DNA of 63,969 bases, counting the filler, from Dirinaria sp. TL-2023a (lineage: Eukaryota), in NCBI GenBank assembly GCA_051941275.1. It is 3 parts of 3 records of this genome, joined end to end, with 100 filler letters (N's around TTAATTAATTAA, not from the genome) between each part and the next. Parts side by side here need not be neighbours in the genome. Positions count along the whole stretch, not along the records: positions 21,688 to 43,257 come from JAVEBF010000252.1; 2 more parts are not named here. The stretch is one strand, 5' to 3'. The position numbers were made by a program, and so were the translations under genes. The notes under the pieces were generated by a model that searched no databases, was not told the origin of the DNA, and saw nothing but the letters and a program-made list of their open reading frames with translations. Below are positions 1 to 63,969 of the stretch, one piece after another (positions within the stretch are counted from its first letter, which is position 1; every line of letters starts with the position of its first letter).

Positions 1-78
1 CCCTAACCCTAACCCTAACCCTAACCCTAACCCTAACCCTAACCCTAACCCTAACCCTAACCCTAACCCTAACCCTAA
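1..78 (+). repeat. Telomeric repeat (CCCTAA)13, chromosome end
   Basis: 13 perfect CCCTAA units from base 1, the complement of the TTAGGG telomere repeat used by most filamentous ascomycetes. Confidence 0.98.
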
Positions 79-171
79 AACCATCGAGGGCTCGTTGAAA
101 TGCGATCGTCGAGCTCTACAACTTTCACATAGAAAACTTGGCGGCGTAGGAGCTGCTTGCTAGCAGAGTCC

Positions 172-277
172 AATTGGATTTAGACCCGAAAACGAATTGG
201 ATTTGGACCAGAAAGCGGCTATGACTCAGCAGTCCGGACCGATCGGAGTTGGCCCCGAATTGGATTTGGGCCCAAAA
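172..277 (+). repeat. Telomere-associated short imperfect direct repeats
   Basis: Three copies of an AATTGGATTT-led ~20-bp unit: AATTGGATTTAGACCCGAAAA (172), AATTGGATTTGGACCAGAAA (195), AATTGGATTTGGGCCCAAAA (258). Confidence 0.7.
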
Positions 278-1792
278 CCACTTGGAACTATGGTTAGAGC
301 CTATCTCTCCAAGCTCGGTGCAGGAAATCTTTTCTGACTATTTCGAGTTCAACCATGGTGTCTCACGCATTCGATGACTTATTAAAGCTCAGCGCAGGTC
401 CAAGATGTGATGCCGATAACTTTTTGTCTGTCGTTCGGACGAGATCTCTCCTCAGCTGAGCGTAGCCGCAAATCCAGGTCTCTTTATGTGAGATCTGAAT
501 CATCAAGCACAGCTCCAGTTGGCCTGCGAGTCCATGGCCCCTCTCTCTGCCAACGATTTAGTCATAGTCTCTCCACTCGTGTTCTCACTAATTTTGAAAC
601 CCCCTCTCCCTCGTCGTTGACATCGCGACAGTGTGCAAGAATATTTCGCTTCCCTCACTCGCGCGATCGTCAAAGTTTTGCTTCTGCTCGTTTCTATTAT
701 TCCACGCTCTCGGCGCTGACCACGATGCGTTTTGAGCCTTTCCGCCAGGACCGCGTTCGACATCATCGGGAGAATACGATATCGTATGGTGCGACGAGAA
801 GACTGGGGAAGTGCTGTAGATGAGTTGCTTCAGCGCATATGTGCCGATACGTCTCGGACCGATCCCTAGTCTGCGAGAAAGTTGCACTTAAATTTGATGA
901 AGATCGCAAACTCCCATCGCTGTCGAGGACATAAATGAGATAGAGAGGGCGACCACGCATCGGGTTTCAACATCGCAACGTAATTTGTGCAACGACGTTC
1001 AGATATTCTTTGAATCGAACCCTTCGAATAGCATTGTGGGCGGCCGCTGATGCCTTGGTAGACTTCGCTGTAAACCCGAGTACATCAGCAATTCATCGAC
1101 GATTAGGCGTGAAGAGAAGTGATCTTGGTGATAGCCATTCAGATTCAAGACGCTGCTTGGTTTGCCGATTGTGAAAGTCATAAGGAAGCGCTGCGGGAAA
1201 TTCATGCCGGAAACGTCGCTGACGTGCATGCTTGCACCATTGCTGGCAGCGGTAATAATCGTAGAAAGCTGAGATGGTCCTTGGCGGGGTGGCTGGAGAC
1301 TAAGTCAACAAGCTCACGAAAGCAGGCAGCGTCCTCAACTTCTGCCGCAAGTAATTGATGCCCTGTTATCTTTGAGTGTACTAGGTGGAGAGCTCACAAG
1401 CCATGATCCTTAGAGCCCCATTTACAATTGATTAGAGATTTGGATAGCGTCAAATAGGGAAAATCCAAACTGACCTTCTCCCATAATACTTCCAACCAAG
1501 TAATTTAGTACCACTATCGCTAAAAATTAAGACTCGCTCTACACCTCGAGCCTAGTCTAGATGGCGGCTAATGTTTTCCTAAGGTCCATTCGATCCCCAT
1601 TTACATTTGCTTGAGAGAATCAAGAATTAAAGAAAGTGAGTACAAAGGATATTTAGTTGGAAAGGAAAAAAATTGCAAGGTGTGTAATGATAAGTTGGAG
1701 GCGAATAGGGATACAGTGAATAATTATACAAGTTCTTGTAGGCAATGCACGCATTAGAACGCTCACAATAGGTGTCGTAGCAAAGGATGAGC

Positions 1793-4700
1793 TCAGAGAA
1801 CCCAGTCAAGTAACCAATCAGCCCTTACGTCCGGCGCCGGCTGCACAACCTCACACTTCCCCGTCCTGGTCAGATATGCCCCAGCATTACTGTACTGCAA
1901 GAGCCTCCCATAGCCCTGAACCTGCTTGATTGCATCATCACTGCACCCTGCTTCATCTTGAGGCAGCCAGATCACGGGCGCAGGCTCTCTTGTCACAGGG
2001 TCCTGGAAAGCCGCTTTCAACTCAGCTTCCCGCTCTTCGGGTGTCAGATCTGATAGTTCATCAGGATAGCCGGCGATGGAAGCTGCGATTTGATCCGCCA
2101 GTTGGCGGCGCCGTGACTTGTAGATCGATTCAGGAAGCCGTGCTTGAAACTTCGAAATCCTTGCTGTGATCTGCGTCTTAAGTAGCGAGAGTGTGCTGCG
2201 CGCATTTGCTGCTGTCACCACATCTGACATTGTCTCCGACCTAGGTGTTGCTAATCTGTTAGAGTCGCTAGTCTCTGGACCCGGCGCTAGTGTTGTCGGT
2301 GAAGTCGCATTACTCTCGTGCAATAGAGCCAGTCGCTGTTCCGCTTCGACCGCCGAGTCTTCCAATGAAACAGGTAGGAACTCGTACAGTGGACGTAAAT
2401 GGGATTCCATCACGATATGGAAGATAGCAGTCAGTATCAGGATCACAATCATGATAATGGCTTGCGACTTGCACGCGGCGTTGTTTCGGGAATCTCTAAC
2501 AAGGAAGAACAAGCCGATCAGCAGAACCTCGAGAACGTAAATGCCGGTGAAGAGCTGAGATATGGCATTGTTGAAGAGTAAGCCGTGGGTGTCAATCTTG
2601 TTGCGCTGGACGTAGTAGTAATTGTGTCTATAGGCTACCCAGAATAGGGCAAACACCATAGAAACGAATACAAGCATCAACGGGGAGATGACACAGTAGA
2701 TCAAGCCTAGAAACTACGTCAGCAGCAGCTCTGATGCAACACATAAGACCGAAAATTTTGAGCTGGAACAATCGATCGTAGACTGTGCATATATTGAATA
2801 GTTTCTTGGACGCAAAGACAATTCGACGTCTGAGACTCCAGAAATCGAGATTCTGCATCATTGGAAAACTAGTGACTTACCAATCACGGCATAATTTGTA
2901 TTCAAGGAATACACGTTTGCCCACATCTGGTGCGGGATGGTAGTTTGAAGCCATGCTTCTTGTCTCGGAGTCTGCGTGAACCAGGGCCAGATGGTGGTGA
3001 TGTACAGAACGCGCAAGTATTGGAACAAAACGCTCCCTAGACGACGACAATGTTTGCATTAGCCTTCTTTGAACCGCAACTCGTGCACAGAAGCCAGTGA
3101 TGACACTTCGAGAGCTTTACACGTTGCCCTGTTTCAATTTTCGCTGACAACATGGTCGGATTGGGATGATTTCTATTAGACAAAGACAGAACAGAGCAAC
3201 TTACCGCCCCAGCCAAGCGCTTGAATAATCAGATAGTTGAAAAAGTAGTTGGCGGCTTTAGGTAGGTTGGTCGCAAGAATTGTAGGAATATTGACTGGAT
3301 TGGCAATAATGGTGGGAATTATAGTCACAACGCCAGAAGAGATCGAAGTGACCAGAACGAGTTCGAAGAAGAGAAAGGTGAAGTAAAAGCCTTGTGTGAC
3401 GAGTTCTCGTCTGGTGCGTGTAGGTGTGCCAACAAGCACTGCCAGCTTCCTAAGGAGTGCGGGTACGACGAGCTGAATGAACAGAGCCAGTAGAATAGAA
3501 TTCAGAGGACCTATCATTGGTCAGCTTGAGTTCGCGGTAGTACGCTAACCAAATTTACCTGATATGATGCTGATGATCCAGGAAGGCCAGTGGCGCAACC
3601 AATGAAGCCATTTTGTTGAGGATCTGAGACTTCCAAGCTGAGACAGGAACCCCAGAAAAGTAACGGGTAGGCCCCAAAGAAACAGTATTGTGGCAAACAA
3701 CAGAAGGGCAAAACATATCCTGATCAAACGCCCACGAGATGTAAGGCCCATGTTCTGCCATAAGACCTCATGCGGGGCAACCTCCAAATAACGGGGAGAC
3801 ATTCGACCAGGCTTTTGGTGGCTGACAAGACTGCACGCCATGTGGGCAGCCATCTGCCGATCAAACTGAACGAAGGCAGAATTCTGTTGCTTGAAACGGG
3901 CATCATCGTCAAGGTCCTCCAGGAGCTCATCTATCTTCACTGTAAGTCGCGCAATCTCCGAGCGTAGCCAAGCGATTTTAGGTACTGTCCTTTCGCCACG
4001 AGACCAGAACTTGATCATCGATACTGGTTTCCAACCGCGATTCTTGTCTTGGACCAGGGAAATTCGCCCAGCTTTCGACGGTTTCAGGTATTTACGCCAT
4101 AGTTCTGTCTCCCTTGCACTATCGTTGTCAAACGCCGCTGAGATGATGGATAAAGAGTCTAATTCGGAATCCTTTGGGGTATCATAAGCGGGAGTATGAG
4201 GCTGATCAGGAGTGCTCTCCCCTTCTCGTTTTGGGGAAGCTACTCCTTGGTTCTTTTGGCGTTCCTTGTTGACTAGCCTGAGGAGTCTTAGCTCTGCTTT
4301 CTCTAGCGTATGACGAAGCTTCTGGCGATGGGCTGCTAGACTTTTCAACAGCCCATAATCTCTGTTCATCCAGATGGTCAACTTGCTACGATCGTCATTG
4401 TCAACGAAGACATCGAAAAGCGCCTCTAATGCGTCTTTTTTTCTGTATTCATTCGGAATGTTGGTGATAAGAACCGTCCTTGCCGAAGCCTTCAGTCTGT
4501 GTTCTGGAGATGTTAGAAAGCGCTGTCGCACATCAATGAAGTTCAGTTTCTCGCGATATATTCTGTAGAGGGTCCATGAGATCGCAAGCATCGCACAGAC
4601 AAGGTGAGCCCAATAGCGATTGGTTTTGTCAGGTGCAACATTCTGCCACGAGAGCGTGTCGAGGCCGGTGACGTTGGATGCCACGTATCGCCCGCCTATC

Positions 4701-5231
4701 TCTACGGCCCTATTGTCCCTTCCACCATGATAGTTGAGCGGTAGCAGAATAGACACGATAATGCACATTAGTGGCACAAATATGAGGATCATCGCTCGAA
4801 CGAGGCGGATAAAAAAGTATCCGTCTAGGCCGCATTTCGCCTTGAGTTCCTCGTCCTTGATGGTCAAGATCCTTTGAAGCCACTTGAGAAGATTTGTTGG
4901 GATTGCCTCCACACGGAGCCTATCTTGTACCAAGTATGTCTTTGGTTGGCTAGAGAATCGACATCAGTAAGTGCCATGAAGGTTAAGCAATCACCTAAGT
5001 GATGCTTTTCCGTCGAACGCCGTTTGGGTCCGGGAGCACGTACTAAATCCTTCGTCCGATCGCCGCACTCTTCAGGATGAGGAACCCCAATACTTCCAAA
5101 ACGAAAAGAATGAGACCAACAGCAAGATTGACAATGAAAGCCTTGATGGCAATGCCCTCAGTGTTCTGGCCCACGCCGGCGCCTGCGTTTATCAGATCTA
5201 CCAGCCCAGTATCGTTGGTTAGGTTCGCCAT
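1793..5231 (-). CDS. CSC1/OSCA (RSN1/PHM7/DUF221-type) calcium-permeable stress-gated channel, 5 exons
   Basis: ORFs 5043-5231, 3545-4933, 3176-3517, an exon near 2880-3037 and 1793-2704 join through GT-AG introns (GTACGT, GTAAAT, GTAAGT, GTAAGT donors). Family motifs seen: IYQPKTYL, GLDGYFFIR, SARTVLITNIP, SAFVQF, APHEVLWQN, LATNLPKAANYF, YCVISPL, DTHGLLF, FQDPV..PAPVIWLPQDEAG. Confidence 0.92.
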
Positions 5232-5542
5232 CCTGGCTCGACCGTGTCCTCACTACGATCAGGTGTTTCATAGTTTTATACGTTGGATGCCATCTAAGAA
5301 ATAGCAGCGACAACACATTTCGGTGATGTATCTGGGTTGTTGATCTTTCGAGGAAATTAATATTGCCAAACACGAAATCTCCGGGCGCTAAAGTAGACAC
5401 TTGGCAGCCGTCTATGACGTCATTGGTGATCTGTCCATAAGATATCGTACCTTACGATGAGGACAAGTAATAACCCTAAGTCGAATTCCATTTACGTTGA
5501 GATCAACGACAACCAGAGCAGCATCGCTAAGTATTAATATTT

Positions 5543-6082
5543 GGGGACCTCTAATCGTACCCGTGTTTGGCTAATCGTACCCGCCAAGCCATCAACCCTA
5601 AGAAATTCTCAGGGTTACTACAGGGTTATTATCAAGCACACACAAGTTAGATAAAGATTCCAACATCCACACATCTTCTGCATCTACATTTTTTAAATTG
5701 CTTCATCATCATGAAACGATCGTTTTCTTCATTAATTGCAGAGAACTATGTGTTCACTGAGTTCGCGATAGCGATGAATTTTTCGTCAATTGATAACGTG
5801 AGATATGCAACAGATGCGGAGTTGCTTCGCGCGATTATTAAAAACTCTGCGAAGTTCTCCCAAGAAATCAAGAATAAGATATAGTTACGATGCACACGAG
5901 ATGTGAAACATTGAAGAAGATGTAGATGAAGAAGATGTAGATGTAGAAAATGTGTGGATGTTGAAAATCTTTATCTAACTTGTGTGTGCTTGGTAATAAC
6001 CCTGCAGCAACCCTGAGAATTTCTTAGGGTTCATGGCTTGGCGGGTACGATTAGCCAAACACGGGTACGATTAGAGGCCCCC
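5543..6082. mobile_element. Non-autonomous DNA transposon (MITE-like), 540 bp, ~147-bp terminal inverted repeats, 8-bp TSD
   Basis: 5543-5689 (GGGGACCTCTAATCGTACCCGTGTTTGGCTAATCGTACCCGCCAAGCC...) is the near-perfect reverse complement of 5935-6082 (...GGCTTGGCGGGTACGATTAGCCAAACACGGGTACGATTAGAGGCCCCC). TAATATTT flanks both ends (5535-5542 and 6083-6090). No transposase ORF inside. Confidence 0.92.
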
Positions 6083-7303
6083 TAATATTTTTGCCCTATT
6101 TTTTTGCTTTATGTCTTCTGTTGCTCTCAATCCCTCCTTTGAGTCGCAAATACCCCTTTGACGTGGTCAACTTGGGGTGCGGAAGCTGCAGACAATAATT
6201 CGTGAATGTGGCAGAGGATCTGAAGTGACTAGTGAAAGCAGCGATTGAGTACTCAAGGCAGCGGTGAGTTTGGAGATGAGGATAAGGACTCATGCGAAGC
6301 AGAAGACATTAAACTTGTCGGAGTAAAATTGCCTTACCTGAAAACATCTCTTTGTCATTCGCTGATTGCGGAAGCTGAAAAGACCATTTTGAAACGCATG
6401 GACCAGTTCCTGTGATGCGCCAGAATTTAGGTCATCCCCCTTTTCTTAATTCCTACTTCCTAGCAGTCTGGTATGTGTCAGAGATAGGCTTAGGATAGCT
6501 TGAAAAGATTAAGGTACTTGTAATATGTATATTCGATCGCATTGATTTTCTCGAAGAGCAAAACGTAAGATACAATATGCTCCGCAGCCTGCTTCTTCAT
6601 TCCCCGAATTTCTCTTCGTCTTCCTCAAGAAAAAGCCAGCACGCCTGCGCCATCGAAACAAAGCGACTCTGAAGGCAGAAAACCGCCGCAAGCGCTCAGA
6701 GCGAGCAAATTTCCGGACCTGAGAAGATTTTGTTGAAGCTGTATTATTGAAGAGTGATGAACGTGGTACGGCAGAGGATGCAAAGGAATTGATCTTCGAT
6801 CAAAAGCTGTTAGTGCTAATTCTAATAGCGAATGAGATCAACGCCGTTGGGAATGAAATATCGAGGATTGCGGGCAAACAGACTACGTTAGAGAGCTGCA
6901 CGACAGAGATGCCGCTACAGAGACGAGCTTAGAGTTGACGGAAGATACAGCATTCCTCAACAGCGTTAGCGGAACCGACTTAGCTGCTACTTCTCACCTT
7001 CTGACGCTTTCTTCCTCTGAAATTCTGCGTTCTCTTGTGTCGCATCCTCGACCGTCTTGGTCTTTCTTCCTCTGCCTCTTCATCTCGTTCGCCTTTTTGC
7101 AGTGCATCACCGTCTCAATGAGGGAAAATGGTAGGGGCAGGAGACGAAAGAACTAATATTTATTCTCCCTACCATCATGTGGCGATCACTGATTGTCACT
7201 TGCACGGGCTGCGTCTTTACCACTTGTCTGGCTTAGGATGGCGCAATGCTTTACAAATGTACTCTATGGTTACCGATACTGTACCCGTCCGTCTTGCTTT
7301 CGC

Positions 7304-8390
7304 TCATCTCACTATCACTCTGGCCACTGGTATCTCTTCGTTTTCTACCTCGACGTCTACCTCTTCCTCCTTGTTGAAGTTCTCCAGGAGGTGAGCGACT
7401 TCTGTCGCCATCGCATTCTCCGACTCTTCACTTTTATGCTCCACCCCATCGAATAATCCCTCCTCGAAGACTCCTTCCGCAATTTCATAGTCGCCTATGT
7501 ATTTCGCTATTGGCTTCAGGGTACTCTTGCGGAAATAAGATCCCGCACTGGCCAACATCTTTGAGCCGGGGCATTTACTTTTAATATCTCCGGTATCTCC
7601 ATATGCCATCATGCGCAGGACGCTCGTGACATAATGCCAGTATAGATATCGAATTCCTGGTCTGCCGTTACCCAGAAATTACCCAGAAATTGTAGCTCTT
7701 CTCCATCGTACGATCCGTAAGTTCGCTCAGGAGTTTCTGGGATTGGCTGGCTCATCAAGGCTGTGTCCAGTATCCGGAGTTTTAGTCGTTGAGGCGATCC
7801 TGGCGGCGTGTCGATAGGTACGATCACCAACTCTCCTCTATCTAATCTCTCTTCGAAAGACTTTGACATCAAAATACCATTTTTGAGATGCCAGATATGA
7901 GACTTCCCCGCTGCGAAGTCGCCTTTATCTCCCACTTGCCACGCTACATTTTCGTAGCCCATAAAAAAAGGTATTATGTGAGCGGCAATTCTCTCTCCTC
8001 CCACAGTCGACCAACGCTCTAGTATTGAACACCATTTCTCTTTAACTTTCTTAGGCCTTTCGCCTGGAGTTTGCACGATGGCCTTCCTTCGGGTGGAGCC
8101 TTGATAGAATTCGAGATCTCTCTTCCAGCTGTCATGCGGCTTTTGGTCTCCGACATGCAGTTTTGTAGCGTGGGATATTCTAAAGCTGTTTGTGATTTCT
8201 GCCGTACAGGCTTCCAGCCCCGCATTCTCTTTGCTTCCCCGTTTTGTTACCAGTCCTTCTCCTGACGGTCGAATCTGTCATGGACATCGCGGCCTTCTTG
8301 CTTCCTGCGCTTTCGATACAGTTCGTGAAGTTGCGACTACAGCTCCTCGTGACCTCATTCAATCGTCTTCGAATAATTTCAGTAACCCAT
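7304..8390 (-). pseudogene. Decayed fungal HNH-endonuclease (HNH_2-like) gene
   Basis: Motifs WCSIL...IAAHIIPF...NGILMSKSFEERLDRGELVIVP...LKLRILD...DGEELQF, then in a shifted frame GRPGIRYLYWHYVTSVLR leading into ORF 7304-7612. The shift comes from an 11-bp tandem duplication ACCCAGAAATT (7670-7680/7681-7691). Upstream there are in-frame stops at 8337-8339 and 8247-8249 and another frameshift near 8220. Confidence 0.75.
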
Positions 8391-10222
8391 GACTAGCTTT
8401 GGTGTACTGTTCGGATGAGACTTTTGTGCCAAGATCAAGGATCGATAGGAGAAACGTGGGAGGCCATTCTTATGCTGTGGAAGTATTGTGGCGTCCAAAG
8501 ATGGAGAAAGAGCCGGGTCGCATCTGCTGCCTTGTCCACCGCACCCAGCCTGTCCTCCATGGCTCCGCTTGATCTGCTGACACAGCCACCAATTGATCTG
8601 ACGCCTTGCGCGAGACGTACTGACTAGATTGACGACTATCATATACCATTATTATGACGACGCTAGGGTGTAAAACTTGTTGGCGAACGGCGAATGCTTC
8701 GATGCTTCGTTTGACTGTCTGCCTGAGATTCTGCCGCCGCCTAGATTCGTGTCCGAAAGTCCTGGTGGGGCTTTTAACCAATACCCAAATAAGTGAAGCT
8801 AGAAAGTCTATCGGAAGAAAAGTGTAGGTGCGTGAGGAGGGAGGCGGTGTGGAAAACGGTCATCTGCGCGTTGACGTTAGCCATCTCAGTCGAAGCTTCT
8901 GAAGCCGAACTTTACGCATTCTAGACTGCTTACTACGCAGCCATATCGATCGCCATAGGTGTTGCAAATATCAAATGCGTAGCGAAATGGTTGATGCGGT
9001 TAGACTTGAGGATGGCATTGAAGGCGTTGGAGGCTGCGAAGGCAGAGAAGCCATCGACTTCCGACGGTTTGACAATCTTGCGGCAAGTACGACCCTCATA
9101 GCACCGATCGACCTTCTTGGGCTACCCTTTCCCAAGACGCAGCCAAAATTTCAGGAGGTATAACGAGTGCGAGCTCAATTGCATTGCGGTGCGCAACGCG
9201 ACATACAATTCTTTCTGTAGCAAGACAGGATGAGGCTCTCGTCGGATCAGATCGTCAGAGTCTCTGCCGGTGCGGGCCGAGGTGGCCGGCCAATCATATT
9301 AGCAGCGCTAGCAGGGGCGAAGCCGCTTCGGCCCGCCTTTGGATTAATGATGGCCCGGCCCCCAAAAACCTCCTGATCAACGAAACCTCGTGTACAAATT
9401 CAGGCACTAATTCAGGAGAGCCAACGTCACTTCTGGCTTTCGTTATCTCGTGCTATGAAGCGCTCGACATAGAATATGTCCTAAGAGCTCTAAGCTTCTG
9501 GATCTACAGCTCTTTCTGCTTGATTCCGCTCGCACAACGCGCGATGACATCTATTTGTCTCAGACGGCGACGATATCAGCGAACGATTACGACGGATGTC
9601 TCAAGAAGTCTGAGGTCGGTGCAGAGCTCACAGAGTAGAATTCGTTGAGCTTACATGCAGAGCACTGGGGCATCTCATACTTGAAGTATATGATACGAAG
9701 AGTAAAGTAGAGTTGAAGGAATTCGAATCGATGTTATGTTTCTTCAATGTTTAATTTGACCATGCGAATGTAACATTCACTGCGTGAAGCAGAATACCGT
9801 TGATAAATAAGCTGCTTTTGTTTAGCAATCTAAGCTTACATGAACCTCAATTTCTGCCACTATCGAGCAGATTATGCGTATTCCGAGGACAAGAGGAAGA
9901 CACCAATCAACAATCAACATCGATGTCTGGCGGCTCGGCTAGAATGACAGGAAAGTCAAGAACAACAAGACTCGGAATCGAATACCCGACCATCATGGGA
10001 ATGATGACATACCTAGCTCAGACTTGAGCGTGCGGGTGATAGAGTGTCTCTAAGCTAGGATCATCAGGTAACAACTCCCATCTGGATATCTCGATTCATC
10101 TTCGGCATAGAAAGCTATTATGCAACGTCAGCTCCCCAATCTCCCATGGTTTGAGCATGACAAACCTGAGTACTTTCAACAGGGGATTGTGTCCTTCCAC
10201 TATCTGACGACTAACCCTCTCG

Positions 10223-11497
10223 TTACTGAATGCGCTGCTTCTTCGCCTTGCCTCTATCATCTAGTTCGTAGAACTCGATATCCTGATCCTTACCGCGGTC
10301 TGCCCGAGTGACCTTCAGATTCCCTTGCGGCTGAACAATGATGCCTCCGCAGCATCGACAGTCGAGTACTCTTTTCCTGTGGATGCCCCCAAGACGTTTG
10401 AAAGTGCAGCCACTTACTGGAAAGTGCATGCACGGGTGCTGTCTCGCCAGCATCTCCCTCACCACCCTCCAGTCCGACCAGTATATGTTAGGGTTCTCGC
10501 CTGGCGCCACAGCGGGTCGAAGTATCGACATGTCGGCATCTCCTCGATACGGCAATTCGACTCTGGCGAAAAAATTGACCCCCATTCTTCTGACTTTCCA
10601 ATCGAAACATTGAGCGCATTGCCAACTCTCCAGATCAACATTGTTGCAGGTGCAGGTATTCACGCCCTCGGGGTATTGACGCATAAGTTGCGTCTCGTGA
10701 TACCGGCACGGCGGGACTTTGTGACACTTGTCAAAGTTTGCACGATCATGTAGCTGCCACCACGTCTTCGTGCCTCGGAAATGGTCTTCGCAGATGTAGG
10801 CTATGTCGTGAGGGGTCTGGCCTACTGTTCCGCAGCAGGATAGCCCGAGATTGCCGTGCCCTTGGCAATTCCGTATACGCCCTTGATACGGCAGACCGGC
10901 TCCCTTACGGTTATTTGGGCAGGGAATGGAAGGTCCAGGCAATTGAGCCCCATTGAACACCGCTCCAGGAGGATGAGATTTCTCGGTGCATGGGTACTGC
11001 CACAAAGCAAGTGTTAGGTTGTTGTGGGACCGCGGATCCAAGGGGTTTTGAGTAAGACCAGCTGAATTGAGCGCAGCGACACCCGCTGGAAAATCGCCGA
11101 CGTATGCAGATATCATGTCGCGAACTTCCACAGGCAACCGTGTCATTGTTCCCCACTGGTTCGCGGCCGTGGGAAGCCGTGGCGGATCGATTTTGGTCGG
11201 GCGGACAGTGAAAATTCGTCGAGGTGGATCGGCGATGCGCGGCATGCCTTGATGAGTAGGATCTGGTTGACGGATGGCCAGAACGAACGCTCTATAGTGA
11301 AACACATCGGTGGCATCGCCGAGCCTAAGCCTGTGAAAGCACTCAAAACACAGGCATCTACATGGCCCTCCTGGCGTGTGGCCGAAAGGACAAGGACCAT
11401 TCCAACCATCGTGGCCACGCCATCTTATAGGGTAATCGCTCACGAAATCATAGATGCCACTGGAATCATAGCGCGACATTGGTGAATTTGCCGCCAT
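10223..11497 (-). CDS. Hypothetical 424-aa Cys/His-rich protein with an F-box-like motif
   Basis: Long intact ORF. TRLPVEVRDMISAYV resembles the F-box LPxE..xI..Y core. Many CxxC/CxxH pairs follow (CEDH, CRYH, CTC, CAQC, CRCC), plus an N-terminal CPFGH...CRCLCFECFH. Confidence 0.65.
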   Translation of the reverse strand: MAANSPMSRYDSSGIYDFVSDYPIRWRGHDGWNGPCPFGHTPGGPCRCLCFECFHRLRLGDATDVFHYRAFVLAIRQPDPTHQGMPRIADPPRRIFTVRPTKIDPPRLPTAANQWGTMTRLPVEVRDMISAYVGDFPAGVAALNSAGLTQNPLDPRSHNNLTLALWQYPCTEKSHPPGAVFNGAQLPGPSIPCPNNRKGAGLPYQGRIRNCQGHGNLGLSCCGTVGQTPHDIAYICEDHFRGTKTWWQLHDRANFDKCHKVPPCRYHETQLMRQYPEGVNTCTCNNVDLESWQCAQCFDWKVRRMGVNFFARVELPYRGDADMSILRPAVAPGENPNIYWSDWRVVREMLARQHPCMHFPVSGCTFKRLGGIHRKRVLDCRCCGGIIVQPQGNLKVTRADRGKDQDIEFYELDDRGKAKKQRIQ

Positions 11498-12544
11498 CGA
11501 TGCTATCCGATTTCTTTTCCTTCCTCAATCAAGGATTTGTTGAGATGAAGTGATATCGAGCGCGTTGGATTTGCATCACGCTAAACGTTCTCCGCTTTGG
11601 ATTTTTGGGACATTTAGTCTGACAAATGTGTGAAGTTCTTTCTTTGTGCGGCTAATAGTGTTATCTCTCTTCAAGTGATTGCTGTTGTGCTTTTCGATAC
11701 GGAACAGTCGTTTGCAGCATTTTTCATATGAAGGGAATGGTCAACAAAGAATGTCGGATGGAACGCAAGATTTTTCTTGCAACATCGACTTAAGCGGTTT
11801 TTTTGAAAGGATAGAACATGACCGCTGACCAATACTTCAACATAAATAAAGAAAGAAATTAATCTGGATGTATATTTGTGGCCCGGCGCTATGAAGATGT
11901 AACATATGCTTAGGAAATTAGCCACTAGTAACTTATGATGTCTCCCTGCATTCTGTTAGCGATTTGGAAATTTGTTATTGGCTTCAAACTAGTTTGAGAC
12001 TCCAAAGTCGCATGCTGCATGCTGGGAGGCCTTCAAGGCAAAATCATTCAGCAGCACGTCATTTTAGAGCTTGGAGGCAAGATTGAGAATAGCATGCAAT
12101 GACTTTTAGACACATTTTCTAGAAATGTACTTCGTGGAGCCCATGTCAAGCTCTATTATAGACACTATGTCTATCCTCATTGTTTAGGCTGGCTAAAGGG
12201 GAGCCTTCGTCACTTTCCACCTCCGTAAGACGTTCTTGCTGGTTTCCTTATGACTCGAGCCGTACCTTTCTTATTTATAGGAATGCGCTTAGTCGCAGAT
12301 CCTTTCAAGCCCTAGTTTCCCAATGTCAGCATCAAGCTTAAAATTTTTTCCGAGCTGGGTTCTCCGCATGGTAAGACTCTATCTCTATGGCTCTCCTTGG
12401 AGGGGGTTGAGCATTCAGTATGATTTACCCCGCTTGAAGCTGATGCAGCCGCATTGTCGTTGATACCAGCTGATGATAAATTTTTTCCGGAGTCGTTCTT
12501 CCCAATGCTCGTCGTAGATCGTTCAGGAGCGCCCGATTCAGAGT

Positions 12545-13114
12545 CTACTCTAAATTAATTAGCATTTGTGTTTTTGGACTCTTCTTGCACACTCTACCAT
12601 TTGTTCTCGAGCGCTTCCTAGATGTACGATCTTTGGCGCTCTTCATTCCTCGAGAAGTGGACAATGAGCGCAAGCTAACTCCTGGCCCCGCTACCGGAGC
12701 TGAAGGAGCCACTGCTTGGTTTATCACTGCTGTGGCGTTGATAATAGGTCCAACGACTGCCGGTGTGGTAGCAACTTGGCCTGCTACTGTTGAGGTATTC
12801 ACTGCCCGGACCATCTGCTGAGGTTGAATGAACGCGTCCAACGCCACCTCGAGTGATACTTCAACCATCTTGTCAATTGCGTGAGTTAATTGCGCCATCC
12901 CTCGGAGACGTTGCACGTTGTCCGTCATTCGATCTATAGTTGCATGGTGCTGACATGGAGCATTGAATAATTGCTCTAAAGCAACGAGCTCGCCTTGATC
13001 GAGATCGATGGCGTCTCCTTGACGACGACAAAAGAGCAAAAGCTTGCGAGCTAGATTGTTGTAGTCTTCCATATCGGGCAAGAAGGAGTAATTGCCTAAC
13101 CTAAGAACTGTCAA
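12545..13114 (-). pseudogene. Hypothetical gene fragment (probable internal exon of a decayed gene)
   Basis: 189-codon open stretch with protein-like composition, preceded by a GTATAT...TTGACAG intron (~13110-13153). The upstream frame contains stops. No recognisable domain. Confidence 0.35.
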
Positions 13115-14428
13115 TCAAACGAGGTTACTATCCAAATAGGAAAAACGATATACCTGGCACTTGATTTTGATTCAGTGCTGAGGTGATGGACAAACCAATC
13201 TCTTTTGTAGGATTACCTTTGAAAAGCTGACTTCTAGGGCGCTGAAGGGAAACTTCCTCAGTTTAAGTAGCAAGATTCTAGACATTCTTGGGGATGTGAA
13301 CAAACATGCTGCATGTTGATGAGCCTTTATTCACTCGATAACACTGTAGACATATTGATAGCGTCGAGCTGAACGCTGACATGGAGTTCTGTGTAGGCAT
13401 GATGGCGTAATTTTTGTTTGTCGGACTACGAGTACTGCTCTGTATATCTTGTTGGGAGTGTTGTATGCTTGCAAAGTGTCGTAGAGATGAATGTGGTTAA
13501 TGTGTTGTCGCTTCAGTCATCTCACCGACACTGTTTCAGTACCTTTCTAGTTCTGATGACATGCACACTTCATTCCAACATTTGTGTTAGCGTTTGACGT
13601 CATCAAAAACTGTTTTATTACGTGTGTTGAGACTCAATTACGAGGATCATTCCGAGCCAAATGCTGTGTTGCCTGGTGATGTCAGTGAGTGTTGATTGAC
13701 AGATAGTTCGTAAGAACGCTGATCGTAGAATAATATGTGAATCCTGTCAAATACATGCTGTGGGAAACTCACCGATATCAGCAGCGATGAGCATGTGCCT
13801 GCTATTCTCGCGACAAGAACATTGGAACAATATCATCGAGAGTGAACAATGATCGCAATCGTTCTCAATCATATACCAGTCCTGTTTGACTTGAGGTGTT
13901 GTCGATCGTATACGTGCCTTTGAAGCAGCAGGTAAAGTAGTTAGTCAATAGACCTAGCTTTGATGCTATGCGAATACTCGAGAAAGGACATCCGTGCATA
14001 TTAAAGGAAATCATTTATAAAAATCCCTAAGCTCTCCCATGCCACCAACCCCTGAGATACGAGCTCCGATCTCCCTCAGGAGTGGTTTGTATATCGCTCT
14101 CCAGAGGGTTTCATTGAGCCATCGAGGTGTGGAAATTGTTTTTCACATAACCTACTGGCAGAATTTTGTGAAAATGACTTCGGTGGAACATCAACTGAAC
14201 ATCTACGTCCCCTGGTCGCGAACGATGATTCCTTGTCTATAAAACAAGACATCGTCCACTAGCTTACATACATGATTATTGGTCTATAATTGGGCGTACT
14301 CGTAGCTAATTGTTGGATTGTGATCTGTGAAGGTCAAGATAAAGGTTCTTTTGAAATAGCATCAACCCCATCAGCCGATGAAATCTGCACCAGCGGTGCA
14401 TTAGATGCATTCCGGCCATAAGGTGTAA

Positions 14429-16156
14429 TCAGCCACACCTTCGCCGATCCGCCCATGTACTCGCGCCAATATCTGGATACAAAACCCCTGTGATATCGAC
14501 AACCTTTTCCAGCGTCATGACATTACTGACGTTCTGTACATATGTTGACCCGTGCGCGCCTACAATCAGCGCAGATCGTGGCACTCGATCCTGCGCGGCG
14601 GCGAAGACCCACTGCCTTGCATAGCCTGCATCCCATCTCACAGCATTGGAAGTGGGGTAGACTGGTCCTTGGTTGTTGAAGTCTCCTGGATCGACAACAT
14701 CCGCATTGAACACCACCACGCCTGTATCGTCCTTGGGACAGGCGGCTGTCGCGACACCGTAGCTCCAATCCACGGCGTGAGGGCTCTCTGGATGCCAGAA
14801 CGCCCGAAACTGCAACTTTCCGTCACTCAAGATGAAGGGGTTTTCTTCGGTGTAAGTTGCAAATTTGATTTCGCCACCGTTCACGTTGGAGTAGTAGTCT
14901 TGGGCGATCTCAGGTACGACGAGCGTGGCGCCAGCGGCGACATAATCGGCCACACCACCAGCGTGATCGCGATGGTGGTGAGATGGGACCACGTAGGCGA
15001 TTTTCTTGGCAGAATTCTGTGCAACCCATTTGATAAGGATCTTGGATCTGAATGGTGAGGCGTCGGTAATGAGGAAGTATTCGTCAAATTCGACAAGGAG
15101 CTGGACATAGTCGGCGTAGCCAACCCACACTGATTTGATGGCTGGTATTGCCGGAATGGGATACTCAACAGTGACATTGAGAGCGTCAAATCCAAAGGGC
15201 CCGCCCCATAATGCTGTCTCAAAGAACTCATGCACCTCAGATCTGGGGTAATCTAAGCTTTGCTGGGGAGACGCACGCGAGGTTTTGGAGGACTCTGGTT
15301 CGAAGTAGTCGGCGGGCCAGGGGGGGTTGATGCGGAGAATGTCCACGAAAAAGTCCTCCACCATATTGAAGGTGTTATATACCGTTTGGAATCTTCGGGG
15401 CAGAAGGACGTCGCCAAAGGTGCTGTAAGTGGAGAAAAGAACATCGCTAGTCGAGTTGCCGAAGATCTTGTGCTGTTCGTAGGACCGAACCATGTATGGA
15501 AGGTCATTCTTCACTACCAAGGTTAGGCCGAGAGTAGGATGCTCAATGCCGGGTAAGGTGACATCAGTCAGAGGATCTCTGATGTCGTGCATTGCAAGCG
15601 ATGGAGCTGCAAGGAATTGCTTGATCAGCCAAGGAAGGGCAAATTGATGCGCTTGATGTACAAGGTAGTCAGTCAGGTAAGGGTCTGCATATCCTAGTGC
15701 AACCGTATGGTCGTTGGCGTAAAAACTATTCTGCCCACGGTTGAAGCAAGCGAACCCATCGGGGCCGTCTTCAACGACGACGGAGTAATTTATGACTGGG
15801 GCGAGAGTGGGCCATGCCCAGATCCAGTAATCGTTGTAACTATATACTCGATCAATGCGCTCTTGAAGCATGCCGTTACGCGCACGGAACGACATTATTT
15901 GGGCTCCAGCGGCAGAAACTGACTGGTCGGATCGCTTCAGCCCATAGCTCTGAGTTAGAGTCTGGCTGCGATAGATCGTTCTGGCGTCGTAAGAGAAAGC
16001 AGTAATGTTCTTGATGGCTTCGATTCCCCCCAAAACCGCCACAGTTCTTTGAAGCACCTGTAAAGCCTCCATTTCCGAGGGTCCATTGACCGCGGCAGAG
16101 GTTAGAAGAGAGAGCAGCGTGGCGGCGATTGGAATCATCAGAAGCATTGTGGACAT
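14429..16156 (-). CDS. Secreted metallo-beta-lactamase-fold hydrolase, intronless, 575 aa
   Basis: Hydrophobic signal peptide (MLLMIPIAATLLSLLTSA). MBL metal ligands SHHHRDHAGG (HxHxDH), SPHAVD, NADVV and GAHG, plus LITDASP. A long N-terminal beta-rich extension as in bacterial members of this subfamily. Confidence 0.85.
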   Translation of the reverse strand: MSTMLLMIPIAATLLSLLTSAAVNGPSEMEALQVLQRTVAVLGGIEAIKNITAFSYDARTIYRSQTLTQSYGLKRSDQSVSAAGAQIMSFRARNGMLQERIDRVYSYNDYWIWAWPTLAPVINYSVVVEDGPDGFACFNRGQNSFYANDHTVALGYADPYLTDYLVHQAHQFALPWLIKQFLAAPSLAMHDIRDPLTDVTLPGIEHPTLGLTLVVKNDLPYMVRSYEQHKIFGNSTSDVLFSTYSTFGDVLLPRRFQTVYNTFNMVEDFFVDILRINPPWPADYFEPESSKTSRASPQQSLDYPRSEVHEFFETALWGGPFGFDALNVTVEYPIPAIPAIKSVWVGYADYVQLLVEFDEYFLITDASPFRSKILIKWVAQNSAKKIAYVVPSHHHRDHAGGVADYVAAGATLVVPEIAQDYYSNVNGGEIKFATYTEENPFILSDGKLQFRAFWHPESPHAVDWSYGVATAACPKDDTGVVVFNADVVDPGDFNNQGPVYPTSNAVRWDAGYARQWVFAAAQDRVPRSALIVGAHGSTYVQNVSNVMTLEKVVDITGVLYPDIGASTWADRRRCG

Positions 16157-16673
16157 GACAAGGCAAGCTCAAAGGACGATTGTTTGTCTGAGAAGTCTTA
16201 ATGTTGAGGTGGTGATAATCCCAAATGGATTGCCTGACATATATACTTTTTCCATCGCCAATTTCGCCTAAAAATTTCCCGCAGAAATTGAAAACCATCA
16301 GTGGAAAAGAAGACGTCCTTTGTATGATGTCTGTCGGTCAAGTGCAGTCAAGAGATCTTGTGCTCAGCCTCTTCGATGGTGTCGGAGTCTAGTGCGACAT
16401 TTCGGAGCTTAAAACATTCCGAATGGTGGTAGCGCATTCAGCCGCGCTGGCCTTGAATTTCGGGTTTCCACTCGAGAATGACGACGTATCAGCATATTTT
16501 AAATGTCATCGTTTCAGTTCTGAGCCGAATCTCTAGTAGTCGCAAGCTCTTGAACCGTTCCAAGCTTGGACAATAGCTCACAACAACCATGACTCCCGAA
16601 TACGGCTAATGCTGAATGGAGCAATCTAGCGCTGCTCTCGAAGATCTGCAGTAAATGATATGTCTTCCCAGCT

Positions 16674-18533
16674 TTAGAAGGCAAACTGATTGTTCAAAGC
16701 CTGGCTGGCAACCGGTAGACCCAGGTTTTCAAACCTTGGGAAAGCTGGCATGTCAGCTAGCGCATCCAATTCCAACGGCTCAACCCTATTTGATAACGTG
16801 GCAGCTGGAAGAGAGTAAGGAGCTCTTCCCAATTCTCCAGCAGCGACTCGGGGGAAAGTTGCTCGCGTAGCCTGAGAGGAAACTTCTAATCCATGACCGC
16901 GCATTTGCCTGGCCGCCGTGTCGTCTCCTAGCGAACCGATCTTTTGATGGCGGAAGTTGTCAAGCTGTCTGATCTGATCGACCATATTCTCCACTACGCC
17001 GGAAATGATTGAAGGCACTCGGCACATCATCTCGCCGGCTGTTACTCGTAGTTTACTACGTATTTGATCGAAGTAGTTCTCTATTCTCAAATTGCGTTCA
17101 TCGATGAATTGGGACAGTGCGTGACGCGGGTAGCTCACAGTCGCCTGGATCAGGGATAAGATTCTAAGCGCATACAGTGCTTTTGCGTACGTAAAAGTTG
17201 GACACCCTCGCAGTGTATCATCCTCCATCAGTATCATGCCATCGAGTATTGCATGACAAGCAAGGATCAAGTCGATGACAGCTTTGGCATACACGGGGTT
17301 TGAGACTCCACCTCGCGTAATTGTTTGGTCAGGCTTAGATACGTATGGGGGAGTCAGCTCTTCGAAGTTGTGATCGGTAAATAATATGTTTTCAAAGAGT
17401 CTGGCCTTGCAGTAATGAAGATGCACGTAAAGGGAACCTAAAATGTTAGCTTCCACCATCAATGAGCACAAGCCGCGTAAGAACATACCGTTTATAATTT
17501 CCGGCCCAAGGCCTGACTCCCACTCGTTAATTTCACAAACCAGGGCATCTATTTCGAAGTCTGTAGAATACCTTCTGGCCTGCTCGATCTTGTCAGCGAT
17601 AAGCTGTAGCTTCAGCCACGCTGCAAGCCGTTTGTCATTGGCAGTGATTGCCAAGGACTCAAAAAGATCCAATATTAAATGGACTGATGAAGTGAAAGTC
17701 ACCGAGCAGCGACGGCGGAGACTTATAGCAGCAGATGAGCATGCTTGAAAGACAGCAAGCATAGTCCGCCATTTTTCGGCACAGTGCGGCAAGTAATCAT
17801 GTTGTTCCGAATACATGCTACCGCTGAGTCCTAGTTGCACAGCCATTGTGTTTGCAATGTGAAACCATTGGTAAAAGTTTAAGTTTCGAAGGTCATCGGG
17901 CGGGTTATACCAGGATGCAAGTATCAACATAGATTGAATAAGCTCAATGCTTTTGTTCCCTTTGATAATGGCGCTGTCGATGATCTTCTGAGTCAAACAA
18001 GCATGAAGGGTTTCGAACTGAGACGGGTTTTGCGTACTGCTAGCAGCGGTGACACAAGCCAAGAGCAAAATAGGCTTTTTGGTGCGCAGAGCTTCGAAAG
18101 ATTCCGAGATCTCGATGATCGGATACTGAGGTAATAGAGAGTCTACGAACAATCGAAACAGCTCCGCGGCGAGACCATCCGGAACGGGCAGGGACGAGCT
18201 CTGGTGGCAAAGCAGCTGACTGTCCACAATTGGGGTAATCCTCATTGACGAGCCCGATGAGCGTGTAATTTCAGCCGGTGATGAGGCGTGCAAGCGTTGG
18301 AGCATTGATTTCATCTCATGAAGCTCATTTTCGAGACTGCTAACGCGCGCATCGGTCCTCTTGCGCCTCTGCCTTGAGGCAAGGGGCGCAAAGTCGCAAG
18401 CTGCTTTAGCTTCCAGACAACGATTGCATTTGCCGGTCGATTCGACGCTGTCAAGAGGGCATTTCAACTTCGAATTTCGGCATCTTTCGCATGCGTACTT
18501 GTATGGTCTGGGCTTAGTCGTTGGTTCTGGCAT
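16674..18533 (-). CDS. Zn(II)2Cys6 fungal transcription factor
   Basis: ACERCRNSKLKCPLDSVESTGKCNRCLEAKAAC binuclear cluster, a coiled coil (RVSSLENEL) and a fungal TF middle region. One probable in-frame intron at ~17439-17488 (GTATGT...CTAACATTTTAG). Confidence 0.93.
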   Translation of the reverse strand: MPEPTTKPRPYKYACERCRNSKLKCPLDSVESTGKCNRCLEAKAACDFAPLASRQRRKRTDARVSSLENELHEMKSMLQRLHASSPAEITRSSGSSMRITPIVDSQLLCHQSSSLPVPDGLAAELFRLFVDSLLPQYPIIEISESFEALRTKKPILLLACVTAASSTQNPSQFETLHACLTQKIIDSAIIKGNKSIELIQSMLILASWYNPPDDLRNLNFYQWFHIANTMAVQLGLSGSMYSEQHDYLPHCAEKWRTMLAVFQACSSAAISLRRRCSVTFTSSVHLILDLFESLAITANDKRLAAWLKLQLIADKIEQARRYSTDFEIDALVCEINEWESGLGPEIINGMFLRGLCSLMVEANILGSLYVHLHYCKARLFENILFTDHNFEELTPPYVSKPDQTITRGGVSNPVYAKAVIDLILACHAILDGMILMEDDTLRGCPTFTYAKALYALRILSLIQATVSYPRHALSQFIDERNLRIENYFDQIRSKLRVTAGEMMCRVPSIISGVVENMVDQIRQLDNFRHQKIGSLGDDTAARQMRGHGLEVSSQATRATFPRVAAGELGRAPYSLPAATLSNRVEPLELDALADMPAFPRFENLGLPVASQALNNQFAF

Positions 18534-19550
18534 TGGGAGCGCTCAGACAGCTTGTACGTATCAATACGCGACCGGTACAGTATTCATTTGTTGCCGTTGC
18601 TGCTTATCTTGAATATCAGCGATCGAAGAAGACCTCCAAAGCAATAATGACAAGCGCTGATGAATTTGCGAAAAGGCTCAGCCGCACACTAGACCCATTC
18701 GGTTAGACCGGATTAACTAGTCTTAGTCATCACCAAAAGACAACCTAAAAAGTGCTTGAAGAGTAATTCAGCTGTCACCTCCTCAACCGTTAGCTTTCTC
18801 CGCTGCGCTCAACGAAGCGCAAGAATCATGGCCACAGGCTAGCTATCGCGTTATCATGCTTTTCCATCCTGGAAGTGGTTATTTACAGGATTCAGGCAGT
18901 ATGCACATGGGGTCTTTTTGCCGCAGCTGACGCGTCCGACTAACGTCCTAGGATGGTCCAGGTCGGCTTCACTCAGCCTCGACTCAGAGATTCAGGATGA
19001 AGTGATAGCAGGTATGATTATAGCAACTCATGATAGGATCATTGGGTGCCATAAGTCTTCTTCGCCTTAATTCAAAGCGGAAAGAATGATGTTCAACCCT
19101 GAGGACAGATCCTGTAGACTTTTGAGCGGTCTGTCAGTTCATGGGATGCGGATATCCGCGTTTTTTCATATCCCTCAATTCGACATCACTAGCAACGGAC
19201 ATACTGCGCAGACACATCACGCATTTTGCATTTCAAACATAGTGTAGCACCGTTGTCTTGACAAGCCTGATAGTGAGCTGATCATTTTCTCGCTGATCGT
19301 ATCGAACGGCTCACGTCCAACGATTTTTAGTGTATACATTCGGCATGCGCTACTAGCCTCGTGGCTCCTATAATTTGTTACTGGTGGAAGACATAATGTT
19401 TGAGTCCATATGTGGAGTGGAAACGGTCCGTGCTGATGTGGTTCCTAGCAGGACCGCGTCTTCTATTCTCTCTACGGCCATCTGTCATTGATGAGACAGT
19501 ACCTCAAGCCTGGCTATTCCTTTCATCTTTAGAATTGATGTTTATCTCTT

Positions 19551-21346
19551 TCAAGTCGGACTATACTTGCTCCACCCCCGAATCTTCTTCCCAAAAATGT
19601 AAAATAATATCGGACACGGTAGAAAAGCAACTGCCAGAAAGCCAAGCAGACTTGTCGCCCAGTCCACGCCTAGCCTCTTATACATGGCTGCTGCGAACAT
19701 GGGAAAGCCGCTTCCAGCTATGCTGCGTACTAAAGTGTTGGCTGCAAGGGCGGAATTGGCGTACATGAGGTACACATCGATAAGATAAGACATGCCTTGC
19801 AAAAAGATCATCTGGATCCCTGCTCCAATCGGGATCCCCGCGATAACTTGTGGCGCCCAATGCACGTGTGGATTGCTTGTCCAGGCGAACCAGAAGAGCC
19901 CGATTGGCAGCAGAAATGCGCCCAGTATCATTGGTATCAGGCGTTCTTCAGGAATGGGTTTCCCACCATTGGCGATCATCTTCCGCTTGAAGCGGGTCTG
20001 GGACGTGTAGACCACGATGGCGACCCCGACGATGACACCCAGCATTAAGCCCAGGAATGGCAACGCTCCCACGCCCAGATTCCATCCTCGTTCCTCTTGG
20101 AAGGCGATAGGGTAGGCTTCGAAGAACAGGTAGATGACGCCATAAATGAAGGACATGTAGAGCGTCATCAGGATGAGAATTGGTTCGGTCACCGTCATCG
20201 CCAAAGGGCGGAGGAGGTATCGCCGCGCGATGGATTGGAGATCGATTCGCTGCTCTTCAGCCGGAGCATGAAGGGCCCAGTTCTTCGTCTGAAAGCGGAG
20301 TTCGCTAGCCTTACGTTGGAGAAGGACAGGAGCGTAACTCTCACTGCACACCAAAAACGCCAGTGTCCAGAACACCAACGCCAGAATGAGCGTCATCCAG
20401 CTCGTCCAACGCCAGCCCATGTTGTGATTCATGACGATGAAACCCCCAGCGATAGGACCTGTCACCGGTCCGATAAATGTGGCGCCCGAGAACAAGCCGA
20501 GGGCAAAACCTCTTTCAACCGGGCCCCAAATGTCAGCGAGAGCCCCGCCAATGACTGCTATGGCAGAGGCACCGAAGACCCCCTGCAGGAAGCGGAAGAG
20601 CATAATAGTTTCAATGTTGCGGGCGACGGCAACTGGGATCTGAAAAATTGCAAACACGAAATAACCCGCGAAGAGGGGGATTTTGCGACCATAGAGCTCA
20701 CCTGCGGGATGAGATAAGGTAAATGGGAAGGTGGGAACAGAAAGATTGGCGGGAGGAACGTACTGAGAGGGCCCCAAAGCATTGGACCGATGGCAAAACC
20801 CTAGGCGACAGTCTCAGTCCGCGTTGATCGTAGCCCAGGGTGTGATGCGGAACCCACCAATACTATCAGCGCCGTGCCTAGGGTCATGACCTCCGTCGAC
20901 ACTCCAAACTCCTTTGACGTGACTTCTGTTGCCGTGCTAAATACGCTACTTGCAAAAGTGAGGGTGATGGTCAAAGTGGAATAGAGAACGGTGGTGATGT
21001 ATTTCTTGCTATTTGGCCAGTTCTGGGGGCTTTGCGGGTCATCGGGACCTGTCGAAACTGCTCAGCGGACTGCTCGACTGCACTGTAGACTTGGAGCAGT
21101 CACACCTTCCCATCCGACGACAGTAGGATCGTTGACCTTCTCCTGAGCTTCTGATCTTGCTTCTGCTACTTCGGCTGGAGCTGACTCGCGTGTTTCTCCG
21201 TCGGACATGCCTTTCTCTATATCGGGCTCTTTTCCCCCTGCTTGCGTACTACTTGTACTCGCTGCTTCCGAAGATGTTCTCTTGCCATCGGCAGCAGCTT
21301 GGAGCTGCCACAGCCGGTCTGGCTGTGTAATCGGAGGAGTAGACAT
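19551..21346 (-). CDS. MFS drug:H+ antiporter (DHA1, TPO/FLR-like), 4 exons
   Basis: VGWE|GPDDPQSPQNW, GPMLWGPLSELYGRK, RFLQGVFG, ALADIW...ERG, WRWTSW, ESYAPVLLQRKA, PEERL and YLIDVY..YANSALAANTLVRS, with introns at ~21050-21105, ~20801-20858 and ~20702-20762. The promoter runs into the contig end. Confidence 0.93.
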
Positions 21347-21587
21347 GGACTGGTTCCCAGAACGGTCCAATACGATACTGGGGGAGAATTTTGGATGGAG
21401 GTTCGTTGATATAACGCTAAGCTCGCGGGGAAACTTGGCAACAAGAAGGTACGGACCGTTTGAGGGGCCCCAAAAATCAGGGGACTAGGCCATTTTAACC
21501 ACCTGCCCCTTGGGCACCCACAGAGTCCCTCAAAGTGGAAAAACCTATCAAAAAGGGAGTGTGACAAGGGGGTGCGTCACTTAAGGG

Positions 21588-21687
21588 NNNNNNNNNNNNN
21601 NNNNNNNNNNNNNNNNNNNNNNNNNNNNNNNTTAATTAATTAANNNNNNNNNNNNNNNNNNNNNNNNNNNNNNNNNNNNNNNNNNNN
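21588..21687. other. Assembly gap with artificial six-frame stop linker (N44-TTAATTAATTAA-N44)
   Basis: TTAATTAATTAA at 21632-21643 sits inside Ns, and the flanks are homopolymer-noisy, as expected of low-quality contig ends. Confidence 0.97.
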
Positions 21688-23236
21688 GGTGCGGTGAGAG
21701 GAATAGGAGTTAGATTGAGAGATAAGATACTGATCTTTTTGTTCTTTTTGTCGACAGTCATATATATACATACAGAAGTATCTTTTTTTGATTCAATGAA
21801 GTAAAAGGAAGGAAATGAGATACGGTTTTAATAATTTACTCTTTCACATTTCCTCTCCCTACTTAGGTACATTCTTTACACTTTCGTACTCTCGACTGAC
21901 TGCGTATGTGTCTATAGATCTTACGTAAATATAAACGTGATTTAATAATTGATGGCAGCTAGGCTTTTTCTTTATCCCACAGAATAGGTGTATAATCTCT
22001 CCTATCAGTATTCCTTCCACATGCTCTGGAAAAAGATGAAAAGAAAAAGAAAAGAAGGGGCACTTGGGAAAAAATTTTTTTTTTTTTTTTTTTTTGAAAT
22101 AGGGGTTCTCGCTCTTTTTCCTGGTGCTGCAGATGGCATCTAGAGTCGAGTAGAGAGGTAAAGCCTTTATTGCGTAAGGAAGAAAAAAAAAGAAAAAATA
22201 GAAAAGACGCCCACCCTACTCTGCTTGCTACACTATTCTTCTTCTGATTTAGATCTAATGAACACAGGATTCGATGCCCGAGGTCTAAATCAAGAAAAAG
22301 ATACACGTTCACCACCAACCAACGCATCCAATTTTCCCCCTAAGAATTTTCAGCCTGAGGATATTATCAATCTAAAACCCTCAATTCAAACGCAGGCCAA
22401 GGCAGAAACCTCTGAGGTCGTAGCCTAGCCTGTACAGTATCTGTCTCTTGTTCTCGTGATTTCTTCACCAGCGGGGATTCAGCGAGGTATGATTCGTCAA
22501 TGGGCTCAGAGGGAGACTTCAACCTCATAATAGATCCGATCATATAGTGTTGGCGGATATAGATGTCGATGTAGATGGAGATGGAGAAGTGGTGGGATGT
22601 ATGAGAAAGCGAGAAGAAGACACGCATGGGTAAACAACGTAGACCTGGTTTATTCGAGCACCTACCTACATTAGACATATATTCTGCTGGAATAGATCTT
22701 GTGAGGAGGGCGGTGGGCGCATAGTAGGTGTCACAAAAAAAGGCTAGTATGCCTTTTAGAGGATTTGCCGGTTTCTGTGCCAAAAATATCTACAGTACGG
22801 CTGTGATGGCGCGATTTGGAGGGTATTCAAAAGCAACTGTTATCACTCATACTTGTGGAACCCTCTTTTCTTCCGCGTGCAACGCCTGGTGTCCAAAGAA
22901 CGATCTTCGAATCGTTGAATTTAATAAACTTGCAAAAATAGTCGTTACGTAAGCCTGTATATTTTGATTAACATAGTCTAGCGCGGCTAAGGCCTTTCTT
23001 CAAGCGAGACTTGGCGTGATTGGCTAATATGAGCGCCAAGCAAGGCGCACACTCCGGGGGTTCGGCACGGCACGGCAGATCCGAAAAGACAATTCTGGAT
23101 ACTGTATTATCGATGTCGTATGCGAGTACCTCCGTGGTGTCTGCCACATACAATTGTATGGAATTACTGCCATGAAAATTCTTATATTCACATATATGTC
23201 GTTGTGGGGGGTGGGGCGCAGAATACATTACTACTC

Positions 23237-23237
<1 letters not shown>

Positions 23238-23272
<35 letters not shown>
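23238..23272 (+). repeat. (TGC)11 microsatellite
   Basis: Eleven TGC units read directly; they produce the spurious poly-Leu in ORF 23120-23479. Confidence 0.9.
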
Positions 23273-25631
23273 ATGGCTGAAAAAAAACCTCTTATTATCT
23301 TTTCTGGGGGAAAGAAAGCACTTGGCCAATGTCAGTTATATCAAAAGCTGACCAAGGCAGCCGCAAAATCTGTTCGGGAGTACTGTGTAGAGATAAAGAT
23401 CGATAGTCGACGATTGATGACGATGAGCTTGACAGACTCGGTCGTCGCGCTGTCCCGTCTTACAACGCAAAGCTGTTAAGATTTCTTTAGATAGCCGCTT
23501 CCTACCGAATAGCAGGATCAGACGGGATTTCTAATAAGAAGTGCGAGAATGTCGATCATGACTGACTGTTAAAAGGCTGCACGATCCAGCGGAGGGTCGA
23601 GCCTTTGAAGAATTGTAGATGTGGTCTGGCCCGAGGAAATGCCTTAAGAGCCTCCGGAGCTCGGACTTAGGAACACGTGATTAGCTCGGCAGGCCTACGT
23701 CTTGGCAGGCTAGTAAGAGCGTCTAGTAGAAGTCGCTCAATGACCAGCAAGTGAGCAGGGAGAGATCAGGAGATCTCGTTGTGGATATTCATTTCGAACG
23801 CGGCGCTTCTTTGAGCCTCATCTTCAACTCGGCTCATTCAAATATACTTGCCTTCAGATGATAAATAAAATTCAAGAGATCACCTGTCGTTCACTTGGCA
23901 TACTCATAGCCTTCCAACAGGACCCAACCACCTCGTCCTCATCTTACCTATCCCTCCTGAAAAAAGTAAAGAGGCGTAACAAGAATCTCAACTTATTCAT
24001 GTTGGTTGTCTTTGCATTGTTAGCTCGCATACCATTACGAGTCCTATTTCGGGCACATTAGTACCCGAGGTTGTTGACCTTGGACCGAAATTCTCCGTAG
24101 CCTTTTGGAAGCGATTGCCCAACTCCAGCGATCATGCAAGCTTACCGCCTCGCTAAGAGAGCCTTTGAATCAACTCCACATCAAGAGTCCAAACCTTAAT
24201 TGGATTATATCCCACGGCGTCTTTCATATTCCCGTTATCAGCAAGCCGAAAAACGGCCGCAAGCTACAATTCCGCCACCGGCATGAAAATCGTGCGCTTG
24301 CCGAAACGGCTTTAAGTGCAAAAACGAGACCAGAGAGCGTGGGAGCAAGGGACTCCAATCAATGAATATGATGCATCAGTATGACGAACGCCTGTTTACA
24401 TTGGCAGACGTCAGCCGTTGGTATGCTTTCCTGCATGCATGCAAGCCAGCCGCACCAGGATTACTCGGCCGGCTCAGTCTCTTGCAGCCGGAAAAGCCTT
24501 GTTGCAGTTAACATTACGAGATCAAGCGCTAGCTAATGTCGATCTTGGTGATGCGGCAACGCAGCAATGTCCTGCTCGAACTTCTCATGCCATTGGAGAG
24601 ATGCACACTCCGCCAGCACCAATGCTGGAGATACGCGGCCGAGATAGCATATGGCAATGCTGATGTACCTATGTGGTGATCGGGTTGTTTGTTATTATAC
24701 ACTAAGGTGCAGGCTTAGTATGTATACAACCCAATCGAGGCTCGGATCGTAAACCATGTGGCTGGAAGACAAGACGTGGCAAAATTAGCCCAAAAAGTCC
24801 AAAAAGCCCAAAGAGAGCGCACTGCTATGGATGGATATCGGTGCCTGCGAAGGAGAACTAGAGGGCAGTAGATTACCGAGATCCGAAGATTGGACAGGGC
24901 CTCCCCTTCTTGATTCCAAAGTGTTGCCGCTGCGGAGTATTTGATCGTTCTCACTAGTCAAGGCTTGTCCCAAAACCCGGCGCTTTGTTTCTGAGATCAT
25001 GTGCACTTGTTGCGGCACTCGATTGCCACCAAATCCGCACAAGGGGATTTAACTATGCCTGTCAAAGCATACAGCTTCGTGGAGATAAACAACCACGGAA
25101 TGCAATCGGAGAATAGTATTCAATAGCGTTCTCAACGGGTTCTGTGTTGAGACTCTACTCCCGCCACGCAGGACTTCGCTCCTCCCGCCACGGGCGATGG
25201 CTCACCCACTGCTGTTGTGTAATCGTGCCTCAACAGATCCAGCAACTCTCTAGCCCTTCCTCTCCACATTAAAGCAGTAGATGGAAACGAAGCCTGATGA
25301 AAGCTCACGCAAAGTGTGTATCCAGAGACTGCCTAGCGAAGCATTCTCGCCCTTCGAAGATCCCTGCTTCCTTGCCGAAAAAGAGGAGGGACAGAGAGAG
25401 AAACGATGAACGATATACACTCTTTTGATGAGTGCTTCTTTTATCTTGCGCACCTGCAAAACTACAACGTTCTATACGTACGGACAGCCAGATTTGGCTG
25501 CAATCAAGCACGATTGCAAATACCTATCTTTTGGTAGCGCTTTACAACGCACATGTACTTGATCGAAGTGTGGGGAGGAGAACTGGCTTCTATTACCTGC
25601 GTGTGCTTCGCCAGAAACAATATGAAATCTT

Positions 25632-27327
25632 CTAGGCATCGGAATCGCGGTTTTCTTTGCGCGGCTTGTCACCTGTGTAAAACATCTACCGGCAACAGTC
25701 CGTTAGTATACCCGTGATTTAATATCTCATACTGGGGCAAACTCACAACCGGTAGACTGCCTGAAAAGCAAAACGCGGCGAGGACCCCGTACGTAATGGC
25801 CCAGGTGGTTTTTTCGTAGAGCAAGCCACTGATCAAAGGACCGATGACGGTTCCGGCCCCGAACGTGACATCGACCAAAGCGTAAGCTTCTGTGAACGCG
25901 CCGCTGTTCTCCGAGAGTTCGGGATTGTCCGCCTCCAGTCGTTCGACCGCAAAGGACATGTCCGAGACCAAGGATGTCAGGAACAAGTTGATCCCCATCC
26001 CTGCGATCCAAAAATGAAAATAAAGCGTCAGCAAAGATTGCCGTATCCCCAAATTGCCGTTGACAATGGTTCAAAGATGGAAAAAGGAAGTAATAATTAC
26101 CGATGAGAACCAAAAAAACGCACAGAAGGACCTTCCTGACTAAATCGGCATTTTTGACGATGCCTAGTAATGCTAGATTGGGTACAGCGAGTGTAAAGCC
26201 GAGCAGAGCGACCAGACGCCGTCCATAGCGGTCACTAAGAATGCCAAAGAGTGGGGTCATAAGCGACGGCACTGTTAACGTGAGGAATATCAACCCGGCG
26301 CCGCTCGTGTCCCAGTGGAACGTGCGTTGGACGAAGCGTGGTAAGACTGCGTCGAAGGAGGTGTGAAGTGTAGAATGGACGAAGGTGCTGTACAAAGCCG
26401 CCATTATCTGTGGAGACGCAAGTAAAGCTCTAGTTGTGGGGAACCATCTCTTAGCAGGAACCTTAGCCTTGCTAAAGCCATTTCCTAGTAGCGGCGAGAC
26501 TTCATCATGTTGCGTATTGTGGTGTGCTGTAGTTCTACCGTTTCTACTTTCTTCGACGTTGGGTGCGGTCGGATTTCCATTACCGTGCTTCGAGCCATTG
26601 CCTGCTTTTTGACTGTCCGACGACCATTGCCGTGCTCTTCTTTTATCGATAAGTAGCACTGCGGCGATAAGATCGATGGCGATGATGGCCAGGCAAATAG
26701 AAAAAACGGCGTAGTAACCCGCTTTCTGATATATAACGCCCGCTAGGACAGGCGCTACAAGTACACCGAGGTTGACTCCAGACAGGGCAAACCCGATCCA
26801 AGATCCAACTTCATCTCTTTCTACTGATTCAACCAGGAGCGCCAAAACTGTTGTGTAGACCACTCCGGCCGATATACCTTGTAAGCAACGTGCTATGACG
26901 AGGATATACGTAGCTTTCGCGAGCATGAACAACAAAGTGGCAGCCAGAGCGGCCATAAGCCCGACAACAAGAGGCACTTGGCGGAGCGGTGAATGTTGGG
27001 TAACCCACCCAGCAACTGGAGCACCTAGGACCATAAAGCAGCCGAACACAACAAAAAGTATGGTTATCCACGACTGCACCATGCTCGAAGGGACACCCGA
27101 CCTTTCAACGAGAGTGAAGGGAAGCAGAGGAACGATCTCACGATAGTCAGCTAAGGAGAACTCGACGACAAAGGAGGTTCTAGCTCTTCGACACTGACTA
27201 CGCTGTACAGGACGCCATCTGTGAAGGTAGCTATGAAGCTGGCCATTCCGATGAACCATTTGGATGACCGTAATCCCAAGAGTATTGGAGGTCGGCCAGA
27301 GCCATCTTGCGAACTTTTTCCTAGCAT
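25632..27327 (-). CDS. MFS transporter (vesicular-amine-transporter-like fungal subfamily), 4 exons
   Basis: PPILLGLRSSKWFI...ATFTDGVLYSV|IVPLLPFTLVERSG, IARCLQGISAGVV, FDAVLPRFVQRTFHW, GILSDRYGRR and GAFTEAYAL...GTVIGPLISG. Introns at ~27138-27198, ~26002-26100 and ~25688-25747. Ends in ...KENRDSDA-TAG at 25632. Confidence 0.9.
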
Positions 27328-27359
27328 AACGTCTATATGAGACACGATGAGACGATGAG

Positions 27360-27712
27360 ACGATGAGAAGAAAACCAAAGGTCAAGTCAAAAGACTGCGT
27401 CTGTACACTTGGTAGTGTAGAGTTGATCGAGTGTGGTGAAGGTAGAATGGGTGACCAGCGAACTTGACTACCGTTCGATCAAACGTTATCAGAGCATCGG
27501 TGAAGATGCTTCGGCAGTCCGACTGGATCCGATGATGATGATGATAATAAAAACCGAAGGTCAAGTCAAGATTTTGTGTTCCTACCCTCGGTGGCGTAGA
27601 GTCGATGGAGCGTGAGGAAGGTAGATTGGGTGGCCAGTGGCCGGCATTGCCGTTCAGGCAAATCTTGTCAGATTATCGGTCAGGTTGTTCCAGCAGCCCG
27701 ACTGGCTCCGAT
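27360..27712. repeat. Diverged ~179-bp tandem duplication upstream of the MFS gene
   Basis: AAAACC(A/G)AAGGTCAAGTCAA occurs at 27371 and 27550, and GACTGG(A/C)TCCGAT at 27521 and 27700. The offset stays at 179 bp with similarity throughout. Confidence 0.8.
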
Positions 27713-30336
27713 ACGTCCGGACTGATAGAAGATCACGCGGAAGTTGCATCATTACTGTCGTCTTCAAGGCGGGACCGGTTCGCATGCTGCAGTGTGGATC
27801 CCACACGCACAGTACTAAGGTGATGATGATAGGCTTCTGGCTTTGCAACTTCGAGAAGTCCAACAGCAGCACGATATGAGCACCCCTCGAATCACGTTGA
27901 TCGATTTACGCTTTACGCACACCTATTGCATCAACGAGCTTCTCCGCCAGGATCGAGTGCCGATGTGTCTGTGCCCGTCTACTCGTCACGACGTTCATTG
28001 ATCAATGAACGTCACTCTGTGGGTAAACGGTTTGGTTGATGATGGGATGTGGAATTGCCAACGAGGGATTTGTACCTGAAGTACCGTGCAGGTGATGACA
28101 ATATTTTGAGTTACGATGAGAAGGTACAATAATCTACATGGACTCGTCCCTACGATATGATGGTGTGAGCAGGTACATGGTCGAGGTACCTCAAGGCGGT
28201 CTATTTCCATGCCAAGAGTGTGAATTGTGAAGCCACTAAAGCTAATTAAGAGACGTTAATCCACATCGGGAAGATCTAGATCGGGGAAATGCGAGGACTA
28301 GTTCGTGAACGAGAGTAAGGTACTTACATAAGGTACTTAAGGTACCTTAAGGGAAGGGAATGGACTCGTACCTCCGTAGTAGCGAGTAGCGACCTAACAC
28401 TTCGGCAACTTTGCCTATATAGGTTTAGAGATTAGTTGCTTGTTTGCCGAGTGCGAATGACAATGGAAGGCACATCCCATCTGCATTATTAACATGCTAA
28501 CCCTACAAAATTTCGGACCCATCTGCTGTTCCATCATACATACAGGTAGACATCAACCTTCGTCATGGAACAGTCGACGTCCTGTGAGGTGGTTCTGTTC
28601 TGACCAGTCTTTGAGGTACGGGAGTGCCAATGCGACGGTATCACTGCAGGAGAAGCAACATGAACGTCAGCTCAACCGCGGGTTACCGGGTTCGTGGGAG
28701 GACATCGATGCCAAGCTACCGTGCGGGGGTTCGATGTTCTCCTATTACAAAGAAATCACGCCACCCGGAGCTGGTGACGGTATCCGGACCCCTCAGTAAA
28801 GTAAGGTATGGCTTTTATGGCAAATTGCCCCTCTGCCCACAGTTGGTCTACAAGCGTCCTGGGCAGTGGGTAAGGTAGTGGGCAATGAACACTTACTCCT
28901 TCAAGCAGTTCGAGAATTCAGAACGAGACGCCAAGAACGGCTTGGCAGCTGAATGAAGAGCTCCAAGCCCATATAGACAAAAGATGATCAGCAACAAAGG
29001 TGACTGATGGCTAATCAAGAACTAGCAAAATCACCGAGTACCGAAAAATCCATCGTGCTTGGGCGGTAAAGCTACTGAAGCATGGCCTAAAGTGGTCTCG
29101 GTCCGCGATTTAATGCAAAGCTAAAGGGTTCAGGCTGCATGCAGATCTGTAATGTAAGTATGGTGAGGCATGAGCTCATTAGGAACGGAGGAGTCGATCA
29201 TTGGAGCACGAAAAGCAAGTGTTAGGTATTTGCCCCATTCCCTTCCTCTCAACTTTCTCCGGAAAGTGTCTCGTTGTCGGTGTTGCAGCACCCAGTACTG
29301 TACTGATCCTTCTACGTATTTCACACTCTCGTCGAAATTTCTGCTAAAAGGTTTAGAGCGCTCTATGTATGGGCCCCTTCGCATGATGTCTTGCAGCAGC
29401 AAGTGTTTTCATCAATGTTGCCTGTACCTCAGCACCCATTGCTTTTTTAACTCCTGCTCTTAGGATTACTAGATGTAAGTAAGATAACTTCTTCTGAGTG
29501 TTCCCGCTGCTTCTCCCAGATTGGGATCTTTAGCTCCTTCTCATTTCGGATCTCCTCACTTTTGAGCAGCTATCGTTTTCTTCCGGCGTAACTAGCCTCA
29601 TTGTGTCCTGTCATCGGGCTCCGTCCTCTGCTTGCGTAGTGTCCAAGCCTCGGGCGCAGTGGGTTGTTTGTGCATGGCCGGTACGATTATAGCAGGATGA
29701 AAGTTTGCGCTAGACCGAGCTTACGCAGTATTTTCGCCGTCTCGACCCCTTTTCAAGTCAGAGTCCGTCTCTAACGCAGCAGATTAGTACGTAAGTATCT
29801 TATAAAACCTTATACGTTCCACAAGTTTCAGATTTTGACTGGAGCTCAACATAGGCGGACTCAGATCTACGCGATCGACAAGTTATCTCAAACAATGTAG
29901 ATTTGAACGTAGTCATAGATAATTTCGTGAATTTCTCATCCAAATTCGAGTAGTTTCAACCTTTGAAATGCCTTGTTGCATGTTCAGCACAATCAAACAC
30001 AGCAATTGGGTTTTTGAATAAACGAAAGAAACTATTTTACTCAGTTTGTATTATTCGTGAGAGTTGGGAAATCTTGTTGAGTGCAAAGACTATTGTACCG
30101 CCTAGGGGATTGATGGGTTTTGGTGGGGAATATAAGGACGTAGACTTCTGGGTTAGTACTGCAGAAGTAAGGAGCGTCTCTGGTACAGCTTTTTGGGCTC
30201 ACCAGTACCTTAGTAGTACATGAATATAGATAAGCAATCCTGTAGTGCCACGCAAGCCGGCATACCGAGAAAGGAGAGACTTGTCTGCAATCTTGATCAC
30301 CAGGGCATTAATATGAAGGGAGTGTGCAGTTTCTCT

Positions 30337-33300
30337 TTAGAAGTCACCGTTCTGGACTTCGTATCCCTGTTCATCTGGACGGCCCGGCGCGACAGTTGGC
30401 CGCCGCTGATGATGATCCTGATGGGCCGGGAATGCTGTAGTATAGAACTCGCTCCATCCGCCCATGCGTACGCGCACCAGGCCGTATTTCTCTGGGTCTT
30501 TGCTTGCCGCCTGCAAGGTTTGCAGGTCCGCGCAAGTCAAAGTGATGAGGTTACCTCCAACCCAGCCTGCGGCGTAGTCTTTGATGAACTGTTGCAGGTC
30601 TTCCAGCGGGAAGTCCTCAGGGAGATTCAAGTCGACTGGCGCCGCATCTGCGATGCCATACTCCACGGCATCCTGGTGATAACTCTTCATTACGCCGTAT
30701 ATGTTGCGGAAAGCTGGCTTTGGCGGCAGGTCTTGTGGTGAAGGGGCTGGAGATGTATCGGAAGCAACAGGCATGCCTTTGCGACGGCCGTCGGCCGAAG
30801 CCCCACACGCCTCTCCAACGCCCGTATAACCCTCGAACGTACCAGCGCCAATGGTCACCACGAACTCGAAATCTTGTCCGTATTTCTGCCTGATCCTTTC
30901 AAGCTTGGGGGCAAGCGCTGGATGGGGTTCGCGGATGACACTCTTACCAATCTCCACGATGCTGTCCATGAAATCAGCACCGATCTTCTGGAGCACGGCA
31001 TCAGCGGCACCACTAGCCCACTTGGGTAATGCCAATGCCGCCGTGCGAAGCTCTTTGTAGCGATCCGCGTGCTGCTCAGCTTCTGTTGCTGCCAACATAA
31101 GATCCTGGTAAGGCTCGATCATGCCAAATCCCCAATCATTGATCAAGCATAGAAGCAACTCGTCCAAGGTCGTGCATGCTGTCTTATCGTCATAAACTAG
31201 CTTCCAAATGGCGTAAAGCGAGTCTATAGTGTTCGAGGCGCCAGGGAACAGCGGCGCGATCATGTGGAAGCGCGCACCTCCATCAGTAAGATCACGCCCT
31301 TTCTCGATGCAGCCGTCTATCACTGTCGAGAGCAGCGGACTCGGACAGACGTCTGCCAGATTTCCATAGTGGTCCAGAATGTAACCGTAGCATTGAATCG
31401 TGAGCCATCTGAGTTGCTCTAGGAAGATTTTTTGTAACTCCTCGAACGATTTGATTGATCGCGCTAATGGCGAGCGGAACGAGGCCTTGAGACCTCTGAG
31501 ATGCTCCGACCCGGCAGCAGCGTACGTAGCTCCTTCATTGATGGTCTGCTCCAGGGCAAGGAGAGGCATGACATTGTTAAAAGCAAATTCCGTAGCCCCT
31601 GCCATCATGGGCTCGAAACAGCCATCGGCCGCATAGTCGCGAGACCGTCTAATTCCAACGTGATCGCTGGTGACTCCCGAGTCAAGAAGGCCTTTGCATA
31701 GCTTGTCATCGTTGAACAAACATGGCTGTGCACCACCCGAGAGCAGAGCCTTTGCTGCTTCCTCGATAATGCCAACGGGCGTTTGCTTGTTAAGGCGAAG
31801 CGATACGCTGGGTGCGCTGACCGGAATGCGCCTTGCTGATTTAAGGAAGAGCATGGTGACGGGGTTGCACCCATCCTGGGGCTCACCATCCATCGCCTTG
31901 TACCCTCCGATCGTGATCTGTTGGCCCCACTGATTGATGCCGCCACCTTGTGAAAAGTTTCCCCAGCCGCCGTTGATTGAGCCCGTGCCGCAGGTAATGT
32001 AATCGTGTATGAAAGAACGATCAATGAAGGCGTTCTCGCCAATCTTGACAAACAGACAATCAATGATTTCCTGTGCCCGATCTGTCGGAATTGGGTATTT
32101 TTCCAGGAATGGCCAAAGAATTTGATCGAGACGGCCAATCGACGTCAACTCTCCTACCAGGTGCAAGCAGCAGTGAAACGAATAGAGCAGCTGGACGGCA
32201 TCCTGAAAGCTCTGCGGAGCCTGATCAGCGAGGCGTCTCAGTCGATCAGATACATCAGCCATACTGTCAGCGTCATCTGCCTGGTTTTGCGTGCGAGCTT
32301 GAGCAGCGGAGTTGTCGGCAGCTGTTGCCCAATTACGCAAATAGCCTTGAACCCCTTTAAGAGACGTGATTGCGGATTTGTAGAAGGTAGCATGTGATGG
32401 GTCCTCGTGAAGCCGCTTCTCCAAGTCTGCAAGCATGTTCCCCAAGCCGTTGCGGACGAGATGGTCAAGATCAGGAATTATGTGGCCCATAGACGAAAAC
32501 TCATTGAGCTGCTTTGCCAACCAGAAGTTGAACACTTCTTCGTTACTCAGGTAAGGCATGACTTCTTTCCCTCGGCCGTATGTAAAGTCTGGAACCACGC
32601 CGACGATGAGCTCCTTGGGATGGATTCTCAAGAGTCCACATTTTTGGGCAACCTTTGAGTCGGGTGCGGACAGCAAGTTATTGAGGGTCTCAAAGTTAGC
32701 CATGGCTTTGCGTGTCGGTATAGGGATTGCTTCCATTTCCTTCTTCTTATCGTCGCTGCCAGCAAGATGGGGAAGGCGAGGAAAGTGGTCATTGTGAACC
32801 CATCCGTCACGCCAGTGGTTGAACGTCCTGTGTATCAAACTCAAGAGGCGTGGGGTTGGTCCATCGCCTTCTTTGTAACGTCCTTCGCCCATTGTGTGCA
32901 TGTAGTCCTGAAAATTGTAGAAGAGGTATCCGTTCGGGCTGCTCACTTTCCAATGCGGATGCTCGTACAAGTCGTCGCTGGCCTTCGCCGGCGAGACTCC
33001 GAGCTCCCTGGCTGCCGGCACATACCAGTACGATCCACCCACACCGGACATCATTTGCATCAACTTGTCTGCCGGATCGTCCTTTCTCTTGCCAAGAAGA
33101 TTCTGGAGAATGTCCTCAAAGCGTTGTTGTTCATTGCAAAGTGCGACAAACATGATTCCCTGTTCACGTCCTGAATGATTATGGACTCTGCCAAACGGCA
33201 ATGCTTGGCGAAGGATTTTGCGCTGATCACCATTGCTGTCACGAACGTTGGCACGATGTACGTGCCCACGTGTAGAGTGTTGAGAGAGGATAGACCCATC

Positions 33301-33897
33301 GGTTCTGCGGCCGACGATCTGGTCCTGGCTGTCGACGGTGTTCGACTTTATGGCTCCCCAGTCGAAAAGAAATCGCTGGGTGAAGGCAAAGGAAGAACCT
33401 TTGAAGTCTCCATTGATGAGGATGTCCTCTTGAAGGCTGACCGGATCGTTCGGATTGGTAATGCCGTCGTGGTATCGCCCTCCTATAATCCTCGAGTCCA
33501 GACGCTTGCCCATGACAACACAATCAATGTTTTTGGCCAGACCTTCCAAGCGCATCTTCGGTTCTTTGAGGAGCTCTTCAGCCGTGTTCTGGTCATGCGT
33601 CTTCAGGTAGAGGAGTACATCTCCACTCGTGTTCGTATACTGGTCGGTCCCATTCAGTACCTTCTCAGATATGGGAATGGTACGGTCATTCCACTTCCCC
33701 CATAGTTGCGGACTGAAACCAGCGAACAGTCCACATCGGGGCTGCTGCGAGTCAGCTGTGGCAGCAAGATCCCGAACAATGGTGATGAGACTATTGTACG
33801 TGCCCTCGTGATGATCTTTGAGGTCAATAGTCAAGAGTTGCCCGAAGAGAGAACGCGTCAACAAGCCGCGCTGGGCACCTTCTAGGATTTCGGTCAT
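30337..33897 (-). CDS. DyP-type heme peroxidase / glycyl radical enzyme fusion protein, intronless, 1186 aa
   Basis: Residues ~1-295 are DyP: GDVLLYLK, RYHDGITNP (Asp144), GSSFAFTQRF..DW, QDQIVGR, GHVHRAN (His212), KILRQALPFG (Arg230), GIMFVAL, GSYWYVP. Residues ~420-1170 are GRE: PKELIVG, GHIIPD, PQSFQDAVQ, SIGRLDQILWPF, QITIGG, PSVSLR, PCLFNDD, DGCFEP (Cys760/Glu762), SPLLSTVIDGCIEKGRD..DGGARF, GASNTIDSL.AI.KLVYD, GASADGR..G.P, LVRVRMGGWSEFY (Gly1147). Confidence 0.93.
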   Translation of the reverse strand: MTEILEGAQRGLLTRSLFGQLLTIDLKDHHEGTYNSLITIVRDLAATADSQQPRCGLFAGFSPQLWGKWNDRTIPISEKVLNGTDQYTNTSGDVLLYLKTHDQNTAEELLKEPKMRLEGLAKNIDCVVMGKRLDSRIIGGRYHDGITNPNDPVSLQEDILINGDFKGSSFAFTQRFLFDWGAIKSNTVDSQDQIVGRRTDGSILSQHSTRGHVHRANVRDSNGDQRKILRQALPFGRVHNHSGREQGIMFVALCNEQQRFEDILQNLLGKRKDDPADKLMQMMSGVGGSYWYVPAARELGVSPAKASDDLYEHPHWKVSSPNGYLFYNFQDYMHTMGEGRYKEGDGPTPRLLSLIHRTFNHWRDGWVHNDHFPRLPHLAGSDDKKKEMEAIPIPTRKAMANFETLNNLLSAPDSKVAQKCGLLRIHPKELIVGVVPDFTYGRGKEVMPYLSNEEVFNFWLAKQLNEFSSMGHIIPDLDHLVRNGLGNMLADLEKRLHEDPSHATFYKSAITSLKGVQGYLRNWATAADNSAAQARTQNQADDADSMADVSDRLRRLADQAPQSFQDAVQLLYSFHCCLHLVGELTSIGRLDQILWPFLEKYPIPTDRAQEIIDCLFVKIGENAFIDRSFIHDYITCGTGSINGGWGNFSQGGGINQWGQQITIGGYKAMDGEPQDGCNPVTMLFLKSARRIPVSAPSVSLRLNKQTPVGIIEEAAKALLSGGAQPCLFNDDKLCKGLLDSGVTSDHVGIRRSRDYAADGCFEPMMAGATEFAFNNVMPLLALEQTINEGATYAAAGSEHLRGLKASFRSPLARSIKSFEELQKIFLEQLRWLTIQCYGYILDHYGNLADVCPSPLLSTVIDGCIEKGRDLTDGGARFHMIAPLFPGASNTIDSLYAIWKLVYDDKTACTTLDELLLCLINDWGFGMIEPYQDLMLAATEAEQHADRYKELRTAALALPKWASGAADAVLQKIGADFMDSIVEIGKSVIREPHPALAPKLERIRQKYGQDFEFVVTIGAGTFEGYTGVGEACGASADGRRKGMPVASDTSPAPSPQDLPPKPAFRNIYGVMKSYHQDAVEYGIADAAPVDLNLPEDFPLEDLQQFIKDYAAGWVGGNLITLTCADLQTLQAASKDPEKYGLVRVRMGGWSEFYTTAFPAHQDHHQRRPTVAPGRPDEQGYEVQNGDF

Positions 33898-34560
33898 CTT
33901 CGCTTGATTGATGTAAAAAGTTTGATCTGATGAGTGAAGACAGCCTTGATACGTTCATGCAAAGACTGTTCTCTCCCTCCATCGCGAGCAAAGGCAGGGT
34001 AGTATAAAAAGTAGCAGGTGTATGACACAACAGCTAGCCGGCGATAACGAGTCGCATATCAAAACCTTCCCCGCAACTGCACAGCTCGTTTCTCGGATGC
34101 ATTCGGGGTGAAGATATTCAGACTCGAGTGCGCATAATGAGAGAACCACTCAACGGCAGTATGGAAGAGCGGGGAATGACCCATCGCAACATCAATGAGC
34201 TTTCTCGTCCGAATGCAGCGTGACGCAGTCAGTTGAAGCGCACATGCAGGCTTGAAGATTGAGCACACCTCGAATGGGGAAAGGCAGCCGATCATTATGG
34301 GCGGCAAGAGCCTGATATGCATAGAATGGTTTTGGATAAACGAGATGAGAGAAAAAAGGCCAAAGACAGGGCCAGATTCAATGACCGTGCCATTTAAACT
34401 TTTTGAACAACTACAGGCTGTGAAACTACACCTATTGATCAAGTTGTCATGATGCTAACAACGCTCAGATTATACTGCGGGTCCAGTGACTCGGCTCAAC
34501 TTCTTCCCCAGATGGTGAACAACAGGACGTCGCCTGCGGATCTAACTTTGGGCAGCCGAC

Positions 34561-36560
34561 CTACAAGCTACGTCGACTCACACGTATCGGTAAGCCATTT
34601 TTAGGCCTCAGAGTAAAGCTTGGAAGGAATTCCATTTTGAAGCCCGGCTCAAGGCTAAGATCATATCGTCGGATAACCGTAGCAATCGCGATCGTCATTT
34701 CGAGCATTGCGAGCCCTTGCCCTAGAATCAAGAGGTGTTAGATTGCAGCTTCGCGATGTCTGATATGGTAACAAACCGATGCAATTTCTTGGGCCCCATG
34801 AGAAAGGGAAATAAGATCCCTTGGTCTTCGTATGGCCAGAGCCGCCAGACCGCCACCGTTCCGGATCAAAGTCATCGGCATCTTCCCATAGAGTGGGATC
34901 TCGATGCACTATAATCTCGTGAGATTCCTCAATTCATGACATTGAAATGAACGTGCAGGAATGGGATAGGCTCACCGGCAGGATTCCATAAAGCTAAGGT
35001 AGTATCTGCAGGGAGCGTCGTGCCGCACACTGTTGTATTGACCGCGCAGGTTCGGAAGCTTCCGAATCCTGTCGAGTGCACTCTCAGAGTCTCTTTGACG
35101 ACCATGTTCAAATACGGAAGCTTGGTCTGATCGATAGAAGCAATGGAATCATTGTCAGGTATACTTGCATCGATCTCTGCACGCAATCGAGCCAGGATTT
35201 CTGGGTTGCGGAGCTGCATCCCGTAGAGCTTGAGTCAGCTCTCACGATTCCATCTCCCTCAGCTAGTATGAGGCGGTCTTACCACTTCCCAAAGTAGGAA
35301 TGACATGGTGTGTGCAGTCGGGTCTGCTCCGGCCACCAGGAATGCCACTATTGATCCACACATTTGGCTCAGCAAACGATCACCAGTGAGGTCCAGCCTT
35401 CCTTTTCAATCGAACGTACCGTAATTGTCCACAAGCTCTTTCGAACTAAAGGAATAGCTTCCGTTGGACTCCTTCTGCCTGTCACAAGTCATAAGCGTCT
35501 TGGTACTCAGTGATTGCGGCGCCCTTACTTAGCCAGGATCTCAAATATTTTTTTGGGAATTTTGTTGGGTTTCTCCTGGGATGCATCGGCCCCATGGCGG
35601 ACATTCTCTACCGCTTTCTCTGCCATAAGTCTCAACTCTGCGACAGCACGATGCATCTCTCTCGTCTTTCTCAGAATGGGGAACTTTGCTCTCCAAGGAA
35701 AAAGCCCGCATTTCATGAGTTCTGGCAACACTATGTCGAAGAGCTGCATTATGCGACAGTCCGAGCCATGAGCAAGTGCGTGAAAGTCGACACCATATGC
35801 AATATCCCCAATGAAGTCAAGCGTAAGAAGGACGTGAAGTGAGGAGAAGTCAACAACGGTCTTATCTCTTGCAGCAATGTCAAGATATTCCACACAGTGC
35901 TGTGGATCATGGACAAACATCAGCAGCGATGCGATTGTGTTTAAACCCTTGCTGCTACTTACGTTTAGATGTTTTGCAAAGCAAGCGTACTGACCCTCGA
36001 TGATATTAGGTTGAAAAGCTGGTGCAAGACGCTTTCTTTGTATCCGCCATTTATCGTGATTTGTCTGTACGAACAAGGCGTCGCCACTCAGAGGCCGGAA
36101 CCCATCGTATTGAGTTGCGGCCTTCTGCCAATTCGAGTTTGAGATGGTGGTAATCATATCTGGATCGCCAATATAGATGACTCGTGAGAAAGGGCCGTTC
36201 CACTTTCATAGTTTAAGCCAATGCTGATCGTAGTTTGTGTGGAGATACTGACGGTCTGGAAGACGTGTCCGTATTCACGATTCCATTGCAACCACTACAA
36301 GCTGTTAGGCTGATTTTGACACAGGGAATATCTTGACTGACCTTTTCATGCACATTATCAGCCATCGTCTGGTCGAGGTTGCCGGTCCAGAAATTTTTCA
36401 CCGGCGGACCAGGGAATTCATAGCGAGCCCGAATATAGACGTACATGAAGCGGACAACCATAATCATTAACAATGCAATAATTGTCATGGCAAGGAATGA
36501 GACCTGGACGACGTTGAGACCACCCAGGGTCAGGGGCAAAGGAGAAGCTAGTTTCGTCAT
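34561..36560 (-). CDS. Cytochrome P450, 9 exons, atypical I-helix (AGADPT)
   Basis: N-terminal TM anchor with FPGPP, KWRIQRKRLAPAF, I-helix YVAFLVAGADPTAHTMSF (exon ~35283-35348), KETLR (ExxR), HRDP..W.DADDFDPERW, heme motif FPFSWGPRNCIG|QGLA, and stop TAG at 34561. Eight GT-AG introns were traced in frame. Confidence 0.93.
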
Positions 36561-38508
36561 CTTTGGTTTGTCGTACGCGTAGTGAGAGGAGAGAGTCCTT
36601 GAATTCCTCTGTATTTCACCCGCTTCGTCGTAGTTATGAGGATGAAAGGCCCATAAGGATCTAAATGAGTTGTGGCAGAAGCCCCGCTTTCACTGCGAGC
36701 TACATCTGGATGCAAAGCAGACAACGCTCCGGAGGTTGACGCCATGAGCTCTGGCTAGCGCCGTGTCCGAATCGTCTGAGTGACTACAGGTGCGCTTTGA
36801 CTAGGCAGGTCTTGTCTCCTCCGTCCAGGCCGATATCGGATACAGAATATCAGCCAACTTGTGTGCAGAGGATGAGCCATGCCTGCATAGGACGGCGTCG
36901 GAGAAAACTCTGATGGAGGCTCATAGCAGTCCTGTCGTGCAGATCTATCGTCAACTGAGAATCACAGGCGTACGTGCAAAAGTGTAAAAAAAGGGGGGGA
37001 ATGATCCCTGTATCTGCTTCAGGTAACAATGGTACATACTCGGCAGGCACAATACAAATGGGAGCAGGTCGTGGTCTCTGCTAAAGCACAGCTGCACTGT
37101 CCCCACATATGTGCTTGCGACTTGCGACATTTATGTGGGATGCAGCGTGGCTTGGCTTGTCTGGTTAATAATTCTAGATGATGTCCCGCGTACTCCGCAA
37201 GCTACAGTTACAGTACTGTAACGTAGACGTGCTAGCGGCAATGATCGACCTTCATACAGTAGGTATTCTTCAGACCTACCTCCAGTAAGCTAATGCAAGC
37301 TTAGCGCCTTGGTCGGCTCTGATGCAAGCCAGCATGTCTGTTCTTGAACGCTGGGCTCCTTTGGATGCGGGGTGCAGGCCACGAAGGTTGTCTTCACACC
37401 ATCACGATTCTGTAAGCGAGATACCGTGAAGAGCAGGCGCGTTGGAGGAGCGGTCGCTCTGCAAAACTTGTCACTCGGCACTTGAGTAGTGCTCAGGGAA
37501 TAAAAGAGTGTAGTGATGAGGAGATCCTTGATACATCGGCTATACCTGTGATGTGTGGGTACCGCAGTAAACAAGTAGGTACAGTACGTGCCAGGAGGGC
37601 CAAGCCACTAGACCTACTCGTACATGTAACCACTCTCCCACTGAAATAAGGTAAGGGGAAATAGATCATAAGCCAAATCGTCGTCCATACTCGGTGGTAG
37701 GCTCGAGACTCTAGACCTCGATGCTTCTGTAAATATCTTGGCACGGAAGATAGTTTTCGGCGTCCCCGGTTTGTGCCCCAGGCTGTTCCTGCAGCATTCC
37801 CTAGCTTCAATACCGGACAGACGTGACTGGCTTCCTCGCTTTCGTTTCCCCGAAACATTAGTGCAGCGGGTGGAAAATCCTGTTAGCGTCGAACTAAAAC
37901 GAATGGGCTTAGCTTGCAGCTCCGCCTCAACATCATCTCACATTTGATCGAATTGCGACATTTTGAATTACATAACAGAGGTGTTTTACTGACGACGAGA
38001 AAATTACAGAATTCATAAATCTGCATCAATTATACCTCTTCTGCAAATATTTTCGAAACGTGATCCTGAGAGTACGAGAATTGGAGCCATGTCGACTGAC
38101 CCTCGAAAGCGCGAGCGACCGAGATTTGCTATACAGATCTCTTTGTATATCTTGCTTAAGCTCTGCACAGCCAGGCTTTTCTTTGCTATCATTAATTTCA
38201 CTCATACGTGCTGATAGTCTGACAGATACTGATCAGGTAACACCATTAAAATTCCCTTTTTTCTCATCGATGGTGGACCTTCCCAAGGACGGAAAACTGT
38301 TAATTACACTGTGAGGACCTTGAACAAGGTTGGAAACAAAACACGTCAGAGGCTTGATTACCCATCCTCCCACATATTTCCATGATCGTAACATACATGA
38401 CCGTCAAGAAATACAACTCAAAGCTCTACTACTCGTCCCTGTTCGGCTGGCATGTGCATACAGAATGCAGATTTTCCACCTGGTATGGCACCGTACCGGC
38501 TTGATGCT

Positions 38509-38970
38509 ATGACCATAGTTCTTCGACTCCTATTCGCCATAGCCAGCTTGATCGCAATTTCGAATGCTGGCTCTCTCTATCATGCGGGATCAAGTATGTC
38601 AGTTCTACAGTGCCCATGCAGACATGATACTTTAGCGAACGAAAACGAAGTGAACAACACTCGCCTAGTCCTGACTCTAGATCAGTGTGCTGTGCGCCAC
38701 TGTGACGACAGCGAATGCATCTCGAAAGACTAAATTGCAATGACTTCAGTTTCGAAATCGGCACAGGCCTGTTTTCACAAGCTTAACCATGCTATTCAAG
38801 ATAGCGTCTTCCGGGTAGATCCAAGATCGAGGGCCAATATCAAACGCCTGGTGGACTTAGGTGGTATATGCGTCACAGGTTACAGAATAATTCGGACGCT
38901 AAATGCGCCAAGCCCCACCCTAATTGTCCGAATTGTTTTGATAACCCCGAGTATGCTCTACAACCAATGA
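38509..38970 (+). pseudogene. Possible small secreted Cys-containing protein, interrupted by an in-frame TAA
   Basis: Signal-peptide-like MTIVLRLLFAIASLIAISNA, then a GTATGT...TTTAG intron candidate. ORFs 38452-38733 and 38740-38970 share a frame and are separated by one TAA. Confidence 0.35.
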
Positions 38971-40254
38971 TTCTACATGGTAATGACCCGGGATATCTAG
39001 GTGTAAGGGACTGCTACATACACCGAAAAAGCAGCATCACATAAACCAGCAAGCCATTCATGCATGCCTCCATGACCAGGTAAGTCCATGCGAGATGCGC
39101 AATATGCATGGCAACGTGCTATACGAGGTCATAACACCATGTCATGGAGAAAGATCATGAAAGAAAAAAAAAAAAAAAAAAAAGGTGGTTCTCTTGGATG
39201 CGTCAAAACTTGATATTCCAACAGCTTTCATCGCAATTGAGGGATGCGTGTATAATCTTGACCAACGCTGTATTTAAGTGCGACGTTGCATGTGCCTTCA
39301 AGATCTTTAATCCATTGCAATGACACGGCGCTTAAAAACTCGGATTAACTAGGGTGTGCGTCAGAATGACAGGCAAAAGCTAAGGGTGCTAGGAATGCAT
39401 CACAATGACAAGCGAAAGCAAAAGATACTAGGTACTCGGCGCTAGTGCTGAATATCTACATCCTTACCCGAGCCCACCGAGAATTGAATGTAAGATACAT
39501 GTAGAGTCTACCTTAGTTCTACCCCGCTCAACCTTCAATGGCACTTGAGGCATCCTTTTCGCACACTTCATTGTTGGCAGCGGATCTCTACTACAAATAC
39601 ATTAGCTTCATTATGAAGGAGGCGTATCTAGGCGAGGCCGCTACAAATCCTATTTCTATGAGCACTATGTTTTCCAAATACACATTGTTGCACGATGGAA
39701 GATTTGTGATGTCGATTCATCTACAGTGTATTGGAGTAAAAGCAGTTTGGTAGCAAGCTGAGCCGTCGAAATAATCCCTTACTCCACGTTTTCATCGATG
39801 CGGGCTCTCTGATCCGCACTAAGTGTCTGCACCCCTCGACCTAGTGCATCGGATATGACCGGGTCACAGTTGCGAGCCGTATGTGACGACAGCTTCACGG
39901 GCCAATCACTAGTACAGTAAATTGTAGACTGTACCTACAATTGCAATGCTTGGGACGAAAGGGAAGCGACGCTGCACTATTCTTCTAAGTGAGGAGACCG
40001 AAGAAAATGAAAGTTATCGCGAGGTGTCGAATGTGGAAGGAGAAGGGAGCCTGGGGGAACGCACGCTAGCAGAGTTTGATGGCTGGAGCAGTACATCGGA
40101 CTCCATGATTAAAGCCGTTCACGTCTGGATGGTTTTCGAGTAACTGGCTTGAGACTCCAGAACACAACCAGTCACCTTTCGTCTCCGCAACACAGTCCCA
40201 CCAAACTCTGGGACGGAAGACCGCTGGTGGGCGTAGAGTTGGAGTGCTGCAATC

Positions 40255-41184
40255 ATGGAGCCTACCAAGTCAAAGCGGCCGGTCCTTTTCTTTGACATTG
40301 ACAACTGTGTACGTGAAAACACGACTCCTGCCGTTTTGCAGAAAACCACTGACCCCTAGTGCAGCTCTACCCCAAAAGTCTGTGCCCAGAAACCATTACG
40401 ATTGCTGCACTTGCTGACATCGTTGGCACAGGCAATAATATAAATGAGATGATGGTAGAGTTGATCAACGATTATTTCGCCAGACACCTCGAACTGTCTG
40501 CCGAAGATGCGAAGATGTTGCATCAGAAATATTACAAGGATTACGGACTTGCCATCACCGGCCTTGCTCTGCATCACAAGATAGCTCCACTAGAGTTCAA
40601 TAGAGAAGTCGACGATGCCCTGCCTCTCGATGACATTATCAGCTTCAATCCTCAATTGAGACAACTTCTCGCAGACATTGACAAAGCCAAGGTCAAAATG
40701 TGGCTATTTACCAATGCATACATCACGCACGCGCAGAGGGTAGTCCGACTGCTTGGTATTGAAGACATGTTCGAGGGTATTACATACTGCGATTACAGCA
40801 GGGTCCCGATTCGATCGAAGCCCCACACGGAAATGTACGAGAAGGCCGAGTTCGAGGCCGGCGCGTCTTCCGTTGACGGTTGCTTCTTTGTTGGTAAGCG
40901 ACTCAAGTATTTTTCAAGACACACAGCGGTGCTGCTACATTTGAACTTTGATTAGGCTGACAAACCTGGGACTAGATGATTCGTACCTGAACTGTCACCA
41001 TGCGCAGGAGCGAGGTTGGACGGCTGCTCATATCATAGAGCAGACAGAAACGGAACCGGAGGTCAAAGCTTCCAAGTACCAAATAAGAGACTTGGAAGAG
41101 CTCCGGGGGATTTTCCCACAATTCTTCAAGGATCGCAGTACCGGCAGTGCTGTGGCTGGTTCCGCTAGGTCGTCTCAGCTGTGA
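40255..41184 (+). CDS. SDT1: HAD-family pyrimidine 5'-nucleotidase (Sdt1/Phm8-like), 4 exons
   Basis: RPVLFFDIDNC|LYPK, HQKYYKDYGLA, EFNREVDDALPLD, WLFTNAYITHA, FEGITYCDY, KPH.EMY, FFV|DDSYLN and GWTAAH. Confidence 0.9.
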
Positions 41185-43257
41185 TGGAGTTACACGAAGA
41201 CAATCTTCATCGTTCCGCCATCCGCAAGCTCTTCGAAATCAAATAGTAAGCGATGAATGAGTGTGCCATCTTAGCAAAAAACGAATGTACCCTACACGTT
41301 TGATGATAACATGCATGTCATAGACTCTGCACCAGCAAACAAAGCCGAGGGAGTGCTTGATAGAACGCAAATGCGTCGCCTAAGGTACGAGTACGAGTAC
41401 CGTCCTATCTGCATGCTAGCACTTAGGTAATCATTGCGCCATCCGCACGTGATCTACATTCCTTTACCCGATCCACTAATAGATTTTCTCTCTCTCCCCC
41501 CATCCTCCTACGAACCGGTAGACTGCGCTCCATTGAATCTAGGCAAGATAACATAACTCGCGTCCAGGTAATCCTCTGACACTATTTCAGCTTGGCGCGA
41601 TGAAGACGAAATCTCATTGTCGCAATCGATTACCTCAGCCAGGTCGTCATATATCATGGCATACATGATACATGCTATCTAGTTCCTAGCTACCGAAGAA
41701 CAGTATCGCGCTAGCCGCAATCAAACGATCGGAGGTTTTAATTCCCCGGTCTTTGGCGTGGGGAAAACCCTCTCTCAGCCTCCATGCGAAAACAGTGCCT
41801 GACCTTGGAAACGTGTCTACAGCAATATCTCCGCAGATAAGACGCTGCATGTGCAATGTCGACCTCGGTTCAAACCCTGGGTCGGCCGCAGATATGCAGT
41901 CTGCTACTGCAAGGCGTATATGAAACCAGGCACCAACACTACATACCTTATCTAGCATCGATTACGGAGGTCCTGAACTCAGTCTCGCCCGCTAGTGTTA
42001 TCAATCGAGAGTCGCCCGGGGCATCACCCAAGATTTATCAACCCCAGCATACAAAAAACCTACCTAAGAGGTACCTGTGCTCGCCAGAGCGTAACCGTAC
42101 CTAACCACCTAGAAGACGCAGTCTTGGCGTGAACCACGCTGGGCAGGACTTTATAGCGTGGACCTCCGTGCTAGCGCGATCAATGCCACTGATGCGACAG
42201 ATTGGGAGGCGCCGCGCGAGACTCAGGCCACCCTTGATCATCCGCCCGAACAATAAAGCCAAGTTATTGAGCTGAGTTGGACCTGAGCTGGCCAAAGCGT
42301 ACCCGCAGTTATCTAGGGTAGATAAGAACAAACACTACGCATGGCTGGCGCCATGCATGCCAAGACGAAGCTATCTAGGTGACTCCAGTTGAGCGTTGAC
42401 GAGCACAGCTACAAATTCTCAGATAGTACGGAGTATGCAATTCTCTACGACGATATTGAAATTTCAATGGCATTAGCCTAGGACCGTCATCAATATTAAT
42501 ATTATATGGAAATCGTCCCCTGACACGTCGATCGGCTCGTCAAGTGAACTGACGAGATTAAATCATACTTACTCCTCATATGATCTAAAAGTCCCGCTCT
42601 GCTCGGGTGGGAAACATGTTCGAGAGTGAAATTCTTACATGCCTTTTTGAATAGTCAGCGTGACTCAGGTGTATGGGTGCCTTTAATAAAGCAAATTGGA
42701 AAATTCGTCAAGGTGTGGAAAATAGGAAAGCCTCTGGGCAGCTTCCTTCCAGAGACTCCTTTTAGTTGGCAAGCCGATCTTTAGTAAAAGTGGCCCACCA
42801 CCTCAACTTGTAGCACAGTTGCTGACGACGAACATCTCGCTTTCCCAGATGGCGATGATGCTCTGCCAGTGGTATGACTAACATACTTAGCACTCCCAAC
42901 ATATTTTACATGTCACTGTTATGATCTCATCAATAGTGAGAGATCTGTACGAGTACATGCAACAAACACAGAGTATATCACAAGGCATCCGGCGGGAAGA
43001 CGGTGAGAATCTCTCACTCAAGTCTAGAGAAACGTCCATATGCTTTTCAACTATCATTGTGACCAATTTTGGATGGCAATATGGTGGCCTTTTTGGTTGG
43101 TGGGTTGGAGTGAAGGAAAAGAAGCAGCCGAAAGCAGATCCATAGGTCTTCCCGATTTACATCCAGGCGCCCTCAAAGGCGTTGAAAACGGTGCTTTTGA
43201 AGGCTTCTCTTCACTCTACCCATTCTCCAGGTCTCGTTCACGTGCATCGGTAGAGGC

Positions 43258-43357
43258 NNNNNNNNNNNNNNNNNNNNNNNNNNNNNNNNNNNNNNNNNNN
43301 NTTAATTAATTAANNNNNNNNNNNNNNNNNNNNNNNNNNNNNNNNNNNNNNNNNNNN
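43258..43357. other. Assembly gap with artificial six-frame stop linker (N44-TTAATTAATTAA-N44)
   Basis: Same structure as the first gap, with the linker at 43302-43313. Confidence 0.97.
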
Positions 43358-43950
43358 ACTCTCAAGAGACAATTACCAAGTTCTACTGGCCTAGAAAAAC
43401 CCCCCTTACGGTAGTCTTTTACTTCTTTGTTTTTTTTTTATAAATTCAACTTAAGATGTACCAATTAATTGATTCACAAAATCAAAATTGTACTCAATCA
43501 GCATTCATATCATAGGAGGTGGGGTTTTCTTGCAAGATAAGAAAAGAAAAAACCCCCACTCAGGCCTGATTCTATCTATCTATCTACCTTAATAAAGTAA
43601 GATATTGTATGTATGTAATTCTGATTAACCTACCTTACCTACCGGCTCGCTCGCTGTTTTGCTTTTTGCGCATTGCGCGGTAGGAGCCAGCCAGCGAGCC
43701 GAAATTATGGATGAATGGATGGATGACTCAGGTTTATTTACCTATGTATGGCATGCATGCATGCCTTTTTCTGGAGACTCTAAAAACAACAATTTTTTTT
43801 TTTGGAATGGCATACTGTGTGTTCCCTTCCTTCTTTTTCTTTCTTTGAAGGAAGGGGGACGGATTTTCAAAAACGCCAGCGCTATGCTTATCACATGCAT
43901 TTTTATCATCATCATCCCTCATGTCTGCGTGGAAACTACTCTCTCTCTTA

Positions 43951-46900
43951 TCATCTTCGTGGCTTTCGATTAGGTATTAAAAGCGGATTCGCGTCTTTGC
44001 GCCGCTTCGATGGGGGTTTGACGTGCGGCTTGTTGGGAACGAGGGCAGGTTTGGTGTCGCTGGATAGATTATGGTTCGTGCTAGGTTCTGGATGCCGCAA
44101 TGGTTCGGGTTGGTGTGGTTTGGAAATTTGCTTTGGATGGGAAACGCCGTTCGGTGCTGGGCCGGCCGAGGGATAGTGAGGGGAATTGGGTTCGGTAGGA
44201 GATCGTAGAGGAAGTGATGGCTTCCGAACGCCAGTTCCAGCCGTGACGTATTCATCTTGACTACCTCGAGTGTACTGTGTCTGGAAAGTATCAGCATACG
44301 AGACCTGTTCAGGGAGGAACATTTGACCCACTCCTATTTTCTGGTGTTTCGTGTTCGATGCCTTTGGTCCCTTTGGAGCATCAACCGGGGGAGATGATTC
44401 CCTTCGCCGCTTCTGTGGAATTTGTTGCGGATGCTTTAAACCAGCTTTGTCGTGCTTAGGTGATGGACTTCTCGACGTTGCCTGTATGACTGGTGTTTCC
44501 TTTGCATGGTCGCCAAGTTGCTTCTTTCTCTGCGTTTCTTGGGAGCGCTGCATAAACTGCTTGTGGCTGAGTTCGAGTTTTCGAATCCTTTCCTTTTCTG
44601 ATTTTGGCAAGCTGCAGGGTTTGGTACAGACTCGCATTGAGTGGCCAAACGTGCCACATTCTAAGCAGCGTTCTACATCGCAGGCGTCTTTTCGATGATC
44701 GAAACTTCCGCAACGGAAACATTTCATTGCACTCATTCTCCGAGCCTCTACGTTATCACACTCGAACGTGGGATGCAGAGAGCTGCCACAGAGTCCGCAG
44801 TTCGAGAGTTGGTTAAGCCCGTTCCAGCCGCCCGATGGCATGACAGCAGACGAGGCTGCATCGTCGTTCGATCTCGCCGAGGGACACTGTTCTGCCTGTA
44901 ACGTCTTAGAGGAAGAGCCACTGCTGGGGGACGAGCTCGCGACACGATCGTTTGGAGTCGAGACGCTGTGCAAAGCGGCTACGGGCGGCGCATCGGCCAT
45001 CTCGATGTCTTCGTTACTAGCCGGGGAACGCTCCGTCGGACTTCTTCCGTTCGTAATTACAGGTCCCGAGTCCAATTTGAGCATTGGTTTTTGGAGGAGC
45101 TTCATGACCTCGGGCCCAGAGAAGCGACCTCGACGTTTTGCATCTTGGATCAACCTATTCCAGAAATCGCCTTGCATCAAGGACTCAGAGTTGCCCAAAA
45201 CCCACAGAGAAGACTTCGCACGAGTGATACCCACATTCATTCTTCGAATGTCAGACAAAAACCCGATGCCCCTATTGACTGATGCTCGGACACAGGAAAA
45301 TATAATGACTTCACTTTCCCTGCCTTGAAACGCATCCGTAGTGTTGAATTCGACCGTGGAGAATATGGATTCGCCGTATCTCTGAGAGAAACGAGCCCGC
45401 AGCTCTCGAAGCTGGCTTTTGTACGGAGTGATGATGCCCACTTTTCCTTTTAAATCATATCCACTACAGTCCGTAACCAATCGTGCGAAAAGCCTCAAAG
45501 CCATTTCGATCTCCGCAACGTTGATCAAAGAGTGGCCTTTAGGAGCATTCTGCTGAACGCCTCGGACGTCGAAAAATCGGTAAGGCCCCAGAATCTCGCT
45601 TTGGTGCCACGGCTTAGCTCTGTGCTGGCTCATACCTTCCCCGTCTAATAGCCTTCCATCGTAGAACTCTCTGCTCGGGAACATGCTGATCTCAGGATGC
45701 ATGCGGTACTGAGTGTCCAGTAGATGAACGTCTTCCGCATGCTTGTTTTGCATTCTGACGAACAGGCTTTGTTCATACTGAAAACGAGCTGCTTCTCTGG
45801 ATAACACTGTGGGTGGAAGCTGTTTGGGATCACCAACAAGGATGCACTTAGTACAACCATACTTGAGAGGTATTAACGCACTAAGCTCAATTGACTGAGC
45901 GGCTTCGTCGATGATGACTGTCTCGAACTCAATGTTGAGATTCTGAAACATCTCATGACCACTGCCGCTAAGTGTCGCACAAATTACATGCGCACCATCT
46001 ATTATTTCCTGCTGAACCTTACGTCGATTGATCTCAGCCTCTCTGGCAACCATGTCACCGCTGTCACGAGCAGTGTCGATCTTGTTGCTTAGTTGTTGTT
46101 TCTTCTTCTTGAGTATGTCGAACTGCCGTTGTTGCTCGGGGGAAGGCGACTTTCCATTGGCTTTTAGTCCGTCAAAAGTCGCTCGAAGGACGTTAAGTTC
46201 GTCACAGGTAGATTTGTGAGCCATCATAATTTGATGAATATCCTCAGCATTACTGTTTTGAGTAGACTTTGTCGCACTCAATCGAGCATTGACAAGCTCT
46301 TCCAAAGTGACGTCGAGCACGTTCGTATTGATAGCATCACTTCTCCCTAGGCGGATAATGGAGGGCTTCTTGACAACGCCGCTCAATGTTTTAATACCGT
46401 CCTTAAATCGCATGACTAGTTCGTCTACAGCCGCATTACTCGGTGCACAGACGAGCAATTTTTTTGGGGCTACCGCATCAACATTATTGCGCCGAGCACC
46501 TGAAACGTCAGCCTGGGGACGGCTGATGGCAGTCCCTTTGTCTGCAAATTGTCCAGACAGCAGAGCACCAACGATGGCAACAATGGTTTTGGTCTTGCCT
46601 GAACCTGGGGGTCTATACTTTATTATGAGAAGCTCCTTGAATGCATTTGAAGCGAGGAACTTACCCTTGAATCAATGTGAAGGCGTCGTTGTCTATTGCT
46701 GACTTAATGGCTTTCGCCTGCGCAGTATTCACTCCGTAATGCGATACTAACGAGTGGAGCTGCTTTTCGGAATAATCGAGTAAAGGGGAAGGCCTGGCTT
46801 TTATAATCTCTTCACAAAGATCCATATACTTAAGGCCCAGCAACGCGCCGTATTCTCGCTCTAGAGGCGTCAAAGATAGAATCTTAGTTCCATGGAGGGT

Positions 46901-49900
46901 CGCATTTGGGATCATAGCAGTCAACAGACTGTTTTCGACGTTGACTCTGTATGATATATCCATCGTGGCCTTTTTACGATTTATCTTGTAAACGCGTGCG
47001 AAACAGTGAGGCTGGTGAGGCTCCATTGTCGGAGATTGTGCCTTCGATATCAAGATTATGTCCGCCTCGCTGATGCCTAGCTCCTTACCCTCCGGTAGTG
47101 ACATAGTGCTGCTGACCTCAACGAACGAATCGACTGTGAGTCGATTGACCACGTGAATGTCGAAGCATTTATAAGAATTCTCCTCTTTCGACTTCAAAAA
47201 TCCTTGCCACGCTTCCAGGATCAATAACGGCTCAAAGGTGTTTTGGTAGTCGTTGGGTGTGTGGAAGGTACTACTGACTAAGCTGTAATCATTGCGTTCC
47301 GATCTTGGTGGAAAGTCACCATCATGAAAGTATTCCCAGCCGAGGATGGTCTTATGCAGTATGGTCAGATCTGGTGCTAATCTAGCACGCATATCTTTCG
47401 CTGATCTATACTTCCGCGTTTTCTTGACGGGACCTGGCACCTTCGGCTGCTTCAATCGATTTTTCTGATATTCTTTCACCGCTGCAGCGGCCTTAGGTAG
47501 CTTTCCGAACAGGGCTTGATCAACCTCGTCCTCTGAGTCAGCTTCTGAATCTGTTGAGACCATGACGCTGGGGCCTTTTGGATCATGCTCTTTCCCCTGA
47601 ACGCCAAGACTGCCTAGACGCGAATTGCTGTCCACGCTCTTGCCAACAGCATTTTTCTTGAGCAATGCAGCTTGTTCGGCGTCTCTCCTTCTTTTCGCCT
47701 CAATGTCCTTCTTTCGCTTCTCGCTAAATGCTTTGCTATCTGCCAAACGTTTCTCCTCGTATTTCTTGGCCTCGAGAGCCTTGTGGTTTGGCATGAGGTG
47801 GGCCCTTGATTGGACCTGTCCATCATGTTGACGCTGTGAGGACATTTCTATACCTAGTTTCTTGGTCATCTCCACAGACTGGCTGAGTGCAAGGATGTCT
47901 TCATCTAGAACACCCGAGCTTTCAAAGCTATCGTCGTCAGATATTTCGATGGCTTGGGCTTTTGGCTTAGATTTGGATCGCCATAAGTCGATATCAATGA
48001 TTCCGTTCTTTGCTTCCCTTTTCTCTGTCTTTGTGATAGTAGAGGGTCGACGAGCTTCGAGAGTGGCCGACTTCTCAATTTCAGCTTGCGCGGGTACAAT
48101 CGCACGGCCAATGTTCGCCTCTAGTGCTCTAGCCAATTCGGCCTTTTCTTGCGGTGATAGATTAGTTTTTCCCTGAGGTCCACCTCGGACAACCGATTCG
48201 ACAAAATCGCTGGGCTGTTCTGCAAGCCTCATGCTCTTTTCCGTGAGGCGGTCGAGCAGCTTCTTGGTCAGCTTGACGGACATACCCACAAGGTACGTGT
48301 CACGAAGTCTGAGCCATTTCACGATCACTTCCATGGTCCTCGCAGGAGGCTCCAGAAGCCTTTTGGCTACGGACTCTTTCAAAGCATTTTCAAGCCCATC
48401 TTCAAGCCCATCTTCATCTTTTACTCTCACCGCAGACTCTATTGCGCTAGCAAAAACGCTGTACTGATCGAGGACGCGTTCAGACAAGTCCATGGTATCT
48501 CTAACAAATTCTTTCATAACCTCAGGTTCGGCAGCTTGCGCACGACTCCACGACTCGGTCATCTCGTAGATCACAGTGAGGATGGTCCATTGTAGGTCCC
48601 AAAAGTTCTCAAGCGCTTTCTTCTCTTGTTGACGTTGCAAGGATTTCGTGCGGAGCAATCCAGTCTGCGAATCGCAGAGTATCTCAAGGACATCGCTGCA
48701 AGTCTTCAACATTCGTGGGCAAGAAGCATAGGACCTTGTGTGTGCTATGCGACGCATGGATCTTGAAAGACTGTCTAACGTGACTTCGAAGTAAGGCGTC
48801 AAAAGGTGGCGAATGGCCTCTTTTCGTCCGGATTCGAAACTGATACTCTTCATTAAATTCACCCCTGCTTCATAGGTGCTGGCGTCTGGTGAGAACAACG
48901 ATGCTACAAGTGCGGTTGCTGTTGTGGGATGATGGAACAGCTGATCAAGATCCGTAGGATCAAAGTCGTTGATACGCTCGAGCATAAGACACACAAGATG
49001 GGTGAAGTGCCCCAACCTAACATTGAAATCGCTTTTGTACTTCTTGTGAATTACATCTTTCTTGATCTCGAACTTTTCCAATCCGGTCAGGCCGTTGATA
49101 CCACTTAATGCAGCCCTAGCTAAGGGGATATTTCGTTGGTCGAGCTGCTGCACAATAGATTCCCACATCGCAACGGCGTATGAGCAGGTTCCTGGACCGA
49201 CATCCTCTTGGTTACGTAGAGCCTCTTGGTCCGTTCTTAAGCATTTGCATTCCAGCGTCAAGGCCAGCTCGACGACTTCAAAACATTGCTTAGAGCATTG
49301 CTCGTGCCAGGGATCCTTACTAGGCAAAGCTGGTATAGCTAGGATGCGTTGAATGTATGCGCCGGAAACTTCAAGCAATTCTGCAGCGACCACGCGACCA
49401 ACTTGACTTAACCTTGGGTGTTCTTTGTTGCAATTAAGGGATATCCATTTAATGACCTTGAGCCCTGTAACAAAACAGGTGATCCTAGCATCAGACGGAA
49501 TGTTCTCCGCTTGCAGACGATCTAGCAAGTAGGATGTCAGCGTACGACAAGCCTGAGATTGGTGAACTGTTTCTAGTGAAGCGACGAAAGGTCGAATCCA
49601 GTCCAATAAGTCCCGAAGGACGTGATCGTCGGTTGCTTCAGGTAATTTGTGTAGTAATCGAACATATTGTCGGTTGTTGAAGATGTTCTCAATTACTAGA
49701 TGAGGAGAAATCGCACCCATCGCCTCCCAGAAATCCTTTGGTGCAAGTTCCAGGAACCTTTTCAGTGTTTGCAAGAGATACCTGAGTCCTGGCGAATCGT
49801 ATGTTACATGCTCGAGGAAAAGCATGAAGACATCTTTCTGAACCTCCATAGCTCGGAGATAGTGCGTGACAAGGTTGCTGTCAAGTCTCTCGAGGACGAT

Positions 49901-50854
49901 CTGGAGACCTCTCCACAGCCTTTCGATTACAGTTGTGTCAGTTATGATGAAGCTCCACTGATTGAGAGCTTGTGCTAGTGGCCCTCGCACGGCAAAGTCA
50001 AACACATCGCTGGTTAATGTCGAGGGTAAGGCCGCCCAGGTCCTGAAAGCCCAGTGCATCCTTACAGGATCAGGGTCGAATAGAAAAGTCGTGCATCCTG
50101 GTAGAAGGTATTCAACGCGTAGGACCGGCGAATCACGATAATGATCGAAAGGTGTCTGAAAGTGTTGTTGCACACGGGCAGGATCCGAGAGGAAAGCTTC
50201 GCAGCTGAGGGCATCGATCAGAGATTGCCGGGCTGTTAAGTCAGTACACTCGGCATTCTTTTCACTAGTTCCTGAACGGCAAGCATCGGCTACATGGTCA
50301 AGTCGCTGCGCAATGCGGTTAATGTCGTATTCATTCATTGCATTGATAACTCTGGTAAGATCGTCCTGGTCCACGTCTCCCCTAGTACGGTCAGCATGCC
50401 TACAACAGACAGACAAAAGCCAAGACGCTTGTTCAAGGAGCCACTTGGACTTACCGCCGCAGGTCATCGATCCACTGACGCTTATTTTGATAGTAGCCCA
50501 AAATGCATGCGTCGCAACGTGCTAGATTTCTGCCGATTTGGCGGTTTAATAGATCCTCATACGGGCCAGAGTCAGAGCCATCGTAGCTGTAAATGTACAA
50601 ACAAGTGCGGAATTCTTGGTTTCGATATTCAAGCGTGCTGACGTTTGCATGCCCAAATTCTGTTTCTTCCTGCTTAACAGGGACTAGGCCATCCTCGAGT
50701 TGCTCACTGGTCCGTGGACAAAACCAATGCGTTTCTGGCGGCAGACTCTCAAAAAAGCTGATATCATAAGCAGGGAACTCTTGGTAGTAATGCACAAATG
50801 TGGCAGGCATCTTTACCTGAAAGCTTGCAGCAATTCCTCGTTACTTGGCGTCAT
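43951..50854 (-). CDS. SEN1: Sen1 RNA/DNA helicase (UPF1-like SF1) with SEN1_N domain and three C-terminal CCHC zinc knuckles
   Basis: HWFCPR N-terminus, KDMRARLAPDL..LHKTILGW, YQNTFEPLLILEAWQ, FTLIQG|PPGSGKTKTIV, LVCAPSNAAVDEL, IIDEAAQ, LVGDPKQLPPT, LDTQYRMHP, DAFQGRE and RRMNVGITRAK. Introns near 50760-50816, 50367-50453, 46614-46664 and ~44281-44330. Confidence 0.95.
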
Positions 50855-52177
50855 CCTGAGCTAGTCATAGAACGCTTCTAATTAGGAGGATTTGATACTC
50901 CTGGACAGGCGATGACAGGTTTATGAGATTGGGGTCGTCGAAATGAAGGAAATGAGCACTATGTAATGTTCTGTAAATTTCGTGTAATCGCTGATGCCGA
51001 AAGAAGTGTGGTGGGAAGAGTGGCAAGGGTAGATGAGGTTATGAGTGAGAAATGCATGAGAAAGTAGTGCTCTCAAAAGGCTCAACTATCGTTCATCGCA
51101 TTTGATGCTCGCATGCTCGAATGCTCGATCTATGATGACTTTGATATGAGTTAGTAGAGAGGGATATACGCTGATGCTTGCATGTATCATTTGTCCCTTA
51201 GGATGCTTAAATACATGCGGGAAGCCGAGGGACGCGGAACACCGACGCGGGTGCCTTGGGCCGTGTTGGGCTTAGTGTGAAGCCCGACCCAGCAATCAGC
51301 ATCAAATGTGAAGCTTGCATCACTTTAGGACATCTTGGCATTCACCTAAATAAGGTACTTAAGCACAACAAGCACAAGAAGAGAATAATAATGCAAAGAT
51401 CAATCATCACCTTACTTATTCACACTCCATGTTAACTAAACCCGGTGGATTTCCAAGTAACCTAACACCATGACTCTCCAATCTATAAGTTGCTAATATC
51501 TGACTTATAGATTATTTGTGACCGAGTATGAGATCTTTGAATTATTAGATCATCCATCCTTCAAATCGATTTCATTGAACTAGCACTGGAAATATAGGAA
51601 GGAACTCTCCATCGAGTCAATATCTCCTACTTCCAATAAGCGCAATTCATTTGATCTCAGATTGTCAATCATGATACCGTTATATTCAAGAGGTAGTGTG
51701 TATCTTTTTTAAGGTCTGAGCCTATAGCCTGACACTGGTGTGAGTCTATATGAATAAGCAGAACCTGGGTTACTCGGTTGGTGTGAGCTTTTATGAAGGT
51801 AGCGTCTGAATCATCTAATCCGGTTTGTGAAGGCAACGTAAGATACTATATCTACTGAATGAGGCGCAGAAGAATTCCGCCTCCCATTTGCCGCTATACC
51901 GATGTCGGTACGGAAAATACCAAGGCACCTTACTCTGGATACTCGGCTAGCGCCGTTCGGTCAAACCCCCTGCCATTCAACAAGAACAACGCTCTTTTGC
52001 CAATGGACGCCACGCAATCGAAAAACTCAACGCCAATCCGCGATGCCGCCAAACGGTAAAGTGCTCAATGCAAATATTTCGAAATGGAGGTATCTCGTGC
52101 GTAATGCGGTATTTACAATCAAAGGAATGCTATAAGACTGAACTTAATAAAGGGAATGGCATCATCAAAACGTGATA

Positions 52178-55100
52178 CTACCGTAACCCTGATGGCCCGT
52201 GCACGGATCTTGTCGGCGAATGTACGGGCGAGTGGCTCGATTCCATCCTCGTTAGCAAAGCCGCAGAAGTGAAATCGTTGCTCGCTTCGTAACTTGGCCG
52301 GATCCGGTCCATCGAATTACGCATTCGATCGAATGACGGTCGTGGCCGATCGAGAGATGGCCTCGTGGGCCGCTCAAGAGAAAGCCGGGCCCCTGTGTAA
52401 TCCGTGCCGTCGCTGCCGTTCTGGCTTCGTGGGTTATGGGTAGTGCCTGTAGGAGCGACCGACGGTGGATATATCGGCCTTTCGTCATCGGCCAGAGGTG
52501 CAGGTCCGCCTTGATTTGATCTAATGGGTTGTGAAATCTCGGATGATGATGGCGAAGATACGGCTTTGGGGGGTACGTAAGCTTCGTACTGATCAAGATA
52601 CGAAAATTTTCCTTGTCGTATTTGCTCTCGGACAATATCCACATCGTAGGGCACGAACACTTTCTGAAAGGCCTTGACAGTGAACCTTGGCAGGAGGCAG
52701 ATAGATATGGTGAGCAGTGTCTGAAGCCAGAACGTGAGTTGGCCGTAGGTCTGGGGCGCTGCCTTGTAGAAATACGCAGAGCTTGTGAATGCAGAGTAGA
52801 CTCCGGTCCACCACCAGATGAGCAGGATGCTGATAGTGACAAGTACAAGCATTAACCAGTCCCACCGATAAGTGTTGAGCAAGATGTAGATGTTGACAAC
52901 GGCTATGGTAGCACAAGCCACGTAAACGCCGACCCGTTTTTGGTCATCGATGGAGAGTCCGTTGTCGGTGACGAAGTTCGCAGGTCGAAATACAAGATAG
53001 GCCATAAAAAAACAAATTACGGATTGATAGATGCCGTCGGCCATATAGAGCCTGCGAGTATTAGATGATGCACAATTCTCAGGAGCAAAACGCCTACCAG
53101 AACTTGCGTTGGGTCCACTCTTTACGTTCGATGCCTCTCCGGTATAGCTGAGGCACAGCTAACGATACCTTATCGTTGACATCTTGGTCGAGGACCCCCA
53201 TGGCAATGACGGCGAGGGATGTGAATACGAGGTTGACCAAGAGTATGTAGGTATAGTCGAAGAGATATGTAGTGTCGAAGTCGTTAGATAACTGGTACCA
53301 GAAGAGCGCGAAAGTCCACACGATGTTCTGCGGGTCATCAGTAAGGATTTGCGATGGCCGTAGGTTGTATAGCGAACTTCTGACTTACCTTGTAGAAGAA
53401 ATTCGCGATGGATTCTGCTAGTCGCCGGTAAGACCAACGCCCGTGAACTAAGATTAATCTTTGCAGGAAGCGGAATTGGCCAATTGCATAGTCAGACGAC
53501 ATGACAGCTTGCCTTCCTTCCTCTCCTGCAATACCTACGCCAACGTCGGCTTGCTGTATCATGGCCACGTCATTAGCTCCATCTCCCACAGAGAGTGTCA
53601 TGACATCAAGTCCACTTTTTACTAGTTGCACTACGGCCGCCTTTTGCGCAGGGCTTACTCGGCAACACAGAACAGCTTTGCATTGCTTGCAGAGCAGCAA
53701 GAACTTTTGACGTAAGCTGTCATCGAGCACCAGTCCTAGCGTATCGCCATCTATAACAATGGCATGAGTTGGTCCAGGCGGTTCGTGATTCTTGCGGGCA
53801 GCCTGCAACTCTTCATCCGACCCTGTGATACCAAACGCATTGAGGTGCTTGCCAAGTTCAGTTGTAGCGGATTCCAAATTCCCATCTTCAATACAGAAGA
53901 CAATCAGATCCATATCATTGTTTAGCAGGTTGCAGGAGAAGCCAATGTTGATAGCAGTCTCAACCTTATCCCCAGTCAGAACCCAGAGCTTGATACCAGC
54001 GTCACCGAGCAGAGCAATCGTGTCAGGAACCCCATCCTGTAAGCGGTCTTCAATGGCAGTCCCTCCCAGAAGTGTCAGGTCTCTTTCCATCACATCAGAG
54101 ACTTTCTCGAGCTTGTCTTCCCGATCGACAATAGCTGCGGCGGCCACATCGTGCTCTTCGTTCCACTTCTGGTACTCTTGTTCATCAAGCTCTTTTTGCG
54201 CGATGCAAAGTGTTCGCAATCCTTCACGAGCAAACATTTCTAGGTGCTCGGCTGTACTTTTCCGCAGCTGAGACTGTTCACCGCGTTTCAGCCGTGAATA
54301 GATAACGCTATCAGCGCCTTTGCAGAACAAGATAATCTTCCCATCGGGCATGCGGATGATGGCGCTCATGCGTTTCCTGGACGAGTTGAATTCGAGGGTG
54401 TTGAGCACCTTATATTCTCTGTCCTCGCCCATGACGTTGAGGAGTATACCATCACTAGAGCGCCCAATCACCGTAAAGCCACAGTCGCGCGCAGTCGCGA
54501 CTAGAGCAGCCTCATCTGGAGATTGTGCTTTGAACTCGATCTTCGGTGGATCACCTGGTGTTCGTTCAGTGATAACTGTGTGACATAGAGCAAGAGCGAG
54601 CATGAATTGTTCGTTTGCCATCCTTTGTGCCTGCCCAGAGGACCCATCCAAATCATTGACAAAGTCCGGGGCGACAAACGTCAGGTCATCGTCACGCAGG
54701 TAGGGGTTGTTGTGCATCTTGCGCAGGTCTTTCAGCATCTTGATACGGTCTTCGGCGATCTGTTTGTGAGCTTTGGCGCCTTCCTCCTCAATGTCGATGC
54801 CTTGTCGCCTTTGCATGCCGGCTTGAGCTTCTGTATAAGCCTCGCCATAGGGGACCCCATTGATGCTACACTTCTTGAACTCCATGACATTCTGTGTCAG
54901 TGTGCCGGTCTTGTCAGAGAATATGTATTCGATTTGACCAACGTCGTCCGATATATTCCAGGACTTCGGTGTGCACGGATAATCGATTTTTTCGTAGTAC
55001 ATGAATGTATCACTGTAGATGAAGAACGCTTGGAGCGTTCGGACGATCTCGAGGGAGATATATAAGGATATCGGGACCAAATTTTGGAAAAGGATCACGC

Positions 55101-56902
55101 AACTCCAGAAGGTAATAAAACCATCGAGTGCAGGGCTACTTGCAATGGCCCCAAATTCGAAGAACGTGAATGAGTTGTCGCTCTGAGACCATGTCACGCC
55201 TTGAATAATCCCAGAGACCAGGCACATGAAGAACAGTATGACAAAATTGTATATGACATTCCAATTCAGCTCTCTCGCGATACGTGAGCGCTTGCTGGGG
55301 GTAAATCCGGAATTGAGCATGATCTTTGTCTCCTGGCCAGTGAAGACAACAACCGCAAGGACCCACTCTGTGTTGCGGAGGCTACATCCTCGCAAGAGCA
55401 GATTATTGATTGAGATGGGCTCAGCCATATCTTTCCCTGGCTCTCCCGGGTTTTTGATATCGCGCTGTGTCCACCTTGCCGCACCGTTGTATTGATATAG
55501 ATTTGCATGCGGTGGCTCGCTCTCAATCACAAACTCAGCTTGTTCGCAATGCTTTGCATGCTTTAGCTGGCGACCGCTGTGGAGAGCTTGTCGGACTTTG
55601 AGATTTGTCTCGCCATCTAGATTTTTTGTCTCAACATAGCAAGCCCCGTCTGGATCTGACGTCGCAAGGATGACCACGTCCGCAGGCACCTGGTCTTCGT
55701 TGTATATGCGTACAAAATCACCAACTTTGACACTTTTCCAATAGTCCTTGACGAATCGAGCTTTGCCTGGAGCTGACTTTAAAGGATTGAGGAGACTGCC
55801 ATAGAATTTTGTTGGTATAGAGTCGCCAAGATCTTGGTCGCTGTGGCCTCGTGCACCGAGTTCGTCATCTTCTCCTCTCAGCGTGAGGTCGCTCTTCTGA
55901 TACGAAAATGCTGACACTGGCCGTTGTGCGCCTTCACCATGCGCTACCTCGAGCTTCCGGTCATGGCCTGGCTGAGGCGATGGTACAGGTGTCATCTGTA
56001 TACCTTCTTCACCAATTCCACTATTGATCGAATGAAAGGAAGTACGCGAGGAAGCCCGCGAATGGCCAATCGAGCGGCTTGTGTCTGCCGAAACCCGAGG
56101 CTCATCCAAGGCTCGCTGGACAAAGCCGTTGCCATGTTCAGGTTTTTTACCCATCTTGGCCTTGCCAAACCTATAAGTGGAGATAATTCCTCGAGTTGTG
56201 GCTTTCTTGATCCTTCGCCAAAGGGAAATGTCATCGTCAGAAACGTTGACATTGTGCCAGTCGACCAAACGTTGCACTGGCAAGTTGTTCAGCTCGTTGT
56301 CCAACACAGTTCTCCGCCAATCCTCTATGGCTTCTTTCACAGCGGTCAGGAAGAGAATAACAATTAGTGGCACCGCGCTCAAACCCGGATTAGGGTTACC
56401 GAAGATTTGGAAGATCTGCAAAGGATGATACGTTAGTGGTAGAGGTTGGAACTGAGAAGAGGTCCCTTACCCCCAGGATGATAACAAACAAGAAGTAGAT
56501 GTTGGCGACATTGTGAAATTGAAACCACAGATTTTTGGGGATGAAACTCAAGGGTGTATATTTAGCCGTCCGAATCTTGTTCCTGCTGAATTTTGTGATC
56601 GGCCGCCCTTCTTCGTCCTTAGCATCGCTCGGCAGAGGGATGTTGAAAAAGATCCGCCGCTGCGACTCTTCCTGTTCGTCACCATCCTCTGAACCATCGC
56701 CGTCCTGTGCCTGGACCCCATGGTGTGACGCTTCGCCGGACGCTCTTTTTTTCTCCGTTGAGCCCGATCTCCTGTGTAGTCGATCAATAATTCCATGGCG
56801 CTTCTTCCCCGCGCCTGAGCCGGTGACTCTTTGGGTAGCCCATCGTATCCGCTTGATCGGATTTGAAACATTGCTTTGTTCTTGATATGGCTGGATCGCC
56901 AT
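52178..56902 (-). CDS. DNF1: P4-type ATPase phospholipid flippase (Dnf1/Dnf2-type), 4 exons
   Basis: RNKIRTAKYTPLSFIPKNL, ETKNLDGETNLK, LVPISLYIS, IFSDKTGTLTQN, AQSPDEAALV, KGADS, WVLTGDKVETAINIG, CCRVSPAQKA, GDGANDVAMIQ and HGRWSYRR. Confidence 0.95.
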
Positions 56903-58054
56903 CGTTATGACGGTGGACCCGACGTGGCGTGGTCATCCAGGCTCTACTGATGTCGGATCTGTGAAGGCGAGCACGGCGCCTACAAATAGAGTCGCTTTGA
57001 CATTAAACAAGCCCGTGTTCAGACGGTGAGTGGGTGAATATTGCTTTTCCCCACTGCTTCCACTGGTAAGCAGGGGTATGGGCGTGTTCCGTACCGTCGA
57101 GCTTCAGAACAAAGTAGACAAGTCAGTGGTTGCGGCAGAACAAGACTGCAGCAGGTGGCGCGGAGGTCAGACTCTATGGTTGAGATGGATATTCTGCGCT
57201 GGACATGAACATTGAGGATGGCAGGAAGGCGTACCGTGGACTTCGTATTCTTGGACGAGACAATTGAAGGCCCAGGTGAGCCAGGTTAGGTCCGACTGTT
57301 GGAGCCGACGCCGACGCCGAGTTTACGGGCAGTCGGCGGATTTTAGCGAGCCCTTGCAAAAAATACCTTATGTAATGACGGACCCTCGGAACTTGATCAG
57401 CCTCCGACAACCCCTCGAACGCTTTCCGCTGGCAAACACATATAAAGAGCAATGCACAAGCAATCCTTTGTAAGCTGAGCAATGAGTGCAAACAATTTTT
57501 ATGGCGAGTTCAGCCTGTTGCATGCCTGATAGTAAGATTACAATCTTGTATGTCGCAAGAGAACTTGAGTTGGGCGTAACGTGTCGAAGGGGCTGATCTG
57601 GCCGTTGTTTGAGATATGAGTCTATTAATCTAAGGCACTGCCCAGTCAGCTTACTACTGCGCGCTGACCAAGACAAACAGAAGGCTTCAATACAAAATAC
57701 TCCAGCTGTACTACCAGCTGAGTCCATGCTTCAGCTGACCTTACCCTCAAGGAGATGATCTTACCTTAACTCCGTACCTCTTATGCTTAGAGCTGCCTGG
57801 GGCGAACTTATGCAGGTTTGCACAATTTGTATCAGTAGCATAAAGTTCATACATTAAACTCGATTGAGACGAAGTACCCTGCTCTTCATTTGTTCCGCTT
57901 ACAAATATCTTAAGTAATAAGAGTTCCCACGCCTAAGGGAAGCTTGAACACATGTGACTTGGCGGACCATTCGCATCGCGCGCACCATGTCGCGCTTGCT
58001 CAACACTGACCCACCATTTATTGCCATGCTCTAGCTGCTCTTGATAAATGCGAC

Positions 58055-60499
58055 ATGGCCACTTATAGAAATTCGAGCATCACTGAATTCTTCAAGCACT
58101 CAACCTTAACACGGTCAGCCAAGCGTCCTGCTCCGGACAGCGATATCGAATCGTCAGGACGCCGGCAAAAATCACGCTCAGTAAGCCCAAAGAGTGGCCA
58201 AATCTCGAGGCGAGAGCAAGCTTCTGCAAAGGAACAGGCCCAAGAGCCTTCTCGCAGCTCAGCTGGGCTATTGAACGATGTCAACAGCAATGTTGCAGCG
58301 CCATTCCCACGTTATGAAGCAACCAGTATCCAAGACGATAACGTCCAGAAATCGCAAAAGACTGTCTCTGAGGCGTCAACTTTATCTAGCTCGCAAGGGC
58401 CCATCATCACAAGTAGTCAACGTATAGTCAAGAACGGCCAAGTCGTGATAAGGAATTCGGATGACGAGGACTCGGATTCAGACGCGTCGCTGAGGGACAT
58501 TGATGAAATACTCAAGTCTCGCAAAGCCGCTGCTGAAGCTACGTCTACTCCTCTTACTGAGCCAGAATCCTCAATCCTAACACCAGTCGGCTCGTGTACT
58601 TCTGAGCCAGACAACGAGCCTATGCCCAGGACGCGAGCTTCTGCTGGGACTAGGAAAGCCACGCGATCGACATCCACTTCACCACGAGTACCGCGATACA
58701 AATTTGATTTACATTCTTTGGTCAAGAGAAGTAAAAAAGATGAGATTTCCGAAGCTGGAATGTCTAAGGCAAAAAGTGCGTTGGAGAACATAGGGCGGCT
58801 TGAAGGATCGGCGGCTGAAGAAGCAAACGAAGGAGTAATACATGCAACAACGATCAATCCAGGCATGATCAGATCAGTAATGAAGAGTCACGGGGACAGC
58901 GGTGAGGCTAATCGATTGATGATGGCAATCCAGCGGACAGAGGCCCTGCAGATGGAGAAGTCTTGGTCTTTCTTCGAGGCTAACGAGGAACCTTGGGATA
59001 TTGAACAGCCACCTTTAACACATTCTGCAACTCGTTCTTGGCATCACATGCTCGAGGGTTGGTTTACTATTGACATTTGTCAAGCCTGTCCACTAACGAG
59101 ATGCAGATCAATCTTCCCGTCAGCAGTTGTTCTTGGGCGGTTTTATGGGTGATATAGCTATAAACGGCGACCTTCCAGACGAATTGCTGCTCTGGCTTGT
59201 CAACGCTGGTATGTTCTCCAATGACTGATGACTAGTTCCGCTAAGATCAGAGCCTGACCGACGGCACACAGTATCTGTTGAAACGAGAGAGGACCTAAGG
59301 TACTCTTATAACCATACGCTCAAGGTTCGTCTGCCCGCGGTTGTTGGATTCCTAGTACCTATGCTTAAAAATCGAATAGGATGCGGCAAGAGAGGTAGGC
59401 TCACTTATTGAACCATGCCGGATCAATACGCTGTTCCAAAACATCGGGGCTAGACGTGAAGCACTGAATGTGGAGAAAACGGTGGTCGCGGTGCCGCGAG
59501 CTTCCCGTAGTAAGCAGTTTACAGCCAGCTTTGGATTCTGAGCTTACTCGTTCTTAGAGGGAGCATACATCCCTCACCGTCCGCGATTATTATCTGTACT
59601 AAAGCTCCTGAGGGACATTGCGCCCCAGTAAGTCTAGCAAGCGAGCCTACAGCGTCGAGTTGCACGGCTGATGCAAGCTGCTTTAGTCTTAATCAGCTGG
59701 CCCGAAGACACACAGTTTGCCTTCTCTGCCGCTTGCTGATAGATCATAACCTATCCCACGACCAATCCTCTAATCTAGCAATCGAAGAAGCTTTTGGGGG
59801 TCTCATCGACCCAATGTCAGACGACGAAATAGAGAATCAGGTGAATGAGGCATTTGTGCGGAGAAGAGAGTTTGCTAATCTTGCAACTTCCAGTCTCCTG
59901 AATCCTTGACCACAATTTATAATACTGTGACTGATCTAAGCCTCCGCTCTCAGCTTATACATAAGCTCCCTGCAACCTCGCCGCGATTGACCCTCCTTAG
60001 GCGTCGTCTATCCTTGGCGTTCTTCTTCCAAAACCCAGCCTACCTTTCCAAGCCACAGGATGAATTAGTGACACTTGGCTACGTGTCGCATCATTTGAAA
60101 ACAGAAAAGTACATGATTGGAATAGAGACTGGCTTTGCTGAGCTCGGCGCCATGGTCGTGCTGCTTAACGTAGGGGTTGACAATGGTGATCCTCCGCCCG
60201 GTGGAATCGATAACCCTGATCATAAAGTATTCGATAAGGAAGTGGACGAGCTGTCGTACGTCGTCAAATCAATGTCAAACCAGATAAAAGACGCCGGAGC
60301 TTTACAGACGAAAAAGACCGAGGCCAAGGAAATCTTAGAGGATTTCAATGCCAGACTCATGTACGCCGTTCGAACAACTATCAAATCAGAGCAGATGTTT
60401 GGAGAACGCAAGATCAAGGAATGCTTCCAAAAAACAAAGGAGCCACAGAATACTACCAGGGAAATGAGCAACGGGGTCGTGGATGTTGGAAGTAGGTGA
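58055..60499 (+). CDS. Conserved multi-exon nuclear protein, possibly Nse6/SLF2 (CANIN-domain)-like Smc5/6 factor
   Basis: Disordered Ser-rich N-terminus (ITEFFK...IRNSDDEDSD), RYKFDLHSLVK, AIQRTEAL..EKSWSFF, LPDELLLWL, and a helical C-terminus LLRRRLSLAFFF...KTEAKEILE...RLMYAVRT, with several short introns between 59058 and 59893. The family call is from recollection only. Confidence 0.55.
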
Positions 60500-60708
60500 T
60501 TGCTCAGGCCTCAAAGCACAGCGCGGGGTCCAAGGACTTATTAAATCTTTGGTTTTGATGCGTCACGCGCAAATCATACCAATTGTACATGTATCGCAGT
60601 AAGAGAAGTCCTCTCCTGTCAAGCAGCGAGCCATACCGGCCACCGCTCCTGTAGAAAGCGCATGGGACGCGAAAAAATCCTGCAAATAACGCGAACAAGC
60701 TCAAGCAC

Positions 60709-61505
60709 TCAATCATAGAATCTCCGATTCTCGTTTTTCCCAAATAAGCTTGTTCGGACCATAGGTAGAGCGTCACTTTCGAGGAGTCTCAGCCGTTCAT
60801 CGAGGGTGTTGTTGATGTCAATCTTGCCTGCGCCACCGACAATCGAGCATCCGCCGGAGCTGTAGCAGTCAGTGAGCCGTTACCTGCAACACGGATAGGC
60901 AGTCTCTTACGATCCCTCGGGCTGGGGATTTTTCTCGTCCAACACGATATCAATATCCCTGCTCAAGTTGTCCTTGTATTCTTTCTTCGCCCCCTCGATT
61001 GCCTTCTTCACGACCTCGTAATCGGCCTTCCGCGCCCTGACTCCGATCTTATCCTCGTTTAAAGCATATGCCCCCTCCAGTATCAGGTTCTTGCACATTT
61101 CTTGGTACTTTGACTTGTCGCTCGCATAACCGGACAGCTTCCCCCTTGCCTTCTCGAACAGCTCATCCAGCAGCTCTTGCCGTGCACTGAGCACTTTTAA
61201 CCGGGTTTTGTTCGCGAGGGTGGAGCGGGTGATCTGCTGGGACATGGATGCTTGCTTGAATTTCTTCTCGTACTGGCTGTCGATGGACGAGGTTTCCTGG
61301 CGAACCAGCTTGGACTTTTCAATTGCGAATTCTTCGTCCGCTTTGATTTGGATCTCCTTGGCTTTCTCGAGAGCTTCCTGGCGGATGAACGCGGTCATTT
61401 TTTTCAGCTCCCCCGCCACCTAGAAGTATATGGATTAGACATTGGGACATGGCAGGTTGAAATTGAGAGCGAATTCACCTGGTCGTCCGACATAGCGTGT
61501 GACAT
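60709..61505 (-). CDS. VMA4: V-type H+-ATPase subunit E, 3 exons
   Basis: MSHAMSDDQ|VAGELKKMTAFIRQEALEKAKEIQIKADEEFAIEKSKLVRQE...RLKVLSARQE...|SGG..IVGGAGKIDINNTLDERLRLL...LFGKNENRRFYD-TGA. Confidence 0.96.
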
Positions 61506-62080
61506 CTTCGCTGCTGTGTCCGCGGTTCAATAGAATAGCCCCGGTGGTCGAGAAACGGTGGTGACACCGTGACAGGGCCGTGTAGGAAAAAGCAAAATGC
61601 AGGATATCGTCAATCAAAGGTCCTCTAGCCTTCGGTACGAGCTATCAGGGGCATTCAGTCAGAAATATCATGCACCAGAAGAAGCGCGACAGAGGGGAGG
61701 ATCGTATAATGCGAGTTCTATCATAATCCGGGCTGGAGGAAAGCTTTGAAGCTGGGGTGAATCTGTCCTCGAGGGGAGTTCCAAGCGAGCTAAGCCGCAA
61801 CATGATGCCTTCAAACCTTCTAATTTCTACCGAGGAATCCACGAATCGGCGCTAACCCCTTGTGATTCTCTAGTCACGGGTATCGGTATCGGTTGCTTGA
61901 GCCTGAAGACTGTAAATAACAGTCAGCCGAACACCGGTCTGAATAGTTGAAGCAGCAGGCCAATACCTTATTCGATTCGTGCTTCTTCTCGATCTACCCT
62001 CAATATGCTGCTGCAGACGAAAGGATCTTGCCAAGCACCACCAGCTACTTCGCCGTTTTCAATGTGCCGCAACAGGTAAT

Positions 62081-63856
62081 ATGGGTCTGCTAGGAGACCT
62101 CTCTCCACAAGGGAGCATAGTCGTAAGTGTTCTTAATTAGGATGAAATCGCAGTTCCTGACTCTTCGGTCAGCTCGGTGTCTTTGTCGGCCTCGCTTCGA
62201 CTAGTATACAGAGCTTGGGTCTTACACTACAACGGAAGTCGCATATACTAGAAGATGAGAAAGAACCGGATGCCCACAGGCGGCCACCGTTTCGAAGGCG
62301 GAGGTGGCAGGTTCGTCAATCAGGCCAGGGAATTTCTTGAGGCAGTGGCTGATATTGCTGTAGCTGGGCATGCTCATATTCATCCTCGCCAATGTCGTAG
62401 GGAGCAGCATTCAAATTACTACGTTACCACTTCCAGTCCTTTCGACCCTGCAGGCCGTACGAACTCTGAGATTTTCCAGACTCGTTCAACACGAATCGCT
62501 GACCGTAACAGTCTGGCTTGGTCTTCAATTCCATCTGCGCCACCCTAATTTTGGGCGAACCTTTCACACGGTACTCGTTGAGCGGCACAATACTCGTCTG
62601 CGTCGGAGCAGTGCTCATAGCAATCTTCGGCGCCATTGCAGAGCCGGCGCATAATTTGGATCAGCTTCTTCAGCTCCTCGGAAGACGTCAGTTCATTCTC
62701 TGGATGCTCGGGCAGGCGATCTTAGTCGTAGCGGTCACCATCGCCGCACGAGCGATGAAGCTGATGAATCCCTGGACGAGCAACAGTCCTCGAATGCGCC
62801 TTGGTCGGGGCATGGCATATGGCTGCATCAGCGGCATTCTTTCAGCTCACTCCCTACTCGTGGCCAAATCCGCCGTCGAGTTGCTTGTTCGGACGATAGT
62901 CGACCGACACAACGAGTTCAATCGCTGGCAATCCTGGATCATCCTCCTCGTATTTCTCGCCCTCGCTCTTTCCCAACTTTACTACCTGCATCGCGGTTTA
63001 AAGCTTTGTTCGACCAGCATATTATACCCATTTGTTTTTTGCGTGTACAATATCATCGCTATCTTAGACGGTCTTATCTATTTCCACCAGACTGATCGCC
63101 TTTCCGTAGTTCATGCTCTGCTGGTAAGTTCTCTTGACCAGCTCTCCAAACCAGCTAGTTCTAAAGTAATACCAGATCGCCTTGGGTACCGTGATCCTCC
63201 TTGCCGGTGTCCTTGCCCTCTCCTGGCGTCTCAGCAACGATACCTCAACCCGTCCACCCTTCCCTCAAACACCCCTAACCTCCAGCATGGGATTGGTCGA
63301 CGACTCCGACTCCAACCCTCCAACTCCCACCAGCCGCTTCCACGAGGAAGCCGGCCTTACACCTCCTAGCCACAAAAGCGCCACCACCTCACTCAACGGC
63401 ACCTACCCTCACACCCCGATCTCAACGCGCAAACCACCCATGGTGACCGAAAGCGACGAGATCTGGGAAGACCTGGAAGACGACATCGTGAGCCCTCTAC
63501 CCCCTTTCCACCAGCGAAGATCCAGCGCCAGAAGCACCCCATCATCCCGGAACTCCAATAACCAACGAACCCCGAGCGCGGGCACGATCGAGGGTCCGAA
63601 TGAGTCGACGGCGCTGCTGGGCAGGACGGGCACCGGCAGGAGCTACCGAGATAAGAGGAGACGGCGCTCCTCGGTGCCTGCGCTTGATCTTGAAGGGGTG
63701 AGTAGTAGTAATACGCAAGGAAGGAGGAGGAGCAGGATGTCGCCCGTTCAGCAGGAGGCGACGGGCGGCTGGTGGAAGATGAAGTGGTGGAAGGGAAAGA
63801 GGCGGAAGAGGGATGATAATGATGATGAAAACGGTGGAAGAGAAGGAGGTGACTAG
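62081..63856 (+). CDS. NIPA/DUF803-family (Mg2+) transporter, 5 exons
   Basis: MGLLGDLSPQGSIV|LGVFVGLASTSIQSLGLTLQRKSH, RPPFRRRRWQ|LGMLIFILANVVGSSIQITTLPLPVLSTLQA|SGLVFNSICATLILGEPFT, SGILSAHSLLVAKSAVEL and GLKLCSTSILYPFVFCVYN. Confidence 0.9.
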
Positions 63857-63969
63857 CGGAAAGGTGGCGACCAAAGAATCTTCTGTATTGCACGAGCGTT
63901 CTGAACCTTTTTGGGGGCCCCCGTGGGCAAAAAGGGGGGTTGGGGAAGAGGAAGAGTAAATACGCATAT

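Follow-up and report, generated by a model that had tools for sequence, protein, structure and literature searches.

A cytochrome P450, a peroxidase-glycyl radical enzyme fusion and an MFS transporter at one locus of a lichen-forming Dirinaria: a loose candidate module with partly conserved linkage

Introduction

Can three co-oriented genes of a lichen-forming fungus, encoding a cytochrome P450, a DyP-type peroxidase fused to a glycyl radical enzyme (DyP-GRE) and an MFS transporter, constitute a metabolic module without a scaffold-building enzyme beside them? The question was raised by a first-pass annotation of a 63,969-nucleotide stretch of DNA of Dirinaria sp. TL-2023a (assembly GCA_051941275.1; hereafter the window), which proposed a small biosynthetic or catabolic/detoxification module composed of two heme enzymes and a radical enzyme. 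To our knowledge, glycyl radical enzymes (GREs) are regarded as strictly anaerobic enzymes that depend on a radical-SAM activase. The DyP fusion family, whose hosts (from the named genera) we take to be largely aerobic, breaks this pattern in its genomes.

The fusion itself is already published as DyP subclass P2 and is uncharacterised. The available text of PMC9719856 and PMC5041501 names the radical domain PFL, suggests either protection from H2O2 or a fungal activase, and gives fungal members from Leotiomycetes and Sordariomycetes only; in the latter source, a Chaetomium DyP-PFL is described as induced 18.5-fold by peroxyacetic acid.

Results

Composition of the locus

The window consists of three separate contigs joined by artificial N/stop spacers (21588-21687 and 43258-43357), and the true neighbourhood is therefore limited to positions 21688-43257, with four genes (Table 1); genes outside this contig were rejected as neighbours. 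The three genes of interest lie intact on the minus strand in the order P450, DyP-GRE and MFS, and the computed gaps between them are 663 and 3009 bp, in agreement with the first-pass annotation. Its description of gene-poor surroundings was likewise confirmed: among the 82 intergenic open frames of at least 60 aa found on this 21.6 kb contig, a single one has a Pfam match over the cut-off. It belongs to a HAD-family hydrolase gene whose start lies 3.7 kb upstream of the P450 and which presumably encodes an Sdt1-like nucleotidase; it is probably a housekeeping gene and was left out of the module. The claim that PKS, NRPS and terpene backbone genes are absent stands within the one contig, and does not extend to the rest of the window, which is not contiguous with it; the contig ends 3.9 kb beyond the MFS and 6.7 kb beyond the P450. 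It carries no regulator gene.

RNA contigs from one sample of a close relative contain joints at all eight P450 introns and all three MFS introns, and also cover the DyP-GRE gene. The three genes are thus real, intact and transcribed in the close relative, where they fall on separate transcript contigs. A search for promoter words common to the three genes returned 14 shared 7-mers (shuffle mean 19.6) and no shared words of 8 or 9 letters.

Table 1. Features of the contig carrying the P450, DyP-GRE and MFS genes (positions in the window).
Feature	Position	Strand	Basis or remark
Contig JAVEBF010000252.1	21688..43257	.	Artificial spacers on both sides
MFS transporter, 490 aa, 4 exons (27327-27199, 27136-26101, 26000-25747, 25685-25632)	25632..27327	-	Gene model and RNA joints of the relative
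DyP-type peroxidase fused to glycyl radical enzyme, single exon, 1186 aa	30337..33897	-	Pfam Dyp_perox_C and PFL-like
Gly loop RVRMGGWSE (Gly1147)	30448..30474	-	Gly1147 aligns with the radical Gly of glycerol dehydratase (RVAGYS)
Cys loop DGCFE (Cys760, Glu762)	31612..31626	-	Cys-x-Glu pattern of eliminase-type GREs
DyP domain, residues ~1-315	32953..33897	-	Asp144, His212 and Arg230 at distal acid, heme ligand and distal Arg positions (predicted roles)
Cytochrome P450, 508 aa, 9 exons, 8 GT-AG introns	34561..36560	-	Gene model and RNA joints of the relative
P450 exons 1-5	36560-36342, 36294-36253, 36202-35963, 35899-35529, 35478-35420	-	
P450 exons 6-9	35347-35283, 35213-34976, 34908-34777, 34721-34561	-	
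P450 exon 6, I-helix AGADPTAH, Pro at the usual position of the catalytic Thr	35283..35347	-	Aligned to CYP46A1 AGHETSA
HAD-family hydrolase	40255..41184	+	Pfam match; sole other gene found on the contig

The DyP-GRE protein

Structure prediction for DyP-GRE gave a single confident two-domain model (pTM 0.92), and its N-terminal DyP and C-terminal PFL-like domains in a single chain correspond to the architecture of subclass P2. The sequence carries the proximal His, distal Arg and distal Asp of DyP-type peroxidases, with roles assigned from the available text of PMC9719856 and from motif position. The second domain contains the barrel with a Cys loop and a C-terminal Gly loop that defines a GRE. 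In an alignment of 126 DyP-GREs, His212, Cys760, Glu762 and Gly1147 are invariant and Arg230 is kept in 125 sequences, while position 144 is occupied by Asp (114) or Glu (11); the G of the DyP GXXDG motif is replaced by R or H. Pyruvate formate-lyase (PFL) proper carries an adjacent Cys-Cys pair in its Cys loop. This identity was rejected for DyP-GRE, whose loop reads GC[FY]EP and whose best matches are dehydratases and lyases; as judged from these features, the radical domain is closer to the eliminases than to PFL. Trp1148, considered as a relay specific to the fusion, was also rejected: the GGW Gly loop occurs in unfused GREs, and a Trp beside the radical Gly is therefore no sign of activation by heme.

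Identity of the Dirinaria protein to members from Sordariomycetes and betaproteobacteria is 54-62%. Fungal DyP-GREs form one clade, sister to the betaproteobacteria (IQ-TREE, 23 rows), which agrees with the transfer put forward in the available text of PMC5041501; a nesting of bacteria inside fungi, obtained with FastTree, was dropped, as IQ-TREE did not reproduce it on the 23 rows. Five substitutions (Y636C, T639G, P649S, V658G and Y761F, the last adjoining Cys760) are common to 18 lichen DyP-GREs and absent or rare in the 108 others, a pattern that a switch of the lichen enzyme to a new substrate would produce.

Activase genes in the host genomes

No GRE activase motif was detected within up to 10 kb of DyP-GRE in 53 bacterial loci gathered by alignment scan. 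At the genome level, the survey covered known activase types, in genomes that may be incomplete: 35 of the 44 bacterial host genomes contained no PFL activase over the cut-off, no NrdG-like match above 75 bits and no PflX-like match, and four encoded a PFL activase over the cut-off, which in three cases adjoins its own PFL. The Dirinaria genome contains a PflX-like radical-SAM gene and no canonical GRE activase over the cut-off. Its TIGR02494 match was rejected as a GRE activase, being viperin-like, and the other radical-SAM matches look like MoaA and Tyw1. As far as such matches indicate, DyP-GRE seems to be without its usual activating partner.

The P450 and the MFS transporter

The P450 has an N-terminal membrane helix, the sequence ETLR and the heme motif FSWGPRNCIG; both the heme Cys motif and the ExxR of canonical monooxygenases are present, and the acid-alcohol pair (D/E-T) of the I-helix is absent. 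The pattern AG[AG]DPTAH occurs in 27 of the 35 family rows (seven rows have no pattern match and one differs), and the replacement of the catalytic Thr by Pro is, on this alignment, a family-wide trait. The family ranges over lichens, Xylariales, Venturia and some wood-rot basidiomycetes. None of the database records examined carries a function annotation for it, and an ESM Atlas search with the P450 returned generic P450 clusters only. A pseudogenised paralogue lies elsewhere in the same genome. Among solved structures, a lichen orthologue of the MFS comes nearest to the vesicular acetylcholine and monoamine transporters (SLC18). Literature searches on the P450 I-helix motif, on fused heme/GRE activation and on lichen clusters with DyP-GRE brought up no paper on this locus among those listed.

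Linkage of the three genes across genomes

One ground set for abandoning the module proposed earlier was that DyP-GRE homologues elsewhere would never be linked to this P450 or MFS. Judged from locus tags and contig records rather than from DNA, fungal linkage does recur, with a patchy distribution. All three genes share one 43,166 bp contig of Flavoplaca oasis (MFS LQ337_003633, a P450 half 003634 and DyP-GRE 003636), and a 41,755 bp contig of F. cf. flavocitrina carries DyP-GRE (Q9215_004860) and MFS (004864). In two further record pairs DyP-GRE and MFS are found on contigs of equal size (ENA, 24,478 bp; Logan, 26,221 bp). As raw counts, these two genes share a contig in 2 of 14 lichen assemblies, plus the two record pairs, and lie on different contigs, each of at least 19 kb, in seven; five assemblies are too fragmented to judge. 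Of the 6 Teloschistaceae assemblies in which both P450 and MFS were found, 5 have the two genes side by side; among these are Calogaya, F. citrina and F. limonia, in which DyP-GRE is placed on another contig.

Linked cases come from three sub-lineages, and the main split within the lichen DyP-GRE clade has such cases on either side; Dirinaria and Flavoplaca belong to different taxonomic orders (Caliciales and Teloschistales). The arrangement of the genes differs, yet they have remained near one another. On these records, the linkage appears to descend from the ancestor of the lichen DyP-GRE clade. A point against the module is that, according to the available text of PMC3516569, intrachromosomal inversion by itself leaves genes linked while shuffling their order. 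Among ~26 non-lichen fungal pairs no P450/DyP-GRE adjacency was found, Xylariales included; in ~23 pairs the two genes occupy different contigs, and of the remaining three pairs, two show separations of ~70 and ~480 genes. The P450 and DyP-GRE can therefore exist apart. The 53 bacterial loci, with their variable neighbourhoods, contain no relative of the P450 or MFS, and a metagenome scan for fungal loci yielded two weak, unrelated ones. Linkage among the three genes appears partly conserved within lichens.

Discussion

The reading that we favour, tentatively and at a little below an even chance, is a loose, lichen-restricted accessory module that would convert and move one small molecule, without a scaffold-building enzyme, and that is possibly peroxide-driven. 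The membrane-anchored P450, with Pro for the catalytic Thr, would perform an atypical oxidation (substrate-assisted, of the peroxide-shunt or of the radical type), the cytosolic GRE domain would use Cys760 and Glu762 for a radical 1,2-elimination, with a vicinal diol or amino-alcohol as substrate, and the SLC18-like antiporter would move an amine-type substrate or product. In the most speculative step, the DyP heme and peroxide would install the radical at the Gly or Cys site, the hole passing along Trp/Tyr residues, and this would need no radical-SAM activase; class I ribonucleotide reductase, of the same fold, draws its radical from a metal centre and a Tyr chain. By this analogy one may picture a fully peroxide-powered lichen pathway, in which the DyP heme makes the GRE-fold radical without an activase and acts with the Thr-less P450 and the SLC18-like carrier on a lichen-specific small molecule, a picture that we consider improbable. 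Catabolism, detoxification or tailoring would be likelier than the synthesis of a new scaffold. The interpretation given by the first-pass annotation is partly supported.

Alternatively, the P450 and MFS may be a functional pair, which oxidises and then exports or sequesters a compound, while DyP-GRE, placed beside them through descent or joint acquisition, acts alone, e.g., in peroxide stress. The adjacency of P450 and MFS where DyP-GRE is elsewhere argues for such a pair, as do the varied bacterial neighbours of DyP-GRE and its separation from the P450 in Xylariales. However, rearrangement in three sub-lineages has left DyP-GRE no more than a few genes away from the MFS, and in Dirinaria it lies between the two partners; moreover, several cases of different contigs come from draft metagenome assemblies, where a break is possible, and F. 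citrina hardly differs from F. cf. flavocitrina, where the genes are linked. We regard the pair as unlikely, albeit as a serious contender.

It is less probable again, and distinctly doubtful, that three unrelated accessory genes of a gene-poor stretch are held close merely by slow local rearrangement and share no pathway. Four genes in 21.6 kb, separate transcript contigs, the want of common promoter words above shuffles and the pseudogenised P450 paralogue, which shows that such genes come and go, are consistent with this, but the P450-MFS adjacency persists across two orders, the three genes are intact and transcribed in the close relative, and lichen-specific changes occur near the GRE Cys loop. 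It is very unlikely, finally, that the three genes serve for tailoring and export in an ordinary biosynthetic cluster whose backbone gene lies past the contig ends: the short distances to these ends and the non-contiguous flanking DNA leave room for one, but the locus is closed off on one side by a housekeeping-type HAD gene, and on the other no Pfam-detectable gene occurs over ~3.9 kb.

If the favoured module exists, it would bring radical elimination chemistry to an aerobic eukaryote and represent a cluster type missed by backbone-based predictors. The partial linkage to P450 and MFS is a first clue to the job of the fused DyP-GRE, and the lichen clade, remodelled near the catalytic Cys and with two recurring neighbours, offers a usable handle on it.

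Comparison with known systems

DyP-GRE shares its architecture with subclass P2 (PMC9719856) and the Chaetomium DyP B-PFL (PMC5041501), whose available text makes no mention of the lichen clade, of a linked P450 and MFS or of the absence of an activase. Its best sequence and fold matches are the eliminase-type GREs (glycerol dehydratase 1r8w, propanediol dehydratase and the choline TMA-lyase CutC), from which it keeps the Cys-x-Glu and Gly loops, and differs in its ~20% identity, far under every NCBIfam cut-off, its N-terminal DyP domain and the lack of an adjacent radical-SAM activase. The P450 is CYP46A1/CYP4-clan-like; it retains the membrane anchor, ExxR and heme Cys of its best solved relatives (CYP46A1, CYP4B1 and CYP3A4), at ~25% identity and with D-P rather than E/D-T in the I-helix. 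For a lichen orthologue of the MFS, all solved matches at E<=1e-6 (16/16) are VAChT and VMAT, and the TM11 motif with its Asp aligns, within a weak similarity (E ~1e-13) mainly in the N-half. As a whole, the Dirinaria locus differs from the backbone-free catabolic or tailoring clusters of fungi in being built round a radical enzyme, in having no regulator on the contig and in the patchy linkage of its third gene; as in those clusters, from general knowledge, oxidases and a transporter are co-located and shuffled between lineages.

Structure and transcription of the locus

The first-pass annotation proposed a non-canonical gene cluster composed of minus-strand P450, DyP-GRE (a DyP peroxidase fused to a glycyl radical enzyme, GRE) and MFS transporter genes without a backbone enzyme. 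All three genes proved to be present and intact. The P450 gene (9 exons, GT-AG introns) encodes a 508-aa protein carrying the ETLR and FSWGPRNCIG motifs, and its model agrees almost letter-for-letter with P0122, a database protein of a close relative. The single-exon DyP-GRE gene, located 663 bp from the P450 gene, encodes a protein of 1186 aa that combines a Dyp_perox_C domain with a PFL-like one; a further 3009 bp separate it from the MFS gene (4 exons, 490 aa).

RNA contigs from 4 runs of one sample in one study, mostly 90-99% alike, show joints at all 8 P450 introns and all 3 MFS introns, and one of them covers the DyP-GRE gene. Two intergenic bins have zero RNA depth in all 4 runs, and no piece bridging two genes was found among those listed. 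These contigs show transcription in a relative, as distinct from co-regulation. An RNA-covered stretch without a Pfam gene, between DyP-GRE and MFS, may represent either a non-coding RNA or a long 3' end.

Identical N/stop spacers separate the three contigs of the window; apparent neighbours across them are therefore not real, and only the contig bearing the locus is contiguous. Among its 82 intergenic frames, the one Pfam match above the cut-off is a HAD hydrolase lying 3.7 kb upstream from the P450 gene. The proposed lack of a backbone enzyme is thus shown for this 21.6 kb contig and its four genes only.

Features of the window, with related loci of this genome (G000) and of bacterial DyP-GRE hosts (positions are in the window unless a locus is named)
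Feature	Position	Remark
P450 gene	34561-36560 (-)	
DyP-GRE gene	33897-30337 (-)	ATG to stop
MFS gene	25632-27327 (-)	
Contig with the locus	21688-43257	
N/stop spacers	21588-21687; 43258-43357	
RNA contig over DyP-GRE	30054-34040	
RNA-covered stretch	28800-30050	no Pfam gene
HNH_2 domain frame	7609-8277	
433 aa frame	10223-11524	no Pfam match
Metallo-beta-lactamase-fold gene, Zn2Cys6 factor, second MFS	14429-21220 (-)	previous contig, not contiguous with the locus
PflX-like radical-SAM gene	L008 1018-1995 (G000:C20)	only candidate activase in this genome
Viperin-like radical-SAM gene	L007 1102-2337 (G000:C1249)	TIGR04278, 375 bits vs cut-off 450
P450 paralogue	L072 about 5960-7870 (G000:C487)	same exon pattern, AGGDPTAH
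Co-oriented ~420 aa gene	L011, L013, L016, L023 about 13500-14900	directly after bacterial DyP-GRE

Linkage among lichen fungi

The host is a lichen-forming fungus: its MFS matches a Dirinaria sp. protein (Caliciales) at 100% identity, and the nearest relatives of its DyP-GRE (80-89% identity) occur in Psora and Teloschistaceae. Synteny was inferred from locus tags and contig sizes, with records paired by hand, and the counts apply to the matches listed (30 clusters looked up, with up to 15 members in each). The P450 and MFS genes are adjacent in Calogaya (Q9226_000464/465), F. oasis (LQ337_003634/3633), F. limonia (Q9205_001796/1797) and F. navasiana (Q9192_005677/5676); in F. citrina the P450 is followed by the MFS in one merged gene model, and the evidence from a sixth assembly is fragmentary. 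Among the matches listed, 14 named lichen assemblies contain both DyP-GRE and MFS: (i) in two these share a contig (F. oasis, 003636 and 003633; F. cf. flavocitrina, 004860 and 004864), (ii) in seven they lie on separate contigs of at least 19 kb (F. citrina, F. limonia, Calogaya, Xanthomendoza sp. 2, Gallowayella cf. fulva, G. weberi and Xanthoria sp. 2), and (iii) five are too fragmented for placement. Two further record pairs on contigs of equal size (24,478 and 26,221 bp) are sister sequences and were counted as one lineage.

The lichen DyP-GREs form one long-stemmed clade of 26 rows (support 100), in which the linked cases represent three sub-lineages on both sides of the main split. Random co-occurrence on a 42 kb contig in a genome of ~28 Mb has a probability near 0.0015, and the linkage is therefore inherited. 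The gene order in Flavoplaca (DyP-GRE, P450, MFS) differs from that of this locus. The inherited linkage may reflect selection, but intra-chromosomal inversions are described as retaining gene content while shuffling order (PMC3516569) and could by themselves keep the genes together.

The locus is real and expressed, and its linkage in lichen fungi is inherited yet loose: P450-MFS adjacency and shared DyP-GRE/MFS contigs in some lichens partly support the proposed association, with the separate contigs of 7 of 14 assemblies counting against it. We give a nearly even chance to the three genes forming a functional module. The adjacency of P450 and MFS, set beside those separate contigs, would also fit a functional P450-MFS pair with an independent DyP-GRE, a reading that we consider rather unlikely, the inherited DyP-GRE/MFS linkage being set against it. 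That the three genes have no shared pathway at all is improbable. Least probable of these readings is that the locus is the edge of a larger cluster.

Linkage and possible origin outside lichens

The nearest non-lichen relatives of the P450 belong to Xylariales (62-66%), and in trees the lichen DyP-GRE clade is sister to Neoarthrinium, within Sordariomycete sequences; together these placements hint at a possible acquisition from this group. About 23 of about 26 non-lichen P450/DyP-GRE pairs, matched by organism name, lie on different contigs. Both genes share a scaffold in Xylaria castorea (476 accessions apart), Xylariales sp. No.14919 (tags 031250 and 031940) and Astrocystis.

No P450 or MFS relatives (E<=1e-3) were found in 53 bacterial DyP-GRE loci. 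As neighbours there, phosphoesterases recur in 8 loci, an unknown protein in 4 and other genes in 3 loci each. A PF04185 phosphoesterase adjoins DyP-GRE or lies one gene off in L033, L034, L036, L039, L041, L042 and L047 (Bacteroidota and other marine-type hosts), accompanied in L041, L042 and L047 by a DNase II gene. The ~420 aa gene, without a Pfam or NCBIfam match, occurs in Andreprevotia, Chitinilyticum and Pseudomonas and is a possible partner of DyP-GRE.

Search for an activase

The 53 bacterial loci (1.01 Mb) contain no activase-type CxxxCxxC frame; three CxxxCxxC matches are MiaB/MtaB-like in sequence. The search of host genomes covered 44 of the 53 hosts, many of them incomplete and including the unpublished G017 and G018, with 9 short-contig loci omitted. 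PFL activase exceeds the cut-off in 4 of the 44 (a weak match of some kind in 19) and adjoins its own PFL in 3 of those 4. TIGR02494 exceeds it in one genome and NrdG in none of the 44 (four score 77-119 bits), and there is one clear PflX-like match, with one query. None of these types was found in 35 of the 44 genomes, many incomplete, and DyP-GRE is the sole PFL-like match in 41. The Dirinaria genome yielded four radical-SAM matches: viperin-like, PflX-like (far under all activase cut-offs) and two presumably MoaA-like and Tyw1-like, named from sequence. We tentatively propose, with clearly less than even confidence, that the DyP heme domain may activate its own GRE, which would best explain the missing activase.

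Comparison with known systems

The P450 I-helix motif AG[AG]DPTAH occurs in 27 of 35 family rows and has Pro where CYP46A1 has the Thr of AGHETS. Loss of this Thr is described as diverting P450s from normal proton delivery toward iron-peroxide routes (PMC9112060), and the natural Pro may influence the chemistry of this P450. In the paralogue in L072, which is closest to Venturia P0144, several stops interrupt the exons, most of them falling at Trp codons. For a lichen MFS orthologue, the 16 solved matches are without exception vesicular acetylcholine or monoamine transporters, at weak similarity, which suggests that the cargo may be an amine.

In DyP-GRE, the heme-site His212, Cys760 and Glu762 of the Cys loop, and Gly1147 and Trp1148 are present in all 126 aligned sequences (the query, 105 of 120 listed homologues and 20 bacterial loci), Arg230 is conserved in 125, and position 144 is D or E in 125. 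The structure model reaches a pTM of 0.92 across the two domains; its confidence is low at the Gly loop. Changes common to 18 lichen rows (e.g., Y636C, T639G, P649S, V658G and Y761F) probably line the substrate pocket, because they sit near the Cys loop. A longer subfamily with the distal Asp replaced by Glu (RFSENL motif) occurs in L037, L040, L051, L053, L055, L057, L058 and L061, and the relatives P0350, P0351 and P0343 carry additional domains (DUF2278, C2, C-type lectin). The DyP part is present in 50 of the 53 bacterial loci, drawn from the best 80 of 165 matches, a choice that favours fusions; the other three begin at a contig edge. More distant, unfused GREs also carry the GGW loop.

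The nearest solved relatives of the GRE domain are glycerol dehydratase, propanediol dehydratase and CutC, not PFL. Neither the lichen DyP-GRE clade nor its linkage was found in the literature searched, in which few subscription journals were represented. The fusion is described in Chaetomium, where peroxyacetic acid induces it 18.5-fold and a putative fungal activase is named (PMC5041501); PMC9719856 places it in the DyP subclass P2, termed unexplored, with a proposed role in protection from H2O2. The fusion itself is thus already known.

Follow-up and report, generated by a model that had tools for sequence, protein, structure and literature searches.

The window, a stretch of 63,969 nucleotides from Dirinaria sp. 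TL-2023a (GCA_051941275.1; 3 parts of 3 records joined end to end with filler, which is included in the length), contains on its minus strand a gene that encodes a presumably cytosolic, self-contained two-domain enzyme of the DyP-PFL family (DyP subclass P2). A DyP-type heme peroxidase and a PFL-like glycyl radical enzyme (GRE) are joined in one chain, and the protein clusters with other fusions of this kind. ORF calling returned an ATG start, 1186 amino acids and no internal stops, and homologues of 1186 amino acids found in the homologue search align over 100% of the fusion protein. The remaining ORFs of the window are of fungal type (SEN1, flippase, V-ATPase E, Fungal_trans, P450, MFS), and the closest homologues among the matches listed, at 80-89% identity, are by name MAGs of lichen fungi. 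The features of the locus are:

30337..33897, minus strand: complete intronless ORF of the DyP-GRE fusion protein (P0001), 1186 codons plus stop, with the stop at 30337-30339
32998..33897, minus strand: DyP-type heme peroxidase domain, residues 1-300, class P/B type (Pfam, TIGR01413, solved DyPs)
33466..33468, minus strand: Asp144, distal acid in RYHDG (GxxDG motif), aligned with the DG of solved DyPs
33262..33264, minus strand: His212, presumed proximal heme ligand, aligned with the His of sHvgR in 5de0
33208..33210, minus strand: Arg230, distal arginine, aligned with the R of kivRhsLPyG in 5de0
30340..32985, minus strand: full-length glycyl-radical-enzyme fold, residues ~305-1186 (Pfam PFL-like and Foldseek)
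31903..31989, minus strand: family-specific Gly-rich insertion, residues 637-665 (NFxQGGGINQW), a gap in the alignments with glycerol dehydratase (GDH) and CutC
31609..31623, minus strand: Cys loop GCFEP (Cys760, Glu762), eliminase-type Cys-x-Glu, aligned with GCVEP of 1r8w
30454..30474, minus strand: glycyl radical loop RVRMGGW, residues 1142-1148, with Gly1147, aligned with RVAGY of 1r8w
30397..30432, minus strand: conserved C-terminal tail FPxHQxQHQRRP, residues 1156-1167, forming the C-terminus of 48/48 bacterial translations listed
30054..34040, entered on the minus strand: extent of a 4012-nt contig in an RNA library from a relative with ~95% identity (186 letters differ; 6 gaps)

The peroxidase domain was recognised by Pfam Dyp_perox_C (PF20628) at residues 142-296 (E 7.1e-25, 88.1 bits against a cut-off of 20) and by NCBIfam TIGR01413 Dyp_perox_fam at residues 46-298 (113.4 bits, above the cut-off of 100.5). 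The solved DyPs 5de0 and 7yzt match it at E ~1e-18, and in the alignment Asp144, His212 and Arg230 superpose on their GxxDG aspartate, proximal histidine and distal arginine. With both models over their cut-offs and the three catalytic residues in place, the N-terminal domain classifies by sequence as a DyP-type peroxidase. Conservation was counted in an alignment of 75 family sequences from many phyla (33-89% identity). His212 is invariant (75/75) and Arg230 is kept in 74/75; position 144 is occupied by Asp in 44, Glu in 30 and His in 1 sequence, leading to an acid in 74 of the 75.

The Pfam PFL-like model (PF02901) matches residues 463-981 of the C-terminal part (E 2.7e-87, 294.4 bits against a cut-off of 24.3). 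Foldseek comparisons with CutC, GDH and 1,2-propanediol dehydratase (PD) gave E-values down to 4e-36 and TM-scores of 0.76-0.78, normalised on the targets of ~800 residues, and the fold corresponds end to end with that of active GREs. Pfam Gly_radical (PF01228) reaches 17.2 bits at residues 1098-1152, under its cut-off of 22.2. Cys760 and Glu762 of the Cys loop and R1142, R1144, G1146, G1147 and W1148 of the glycyl radical loop are each conserved in 75/75 sequences. Also invariant are G646, G651, Q656, W657 and Q660 in the Gly-rich insertion, and Q1160, R1165 and R1166 in the tail. The Cys-x-Glu loop is that of the GRE 1,2-eliminases (GDH, CutC, PD, HypD, sulfonate lyases). As every GRE equivalog or subfamily cut-off is missed by far (TIGR01774, 185.7 against 678.2; the CutC model, 136.3 against 1050; the HypD model, 130 against 1100; NF007437, the formate C-acetyltransferase equivalog, 138.9 against 1109), the GRE of the fusion represents a separate, unnamed GRE clade.

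The fusion gene is transcribed as a single unit: one contig from a lichen metatranscriptome spans the entire ORF without a joint and extends beyond it by ~283 nt on the downstream side and by 143 nt upstream. Such RNA contigs give neither level nor strand. Elsewhere in the window, a stretch at ~34102-34278 is without RNA contig cover. An AF2 model of the fusion reached a pLDDT of 87.8 and a pTM of 0.91, and both domains are predicted to form one rigid body; residues 621-660 have a pLDDT of 51-66, and the Gly loop one of only ~65.

The original prediction had described a single uninterrupted ORF of 1186 codons, and this holds, the frame lying on the minus strand at 30337..33897 and being free of internal stops. 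Its peroxidase residues Asp144, His212 and Arg230 are found at the positions named, both by reading the sequence and by alignment to 5de0 and 7yzt. The same is true for the radical residues, Cys760 in GCFEP and Gly1147 in RMGGW, which were confirmed by the sequence and the 1r8w alignment, and the claim that the C-terminal part is a full GRE barrel is borne out by the 294.4 bits of PF02901 and the Foldseek matches. The homologues retain the heme ligand and the Cys/Gly pair (His212, Cys760 and Gly1147, 75/75), and at the RNA level the gene yields one product instead of two, given that a single contig of the ~95% identical relative covers both domains. The suggested architecture of Dyp_perox, PFL-like and Gly_radical was recovered for its first two members over cut-off, with Gly_radical remaining below.

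The two-domain architecture was observed in 114 out of the 120 homologues listed, and a locus search with the alignment as query located the same two-domain protein at 132 bacterial loci. This recurrence is an argument that the architecture goes beyond chance. The other 6 of the 120 (664-930 aa) contain PF02901 alone; they lie mostly on short contigs, two on contigs of ~21 kb and ~200 kb, and are probably fragments rather than split forms.

For the phylogeny, 40 of the 75 rows (19 fungal, 15 proteobacterial, 6 outgroup) were analyzed by IQ-TREE under LG+G4, and the 35 more distant rows were omitted. The fungal fusions are monophyletic (SH-aLRT 100), with a Paraburkholderia sequence as their sister (98), and fall within the proteobacteria; the protein from the window is placed inside this fungal clade of fusions (SH-aLRT 100). 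FastTree on all 75 rows nested a proteobacterial clade within a fungal grade. The fungus-to-bacterium transfer suggested by that tree was dropped after IQ-TREE had given monophyletic fungi within proteobacteria. We keep the published direction, from bacterium to fungus; as judged from the sequence tree, the Ascomycota acquired the DyP-PFL fusion from Burkholderiales-like bacteria.

A DyP-PFL fusion (“dyprx”) was described in Chaetomium cochliodes and C. globosum by Zamocky 2016 (PMC5041501). In the part of that paper available, transfer from proteobacteria is inferred for the Chaetomium protein, qPCR gives a 3-fold induction of the orthologue by H2O2 and an 18.5-fold induction by peracetic acid, and a putative PFL activase is reported in C. 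cochliodes that is 81% identical to CHGG_03160. A family-wide survey of 2022 (PMC9719856) named the combination of DyP and PFL DyP subclass P2, and its available part gives only Leotiomycetes and Sordariomycetes as fungal classes. The accessible text of both papers (PMC5041501, PMC9719856) assumes a separate activase and holds no enzymology, and no biochemical characterisation of a DyP-PFL fusion was found in the literature searched. The locus had originally been put forward as an undescribed system; with regard to the architecture this cannot be upheld, since it is already in print in these two papers, while with regard to biochemistry it stands for the literature searched. What we add is that the fusion gene stands alone, without a neighbour that is conserved, and that 13 out of 15 bacterial carriers have the fusion only, with no PFL-type activase over cut-off.

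Textbook GREs are enzymes of anaerobes and need a dedicated radical-SAM activase. To look for such activases, two models (TIGR02493 and TIGR02494) were run against 15 bacterial carrier genomes. TIGR02494 exceeded its cut-off in 0/15 and TIGR02493 in 2/15; both TIGR02493 genes directly adjoin a classical full-length pflB, and in these two genomes the fusion lies ~40 kb off in one and on a separate contig in the other. The fusion is the sole PFL-like match in 13 out of 15 genomes, and a PFL-type radical-SAM activase over the cut-off of either model was found in 0/13 of these fusion-only genomes. The best sub-threshold matches among those checked were NrdG-type (3 genomes), QueE, PqqE, MoaA and AmmeMemoRadiSam. 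As a positive control the activase models passed their cut-offs in 3 out of 14 control genomes, and a PFL-like match was present in 3 out of 14 (E. coli, B. thetaiotaomicron, L. lactis). Judged by the 15 bacterial carriers, the fusion family resides mostly in genomes without a PFL-type radical-SAM activase. The original prediction had seen a paradox in the joining of a DyP to an O2-labile GRE; the architecture is real, but the problem is better framed by the general lack of a PFL-type activase in the bacterial carriers (0/13).

Radical-SAM genes account for 0/65 ORFs flanking 16 bacterial loci, and none was found in the 64-kb window with five radical-SAM queries (best tblastn E-value 0.095). 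The only domains in 7/7 diverse bacterial members scanned are Dyp_perox_C and PFL-like; a radical-SAM domain is absent from all seven. No conserved neighbour emerged from the 580 ORFs that lie at most 5 kb from the gene in 76 loci, the commonest family occurring in only 6 loci. PF04185 phosphoesterase/phospholipase-C genes lie within 5 kb in 6/76 loci (Betaproteobacteria, Bacteroidota, Alphaproteobacteria); as a clue to the substrate this was set aside as too weak. A search with an Archangium query, which had no named fungal sequence among the 120 matches listed, revealed that “pyruvate formate lyase activating enzyme” is a JGI label on AmmeMemoRadiSam radical-SAM proteins. As this label is routine on such proteins, the published annotation of a fungal PFL activase is weak evidence.

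It is a serious possibility, though short of a probable one, that the DyP heme uses peroxide to generate a protein radical for the GRE barrel and thereby replaces the activase. On reaction with a peroxide, either H2O2 or an organic one, the heme would form Compound I, from which the oxidising equivalent might exit as a Tyr or Trp radical. Within the one polypeptide the radical could be passed on to the GRE barrel, either to Gly1147 or directly to Cys760, or to both. Glu762 would then serve as base while the Cys760 thiyl starts a 1,2-elimination of the GRE type, acting on a small substrate. The peroxidase domain would have the role of the activase, and GRE chemistry could run in aerobes. We tentatively propose that DyP-GRE fusions may be self-activating, air-compatible glycyl/thiyl radical enzymes, in which a peroxide-fuelled heme peroxidase installs or re-installs the radical in cis. 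In favour of self-activation are the two conserved active sites, the 0/13 fusion-only bacterial genomes with a PFL-type activase over cut-off, the lack of radical-SAM neighbours in 16 loci and in the window, the predicted rigid body, the single RNA contig over both domains and the peroxide induction of the Chaetomium orthologue. Many carriers, among them Acinetobacter, myxobacteria, Collimonas, Anabaena and the ascomycetes, are aerobic. While considering self-activation one must keep in mind that a glycyl radical is O2-labile by whatever route it is made, that MAGs of anaerobe type (Scalindua, Thermoanaerobaculia) are among the carriers, and that an NrdG-type activase is present in 3/15 bacterial carriers. 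Radical-SAM enzymes of other kinds occur in all carriers and might moonlight, and the putative PFL activase of C. cochliodes (PMC5041501) counts against self-activation as well.

An alternative is a conventional GRE that receives its radical at low oxygen from a separate radical-SAM enzyme, in trans, with the fused DyP only removing H2O2, as proposed in the 2022 survey (PMC9719856). The putative Chaetomium activase and the peroxide induction, which also suits a scavenger (both from the accessible text of PMC5041501), are in favour of it, as are the NrdG-type activases in 3/15 carriers. We nevertheless regard it as unlikely, because a PFL-type activase over cut-off occurs in 0/13 fusion-only bacterial genomes, an activase is absent beside the gene in 16 loci and from the 64-kb window, and the fungal annotation is weak, its JGI label being found also on AmmeMemoRadiSam proteins. 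By established GRE chemistry, moreover, a peroxidase gives the glycyl radical no protection from O2 itself.

The conservation of both active sites in the 75-sequence alignment and the rigid two-domain body predicted at pTM 0.91 would also be in agreement with two coupled activities on one metabolite. A GRE-type elimination and a peroxidase reaction would act in sequence, e.g. by oxidation of an aldehyde or enol product or by cleavage of a peroxidase product, the fusion would serve channelling or co-regulation, and the radical would come from an unrecognised factor. The PF04185 genes near 6/76 loci hint at a lipid head-group substrate. This seems rather improbable to us, given that no pathway neighbour is conserved over 76 loci and that a further radical source is still required in 13/15 genomes. 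We give little credence to a repurposed GRE fold without a glycyl radical, in which the C-terminal 880 residues would serve the DyP as a scaffold, a sensor or a catalyst that uses no radical: the sub-threshold Gly_radical score (17.2 bits against 22.2), the equivalog GRE models far under cut-off, the absent PFL-type activase (13/15 carrier genomes) and the low model confidence of the Gly loop and the family-specific loop fit it, but Cys760, Glu762 and Gly1146-Gly1147-Trp1148 at 75/75 across many phyla are hard to explain without radical-type catalysis, and the fold corresponds end to end with active GREs.

The fusion presents an intact GRE catalytic set, mainly in aerobes, that is joined to an oxidant-using heme domain and, in 13/15 carrier genomes, comes without a PFL-type activase over cut-off. 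Should the radical come from the heme, the RNR/GRE barrel would gain a third initiation route besides metallo-cofactor/Tyr and SAM/Gly. Self-activation, if true, would bring GRE chemistry within reach of strict aerobes, of lichens and of other ascomycetes, and might provide the means for oxygen-tolerant GRE catalysis in biotechnology, e.g. to carry out in air dehydrations and lyase reactions on C-N or C-S bonds. If it is not true, the family still points to a repurposed GRE fold or to an activating factor yet to be recognised.

Among known systems the Chaetomium DyP-PFL and subclass P2 are closest, with the same order of an N-terminal class B/P DyP and a C-terminal PFL-like part. Homologues of the Chaetomium group share 58% identity across 99% of the length and lie in the same bacterial-derived clade; the copy in the window differs in belonging to a lichen-type fungus of a class outside those given for P2 in the available part of the survey (PMC9719856). 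With the stand-alone class B/P DyPs (Vibrio cholerae DyP 5de0, 7yzt, encapsulin-cargo DyPs) the fusion shares the domain and the aligned Asp/His/Arg, but its DyP is joined to an 880-residue GRE without a flexible linker, has YWY in the last strand compared to YFF in 5de0, and carries Glu for the distal Asp in ~40% of family members.

On the GRE side, no solved structure matches the sequence better than the B12-independent glycerol dehydratase of Clostridium butyricum (1r8w; E 1.9e-40), which also ranks with the top fold matches. Both have the Cys-x-Glu catalytic loop together with the Gly loop, and His472 of the fusion aligns with the GH of GVGHVSVD in GDH. Identity to the GRE 1,2-eliminases (GDH, CutC, PD, HypD) is only ~20%, and the Gly-rich insertion, the C-terminal HQxQHQRRP tail and the fused DyP are additional. 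In anaerobes the GRE 1,2-eliminases come with an adjacent radical-SAM activase, which is missing beside the fusion gene in the flanks of 16 bacterial loci and in the 64-kb window. Classical PflB (with PflA) has the PFL-like fold and the Gly loop in common with the fusion, but a Cys-Cys pair where the fusion has a single Cys in D-G-C-F-E-P; in both carriers having pflBA, this operon is apart from the fusion gene.

Class Ia ribonucleotide reductase (RNR) and prostaglandin H synthase may be regarded as functional analogues only, having no sequence relation to the fusion. In class I RNR and prostaglandin H synthase a metal-oxidant site generates a Tyr radical that is relayed to begin catalysis, and RNR class I and class III have a common barrel with a different radical source. 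The proposed DyP-GRE would stand to the activase-dependent GREs as RNR class I stands to class III.

The fusion of a DyP-type peroxidase with a PFL-like glycyl radical enzyme (GRE) is real, and its sequence-level reading in the original prediction is correct. The uninterrupted ORF of 1186 codons that had been claimed was borne out. The features of the fusion are as follows (nucleotide positions refer to the window, residue numbers to the encoded protein):

Window 30337-33897, minus strand: fusion ORF, a single ATG-to-stop reading frame of 1186 codons
Residues 46-298: DyP family, TIGR01413 (NCBIfam), above cut-off
Residues 142-296: Dyp_perox_C (Pfam), E 7.1e-25
Residues 463-981: PFL-like (Pfam), E 2.7e-87
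Window 31903-31989: Gly-rich insertion NFxQGGGINQW, extra compared to GDH and CutC in the alignment
Window 30397-30432: C-terminal tail FPxHQxQHQRRP, family-wide

The expected Pfam architecture was recovered for Dyp_perox_C and PFL-like, but not for Gly_radical, which on residues 1098-1152 stayed below its cut-off (17.2 vs 22.2 bits). The GRE equivalog models of NCBIfam all scored far under cut-off (PFL2-3 185.7/678.2, CutC 136/1050, HypD 130/1100). The catalytic residues named beforehand (Asp144 in RYHDG, His212, Arg230, Cys760 in GCFEP, Gly1147 in RMGGW) are all found at these positions. In comparison with the solved DyPs 5de0 and 7yzt, Asp144 aligns to the Asp of GxxDG, His212 to the heme-binding His and Arg230 to the distal Arg. 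In the B12-independent glycerol dehydratase 1r8w the GCVEP loop corresponds to Cys760 and Glu762, and the RVAGY loop to Gly1147.

RNA evidence was taken from four library runs of one lichen sample in one study, from a relative approximately 95% identical in DNA; as assembled contigs, these data carry no information on expression level or strand. A single contig of 4012 nt (library run X1) lies on window 30054-34040 and takes in the entire fusion ORF and short flanks without a joint. Within this single study the RNA contigs contradict two separate products and agree with an intronless fusion gene. The contigs of the upstream neighbour (window 34385-34800) skip 55 nt at 34720-34776, with ends compatible with a GT..AG intron on the minus strand. 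The skip resembles the removal of an intron by splicing, and the same libraries thus contain processed RNA. Pieces of a P450-like ORF lie further up on the minus strand (window 35525-36689). The remainder of the window holds genes usual for a fungus (SEN1 helicase, P4-ATPase flippase, V-ATPase subunit E, a Fungal_trans factor, P450, MFS transporters), and amid these an ORF that carries a domain of HNH_2 endonucleases (E 3.8e-06; window 7609-8277, minus strand). A short plus-strand ORF at 23028-23270 has a string of Cys codons at its end, the product of a simple repeat of the TGC/TGT type, and is probably a non-coding microsatellite.

The original prediction of an undescribed system was overstated. 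The architecture is known, named DyP-PFL by Zamocky et al. 2016 (PMC5041501) and placed in DyP subclass P2, described as unexplored, by a 2022 DyP survey (PMC9719856). The window gene is a new lichen-fungal member of an already named family, and the architecture itself is not new. In the former paper the fusion is the sole DyP of Chaetomium cochliodes, DyP-PFL is present in distant prokaryotes and eukaryotes with horizontal gene transfer (HGT) with proteobacteria inferred, and its physiological role is termed elusive (PMC5041501). Neither enzymology of the fusion nor a proposal of activase-independent activation was found in the openly searchable full-text literature; within this scope, the statement that no enzyme of this architecture is characterised stands.

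Both PF20628 and PF02901 occur in 114 of the 120 proteins listed as homologues. The best matches among those listed, each 1186 aa long and 80-89% identical, carry the names of lichen-fungus genomes assembled from metagenomes. Besides the lichen fungi, the sources listed are Sordariomycetes (Xylariales, Fusarium, Chaetomium and relatives), one dothideomycete, Betaproteobacteria (55-58% identity) and, more remotely, Chloroflexia. A pattern scan of prokaryotes with one genome per species confirmed 132 fusion loci; the 80 retained include Ralstonia, Pseudomonas cichorii, Collimonas, Janthinobacterium, Massilia, Kordia, Saprospiraceae, myxobacteria, Actinophytocola, Nostocaceae and Acinetobacter. 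All seven diverse members scanned for domains possess the same two domains and no others.

In an IQ-TREE phylogeny (LG+G4) computed from 40 rows, with the root placed on the Chloroflexi/Bacteroidota clade, the 19 fungal rows form a single clade (SH-aLRT 100), with a Paraburkholderia sequence from within the proteobacterial group as sister. This topology agrees with the published transfer from bacterium to fungus. The reverse nesting, a proteobacterial clade inside the fungi, was returned by FastTree (LG+CAT) and discarded on the monophyletic fungi of the IQ-TREE result; the conflict calls for caution when the direction of HGT is read off quick trees. The lichen-fungus sequences fall among those of Sordariomycetes, with Neoarthrinium moseri (protein P0021) as sister (SH-aLRT 99, 40-row tree). 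The fungal part of the tree departs from class phylogeny, which suggests fungus-to-fungus transfer or heavy loss.

The fusion has no conserved partner gene, and most of the bacterial carriers examined lack a PFL-type activase. Flanking genes vary between 16 diverse bacterial loci, and none of the 65 ORFs found there (two on each side of the fusion) encodes a radical-SAM protein. When the 580 ORFs from the 5-kb surroundings of 76 fusion loci were clustered, the commonest neighbour family, the phosphoesterase/phospholipase C family PF04185, occurred in only six loci (L017, L024, L025, L028, L032, L054) from Betaproteobacteria, Bacteroidota and one alphaproteobacterial MAG. This hints weakly at a lipid head group as substrate. 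A tblastn search of the window with five radical-SAM queries gave no radical-SAM gene (best E 0.095).

We further searched the whole genomes of 15 bacterial carriers with two general GRE-activase models. TIGR02494 was above cut-off in none of the 15, and TIGR02493 in two, Andreprevotia lacus and Chitinilyticum litopenaei. In both, the PflA gene directly adjoins a classical full-length PflB, and the pair lies apart from the fusion (approximately 40 kb off in one genome, on another contig in the other). In the other 13 carriers the fusion is the sole PFL-like match. The tally is therefore an activase in 2/2 genomes with a classical PFL and a PFL-type activase in 0/13 with the fusion only. The best sub-threshold hits that were checked proved to be an AmmeMemoRadiSam enzyme, QueE, PqqE and MoaA, and NrdG-type activases of class III RNR in three genomes. 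The controls behaved as expected: for each activase model three of the 14 reference genomes were above cut-off, and a PFL-like match likewise came from three (E. coli, B. thetaiotaomicron and L. lactis). JGI annotation routinely gives radical-SAM proteins of the AmmeMemoRadiSam system (P0123, P0125, P0132 and many others) the name "pyruvate formate lyase activating enzyme", so that the label alone is little proof of a GRE activase. The absence of the activase from fusion-only bacterial carriers is a new observation.

This pattern has to be weighed against the explanation that the fusion is a conventional GRE activated in trans, its DyP domain being protective. The 2022 survey suggests that the DyP domain shields PFL and its activase against H2O2 (PMC9719856), and a putative PFL activase is reported elsewhere in the Chaetomium cochliodes genome (PMC5041501). 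Treatment with H2O2 induced the fusion of this fungus 3-fold and peracetic acid 18.5-fold (PMC5041501), which fits a peroxide-using enzyme and equally a scavenger. We consider activation in trans unlikely.

The AF2 model from the 75-sequence alignment (mean pLDDT 87.8, pTM 0.91) predicts the DyP and GRE domains as one rigid body. In Foldseek approximately 915 columns align to CutC, glycerol dehydratase and propanediol dehydratase over their full length (E down to 4e-36, target-normalised TM-score 0.76-0.78). Residues ~305-1186 thus make up a complete GRE, N-terminal helical region included, rather than part of one. Confidence is low in three stretches of the model: the Gly-rich loop (621-660), residues 796-803, and the Gly loop together with its tail (pLDDT about 65). 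The Gly-rich loop, which is the insertion and has G646, G651, Q656, W657 and Q660 invariant, and the C-terminal tail are both highly conserved in the family and unmatched in the solved GREs; either might take part in domain contact or a radical relay.

The intact, conserved heme-peroxidase site and the GRE Cys/Glu/Gly set share one co-transcribed polypeptide, rigid in the model. Two sequential activities, with the radical from some other source, seem improbable as an account of this arrangement. Across the 75 sequences (33-89% identity) His212, Glu245, Cys760, Glu762, Arg1142, Arg1144, Gly1146, Gly1147 and Trp1148 are invariant, so homologues keep the presumed heme ligand and the Cys/Gly pair; Arg230 is kept in 74, and an acid stands at position 144 in all but one (Asp in 44, Glu in 30), the exception being His. 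Beside this conservation, a GRE fold no longer using a glycyl radical appears the least credible alternative.

We tentatively favor, short of calling it probable, a peroxide-primed radical enzyme. Peroxide-driven formation of Compound I in the DyP domain would yield a Tyr/Trp radical, which could be relayed to Gly1147 and/or Cys760; the Cys760 thiyl, together with Glu762, would then drive an eliminase-type reaction on some small molecule. Invariant aromatic residues are W180, Y292, Y327, Y332, W362, W366, W657, W922 and W1148. Many of the bacterial carriers are aerobes. The interest of the fusion lies in its unexplained biochemistry, and the pattern of activase absence narrows the question to one testable protein. 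The proposed priming of the GRE by the DyP domain has a parallel logic in class I versus class III ribonucleotide reductase, and a further parallel in prostaglandin H synthase with its peroxidase-primed tyrosyl radical.

Follow-up and report, generated by a model that had tools for sequence, protein, structure and literature searches.

The fusion gene and its genomic setting

The window, that is, the whole stretch of DNA analysed here (63,969 nucleotides), is composed of three contigs with N44-TTAATTAATTAA-N44 spacers at 21588–21687 and 43258–43357. Its minus strand carries one long gene that encodes a heme peroxidase of the DyP type and a glycyl radical enzyme (GRE) domain in a single polypeptide.

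30337..33897, minus strand: DyP–GRE fusion gene (P0001), intronless, 1186 aa, range including the stop codon (ORF list and translation)

The coordinates previously assigned to the fusion, 30421–33480, lie inside this single ORF, which is interrupted by neither a stop codon nor an intron. In keeping with an intronless gene, a contig of 4012 nt from a lichen RNA library is collinear with 30054–34040 at about 95% identity and contains no joints. The gene content of the window is fungal, including Fungal_trans, SEN1, V-ATPase E and P4-ATPase genes as well as intron-split genes. The bacterial framing of the earlier note is thus not borne out; the note is confirmed in part, its sequence features standing and its framing and the extent of its interdomain linker requiring revision.

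The DyP peroxidase domain

The N-terminal part of the protein is a complete DyP domain. Residue conservation here and below refers to an alignment of 37 sequences with 33–89% identity.

32995..33894, minus strand: DyP heme peroxidase domain, class P / type B, residues 2–301 (VIA-align, Pfam, TIGR01413)
33466..33468, minus strand: codon of D144, distal Asp of the GxxDG motif (Asp in 33/37, Glu in 4/37 aligned sequences)
33262..33264, minus strand: codon of H212, proximal heme ligand (invariant in 37/37; the nearby H214 is variable)
33208..33210, minus strand: codon of R230, distal Arg (invariant in 37/37)

The DyP fold, with its pair of ferredoxin-like domains, is complete: 286–290 of about 300 residues can be superposed on YfeX, KpDyP, VcDyP and DtpB (VIA-align; Z 32, rmsd 2.4–2.5 Å). 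Residues 142–296 match Pfam Dyp_perox_C (7e-25), and the NCBIfam model Dyp_perox_fam (TIGR01413) exceeds its threshold of 100.5 with a score of 113.4. The proximal His, the distal Asp of GxxDG and the distal Arg that characterize class P (type B) are all in place. The class P enzymes YfeX, KpDyP, VcDyP, DtpB and DypB share these three residues and the fold (Z 30–32) with the window domain, although sequence identity is only 18–24%; they occur as separate proteins of some 300 aa or as cargo of encapsulins, whereas the window DyP is fused.

The connector between the domains

32878..32994, minus strand: family-specific connector, residues 302–340 (HPHW...YLFYNFQDYMH), with invariant Y327, N328, Y332 and M336

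A linker of about 120 aa rich in aromatic residues had been proposed to join the domains. Structure comparison assigns most of this segment to the GRE fold and leaves a true connector of about 40 aa, approximately residues 302–340, which is spanned by fewer than a fifth of the DyP and GRE rows listed. The invariant residues F359, W362 and W366, formerly counted as linker, are located in the N-terminal helices of the GRE domain. The aromatic richness itself is real: Trp, Tyr or Phe occupies 6 of the 17 invariant positions in residues 300–462, compared with 12 of 125 elsewhere (Fisher p = 0.009). The AF2 model has a whole-chain pTM of 0.88, which suggests that the arrangement of the domains in the fusion is fixed.

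The GRE domain

30382..32877, minus strand: complete GRE fold, residues 341–1172, starting at about 340 (VIA-align, Foldseek, Pfam)
31927..31950, minus strand: family-specific glycine-rich loop QGGGINQW, residues 650–657, inside an insertion relative to glycerol dehydratase
31612..31620, minus strand: Cys loop C760-F761-E762 (DGC[FY]EP), with D758, G759, C760, E762 and P763 invariant in 37/37
30457..30459, minus strand: codon of G1147, the glycyl-radical position in R-V-R-M-G-G-W (invariant in 37/37; aligned to 1r8w)

The remainder of the chain adopts the ten-stranded barrel fold of PFL-like members of the GRE superfamily, with about 700 residues aligned (VIA-align; Z about 31, rmsd 2.8–3.1 Å). 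Structure comparison matches the model from 340/341 to 1171 with glycerol and 1,2-propanediol dehydratases from chain residue 2/3 to 787/793. These dehydratases and CutC are the best solved relatives (Foldseek match to CutC, E = 1.6e-33), and residues 463–981 match Pfam PFL-like (PF02901; 2.7e-87).

The catalytic Cys expected on the Cys loop of GRE proteins is C760, which is presumed to be the site of the thiyl radical; HMMER aligns DGCFEP with IGCVEP of glycerol dehydratase 1r8w. E762 corresponds to the residue that acts as general base in eliminases, and the Cys-x-Glu motif of GRE 1,2-eliminases is invariant at both residues. Near the C-terminus, RMGGWSEF aligns with RVAGYSAQF of 1r8w (HMMER), and G1147 occupies the Gly position of the RVxG[FWY] loop, where R1142, R1144, G1146, G1147, W1148 and E1150 are invariant in 37/37. 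Two caveats attach to this assignment: Pfam Gly_radical scores the window protein at 17.2, under the cut-off of 22.2, and the loop is predicted with low confidence (AF2 pLDDT < 50 for 1145–1158). The residue numbers D144, H212, C760 and G1147 given previously are correct, and both catalytic sets are indeed retained (D144, H212, R230, C760, E762 and G1147).

In the QGGGINQW loop, Q650, G651, Q656 and W657 are invariant, and G653, I654 and N655 are kept in at least 90% of the sequences; the region is gapped against 1r8w, with pLDDT < 50 for 638–654. An HCCLH motif is another family-specific feature.

By its fold and its Cys-x-Glu motif, the window protein belongs with the GRE 1,2-eliminases. It has the whole GRE fold in common with B12-independent glycerol dehydratase (1r8w), 1,2-propanediol dehydratase (9rcp, 5i2g), choline TMA-lyase CutC (5fau) and PflD/YbiW, and both the Cys-x-Glu loop and the C-terminal Gly loop align, although identity is only 19–24% and all NCBIfam GRE equivalogs score far under their cut-offs (TIGR01774, 185.7 vs 678.2). 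What sets it apart from these enzymes is the additional QGGGINQW loop, together with the DyP domain at the N-terminus. The known 1,2-eliminases (glycerol/propanediol dehydratase, CutC and PflD/YbiW) are activase-dependent and come from anaerobes.

Pyruvate formate-lyase proper, whose active site carries two neighbouring Cys residues (Cys-Cys), was considered and rejected as an identity: DGCFEP contains a single Cys, PRK09983 reaches 138.9 where its cut-off is 1109, and the PFL equivalog TIGR01255 is absent among the NCBIfam matches of the window protein.

The DyP-PFL family and its origin

The fusion is known from the literature under the names "DyP-PFL" and DyP subclass P2 (Zamocky et al., 2016, PMC5041501; Sugano-Yoshida group, 2022, PMC9719856), and g1956 of Xylaria grammica is a DyP-PFL fusion (PMC8469222). 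The window protein has the architecture by which subclass P2 is defined, an N-terminal DyP and a C-terminal PFL-like domain in a single chain (PMC9719856), and shows no structural difference from the published proteins; it is a new member of this known family in a lichen-type fungus. In the DyP-PFL passages of these papers, the family is termed hypothetical or unexplored and a PFL activase is assumed; the absence of an activase is not part of those passages (PMC5041501; PMC9719856; PMC8469222).

Identity of listed homologues to the window protein is 80–89% in lichen fungi, 54–62% in Chaetomium, Fusarium and Xylariales, and 55–58% in Betaproteobacteria. Both Pfam domains are found in 114 of 120 listed homologues, the remaining 6 being short. 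When residues 302–1186 were used as query, DyP plus PFL-like domains were detected in 14 of the 21 proteins scanned out of 150 listed, including two with only 28–30% identity and some that also carry eukaryote-type C2 or lectin domains. These sequence comparisons indicate that the DyP–GRE pairing is strict and old. One protein of 860 aa (P0135) has fusion-type motifs and lacks the DyP domain, and is possibly a fragment.

A rapidly built tree groups the 11 fungal sequences in a single clade (SH-aLRT 99) beside Paraburkholderia, within the Betaproteobacteria group. This placement agrees with the published horizontal transfer. In our preferred account, ascomycetes gained the DyP-PFL fusion from Burkholderiales-like bacteria. 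Going by their names (Burkholderiales, myxobacteria, Bacteroidota, ascomycetes and lichen fungi), the carriers of the fusion are presumably mostly aerobes.

Absence of a cognate activase

The lack of a radical-SAM activase gene in the window, as noted earlier, is upheld by every search made. No Radical_SAM match was found in 237 stop-to-stop frames of at least 75 aa, none of the 7 six-frame matches to CxxxCxxC is in a radical-SAM context, and neither a PflA HMM run on 1640 frames of at least 25 aa nor tblastn with 5 activase-type proteins gave anything better than E = 0.3. Because the window is 64 kb of a fungal genome in three joined contigs, this absence says little alone, and the idea of a GRE without a cognate activase finds its support in the bacterial carriers instead.

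At the 42 bacterial fusion loci, with flanks of up to 10 kb (at least 3 kb on both sides in 33), no activase-like gene was detected (PflA HMM, E <= 1e-3), and no neighbour gene of any kind is conserved. A genome-wide activase search, as had been proposed for other carriers of the fusion, was run on the bacterial ones: in 26 of the 30 fusion-bearing bacterial genomes, many of which are MAGs or drafts, no activase of the PflA/PFLE class was found (TIGR02494 <= 43 bits), and only 4 of the 30 gave TIGR02494 scores of at least 125 bits. A profile built from 13 sister-clade activases singled out the same 4 genomes, with no score above 40 bits in any other. The activases of these 4 genomes are PFLA equivalogs (283–297 bits), that is, canonical PflA, and adjoin canonical PflB in the 3 genomes that were checked. 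Among the weaker TIGR02494 matches, those that were identified comprise NrdG2 (3 genomes, one adjoining NrdD), the AmmeMemoRadiSam enzyme (3 genomes), ferredoxins of the RnfB/NapH kind and a single TrsS-like enzyme.

Two complete genomes were inventoried. One (G002) has 12 Radical_SAM matches, namely MoaA, MiaB, RimO, HemW, HemN, LipA, BioB, RlmN, QueE, PqqE, a peptide maturase and a PA0069-family protein of unassigned function, none of which belongs to an activase family; in the other (G004), none of the 18 annotated matches, of 22, is activase-like. A PA0069-family radical-SAM protein is present in both. These HMMs find activases of known type, and an activator that is highly divergent or not homologous to them would go undetected.

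The nearest unfused relatives behave differently. These are the top-scoring non-fused full-length proteins, the "DGCWE" GRE clades from metagenomes (P0154 type with RVRMGGW, P0161 type with RVGGW), which have 24–29% identity to the GRE domain of the fusion and whose sister status rests on search rank rather than a rooted tree. They share the D-G-C-aromatic-E and GGW motifs with the fusion, and their Pfam Gly_radical scores are likewise weak. Unlike the fusion, they have no DyP domain, and a same-strand radical-SAM activase is directly adjacent in 17 of 19 loci; the other 2 have upstream sequence of 30 nt or less. The difference from the fused loci (17/19 vs 0/42) is significant by Fisher's test (p = 3e-13), with the qualification that the loci are phylogenetically non-independent. 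The activase lies downstream in the P0154 type and upstream in the P0161 type, where it takes the place that the DyP domain has in the fusion.

The cognate and usually adjacent activase of GRE superfamily members was thus found neither in the window nor with the bacterial relatives. Because 0 of 42 loci and 26 of 30 genomes are negative while 17 of 19 unfused loci are positive, the fusion family looks activase-independent, as far as the gene content of bacterial carriers can tell.

A peroxidase as candidate radical generator

With the domain anatomy, the residue conservation, the strict fusion and the activase lack in bacterial carriers observed directly, we infer the following steps of radical generation and transfer and the ensuing chemistry. 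H2O2 or an organic peroxide would react with the DyP heme (H212, D144 and R230) to form Compound I. The oxidising equivalent would then reach the core of the GRE domain by way of W1148 and of conserved Tyr and Trp residues in the connector and in the N-terminal helices of that domain. A thiyl radical at C760 would be the endpoint, with G1147 as its partner or store, and would start catalysis on the substrate. We regard such heme/H2O2-driven radical installation as the best reading of the fusion, its probability falling a little short of even. The broader proposal, an activase-free and oxygen-compatible GRE branch in which a fused heme peroxidase stands in place of the radical-SAM activase and a peroxide-primed radical is relayed by Tyr/Trp to Cys760/Gly1147, is offered tentatively.

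Two working analogies may be drawn. In prostaglandin H synthase, the peroxidase site primes Tyr385; in this enzyme and in linoleate diol synthase, the protein radical that drives a second active site is thus set up by a heme peroxidase site. In class I ribonucleotide reductase, a metallocofactor replaces the radical-SAM activase of class III for the same thiyl chemistry. In all these cases the folds, or at least the radical generators, are unrelated to those of the fusion.

O2 destroys glycyl radicals. As the carriers appear to be mostly aerobic, storing the radical on Gly would call for some special means of protection, unless its resting position is elsewhere. Cross-activation by PflA (4 of 30 genomes) or NrdG (at least 3 genomes) may occur in the carriers that have them. 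The Chaetomium cochliodes orthologue is described as the most peroxide-induced gene of those tested (3-fold by H2O2, 18.5-fold by peracetic acid; PMC5041501). This induction speaks for the peroxide-driven reading, but is just as compatible with detoxification or shielding.

Alternative explanations

The earlier note raised the alternative that the DyP scavenges peroxide to protect the radical. In such a shield model, which is already in print for subclass P2 (PMC9719856), the DyP only removes H2O2 near a conventional GRE that is sensitive to O2 and peroxide and depends on an activase encoded elsewhere in the genome. It would accommodate the peroxide induction in Chaetomium, the putative PFL activase stated for that fungus (PMC5041501) and the PflA genes of 4 of the 30 bacterial carriers. 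It is weakened because no activase to shield was found: PflA/PFLE-class genes are missing by two profiles from 26 of 30 genomes, the complete genome with 12 radical-SAM genes has none that is activase-like, and where PflA exists it adjoins PflB in the 3 checked of 4 genomes. Moreover, shielding alone would not need a fusion and a connector strictly kept down to 28–33% identity, and we consider this explanation very improbable. The radical might instead come from a non-homologous or very divergent system, such as an uncharacterised radical-SAM enzyme or a promiscuous NrdG, with the DyP being protective or regulatory. HMM searches detect only lookalikes of known activases, and the PA0069-family protein of both inventoried genomes and the NrdG2 of at least 3 carriers would be candidates. 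However, the PA0069 family is probably common in genomes that lack the fusion, NrdG turned up in only a minority of the genomes, and the 42 loci have no conserved neighbour; such an activator seems rather improbable.

It is also conceivable, though unlikely, that no radical passes between the domains at all. The two could catalyse consecutive or independent reactions, as gene fusions often mark pathway neighbours, or the GRE fold could serve as a non-radical Cys/Glu catalyst or as a substrate-binding module for the peroxidase. The sub-threshold Gly_radical score, the poorly predicted Gly loop, and the QGGGINQW loop and HCCLH motif, whose roles are unassigned, would suit this explanation. Yet the full GRE fold is retained, and the invariance of G1146-G1147-W1148 and D-G-C-x-E-P in 37/37 sequences is hard to explain without a radical dyad. 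The weak Gly_radical score is no sign of loss, because it is common to the unfused sisters whose genes adjoin activases.

Implications

To our knowledge, GRE chemistry has so far been tied to strict anaerobiosis and a dedicated radical-SAM activase, and a GRE branch invariably joined to a heme peroxidase, lacking an accompanying activase and occurring in apparently mostly aerobic organisms is therefore unusual. Two outcomes can be envisaged, a new route of radical installation or a GRE scaffold in an unexpected non-radical use. If the peroxidase is indeed the radical generator, these proteins would be oxygen-tolerant radical catalysts cleaving C-O, C-N or C-S bonds, and the rank of the gene among the most peroxide-induced in Chaetomium would be accounted for. 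The fusion would then represent a new switch for GRE chemistry, working in aerobic bacteria, fungi and lichens.

Domain architecture of the fusion protein

The DyP-GRE fusion is called as a single reading frame, which includes a family-specific motif in a helix of the GRE part.

30337–33897, minus strand: uninterrupted open reading frame of the DyP-GRE fusion (1186 aa)
~32161–32175, within the fusion gene: HCCLH motif (residues 575–579), with C576 variable and the other three polar positions (H575, C577 and H579) conserved in ≥90% of sequences

In Pfam, Dyp_perox_C matches residues 142–296 (7e-25) and PFL-like matches residues 463–981 (2.7e-87), and the Gly_radical score, 17.2 bits, does not reach the cut-off of 22.2. 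In NCBIfam, the N-terminus is over the cut-off of Dyp_perox_fam and the remainder is far under every GRE equivalog cut-off, the best being the PFL2-3 subfamily (185.7 versus 678.2). A decayed Gly domain was considered for the weak Gly_radical score and rejected, because the activase-linked unfused sisters likewise have no Gly_radical match at E ≤ 1e-4. The top sequence match among solved structures is B12-independent glycerol dehydratase (1.9e-40); the alignment places DGCFEP of the fusion onto IGCVEP, and RMGGWSEF onto RVAGYSAQF.

An AlphaFold2 model built with a 37-sequence alignment has a mean pLDDT of 83.9 and a pTM of 0.88, with the Gly loop poorly modelled. In this predicted structure, residues 2–301 superpose on the class-P/B DyPs YfeX, KpDyP, VcDyP and DtpB (Z 32, rmsd ~2.4 Å), and residues 340/341–1171 overlay the glycerol and 1,2-propanediol dehydratases (Z ~31, ~700 residues aligned), the matched dehydratase span running from residue 2–3 through the C-terminus. 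Because the DyP and GRE folds superpose up to these borders, the true interdomain connector is, by the model, only residues ~302–340. The ~120-aa linker proposed in the earlier note thus shrinks to this connector, and the rest is predicted to belong to the helices at the N-terminus of the GRE fold.

Conservation of catalytic residues and of the interdomain region

Both catalytic sets, which the earlier note had described as retained, are conserved among 37 sequences with 33–89% identity to the query: H212, R230, D758-G759-C760 and E762-P763 are invariant, and position 144 holds Asp in 33 sequences and Glu in the other 4. R1142, R1144 and G1146-G1147-W1148-E1150 are also invariant in the 37 sequences.

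Residues 300–462 are conserved like the catalytic domains (mean identity 0.49, versus 0.45 in the DyP domain and 0.56 in the GRE domain), and aromatic residues (W/Y/F) are enriched at invariant positions in this region (6/17 versus 12/125 elsewhere; p = 0.009), namely Y327, Y332, F359, W362, W366 and Y449. An Fe-S or radical-SAM module hidden in residues 300–462 was rejected, as there is no conserved Cys there and residues 340–462 superpose on the GRE N-terminus in the model. The QGGGINQW loop (residues 650–657) is family-specific and has low model confidence. The HCCLH motif, which glycerol dehydratase lacks at the aligned position, may serve as a site for metal binding or redox chemistry.

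Genomic setting and phylogeny

The three contigs of the window are joined by N44-TTAATTAATTAA-N44 spacers at 21588–21687 and 43258–43357, so genes past the spacers do not adjoin the fusion gene. The gene content of the window is fungal rather than bacterial: it includes SEN1, V-ATPase subunit E, a P4-ATPase and a Fungal_trans factor, besides P450 and RSN1-type genes that are split by introns. The following genes share the 21.5-kb contig with the fusion gene, the first two flanking it.

25730–27478, minus strand: MFS transporter
34664–36205, minus strand: intron-split cytochrome P450
40353–40952, plus strand: HAD hydrolase

These three genes could form a small metabolic cluster with the fusion gene; none of them is conserved beside the bacterial fusions. 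Elsewhere in the window, 11 consecutive Cys codons in one frame at ~23238 (plus strand) reflect a short trinucleotide repeat outside coding sequence. The first contig, which has no relation to the fusion gene, bears a 222-aa ORF (7612–8277, minus strand) that matches the HNH_2 endonuclease domain weakly (3.8e-06).

The nearest homologues are found in lichen-forming fungi (Psora testacea, 89% identity; Teloschistaceae MAGs, 80–85%), followed by Sordariomycetes and Dothideomycetes (54–62%) and Betaproteobacteria (55–58%). A quick ML tree groups the 11 fungal sequences in a single clade (SH-aLRT 99) beside Paraburkholderia, inside the Betaproteobacteria group. By the titles of records L001–L020, many of the bacterial carriers are from the genera Collimonas, Janthinobacterium, Andreprevotia, Chitinilyticum and Lysobacter. 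These genera are fungus- or chitin-associated, which would fit a bacterium-to-fungus route of transfer.

In a single lichen sample, sequenced as RNA in four runs of one study, a 4012-nt contig is collinear with positions 30054–34040 at ~95% identity and without joints, and runs X3 and X4 cover only parts of the gene. The contig is consistent with a related fungus having an orthologue that is transcribed without splicing; being found in an RNA library is in itself no proof of transcription.

Activase search at fusion loci and in carrier genomes

As the earlier note had stated, no activase-like sequence is found across the window. This absence means little because the genome is fungal, and bacterial carriers were therefore tested. 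Scanning one genome for each species yielded 42 bacterial fusion loci, from Burkholderiales, Pseudomonas, Myxococcota, Bacteroidota, Chloroflexota, Gemmatimonadota, Acidobacteriota and others; in 33 of them, the flanking sequence on each side is 3 kb or longer. The proposal of a GRE lacking a cognate activase held here as well: none of the 42 loci has an ORF matching the PflA HMM at E ≤ 1e-3. Matches to CxxxCxxC in the window and at these loci are chance strings in shadow frames, except for a MiaB-type methylthiotransferase (Radical_SAM, UPF0004 and TRAM; loci L021/L022), which is not an activase. Clustering of neighbours revealed no conserved neighbour gene across the 42 loci; the clusters that recurred came from shadow ORFs within the fusion gene, and the largest true groups are generic (ABC ATPase at 7 loci, enoyl-CoA hydratase at 6 and phospholipase C at 6).

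The profile TIGR02494 reaches at least 125 bits in 4 of 30 carrier genomes (G005, G012, G016 and G029), many of the carrier genomes being drafts or MAGs without completeness figures. All four activases are PFLA equivalogs, and in the three of these four loci that were examined (G005, G016 and G029) PFLA adjoins a canonical PflB, with AdhE or Ack-Pta. The best weak match was identified in 13 of the 26 other genomes (G001–G004, G006, G007, G009, G010, G013–G015, G018 and G024). These matches include NrdG2 in G001, G006 and G018 (in G018 beside NrdD), an AmmeMemoRadiSam enzyme in G003, G014 and G015, RnfB/NapH-type ferredoxins and one TrsS-like enzyme; G011 and G026 have no TIGR02494 match whatever. 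With a profile made from 13 activases that belong to the nearest unfused GRE clades, these four carrier genomes were again recovered and none other scored above 40 bits. Leaving out the unpublished genome G019 (locus L020), the counts are 25 of 29 genomes without such an activase and 0 of 41 loci with one.

Two complete carrier genomes were inventoried. All 12 of the 12 Radical_SAM matches of G002 have other assignments (MoaA, MiaB, RimO, HemW, HemN, LipA, BioB, RlmN, QueE, PqqE, a GDL-peptide maturase and a PA0069-family protein), and none of the 18 annotated among 22 such matches in G004 is activase-like. PA0069/Rv2578c, represented by L090 in G002 and by L084 and L100 in G004, is the sole uncharacterised radical-SAM family common to both.

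Unfused relatives and breadth of the DyP-GRE pairing

In an exhaustive search with residues 302–1186, full-length relatives with high scores are longer proteins that bear DyP, and a DyP domain is present in 14 of 21 representatives picked from 150 listed relatives. Among these 14 are two with only 28–30% identity, and proteins that also have a C2, lectin or DUF2278 domain. The group P0165, P0166, P0138, P0145 and P0146 comprises a second, very distant DyP-GRE fusion set (28–30% identity) with AGCWE and RVGGWNS motifs, as well as fusion relatives with the eukaryote-type extra domains C2, C-type lectin and DUF2278. The pairing thus predates the fungal/proteobacterial clade and extends beyond it. 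P0135, a representative of 860 aa, carries motifs of the fusion type without DyP.

The best unfused relatives are 'DGCWE' GREs, whose sister status is by search rank and 24–29% identity. In a metagenome scan with seven of these GREs, an activase-like ORF is present at 44 of 80 loci. Among the 19 loci most similar to the fusion GRE domain, a same-strand activase is directly adjacent in 17, and the two exceptions have at most 30 nt of upstream sequence. The contrast with the fusion loci (17/19 versus 0/42; Fisher p = 3e-13) is between loci that are not independent.

Proposed mechanism and alternatives

A DyP-B/PFL fusion was described in Chaetomium, with an origin by horizontal transfer from proteobacteria, and the same source places a 'putative PFL activase', with 81% identity to CHGG_03160, elsewhere in the genome and reports 3-fold induction of the fusion by H2O2 and 18.5-fold by peracetic acid (Zamocky et al., 2016, PMC5041501). 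A 2022 DyP survey names the group subclass P2 and terms it unexplored (PMC9719856), and Xylaria grammica has a DyP-PFL-type gene (PMC8469222). Among papers outside subscription-only access, none was found that links DyP with GRE activation or presents a DyP heme as a GRE activator.

For the activity of the fusion, we tentatively prefer a peroxide-primed installation of the radical, every step of which we infer. The DyP heme would form Compound I, hole hopping via conserved Tyr/Trp residues would follow, and a C760 thiyl radical would arise with G1147 as its partner; eliminase-type chemistry would then proceed with E762 as base. Long-range electron transfer in DyPs, prostaglandin H synthase and ribonucleotide reductase are background parallels. 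Glycyl radicals are cleaved by O2, and a stored glycyl radical is chemically awkward in aerobes. The GRE fold may instead be put to a non-relay or non-radical use, which is unlikely; the Cys and Gly motifs are invariant in the 37 sequences. Activation of the radical by some other system is decidedly improbable. Very improbable, and placed last, is the model in which the DyP domain guards the PFL domain and its activase against H2O2; it includes the very activase missing from the bacterial loci. The peroxide induction in Chaetomium would fit it. The 'oxidative shield' of the earlier note is the same idea as this model, already put forward in PMC9719856.

Activase independence of the bacterial fusion members is well supported. 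It is probable for the fungal members, judging from their sequences, because these are nested among bacterial ones and keep every motif. Genomically, the family behaves as a GRE minus its activase, plus a heme peroxidase, gained or kept, on the same chain.

Follow-up and report, generated by a model that had tools for sequence, protein, structure and literature searches.

The threonine of the I helix is among the most conserved functional residues of cytochromes P450, and the acid-alcohol motif to which it belongs is typical of the superfamily, even if it is not obligatory. In canonical P450s, the kink held by this threonine is the site of O2 and water. The pulcherriminic acid synthase of Bacillus subtilis, CYP134A1 (CypX), depends on O2 and a redox partner, and the enzymes CYP74, CYP5A1 and CYP8A1 are associated with membranes. 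PMC11900375 describes, for BM3 (CYP102A1), a bond between Thr268 and the carbonyl of Ala264, four residues back, which leads to the I-helix kink, and reports that O2 activation is uncoupled in the T268A and T268N variants. The same uncoupling is reviewed for the T252A variant of P450cam (PMC9112060).

Proline is known to occupy the alcohol position in a few P450s. In the bacterial and soluble CYP134A1, a natural proline stands for the alcohol residue, and the other oxygen-activation positions are mainly hydrophobic (excerpt of the review PMC7731078). The bacterial CYP152 enzymes P450 BS-beta, SP-alpha and OleT also carry it, next to a carboxylate-binding arginine at the acid position, and their Cys loop is atypical at the redox-partner face (excerpt of PMC5818669). 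Proline was moreover introduced by engineering in the T268P variants of BM3, for example F87A/T268P/V78I (7ydd/7yjf), which are driven by H2O2 and a dual-functional small molecule (excerpt of PMC9143554). In eukaryotes, the Thr-less CYP74, CYP5A1 and CYP8A1 have a remodelled I-helix groove and operate with neither O2 nor a reductase (excerpt of PMC10813956).

What is new in the present analysis is a natural acid-Pro-Thr I helix which, according to the alignments described below, is kept across fungal phyla in a mislabelled P450 family. It was studied in the lichen Dirinaria sp. TL-2023a, within a window, i.e. the whole stretch of DNA that was analysed, of 63,969 nucleotides, filler included. 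The features of the P450 gene are given below; invariance refers to alignment A1, which comprises 26 family sequences from two phyla.

34561..36560, minus strand: P450 gene from start to stop codon, 9 exons, 508 aa
36560-36342, 36294-36253 and 36202-35963, minus strand: P450 exons 1-3 of the coordinate-built model
35899-35529, 35478-35420 and 35347-35283, minus strand: P450 exons 4-6 of the coordinate-built model
35213-34976, 34908-34777 and 34721-34561, minus strand: P450 exons 7-9 of the coordinate-built model
35283..35347, minus strand: I-helix exon (exon 6), 65 nt, encoding (V)AFLVAGADPTAHTMSFLLWEV, with borders confirmed by the RNA joints
35319..35321, minus strand: codon CCG of Pro320, which gap-free alignments match to the catalytic threonine of the I helix
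35322..35324, minus strand: codon GAC of Asp319, the acid half of the acid-alcohol pair, kept here and nearly invariant in A1
35316..35318, minus strand: codon ACT of Thr321, candidate substitute hydroxyl after the proline, nearly invariant in A1
36402..36416, minus strand: FPGPP hinge after the N-terminal hydrophobic helix, P50 and P52 invariant in A1
35082..35093, minus strand: ExxR motif (ETLR) of the K helix, E373 and R376 invariant in A1
34853..34864, minus strand: PERW meander motif, P427, R429 and W430 invariant in A1
34720..34804, minus strand: heme-binding loop FSWGPRNCIG, split by a 55-nt intron (34776-34722)

The gene model was built from six-frame ORFs and splice signals, then checked against homologs and RNA contigs. 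All eight introns have GT..AG borders and measure 47-72 nt, and the reading frame is open through 508 codons. The RNA contigs come from four runs on one lichen metatranscriptome sample, produced in a single study, and match the window at 95-99%; they serve here as evidence of presence and of exon joins only. Contigs from the four runs remove exactly the eight modelled introns, and each contig spans the P450 as a whole with a length of 1.8-2.1 kb, as expected for one gene. Two of the joints display one extra letter, which amounts to one differing base adjacent to the splice site and leaves the border unchanged. For exon 6, the joints are 35213/35283 and 35348/35422, and no difference is listed inside 35283-35347. 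An alternative acceptor of intron 6 at 35228, which would add the five residues LYGMQ, was rejected on the basis of the homologs and of the RNA contigs, both of which point to 35213. The splicing, for which the original prediction had suggested a cDNA check, is therefore borne out by RNA contigs from one sample that join the exons as modelled, and the P450 gene is intact and expressed. A database protein, P0001, differs from the model at 3 of 508 residues. This protein is known only from a Logan assembly, the longest contig of which (2146) is equal in length to the contig of run X2 (2146 letters).

The product is recognized as a P450 by the Pfam profile PF00067, which single exons pass with 58.2 and 23.9 bits for a cut-off of 22.8 and which is present in all homologs. 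The I-helix exon reads VAFLVAGADPTAHTMSF, its first codon (V) being split by the preceding intron, and AGADPT corresponds to residues 316-321. The consensus (A/G)Gx(D/E)T(T/S) is not matched, the acid being kept and the alcohol replaced by proline. This reading, together with the intact ExxR, PERW and FxxGxRxCxG motifs, was part of the original prediction and holds in the nine-exon model. The exon itself had been located correctly, at 35283..35348, with one base in excess, position 35348 being the G of the AG acceptor. In the heme-binding loop, A1 shows no variation at F447, G450, R452, C454 and G456, and Cys454, in the ligand loop, is encoded at 34783-34781.

The placement of Pro320 in the threonine column was examined by profile and pairwise alignment. 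When 26 family members are combined into a profile, it aligns gap-free to CYP46A1 and CYP3A4 over a stretch that starts about 20 residues ahead of the motif and extends 30 residues past it, the family motif vaGgdptaht facing AGHETSANH in CYP46A1 and AGYETTSSV in CYP3A4. The same register is obtained with the I helix alone of the window type, in which AGADPT lies over AGHEPT of the engineered BM3 T268P. Residues D319, P320 and T321 correspond in this way to E/T/S in CYP46A1, E/T/T in CYP3A4 and E/P/T in BM3 T268P, and Thr321 aligns to the second T/S of the consensus. By these alignments, Pro320 is the replacement of the catalytic threonine and Asp319 is the canonical acid. The P450 fold tolerates a proline in this column, since AGHEPT is present in the structure of BM3 T268P (7ydd), the sole solved acid-Pro-Thr I helix that was found. 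The model obtained with AlphaFold2 has a pLDDT of 78.7 and a pTM of 0.79, and its Foldseek matches are CYP3A5, CYP3A4, CYP97, CYP46A1 and BM3 (E about 1e-21, TM 0.69-0.87, 20-25% identity). Its predicted secondary structure draws the I helix, residues 303-334, as unbroken, residues 311-320 being less confident (mean pLDDT 70). A hydrophobic N-terminal helix is predicted at residues 17-48, just before FPGPP, and would represent a membrane anchor of the type found in the endoplasmic reticulum.

Database searches indicate that the lichen P450 belongs to a fungal family that is small, old and highly conserved, and that is characterized by the motif AG[AG]DPTAHT. In Lecanoromycetes, members were found in Dirinaria, Calogaya, Polycauliona, Caloplaca and Flavoplaca. 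Other Ascomycota are represented by Xylariales, Cryphonectria, Lasiosphaeria, Botryosphaeriales, Venturia, Pyrenophora and Rhynchosporium, Agaricomycetes by Fomitiporia, Sanghuangporus, Phanerochaete, Phlebiopsis, Hermanssonia, Pleurotus, Peniophora and Sphaerobolus, and Mucoromycota by a single member from Calcarisporiella. Identity between the lichen protein and the other members is 50-67%. Scores within the family range from 604 to 459 bits in the exhaustive search, the low end being occupied by the 498-aa P0161 with 44% identity, and the next full-length proteins beyond it score at most 309 bits with 23-35% identity. One of the distant representatives outside the family is a sea-anemone protein named 'cholesterol 24-hydroxylase-like'. 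Two further segments stand out in A1, namely PELMKCGLFP (P226-P235) and GFGxFR (G381-R386), which are invariant except for the nearly invariant T384. A literature search retrieved no paper on this family, and the motif GGDPT combined with P450 was unmatched in full texts. The ESM Atlas returned generic P450 clusters only.

The proline is retained throughout this family. Among the first 38 homologs, [AG]DPT was read in 32, five did not cover the region, and one, P0038 from Rhynchosporium, was garbled at the motif (AGSRPNRS) and was not counted. A profile alignment was then compiled from the P450s of the word-based search and of an exhaustive search of 1.84 billion representatives. The column is covered by 247 domains, 38 of which have proline, every one of them a family row. 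The 209 domains outside the family have none: threonine is found in 187, serine in 16, asparagine in 2, and isoleucine, alanine, glycine and phenylalanine in 1 each. Fourteen more proteins were added, 13 by a second word-based search and 1 by a cluster look-up; eight of them cover the column, with six prolines, one threonine and one serine. Taken together, proline is present in 44 of 46 family rows covering the column versus 0 of 209 outgroup P450 domains, a statistically striking contrast that exceeds chance, and the rows concerned span Ascomycota, Basidiomycota and one member of Mucoromycota. The conservation of Asp-Pro in orthologs, which the original prediction had proposed to verify, is thereby established.

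The two exceptions deserve a closer description. The threonine is found in P0318 from Lasiosphaeria (DTT, 329 aa), which is missing portions of both termini as well as four residues of the I helix, and the serine in P0320 from Pyrenophora (DST, 328 aa), which has in addition the changes P50L, P226L and C231Y where the family is otherwise invariant. From these sequences, both are read as damaged or mis-modelled copies, with no evidence of a functional threonine. The additional changes of P0320 are explicable by single transitions. A second Pyrenophora gene model skips the I-helix exon, and 11 of the 52 gene models examined, full-length and partial, either skip this exon or fall short of it. In a tree with 34 rows from the family and 12 from the outgroup, obtained by a quick search and including some long branches, the family forms one clade (SH-aLRT 99) to which P0001 also belongs. 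Because both exceptions are nested within clades of support 100, proline appears to be the ancestral state of the family, and the best explanation of this pattern is that it became fixed before the major fungal lineages of the family diverged. Nemania serpens is represented twice, once in each of two ascomycete groups of this tree, and DPT is kept in both copies.

Among solved structures, those nearest in sequence belong to CYP46A1 (E 1.7e-60), CYP3A4/5/7, CYP102, CYP97 and CYP4B1. CYP46A1, the cholesterol 24-hydroxylase, shares with the fungal protein the same fold (TM 0.70-0.87), an I helix of equal length aligned with no gap, and canonical ExxR, PERF-type and Cys-loop motifs. It differs by an identity of only 24-25% and by Glu-Thr-Ser in place of Asp-Pro-Thr. 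P450 nomenclature assigns proteins to the same family above about 40% identity. The fungal family is, as judged from these identities, separate from CYP46: membership was rejected, and the automatic NCBI name 'cytochrome P450 46A1' is a nearest-match name, given this low identity. The names of the database entries called 'cytochrome P450 46A1 / cholesterol 24-hydroxylase' are corrected accordingly.

The enzymes with a proline at the alcohol position are also distinct. BM3 T268P is an engineered, soluble bacterial heme domain with about 21% identity to the fungal P450. CYP134A1 is absent among the 60 best PDB matches and is mainly hydrophobic at its other oxygen-activation positions, whereas the fungal family keeps the aspartate. 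The original prediction had drawn an analogy with CYP152, which is valid for the proline and fails elsewhere: the pair is Asp-Pro instead of Arg-Pro, the Cys loop is the canonical FxxGxRxCxG instead of an atypical one, and the fungal protein has a hydrophobic N-terminal helix ahead of FPGPP, whereas the CYP152 enzymes are soluble. Membership of CYP152 was rejected on these grounds. As for CYP74, CYP5A1 and CYP8A1, they are absent among the PDB sequence and fold matches listed, and no closer kinship was detected with these enzymes.

Apart from the loss of the threonine, the features of the family are those of a reductase-dependent microsomal P450, namely the anchor helix, FPGPP, ExxR, PERW, FxxGxRxCxG and Asp319. 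The reading that is somewhat favored here, from sequence features, is that of an oxidase dependent on O2 and a reductase, in which proton delivery would be altered. It is preferred because of the canonical motifs, the retained Asp319, the N-terminal anchor and the precedent of a proline in CYP134A1. In such an enzyme, O2 activation would be kept and the electrons would be supplied by P450 reductase. Since a proline has no amide hydrogen, Pro320 cannot donate a backbone hydrogen bond; the carbonyl of Ala316 would therefore be left free and the I-helix groove would be permanently built in. Protons would reach the iron-hydroperoxo species by way of ordered water and Asp319, which has been kept, and Thr321, Thr324 or some polar moiety of the substrate could assist, as in other Thr-less P450s that depend on O2. 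The invariant PELMKCGLFP and GFGxFR segments suggest one conserved lipophilic endogenous substrate and not varied xenobiotics. The acid-Pro-Thr family would in this case constitute a natural and selected test case for O2 activation and proton delivery in which the hydroxyl is missing. If it is driven by peroxide instead, it would be a candidate for a native eukaryotic P450 of this kind, of interest to biocatalysis.

Before these two possibilities are compared, the reality of Pro320 has to be considered. One could imagine that a base was misread in sequencing, that the exon is mis-spliced or that the gene is decaying into a pseudogene, as a change from ACG to CCG takes a single base and as the exon of only 65 nt is missing from several database gene models. 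Such an artefact has practically no chance of being the explanation, because the RNA contigs carry exon 6 with no difference and correctly spliced, because 508 codons are open and because the proline recurs in 44 of 46 family rows; a private mutation or a sequencing error was likewise rejected, the RNA contigs being in agreement and the proline family-wide. A more substantial alternative is that the family uses preformed peroxide, either as an H2O2 peroxygenase or as an enzyme rearranging lipid hydroperoxides or endoperoxides, in which the threonine would be dispensable and the proline would shape the peroxide site. The strict retention of proline in the threonine column is in line with this alternative and could equally mean that O2 activation is needless. 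CYP5A1, which belongs to the CYP3 clan and has kept the acid and lost the threonine, offers a close analogy to Asp-Pro. Further arguments of the same kind are the uncoupling of O2 activation caused by loss of the threonine in model P450s (PMC9112060; excerpt of PMC11900375), the proline of the CYP152 peroxygenases, the use of H2O2 and a helper molecule with BM3 T268P, and the membrane-bound, Thr-less CYP74, CYP5A1 and CYP8A1, which are independent of O2 and electrons (excerpts of PMC5818669, PMC9143554 and PMC10813956). The canonical Cys loop, ExxR and PERW, the conserved Asp319 and the acid position devoid of arginine nevertheless argue against it, CYP152, CYP74 and CYP8A are absent among the 60 best PDB sequence matches and the 41 fold matches listed (ranks up to 50), and no dioxygenase or lipoxygenase gene was found among the window ORFs scanned. 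The use of preformed peroxide is on balance unlikely, and neither it nor the radical coupling suggested in the original prediction is favored by any result of the analysis. Its most specific form would make the family the first eukaryotic membrane-anchored P450s natively run on peroxide, with Pro320 remodelling the groove and Asp319 swinging in as a distal acid-base by which the O-O bond of H2O2 or of a lipid hydroperoxide would be cleaved. This proposal is rather doubtful; should it be true, the family would be the natural counterpart, in at least three fungal phyla, of the engineered acid-Pro-Thr peroxygenase variants of BM3.

The dependence on O2 and a reductase being retained as the preferred reading, a last question is raised by the gene located downstream of the P450 on the same strand, 663 bp past the P450 stop codon:

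30340..33897, minus strand: intronless gene for a fusion of DyP_C and PFL-like domains, 1186 aa, Pfam PF20628 and PF02901

This fusion has been published under the name 'dyprx' in Chaetomium (excerpt of PMC5041501), and its homologs are found in fungi and in betaproteobacteria, the latter with 56-58% identity. The tandem arrangement on one strand, the short distance and the fact that both products are heme enzymes make it tempting to regard them as functional partners, for example through peroxide or radicals that the P450 would use or would supply to the DyP domain. The comparison with other genomes speaks otherwise. Among the matches listed, the two genes are non-adjacent in all 11 organisms common to both homolog lists. 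In three of three assemblies, widely separated locus tags were found, the P450 and DyP-PFL genes being respectively Q9226_000464 and _003353 in Calogaya, Q9169_005574 and _004424 in Polycauliona, and CIB48_g3746 and g4105 in Xylaria polymorpha; in the 8 further organisms they lie on contigs of different length, the lengths being those of the cluster representatives, so that the evidence is good though indirect. The basidiomycetes that carry the P450 are absent among the best 120 of 138 DyP-PFL matches. The intronless structure and the betaproteobacterial homologs of the fusion, versus the eight introns of the P450, are consistent with separate histories, and the RNA contigs across the P450 are of single-gene size. 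A functional partnership is accordingly judged highly improbable, the adjacency looks like a lineage-specific accident in this comparison, and the idea of the original prediction that the P450 would fit a DyP partner finds no support; the tie between the two genes was removed for this reason. A Pfam scan of the 40 window ORF translations of at least 84 aa, from which small exons may escape, detected no PKS, NRPS or terpene synthase core enzyme. The genes recognized by the same scan include transporters, a transcription factor, a helicase and a flippase, among others.

The proline that stands in the column of the catalytic I-helix Thr is retained when the P450 family is present in two copies within Nemania serpens (P0310 and P0010). 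Each of the two ascomycete groups in the tree holds one of these copies, and their signatures read VAFLVAG.DPTAHTMSFL in one and VTFLVAGGDPTAHTITFA in the other. Two copies of the family are also found in Xylaria arbuscula, Fomitiporia and Sphaerobolus.

In P0320, a homolog from Pyrenophora tritici-repentis, this proline is replaced by a serine. The same protein carries P50L, P226L and C231Y, each at a position that is invariant in the family. Each of these four substitutions could have arisen by one transition, a pattern expected of repeat-induced point mutation or decay. In P0311, the other model from this species, the I-helix exon is skipped.

This region is affected in several deposited models of the family, in which either introns 5 and 6 are kept as coding sequence or the 65-nt I-helix exon is skipped: P0002 (Calogaya), P0009, P0016, P0027, P0030, P0036 and P0311. 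As a result, part of the public annotation does not show the proline that is the hallmark of the family. The 567-aa model P0035 (Sanghuangporus sanghuang) combines the P450 with cytidine-deaminase-type domains (PF00383 and PF08211), and this joint is probably a merged gene model.

The neighboring DyP-PFL fusion gene (30340-33897, minus strand) contains no introns, whereas the adjoining P450 gene has 8. Full-length homologs of the fusion, 56-58% identical, are found in the betaproteobacteria Andreprevotia, Chromobacterium, Janthinobacterium, Collimonas and Massilia, and the fusion looks like a case of gene transfer between bacteria and fungi.

Other genes were located in the window, among them a SEN1-type helicase (43951-50521, minus strand) that appears as two long ORFs, and two MFS transporters:

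46661-50521, minus strand, SEN1-type helicase, N-terminal and barrel domains
43951-46671, minus strand, SEN1-type helicase core
19551-20813, MFS transporter
25727-27478, MFS transporter

The two helicase ORFs are presumably parts of a single gene that is interrupted by an intron or changes frame near 46660-46670. Two further ORFs (52178-56466, minus strand) together encode a phospholipid-translocating P-type ATPase (flippase), which, like the MFS transporters, is ordinary housekeeping context. An HNH_2 endonuclease domain (E 3.8e-06) was detected in an ORF at 7609-8277 (minus strand).
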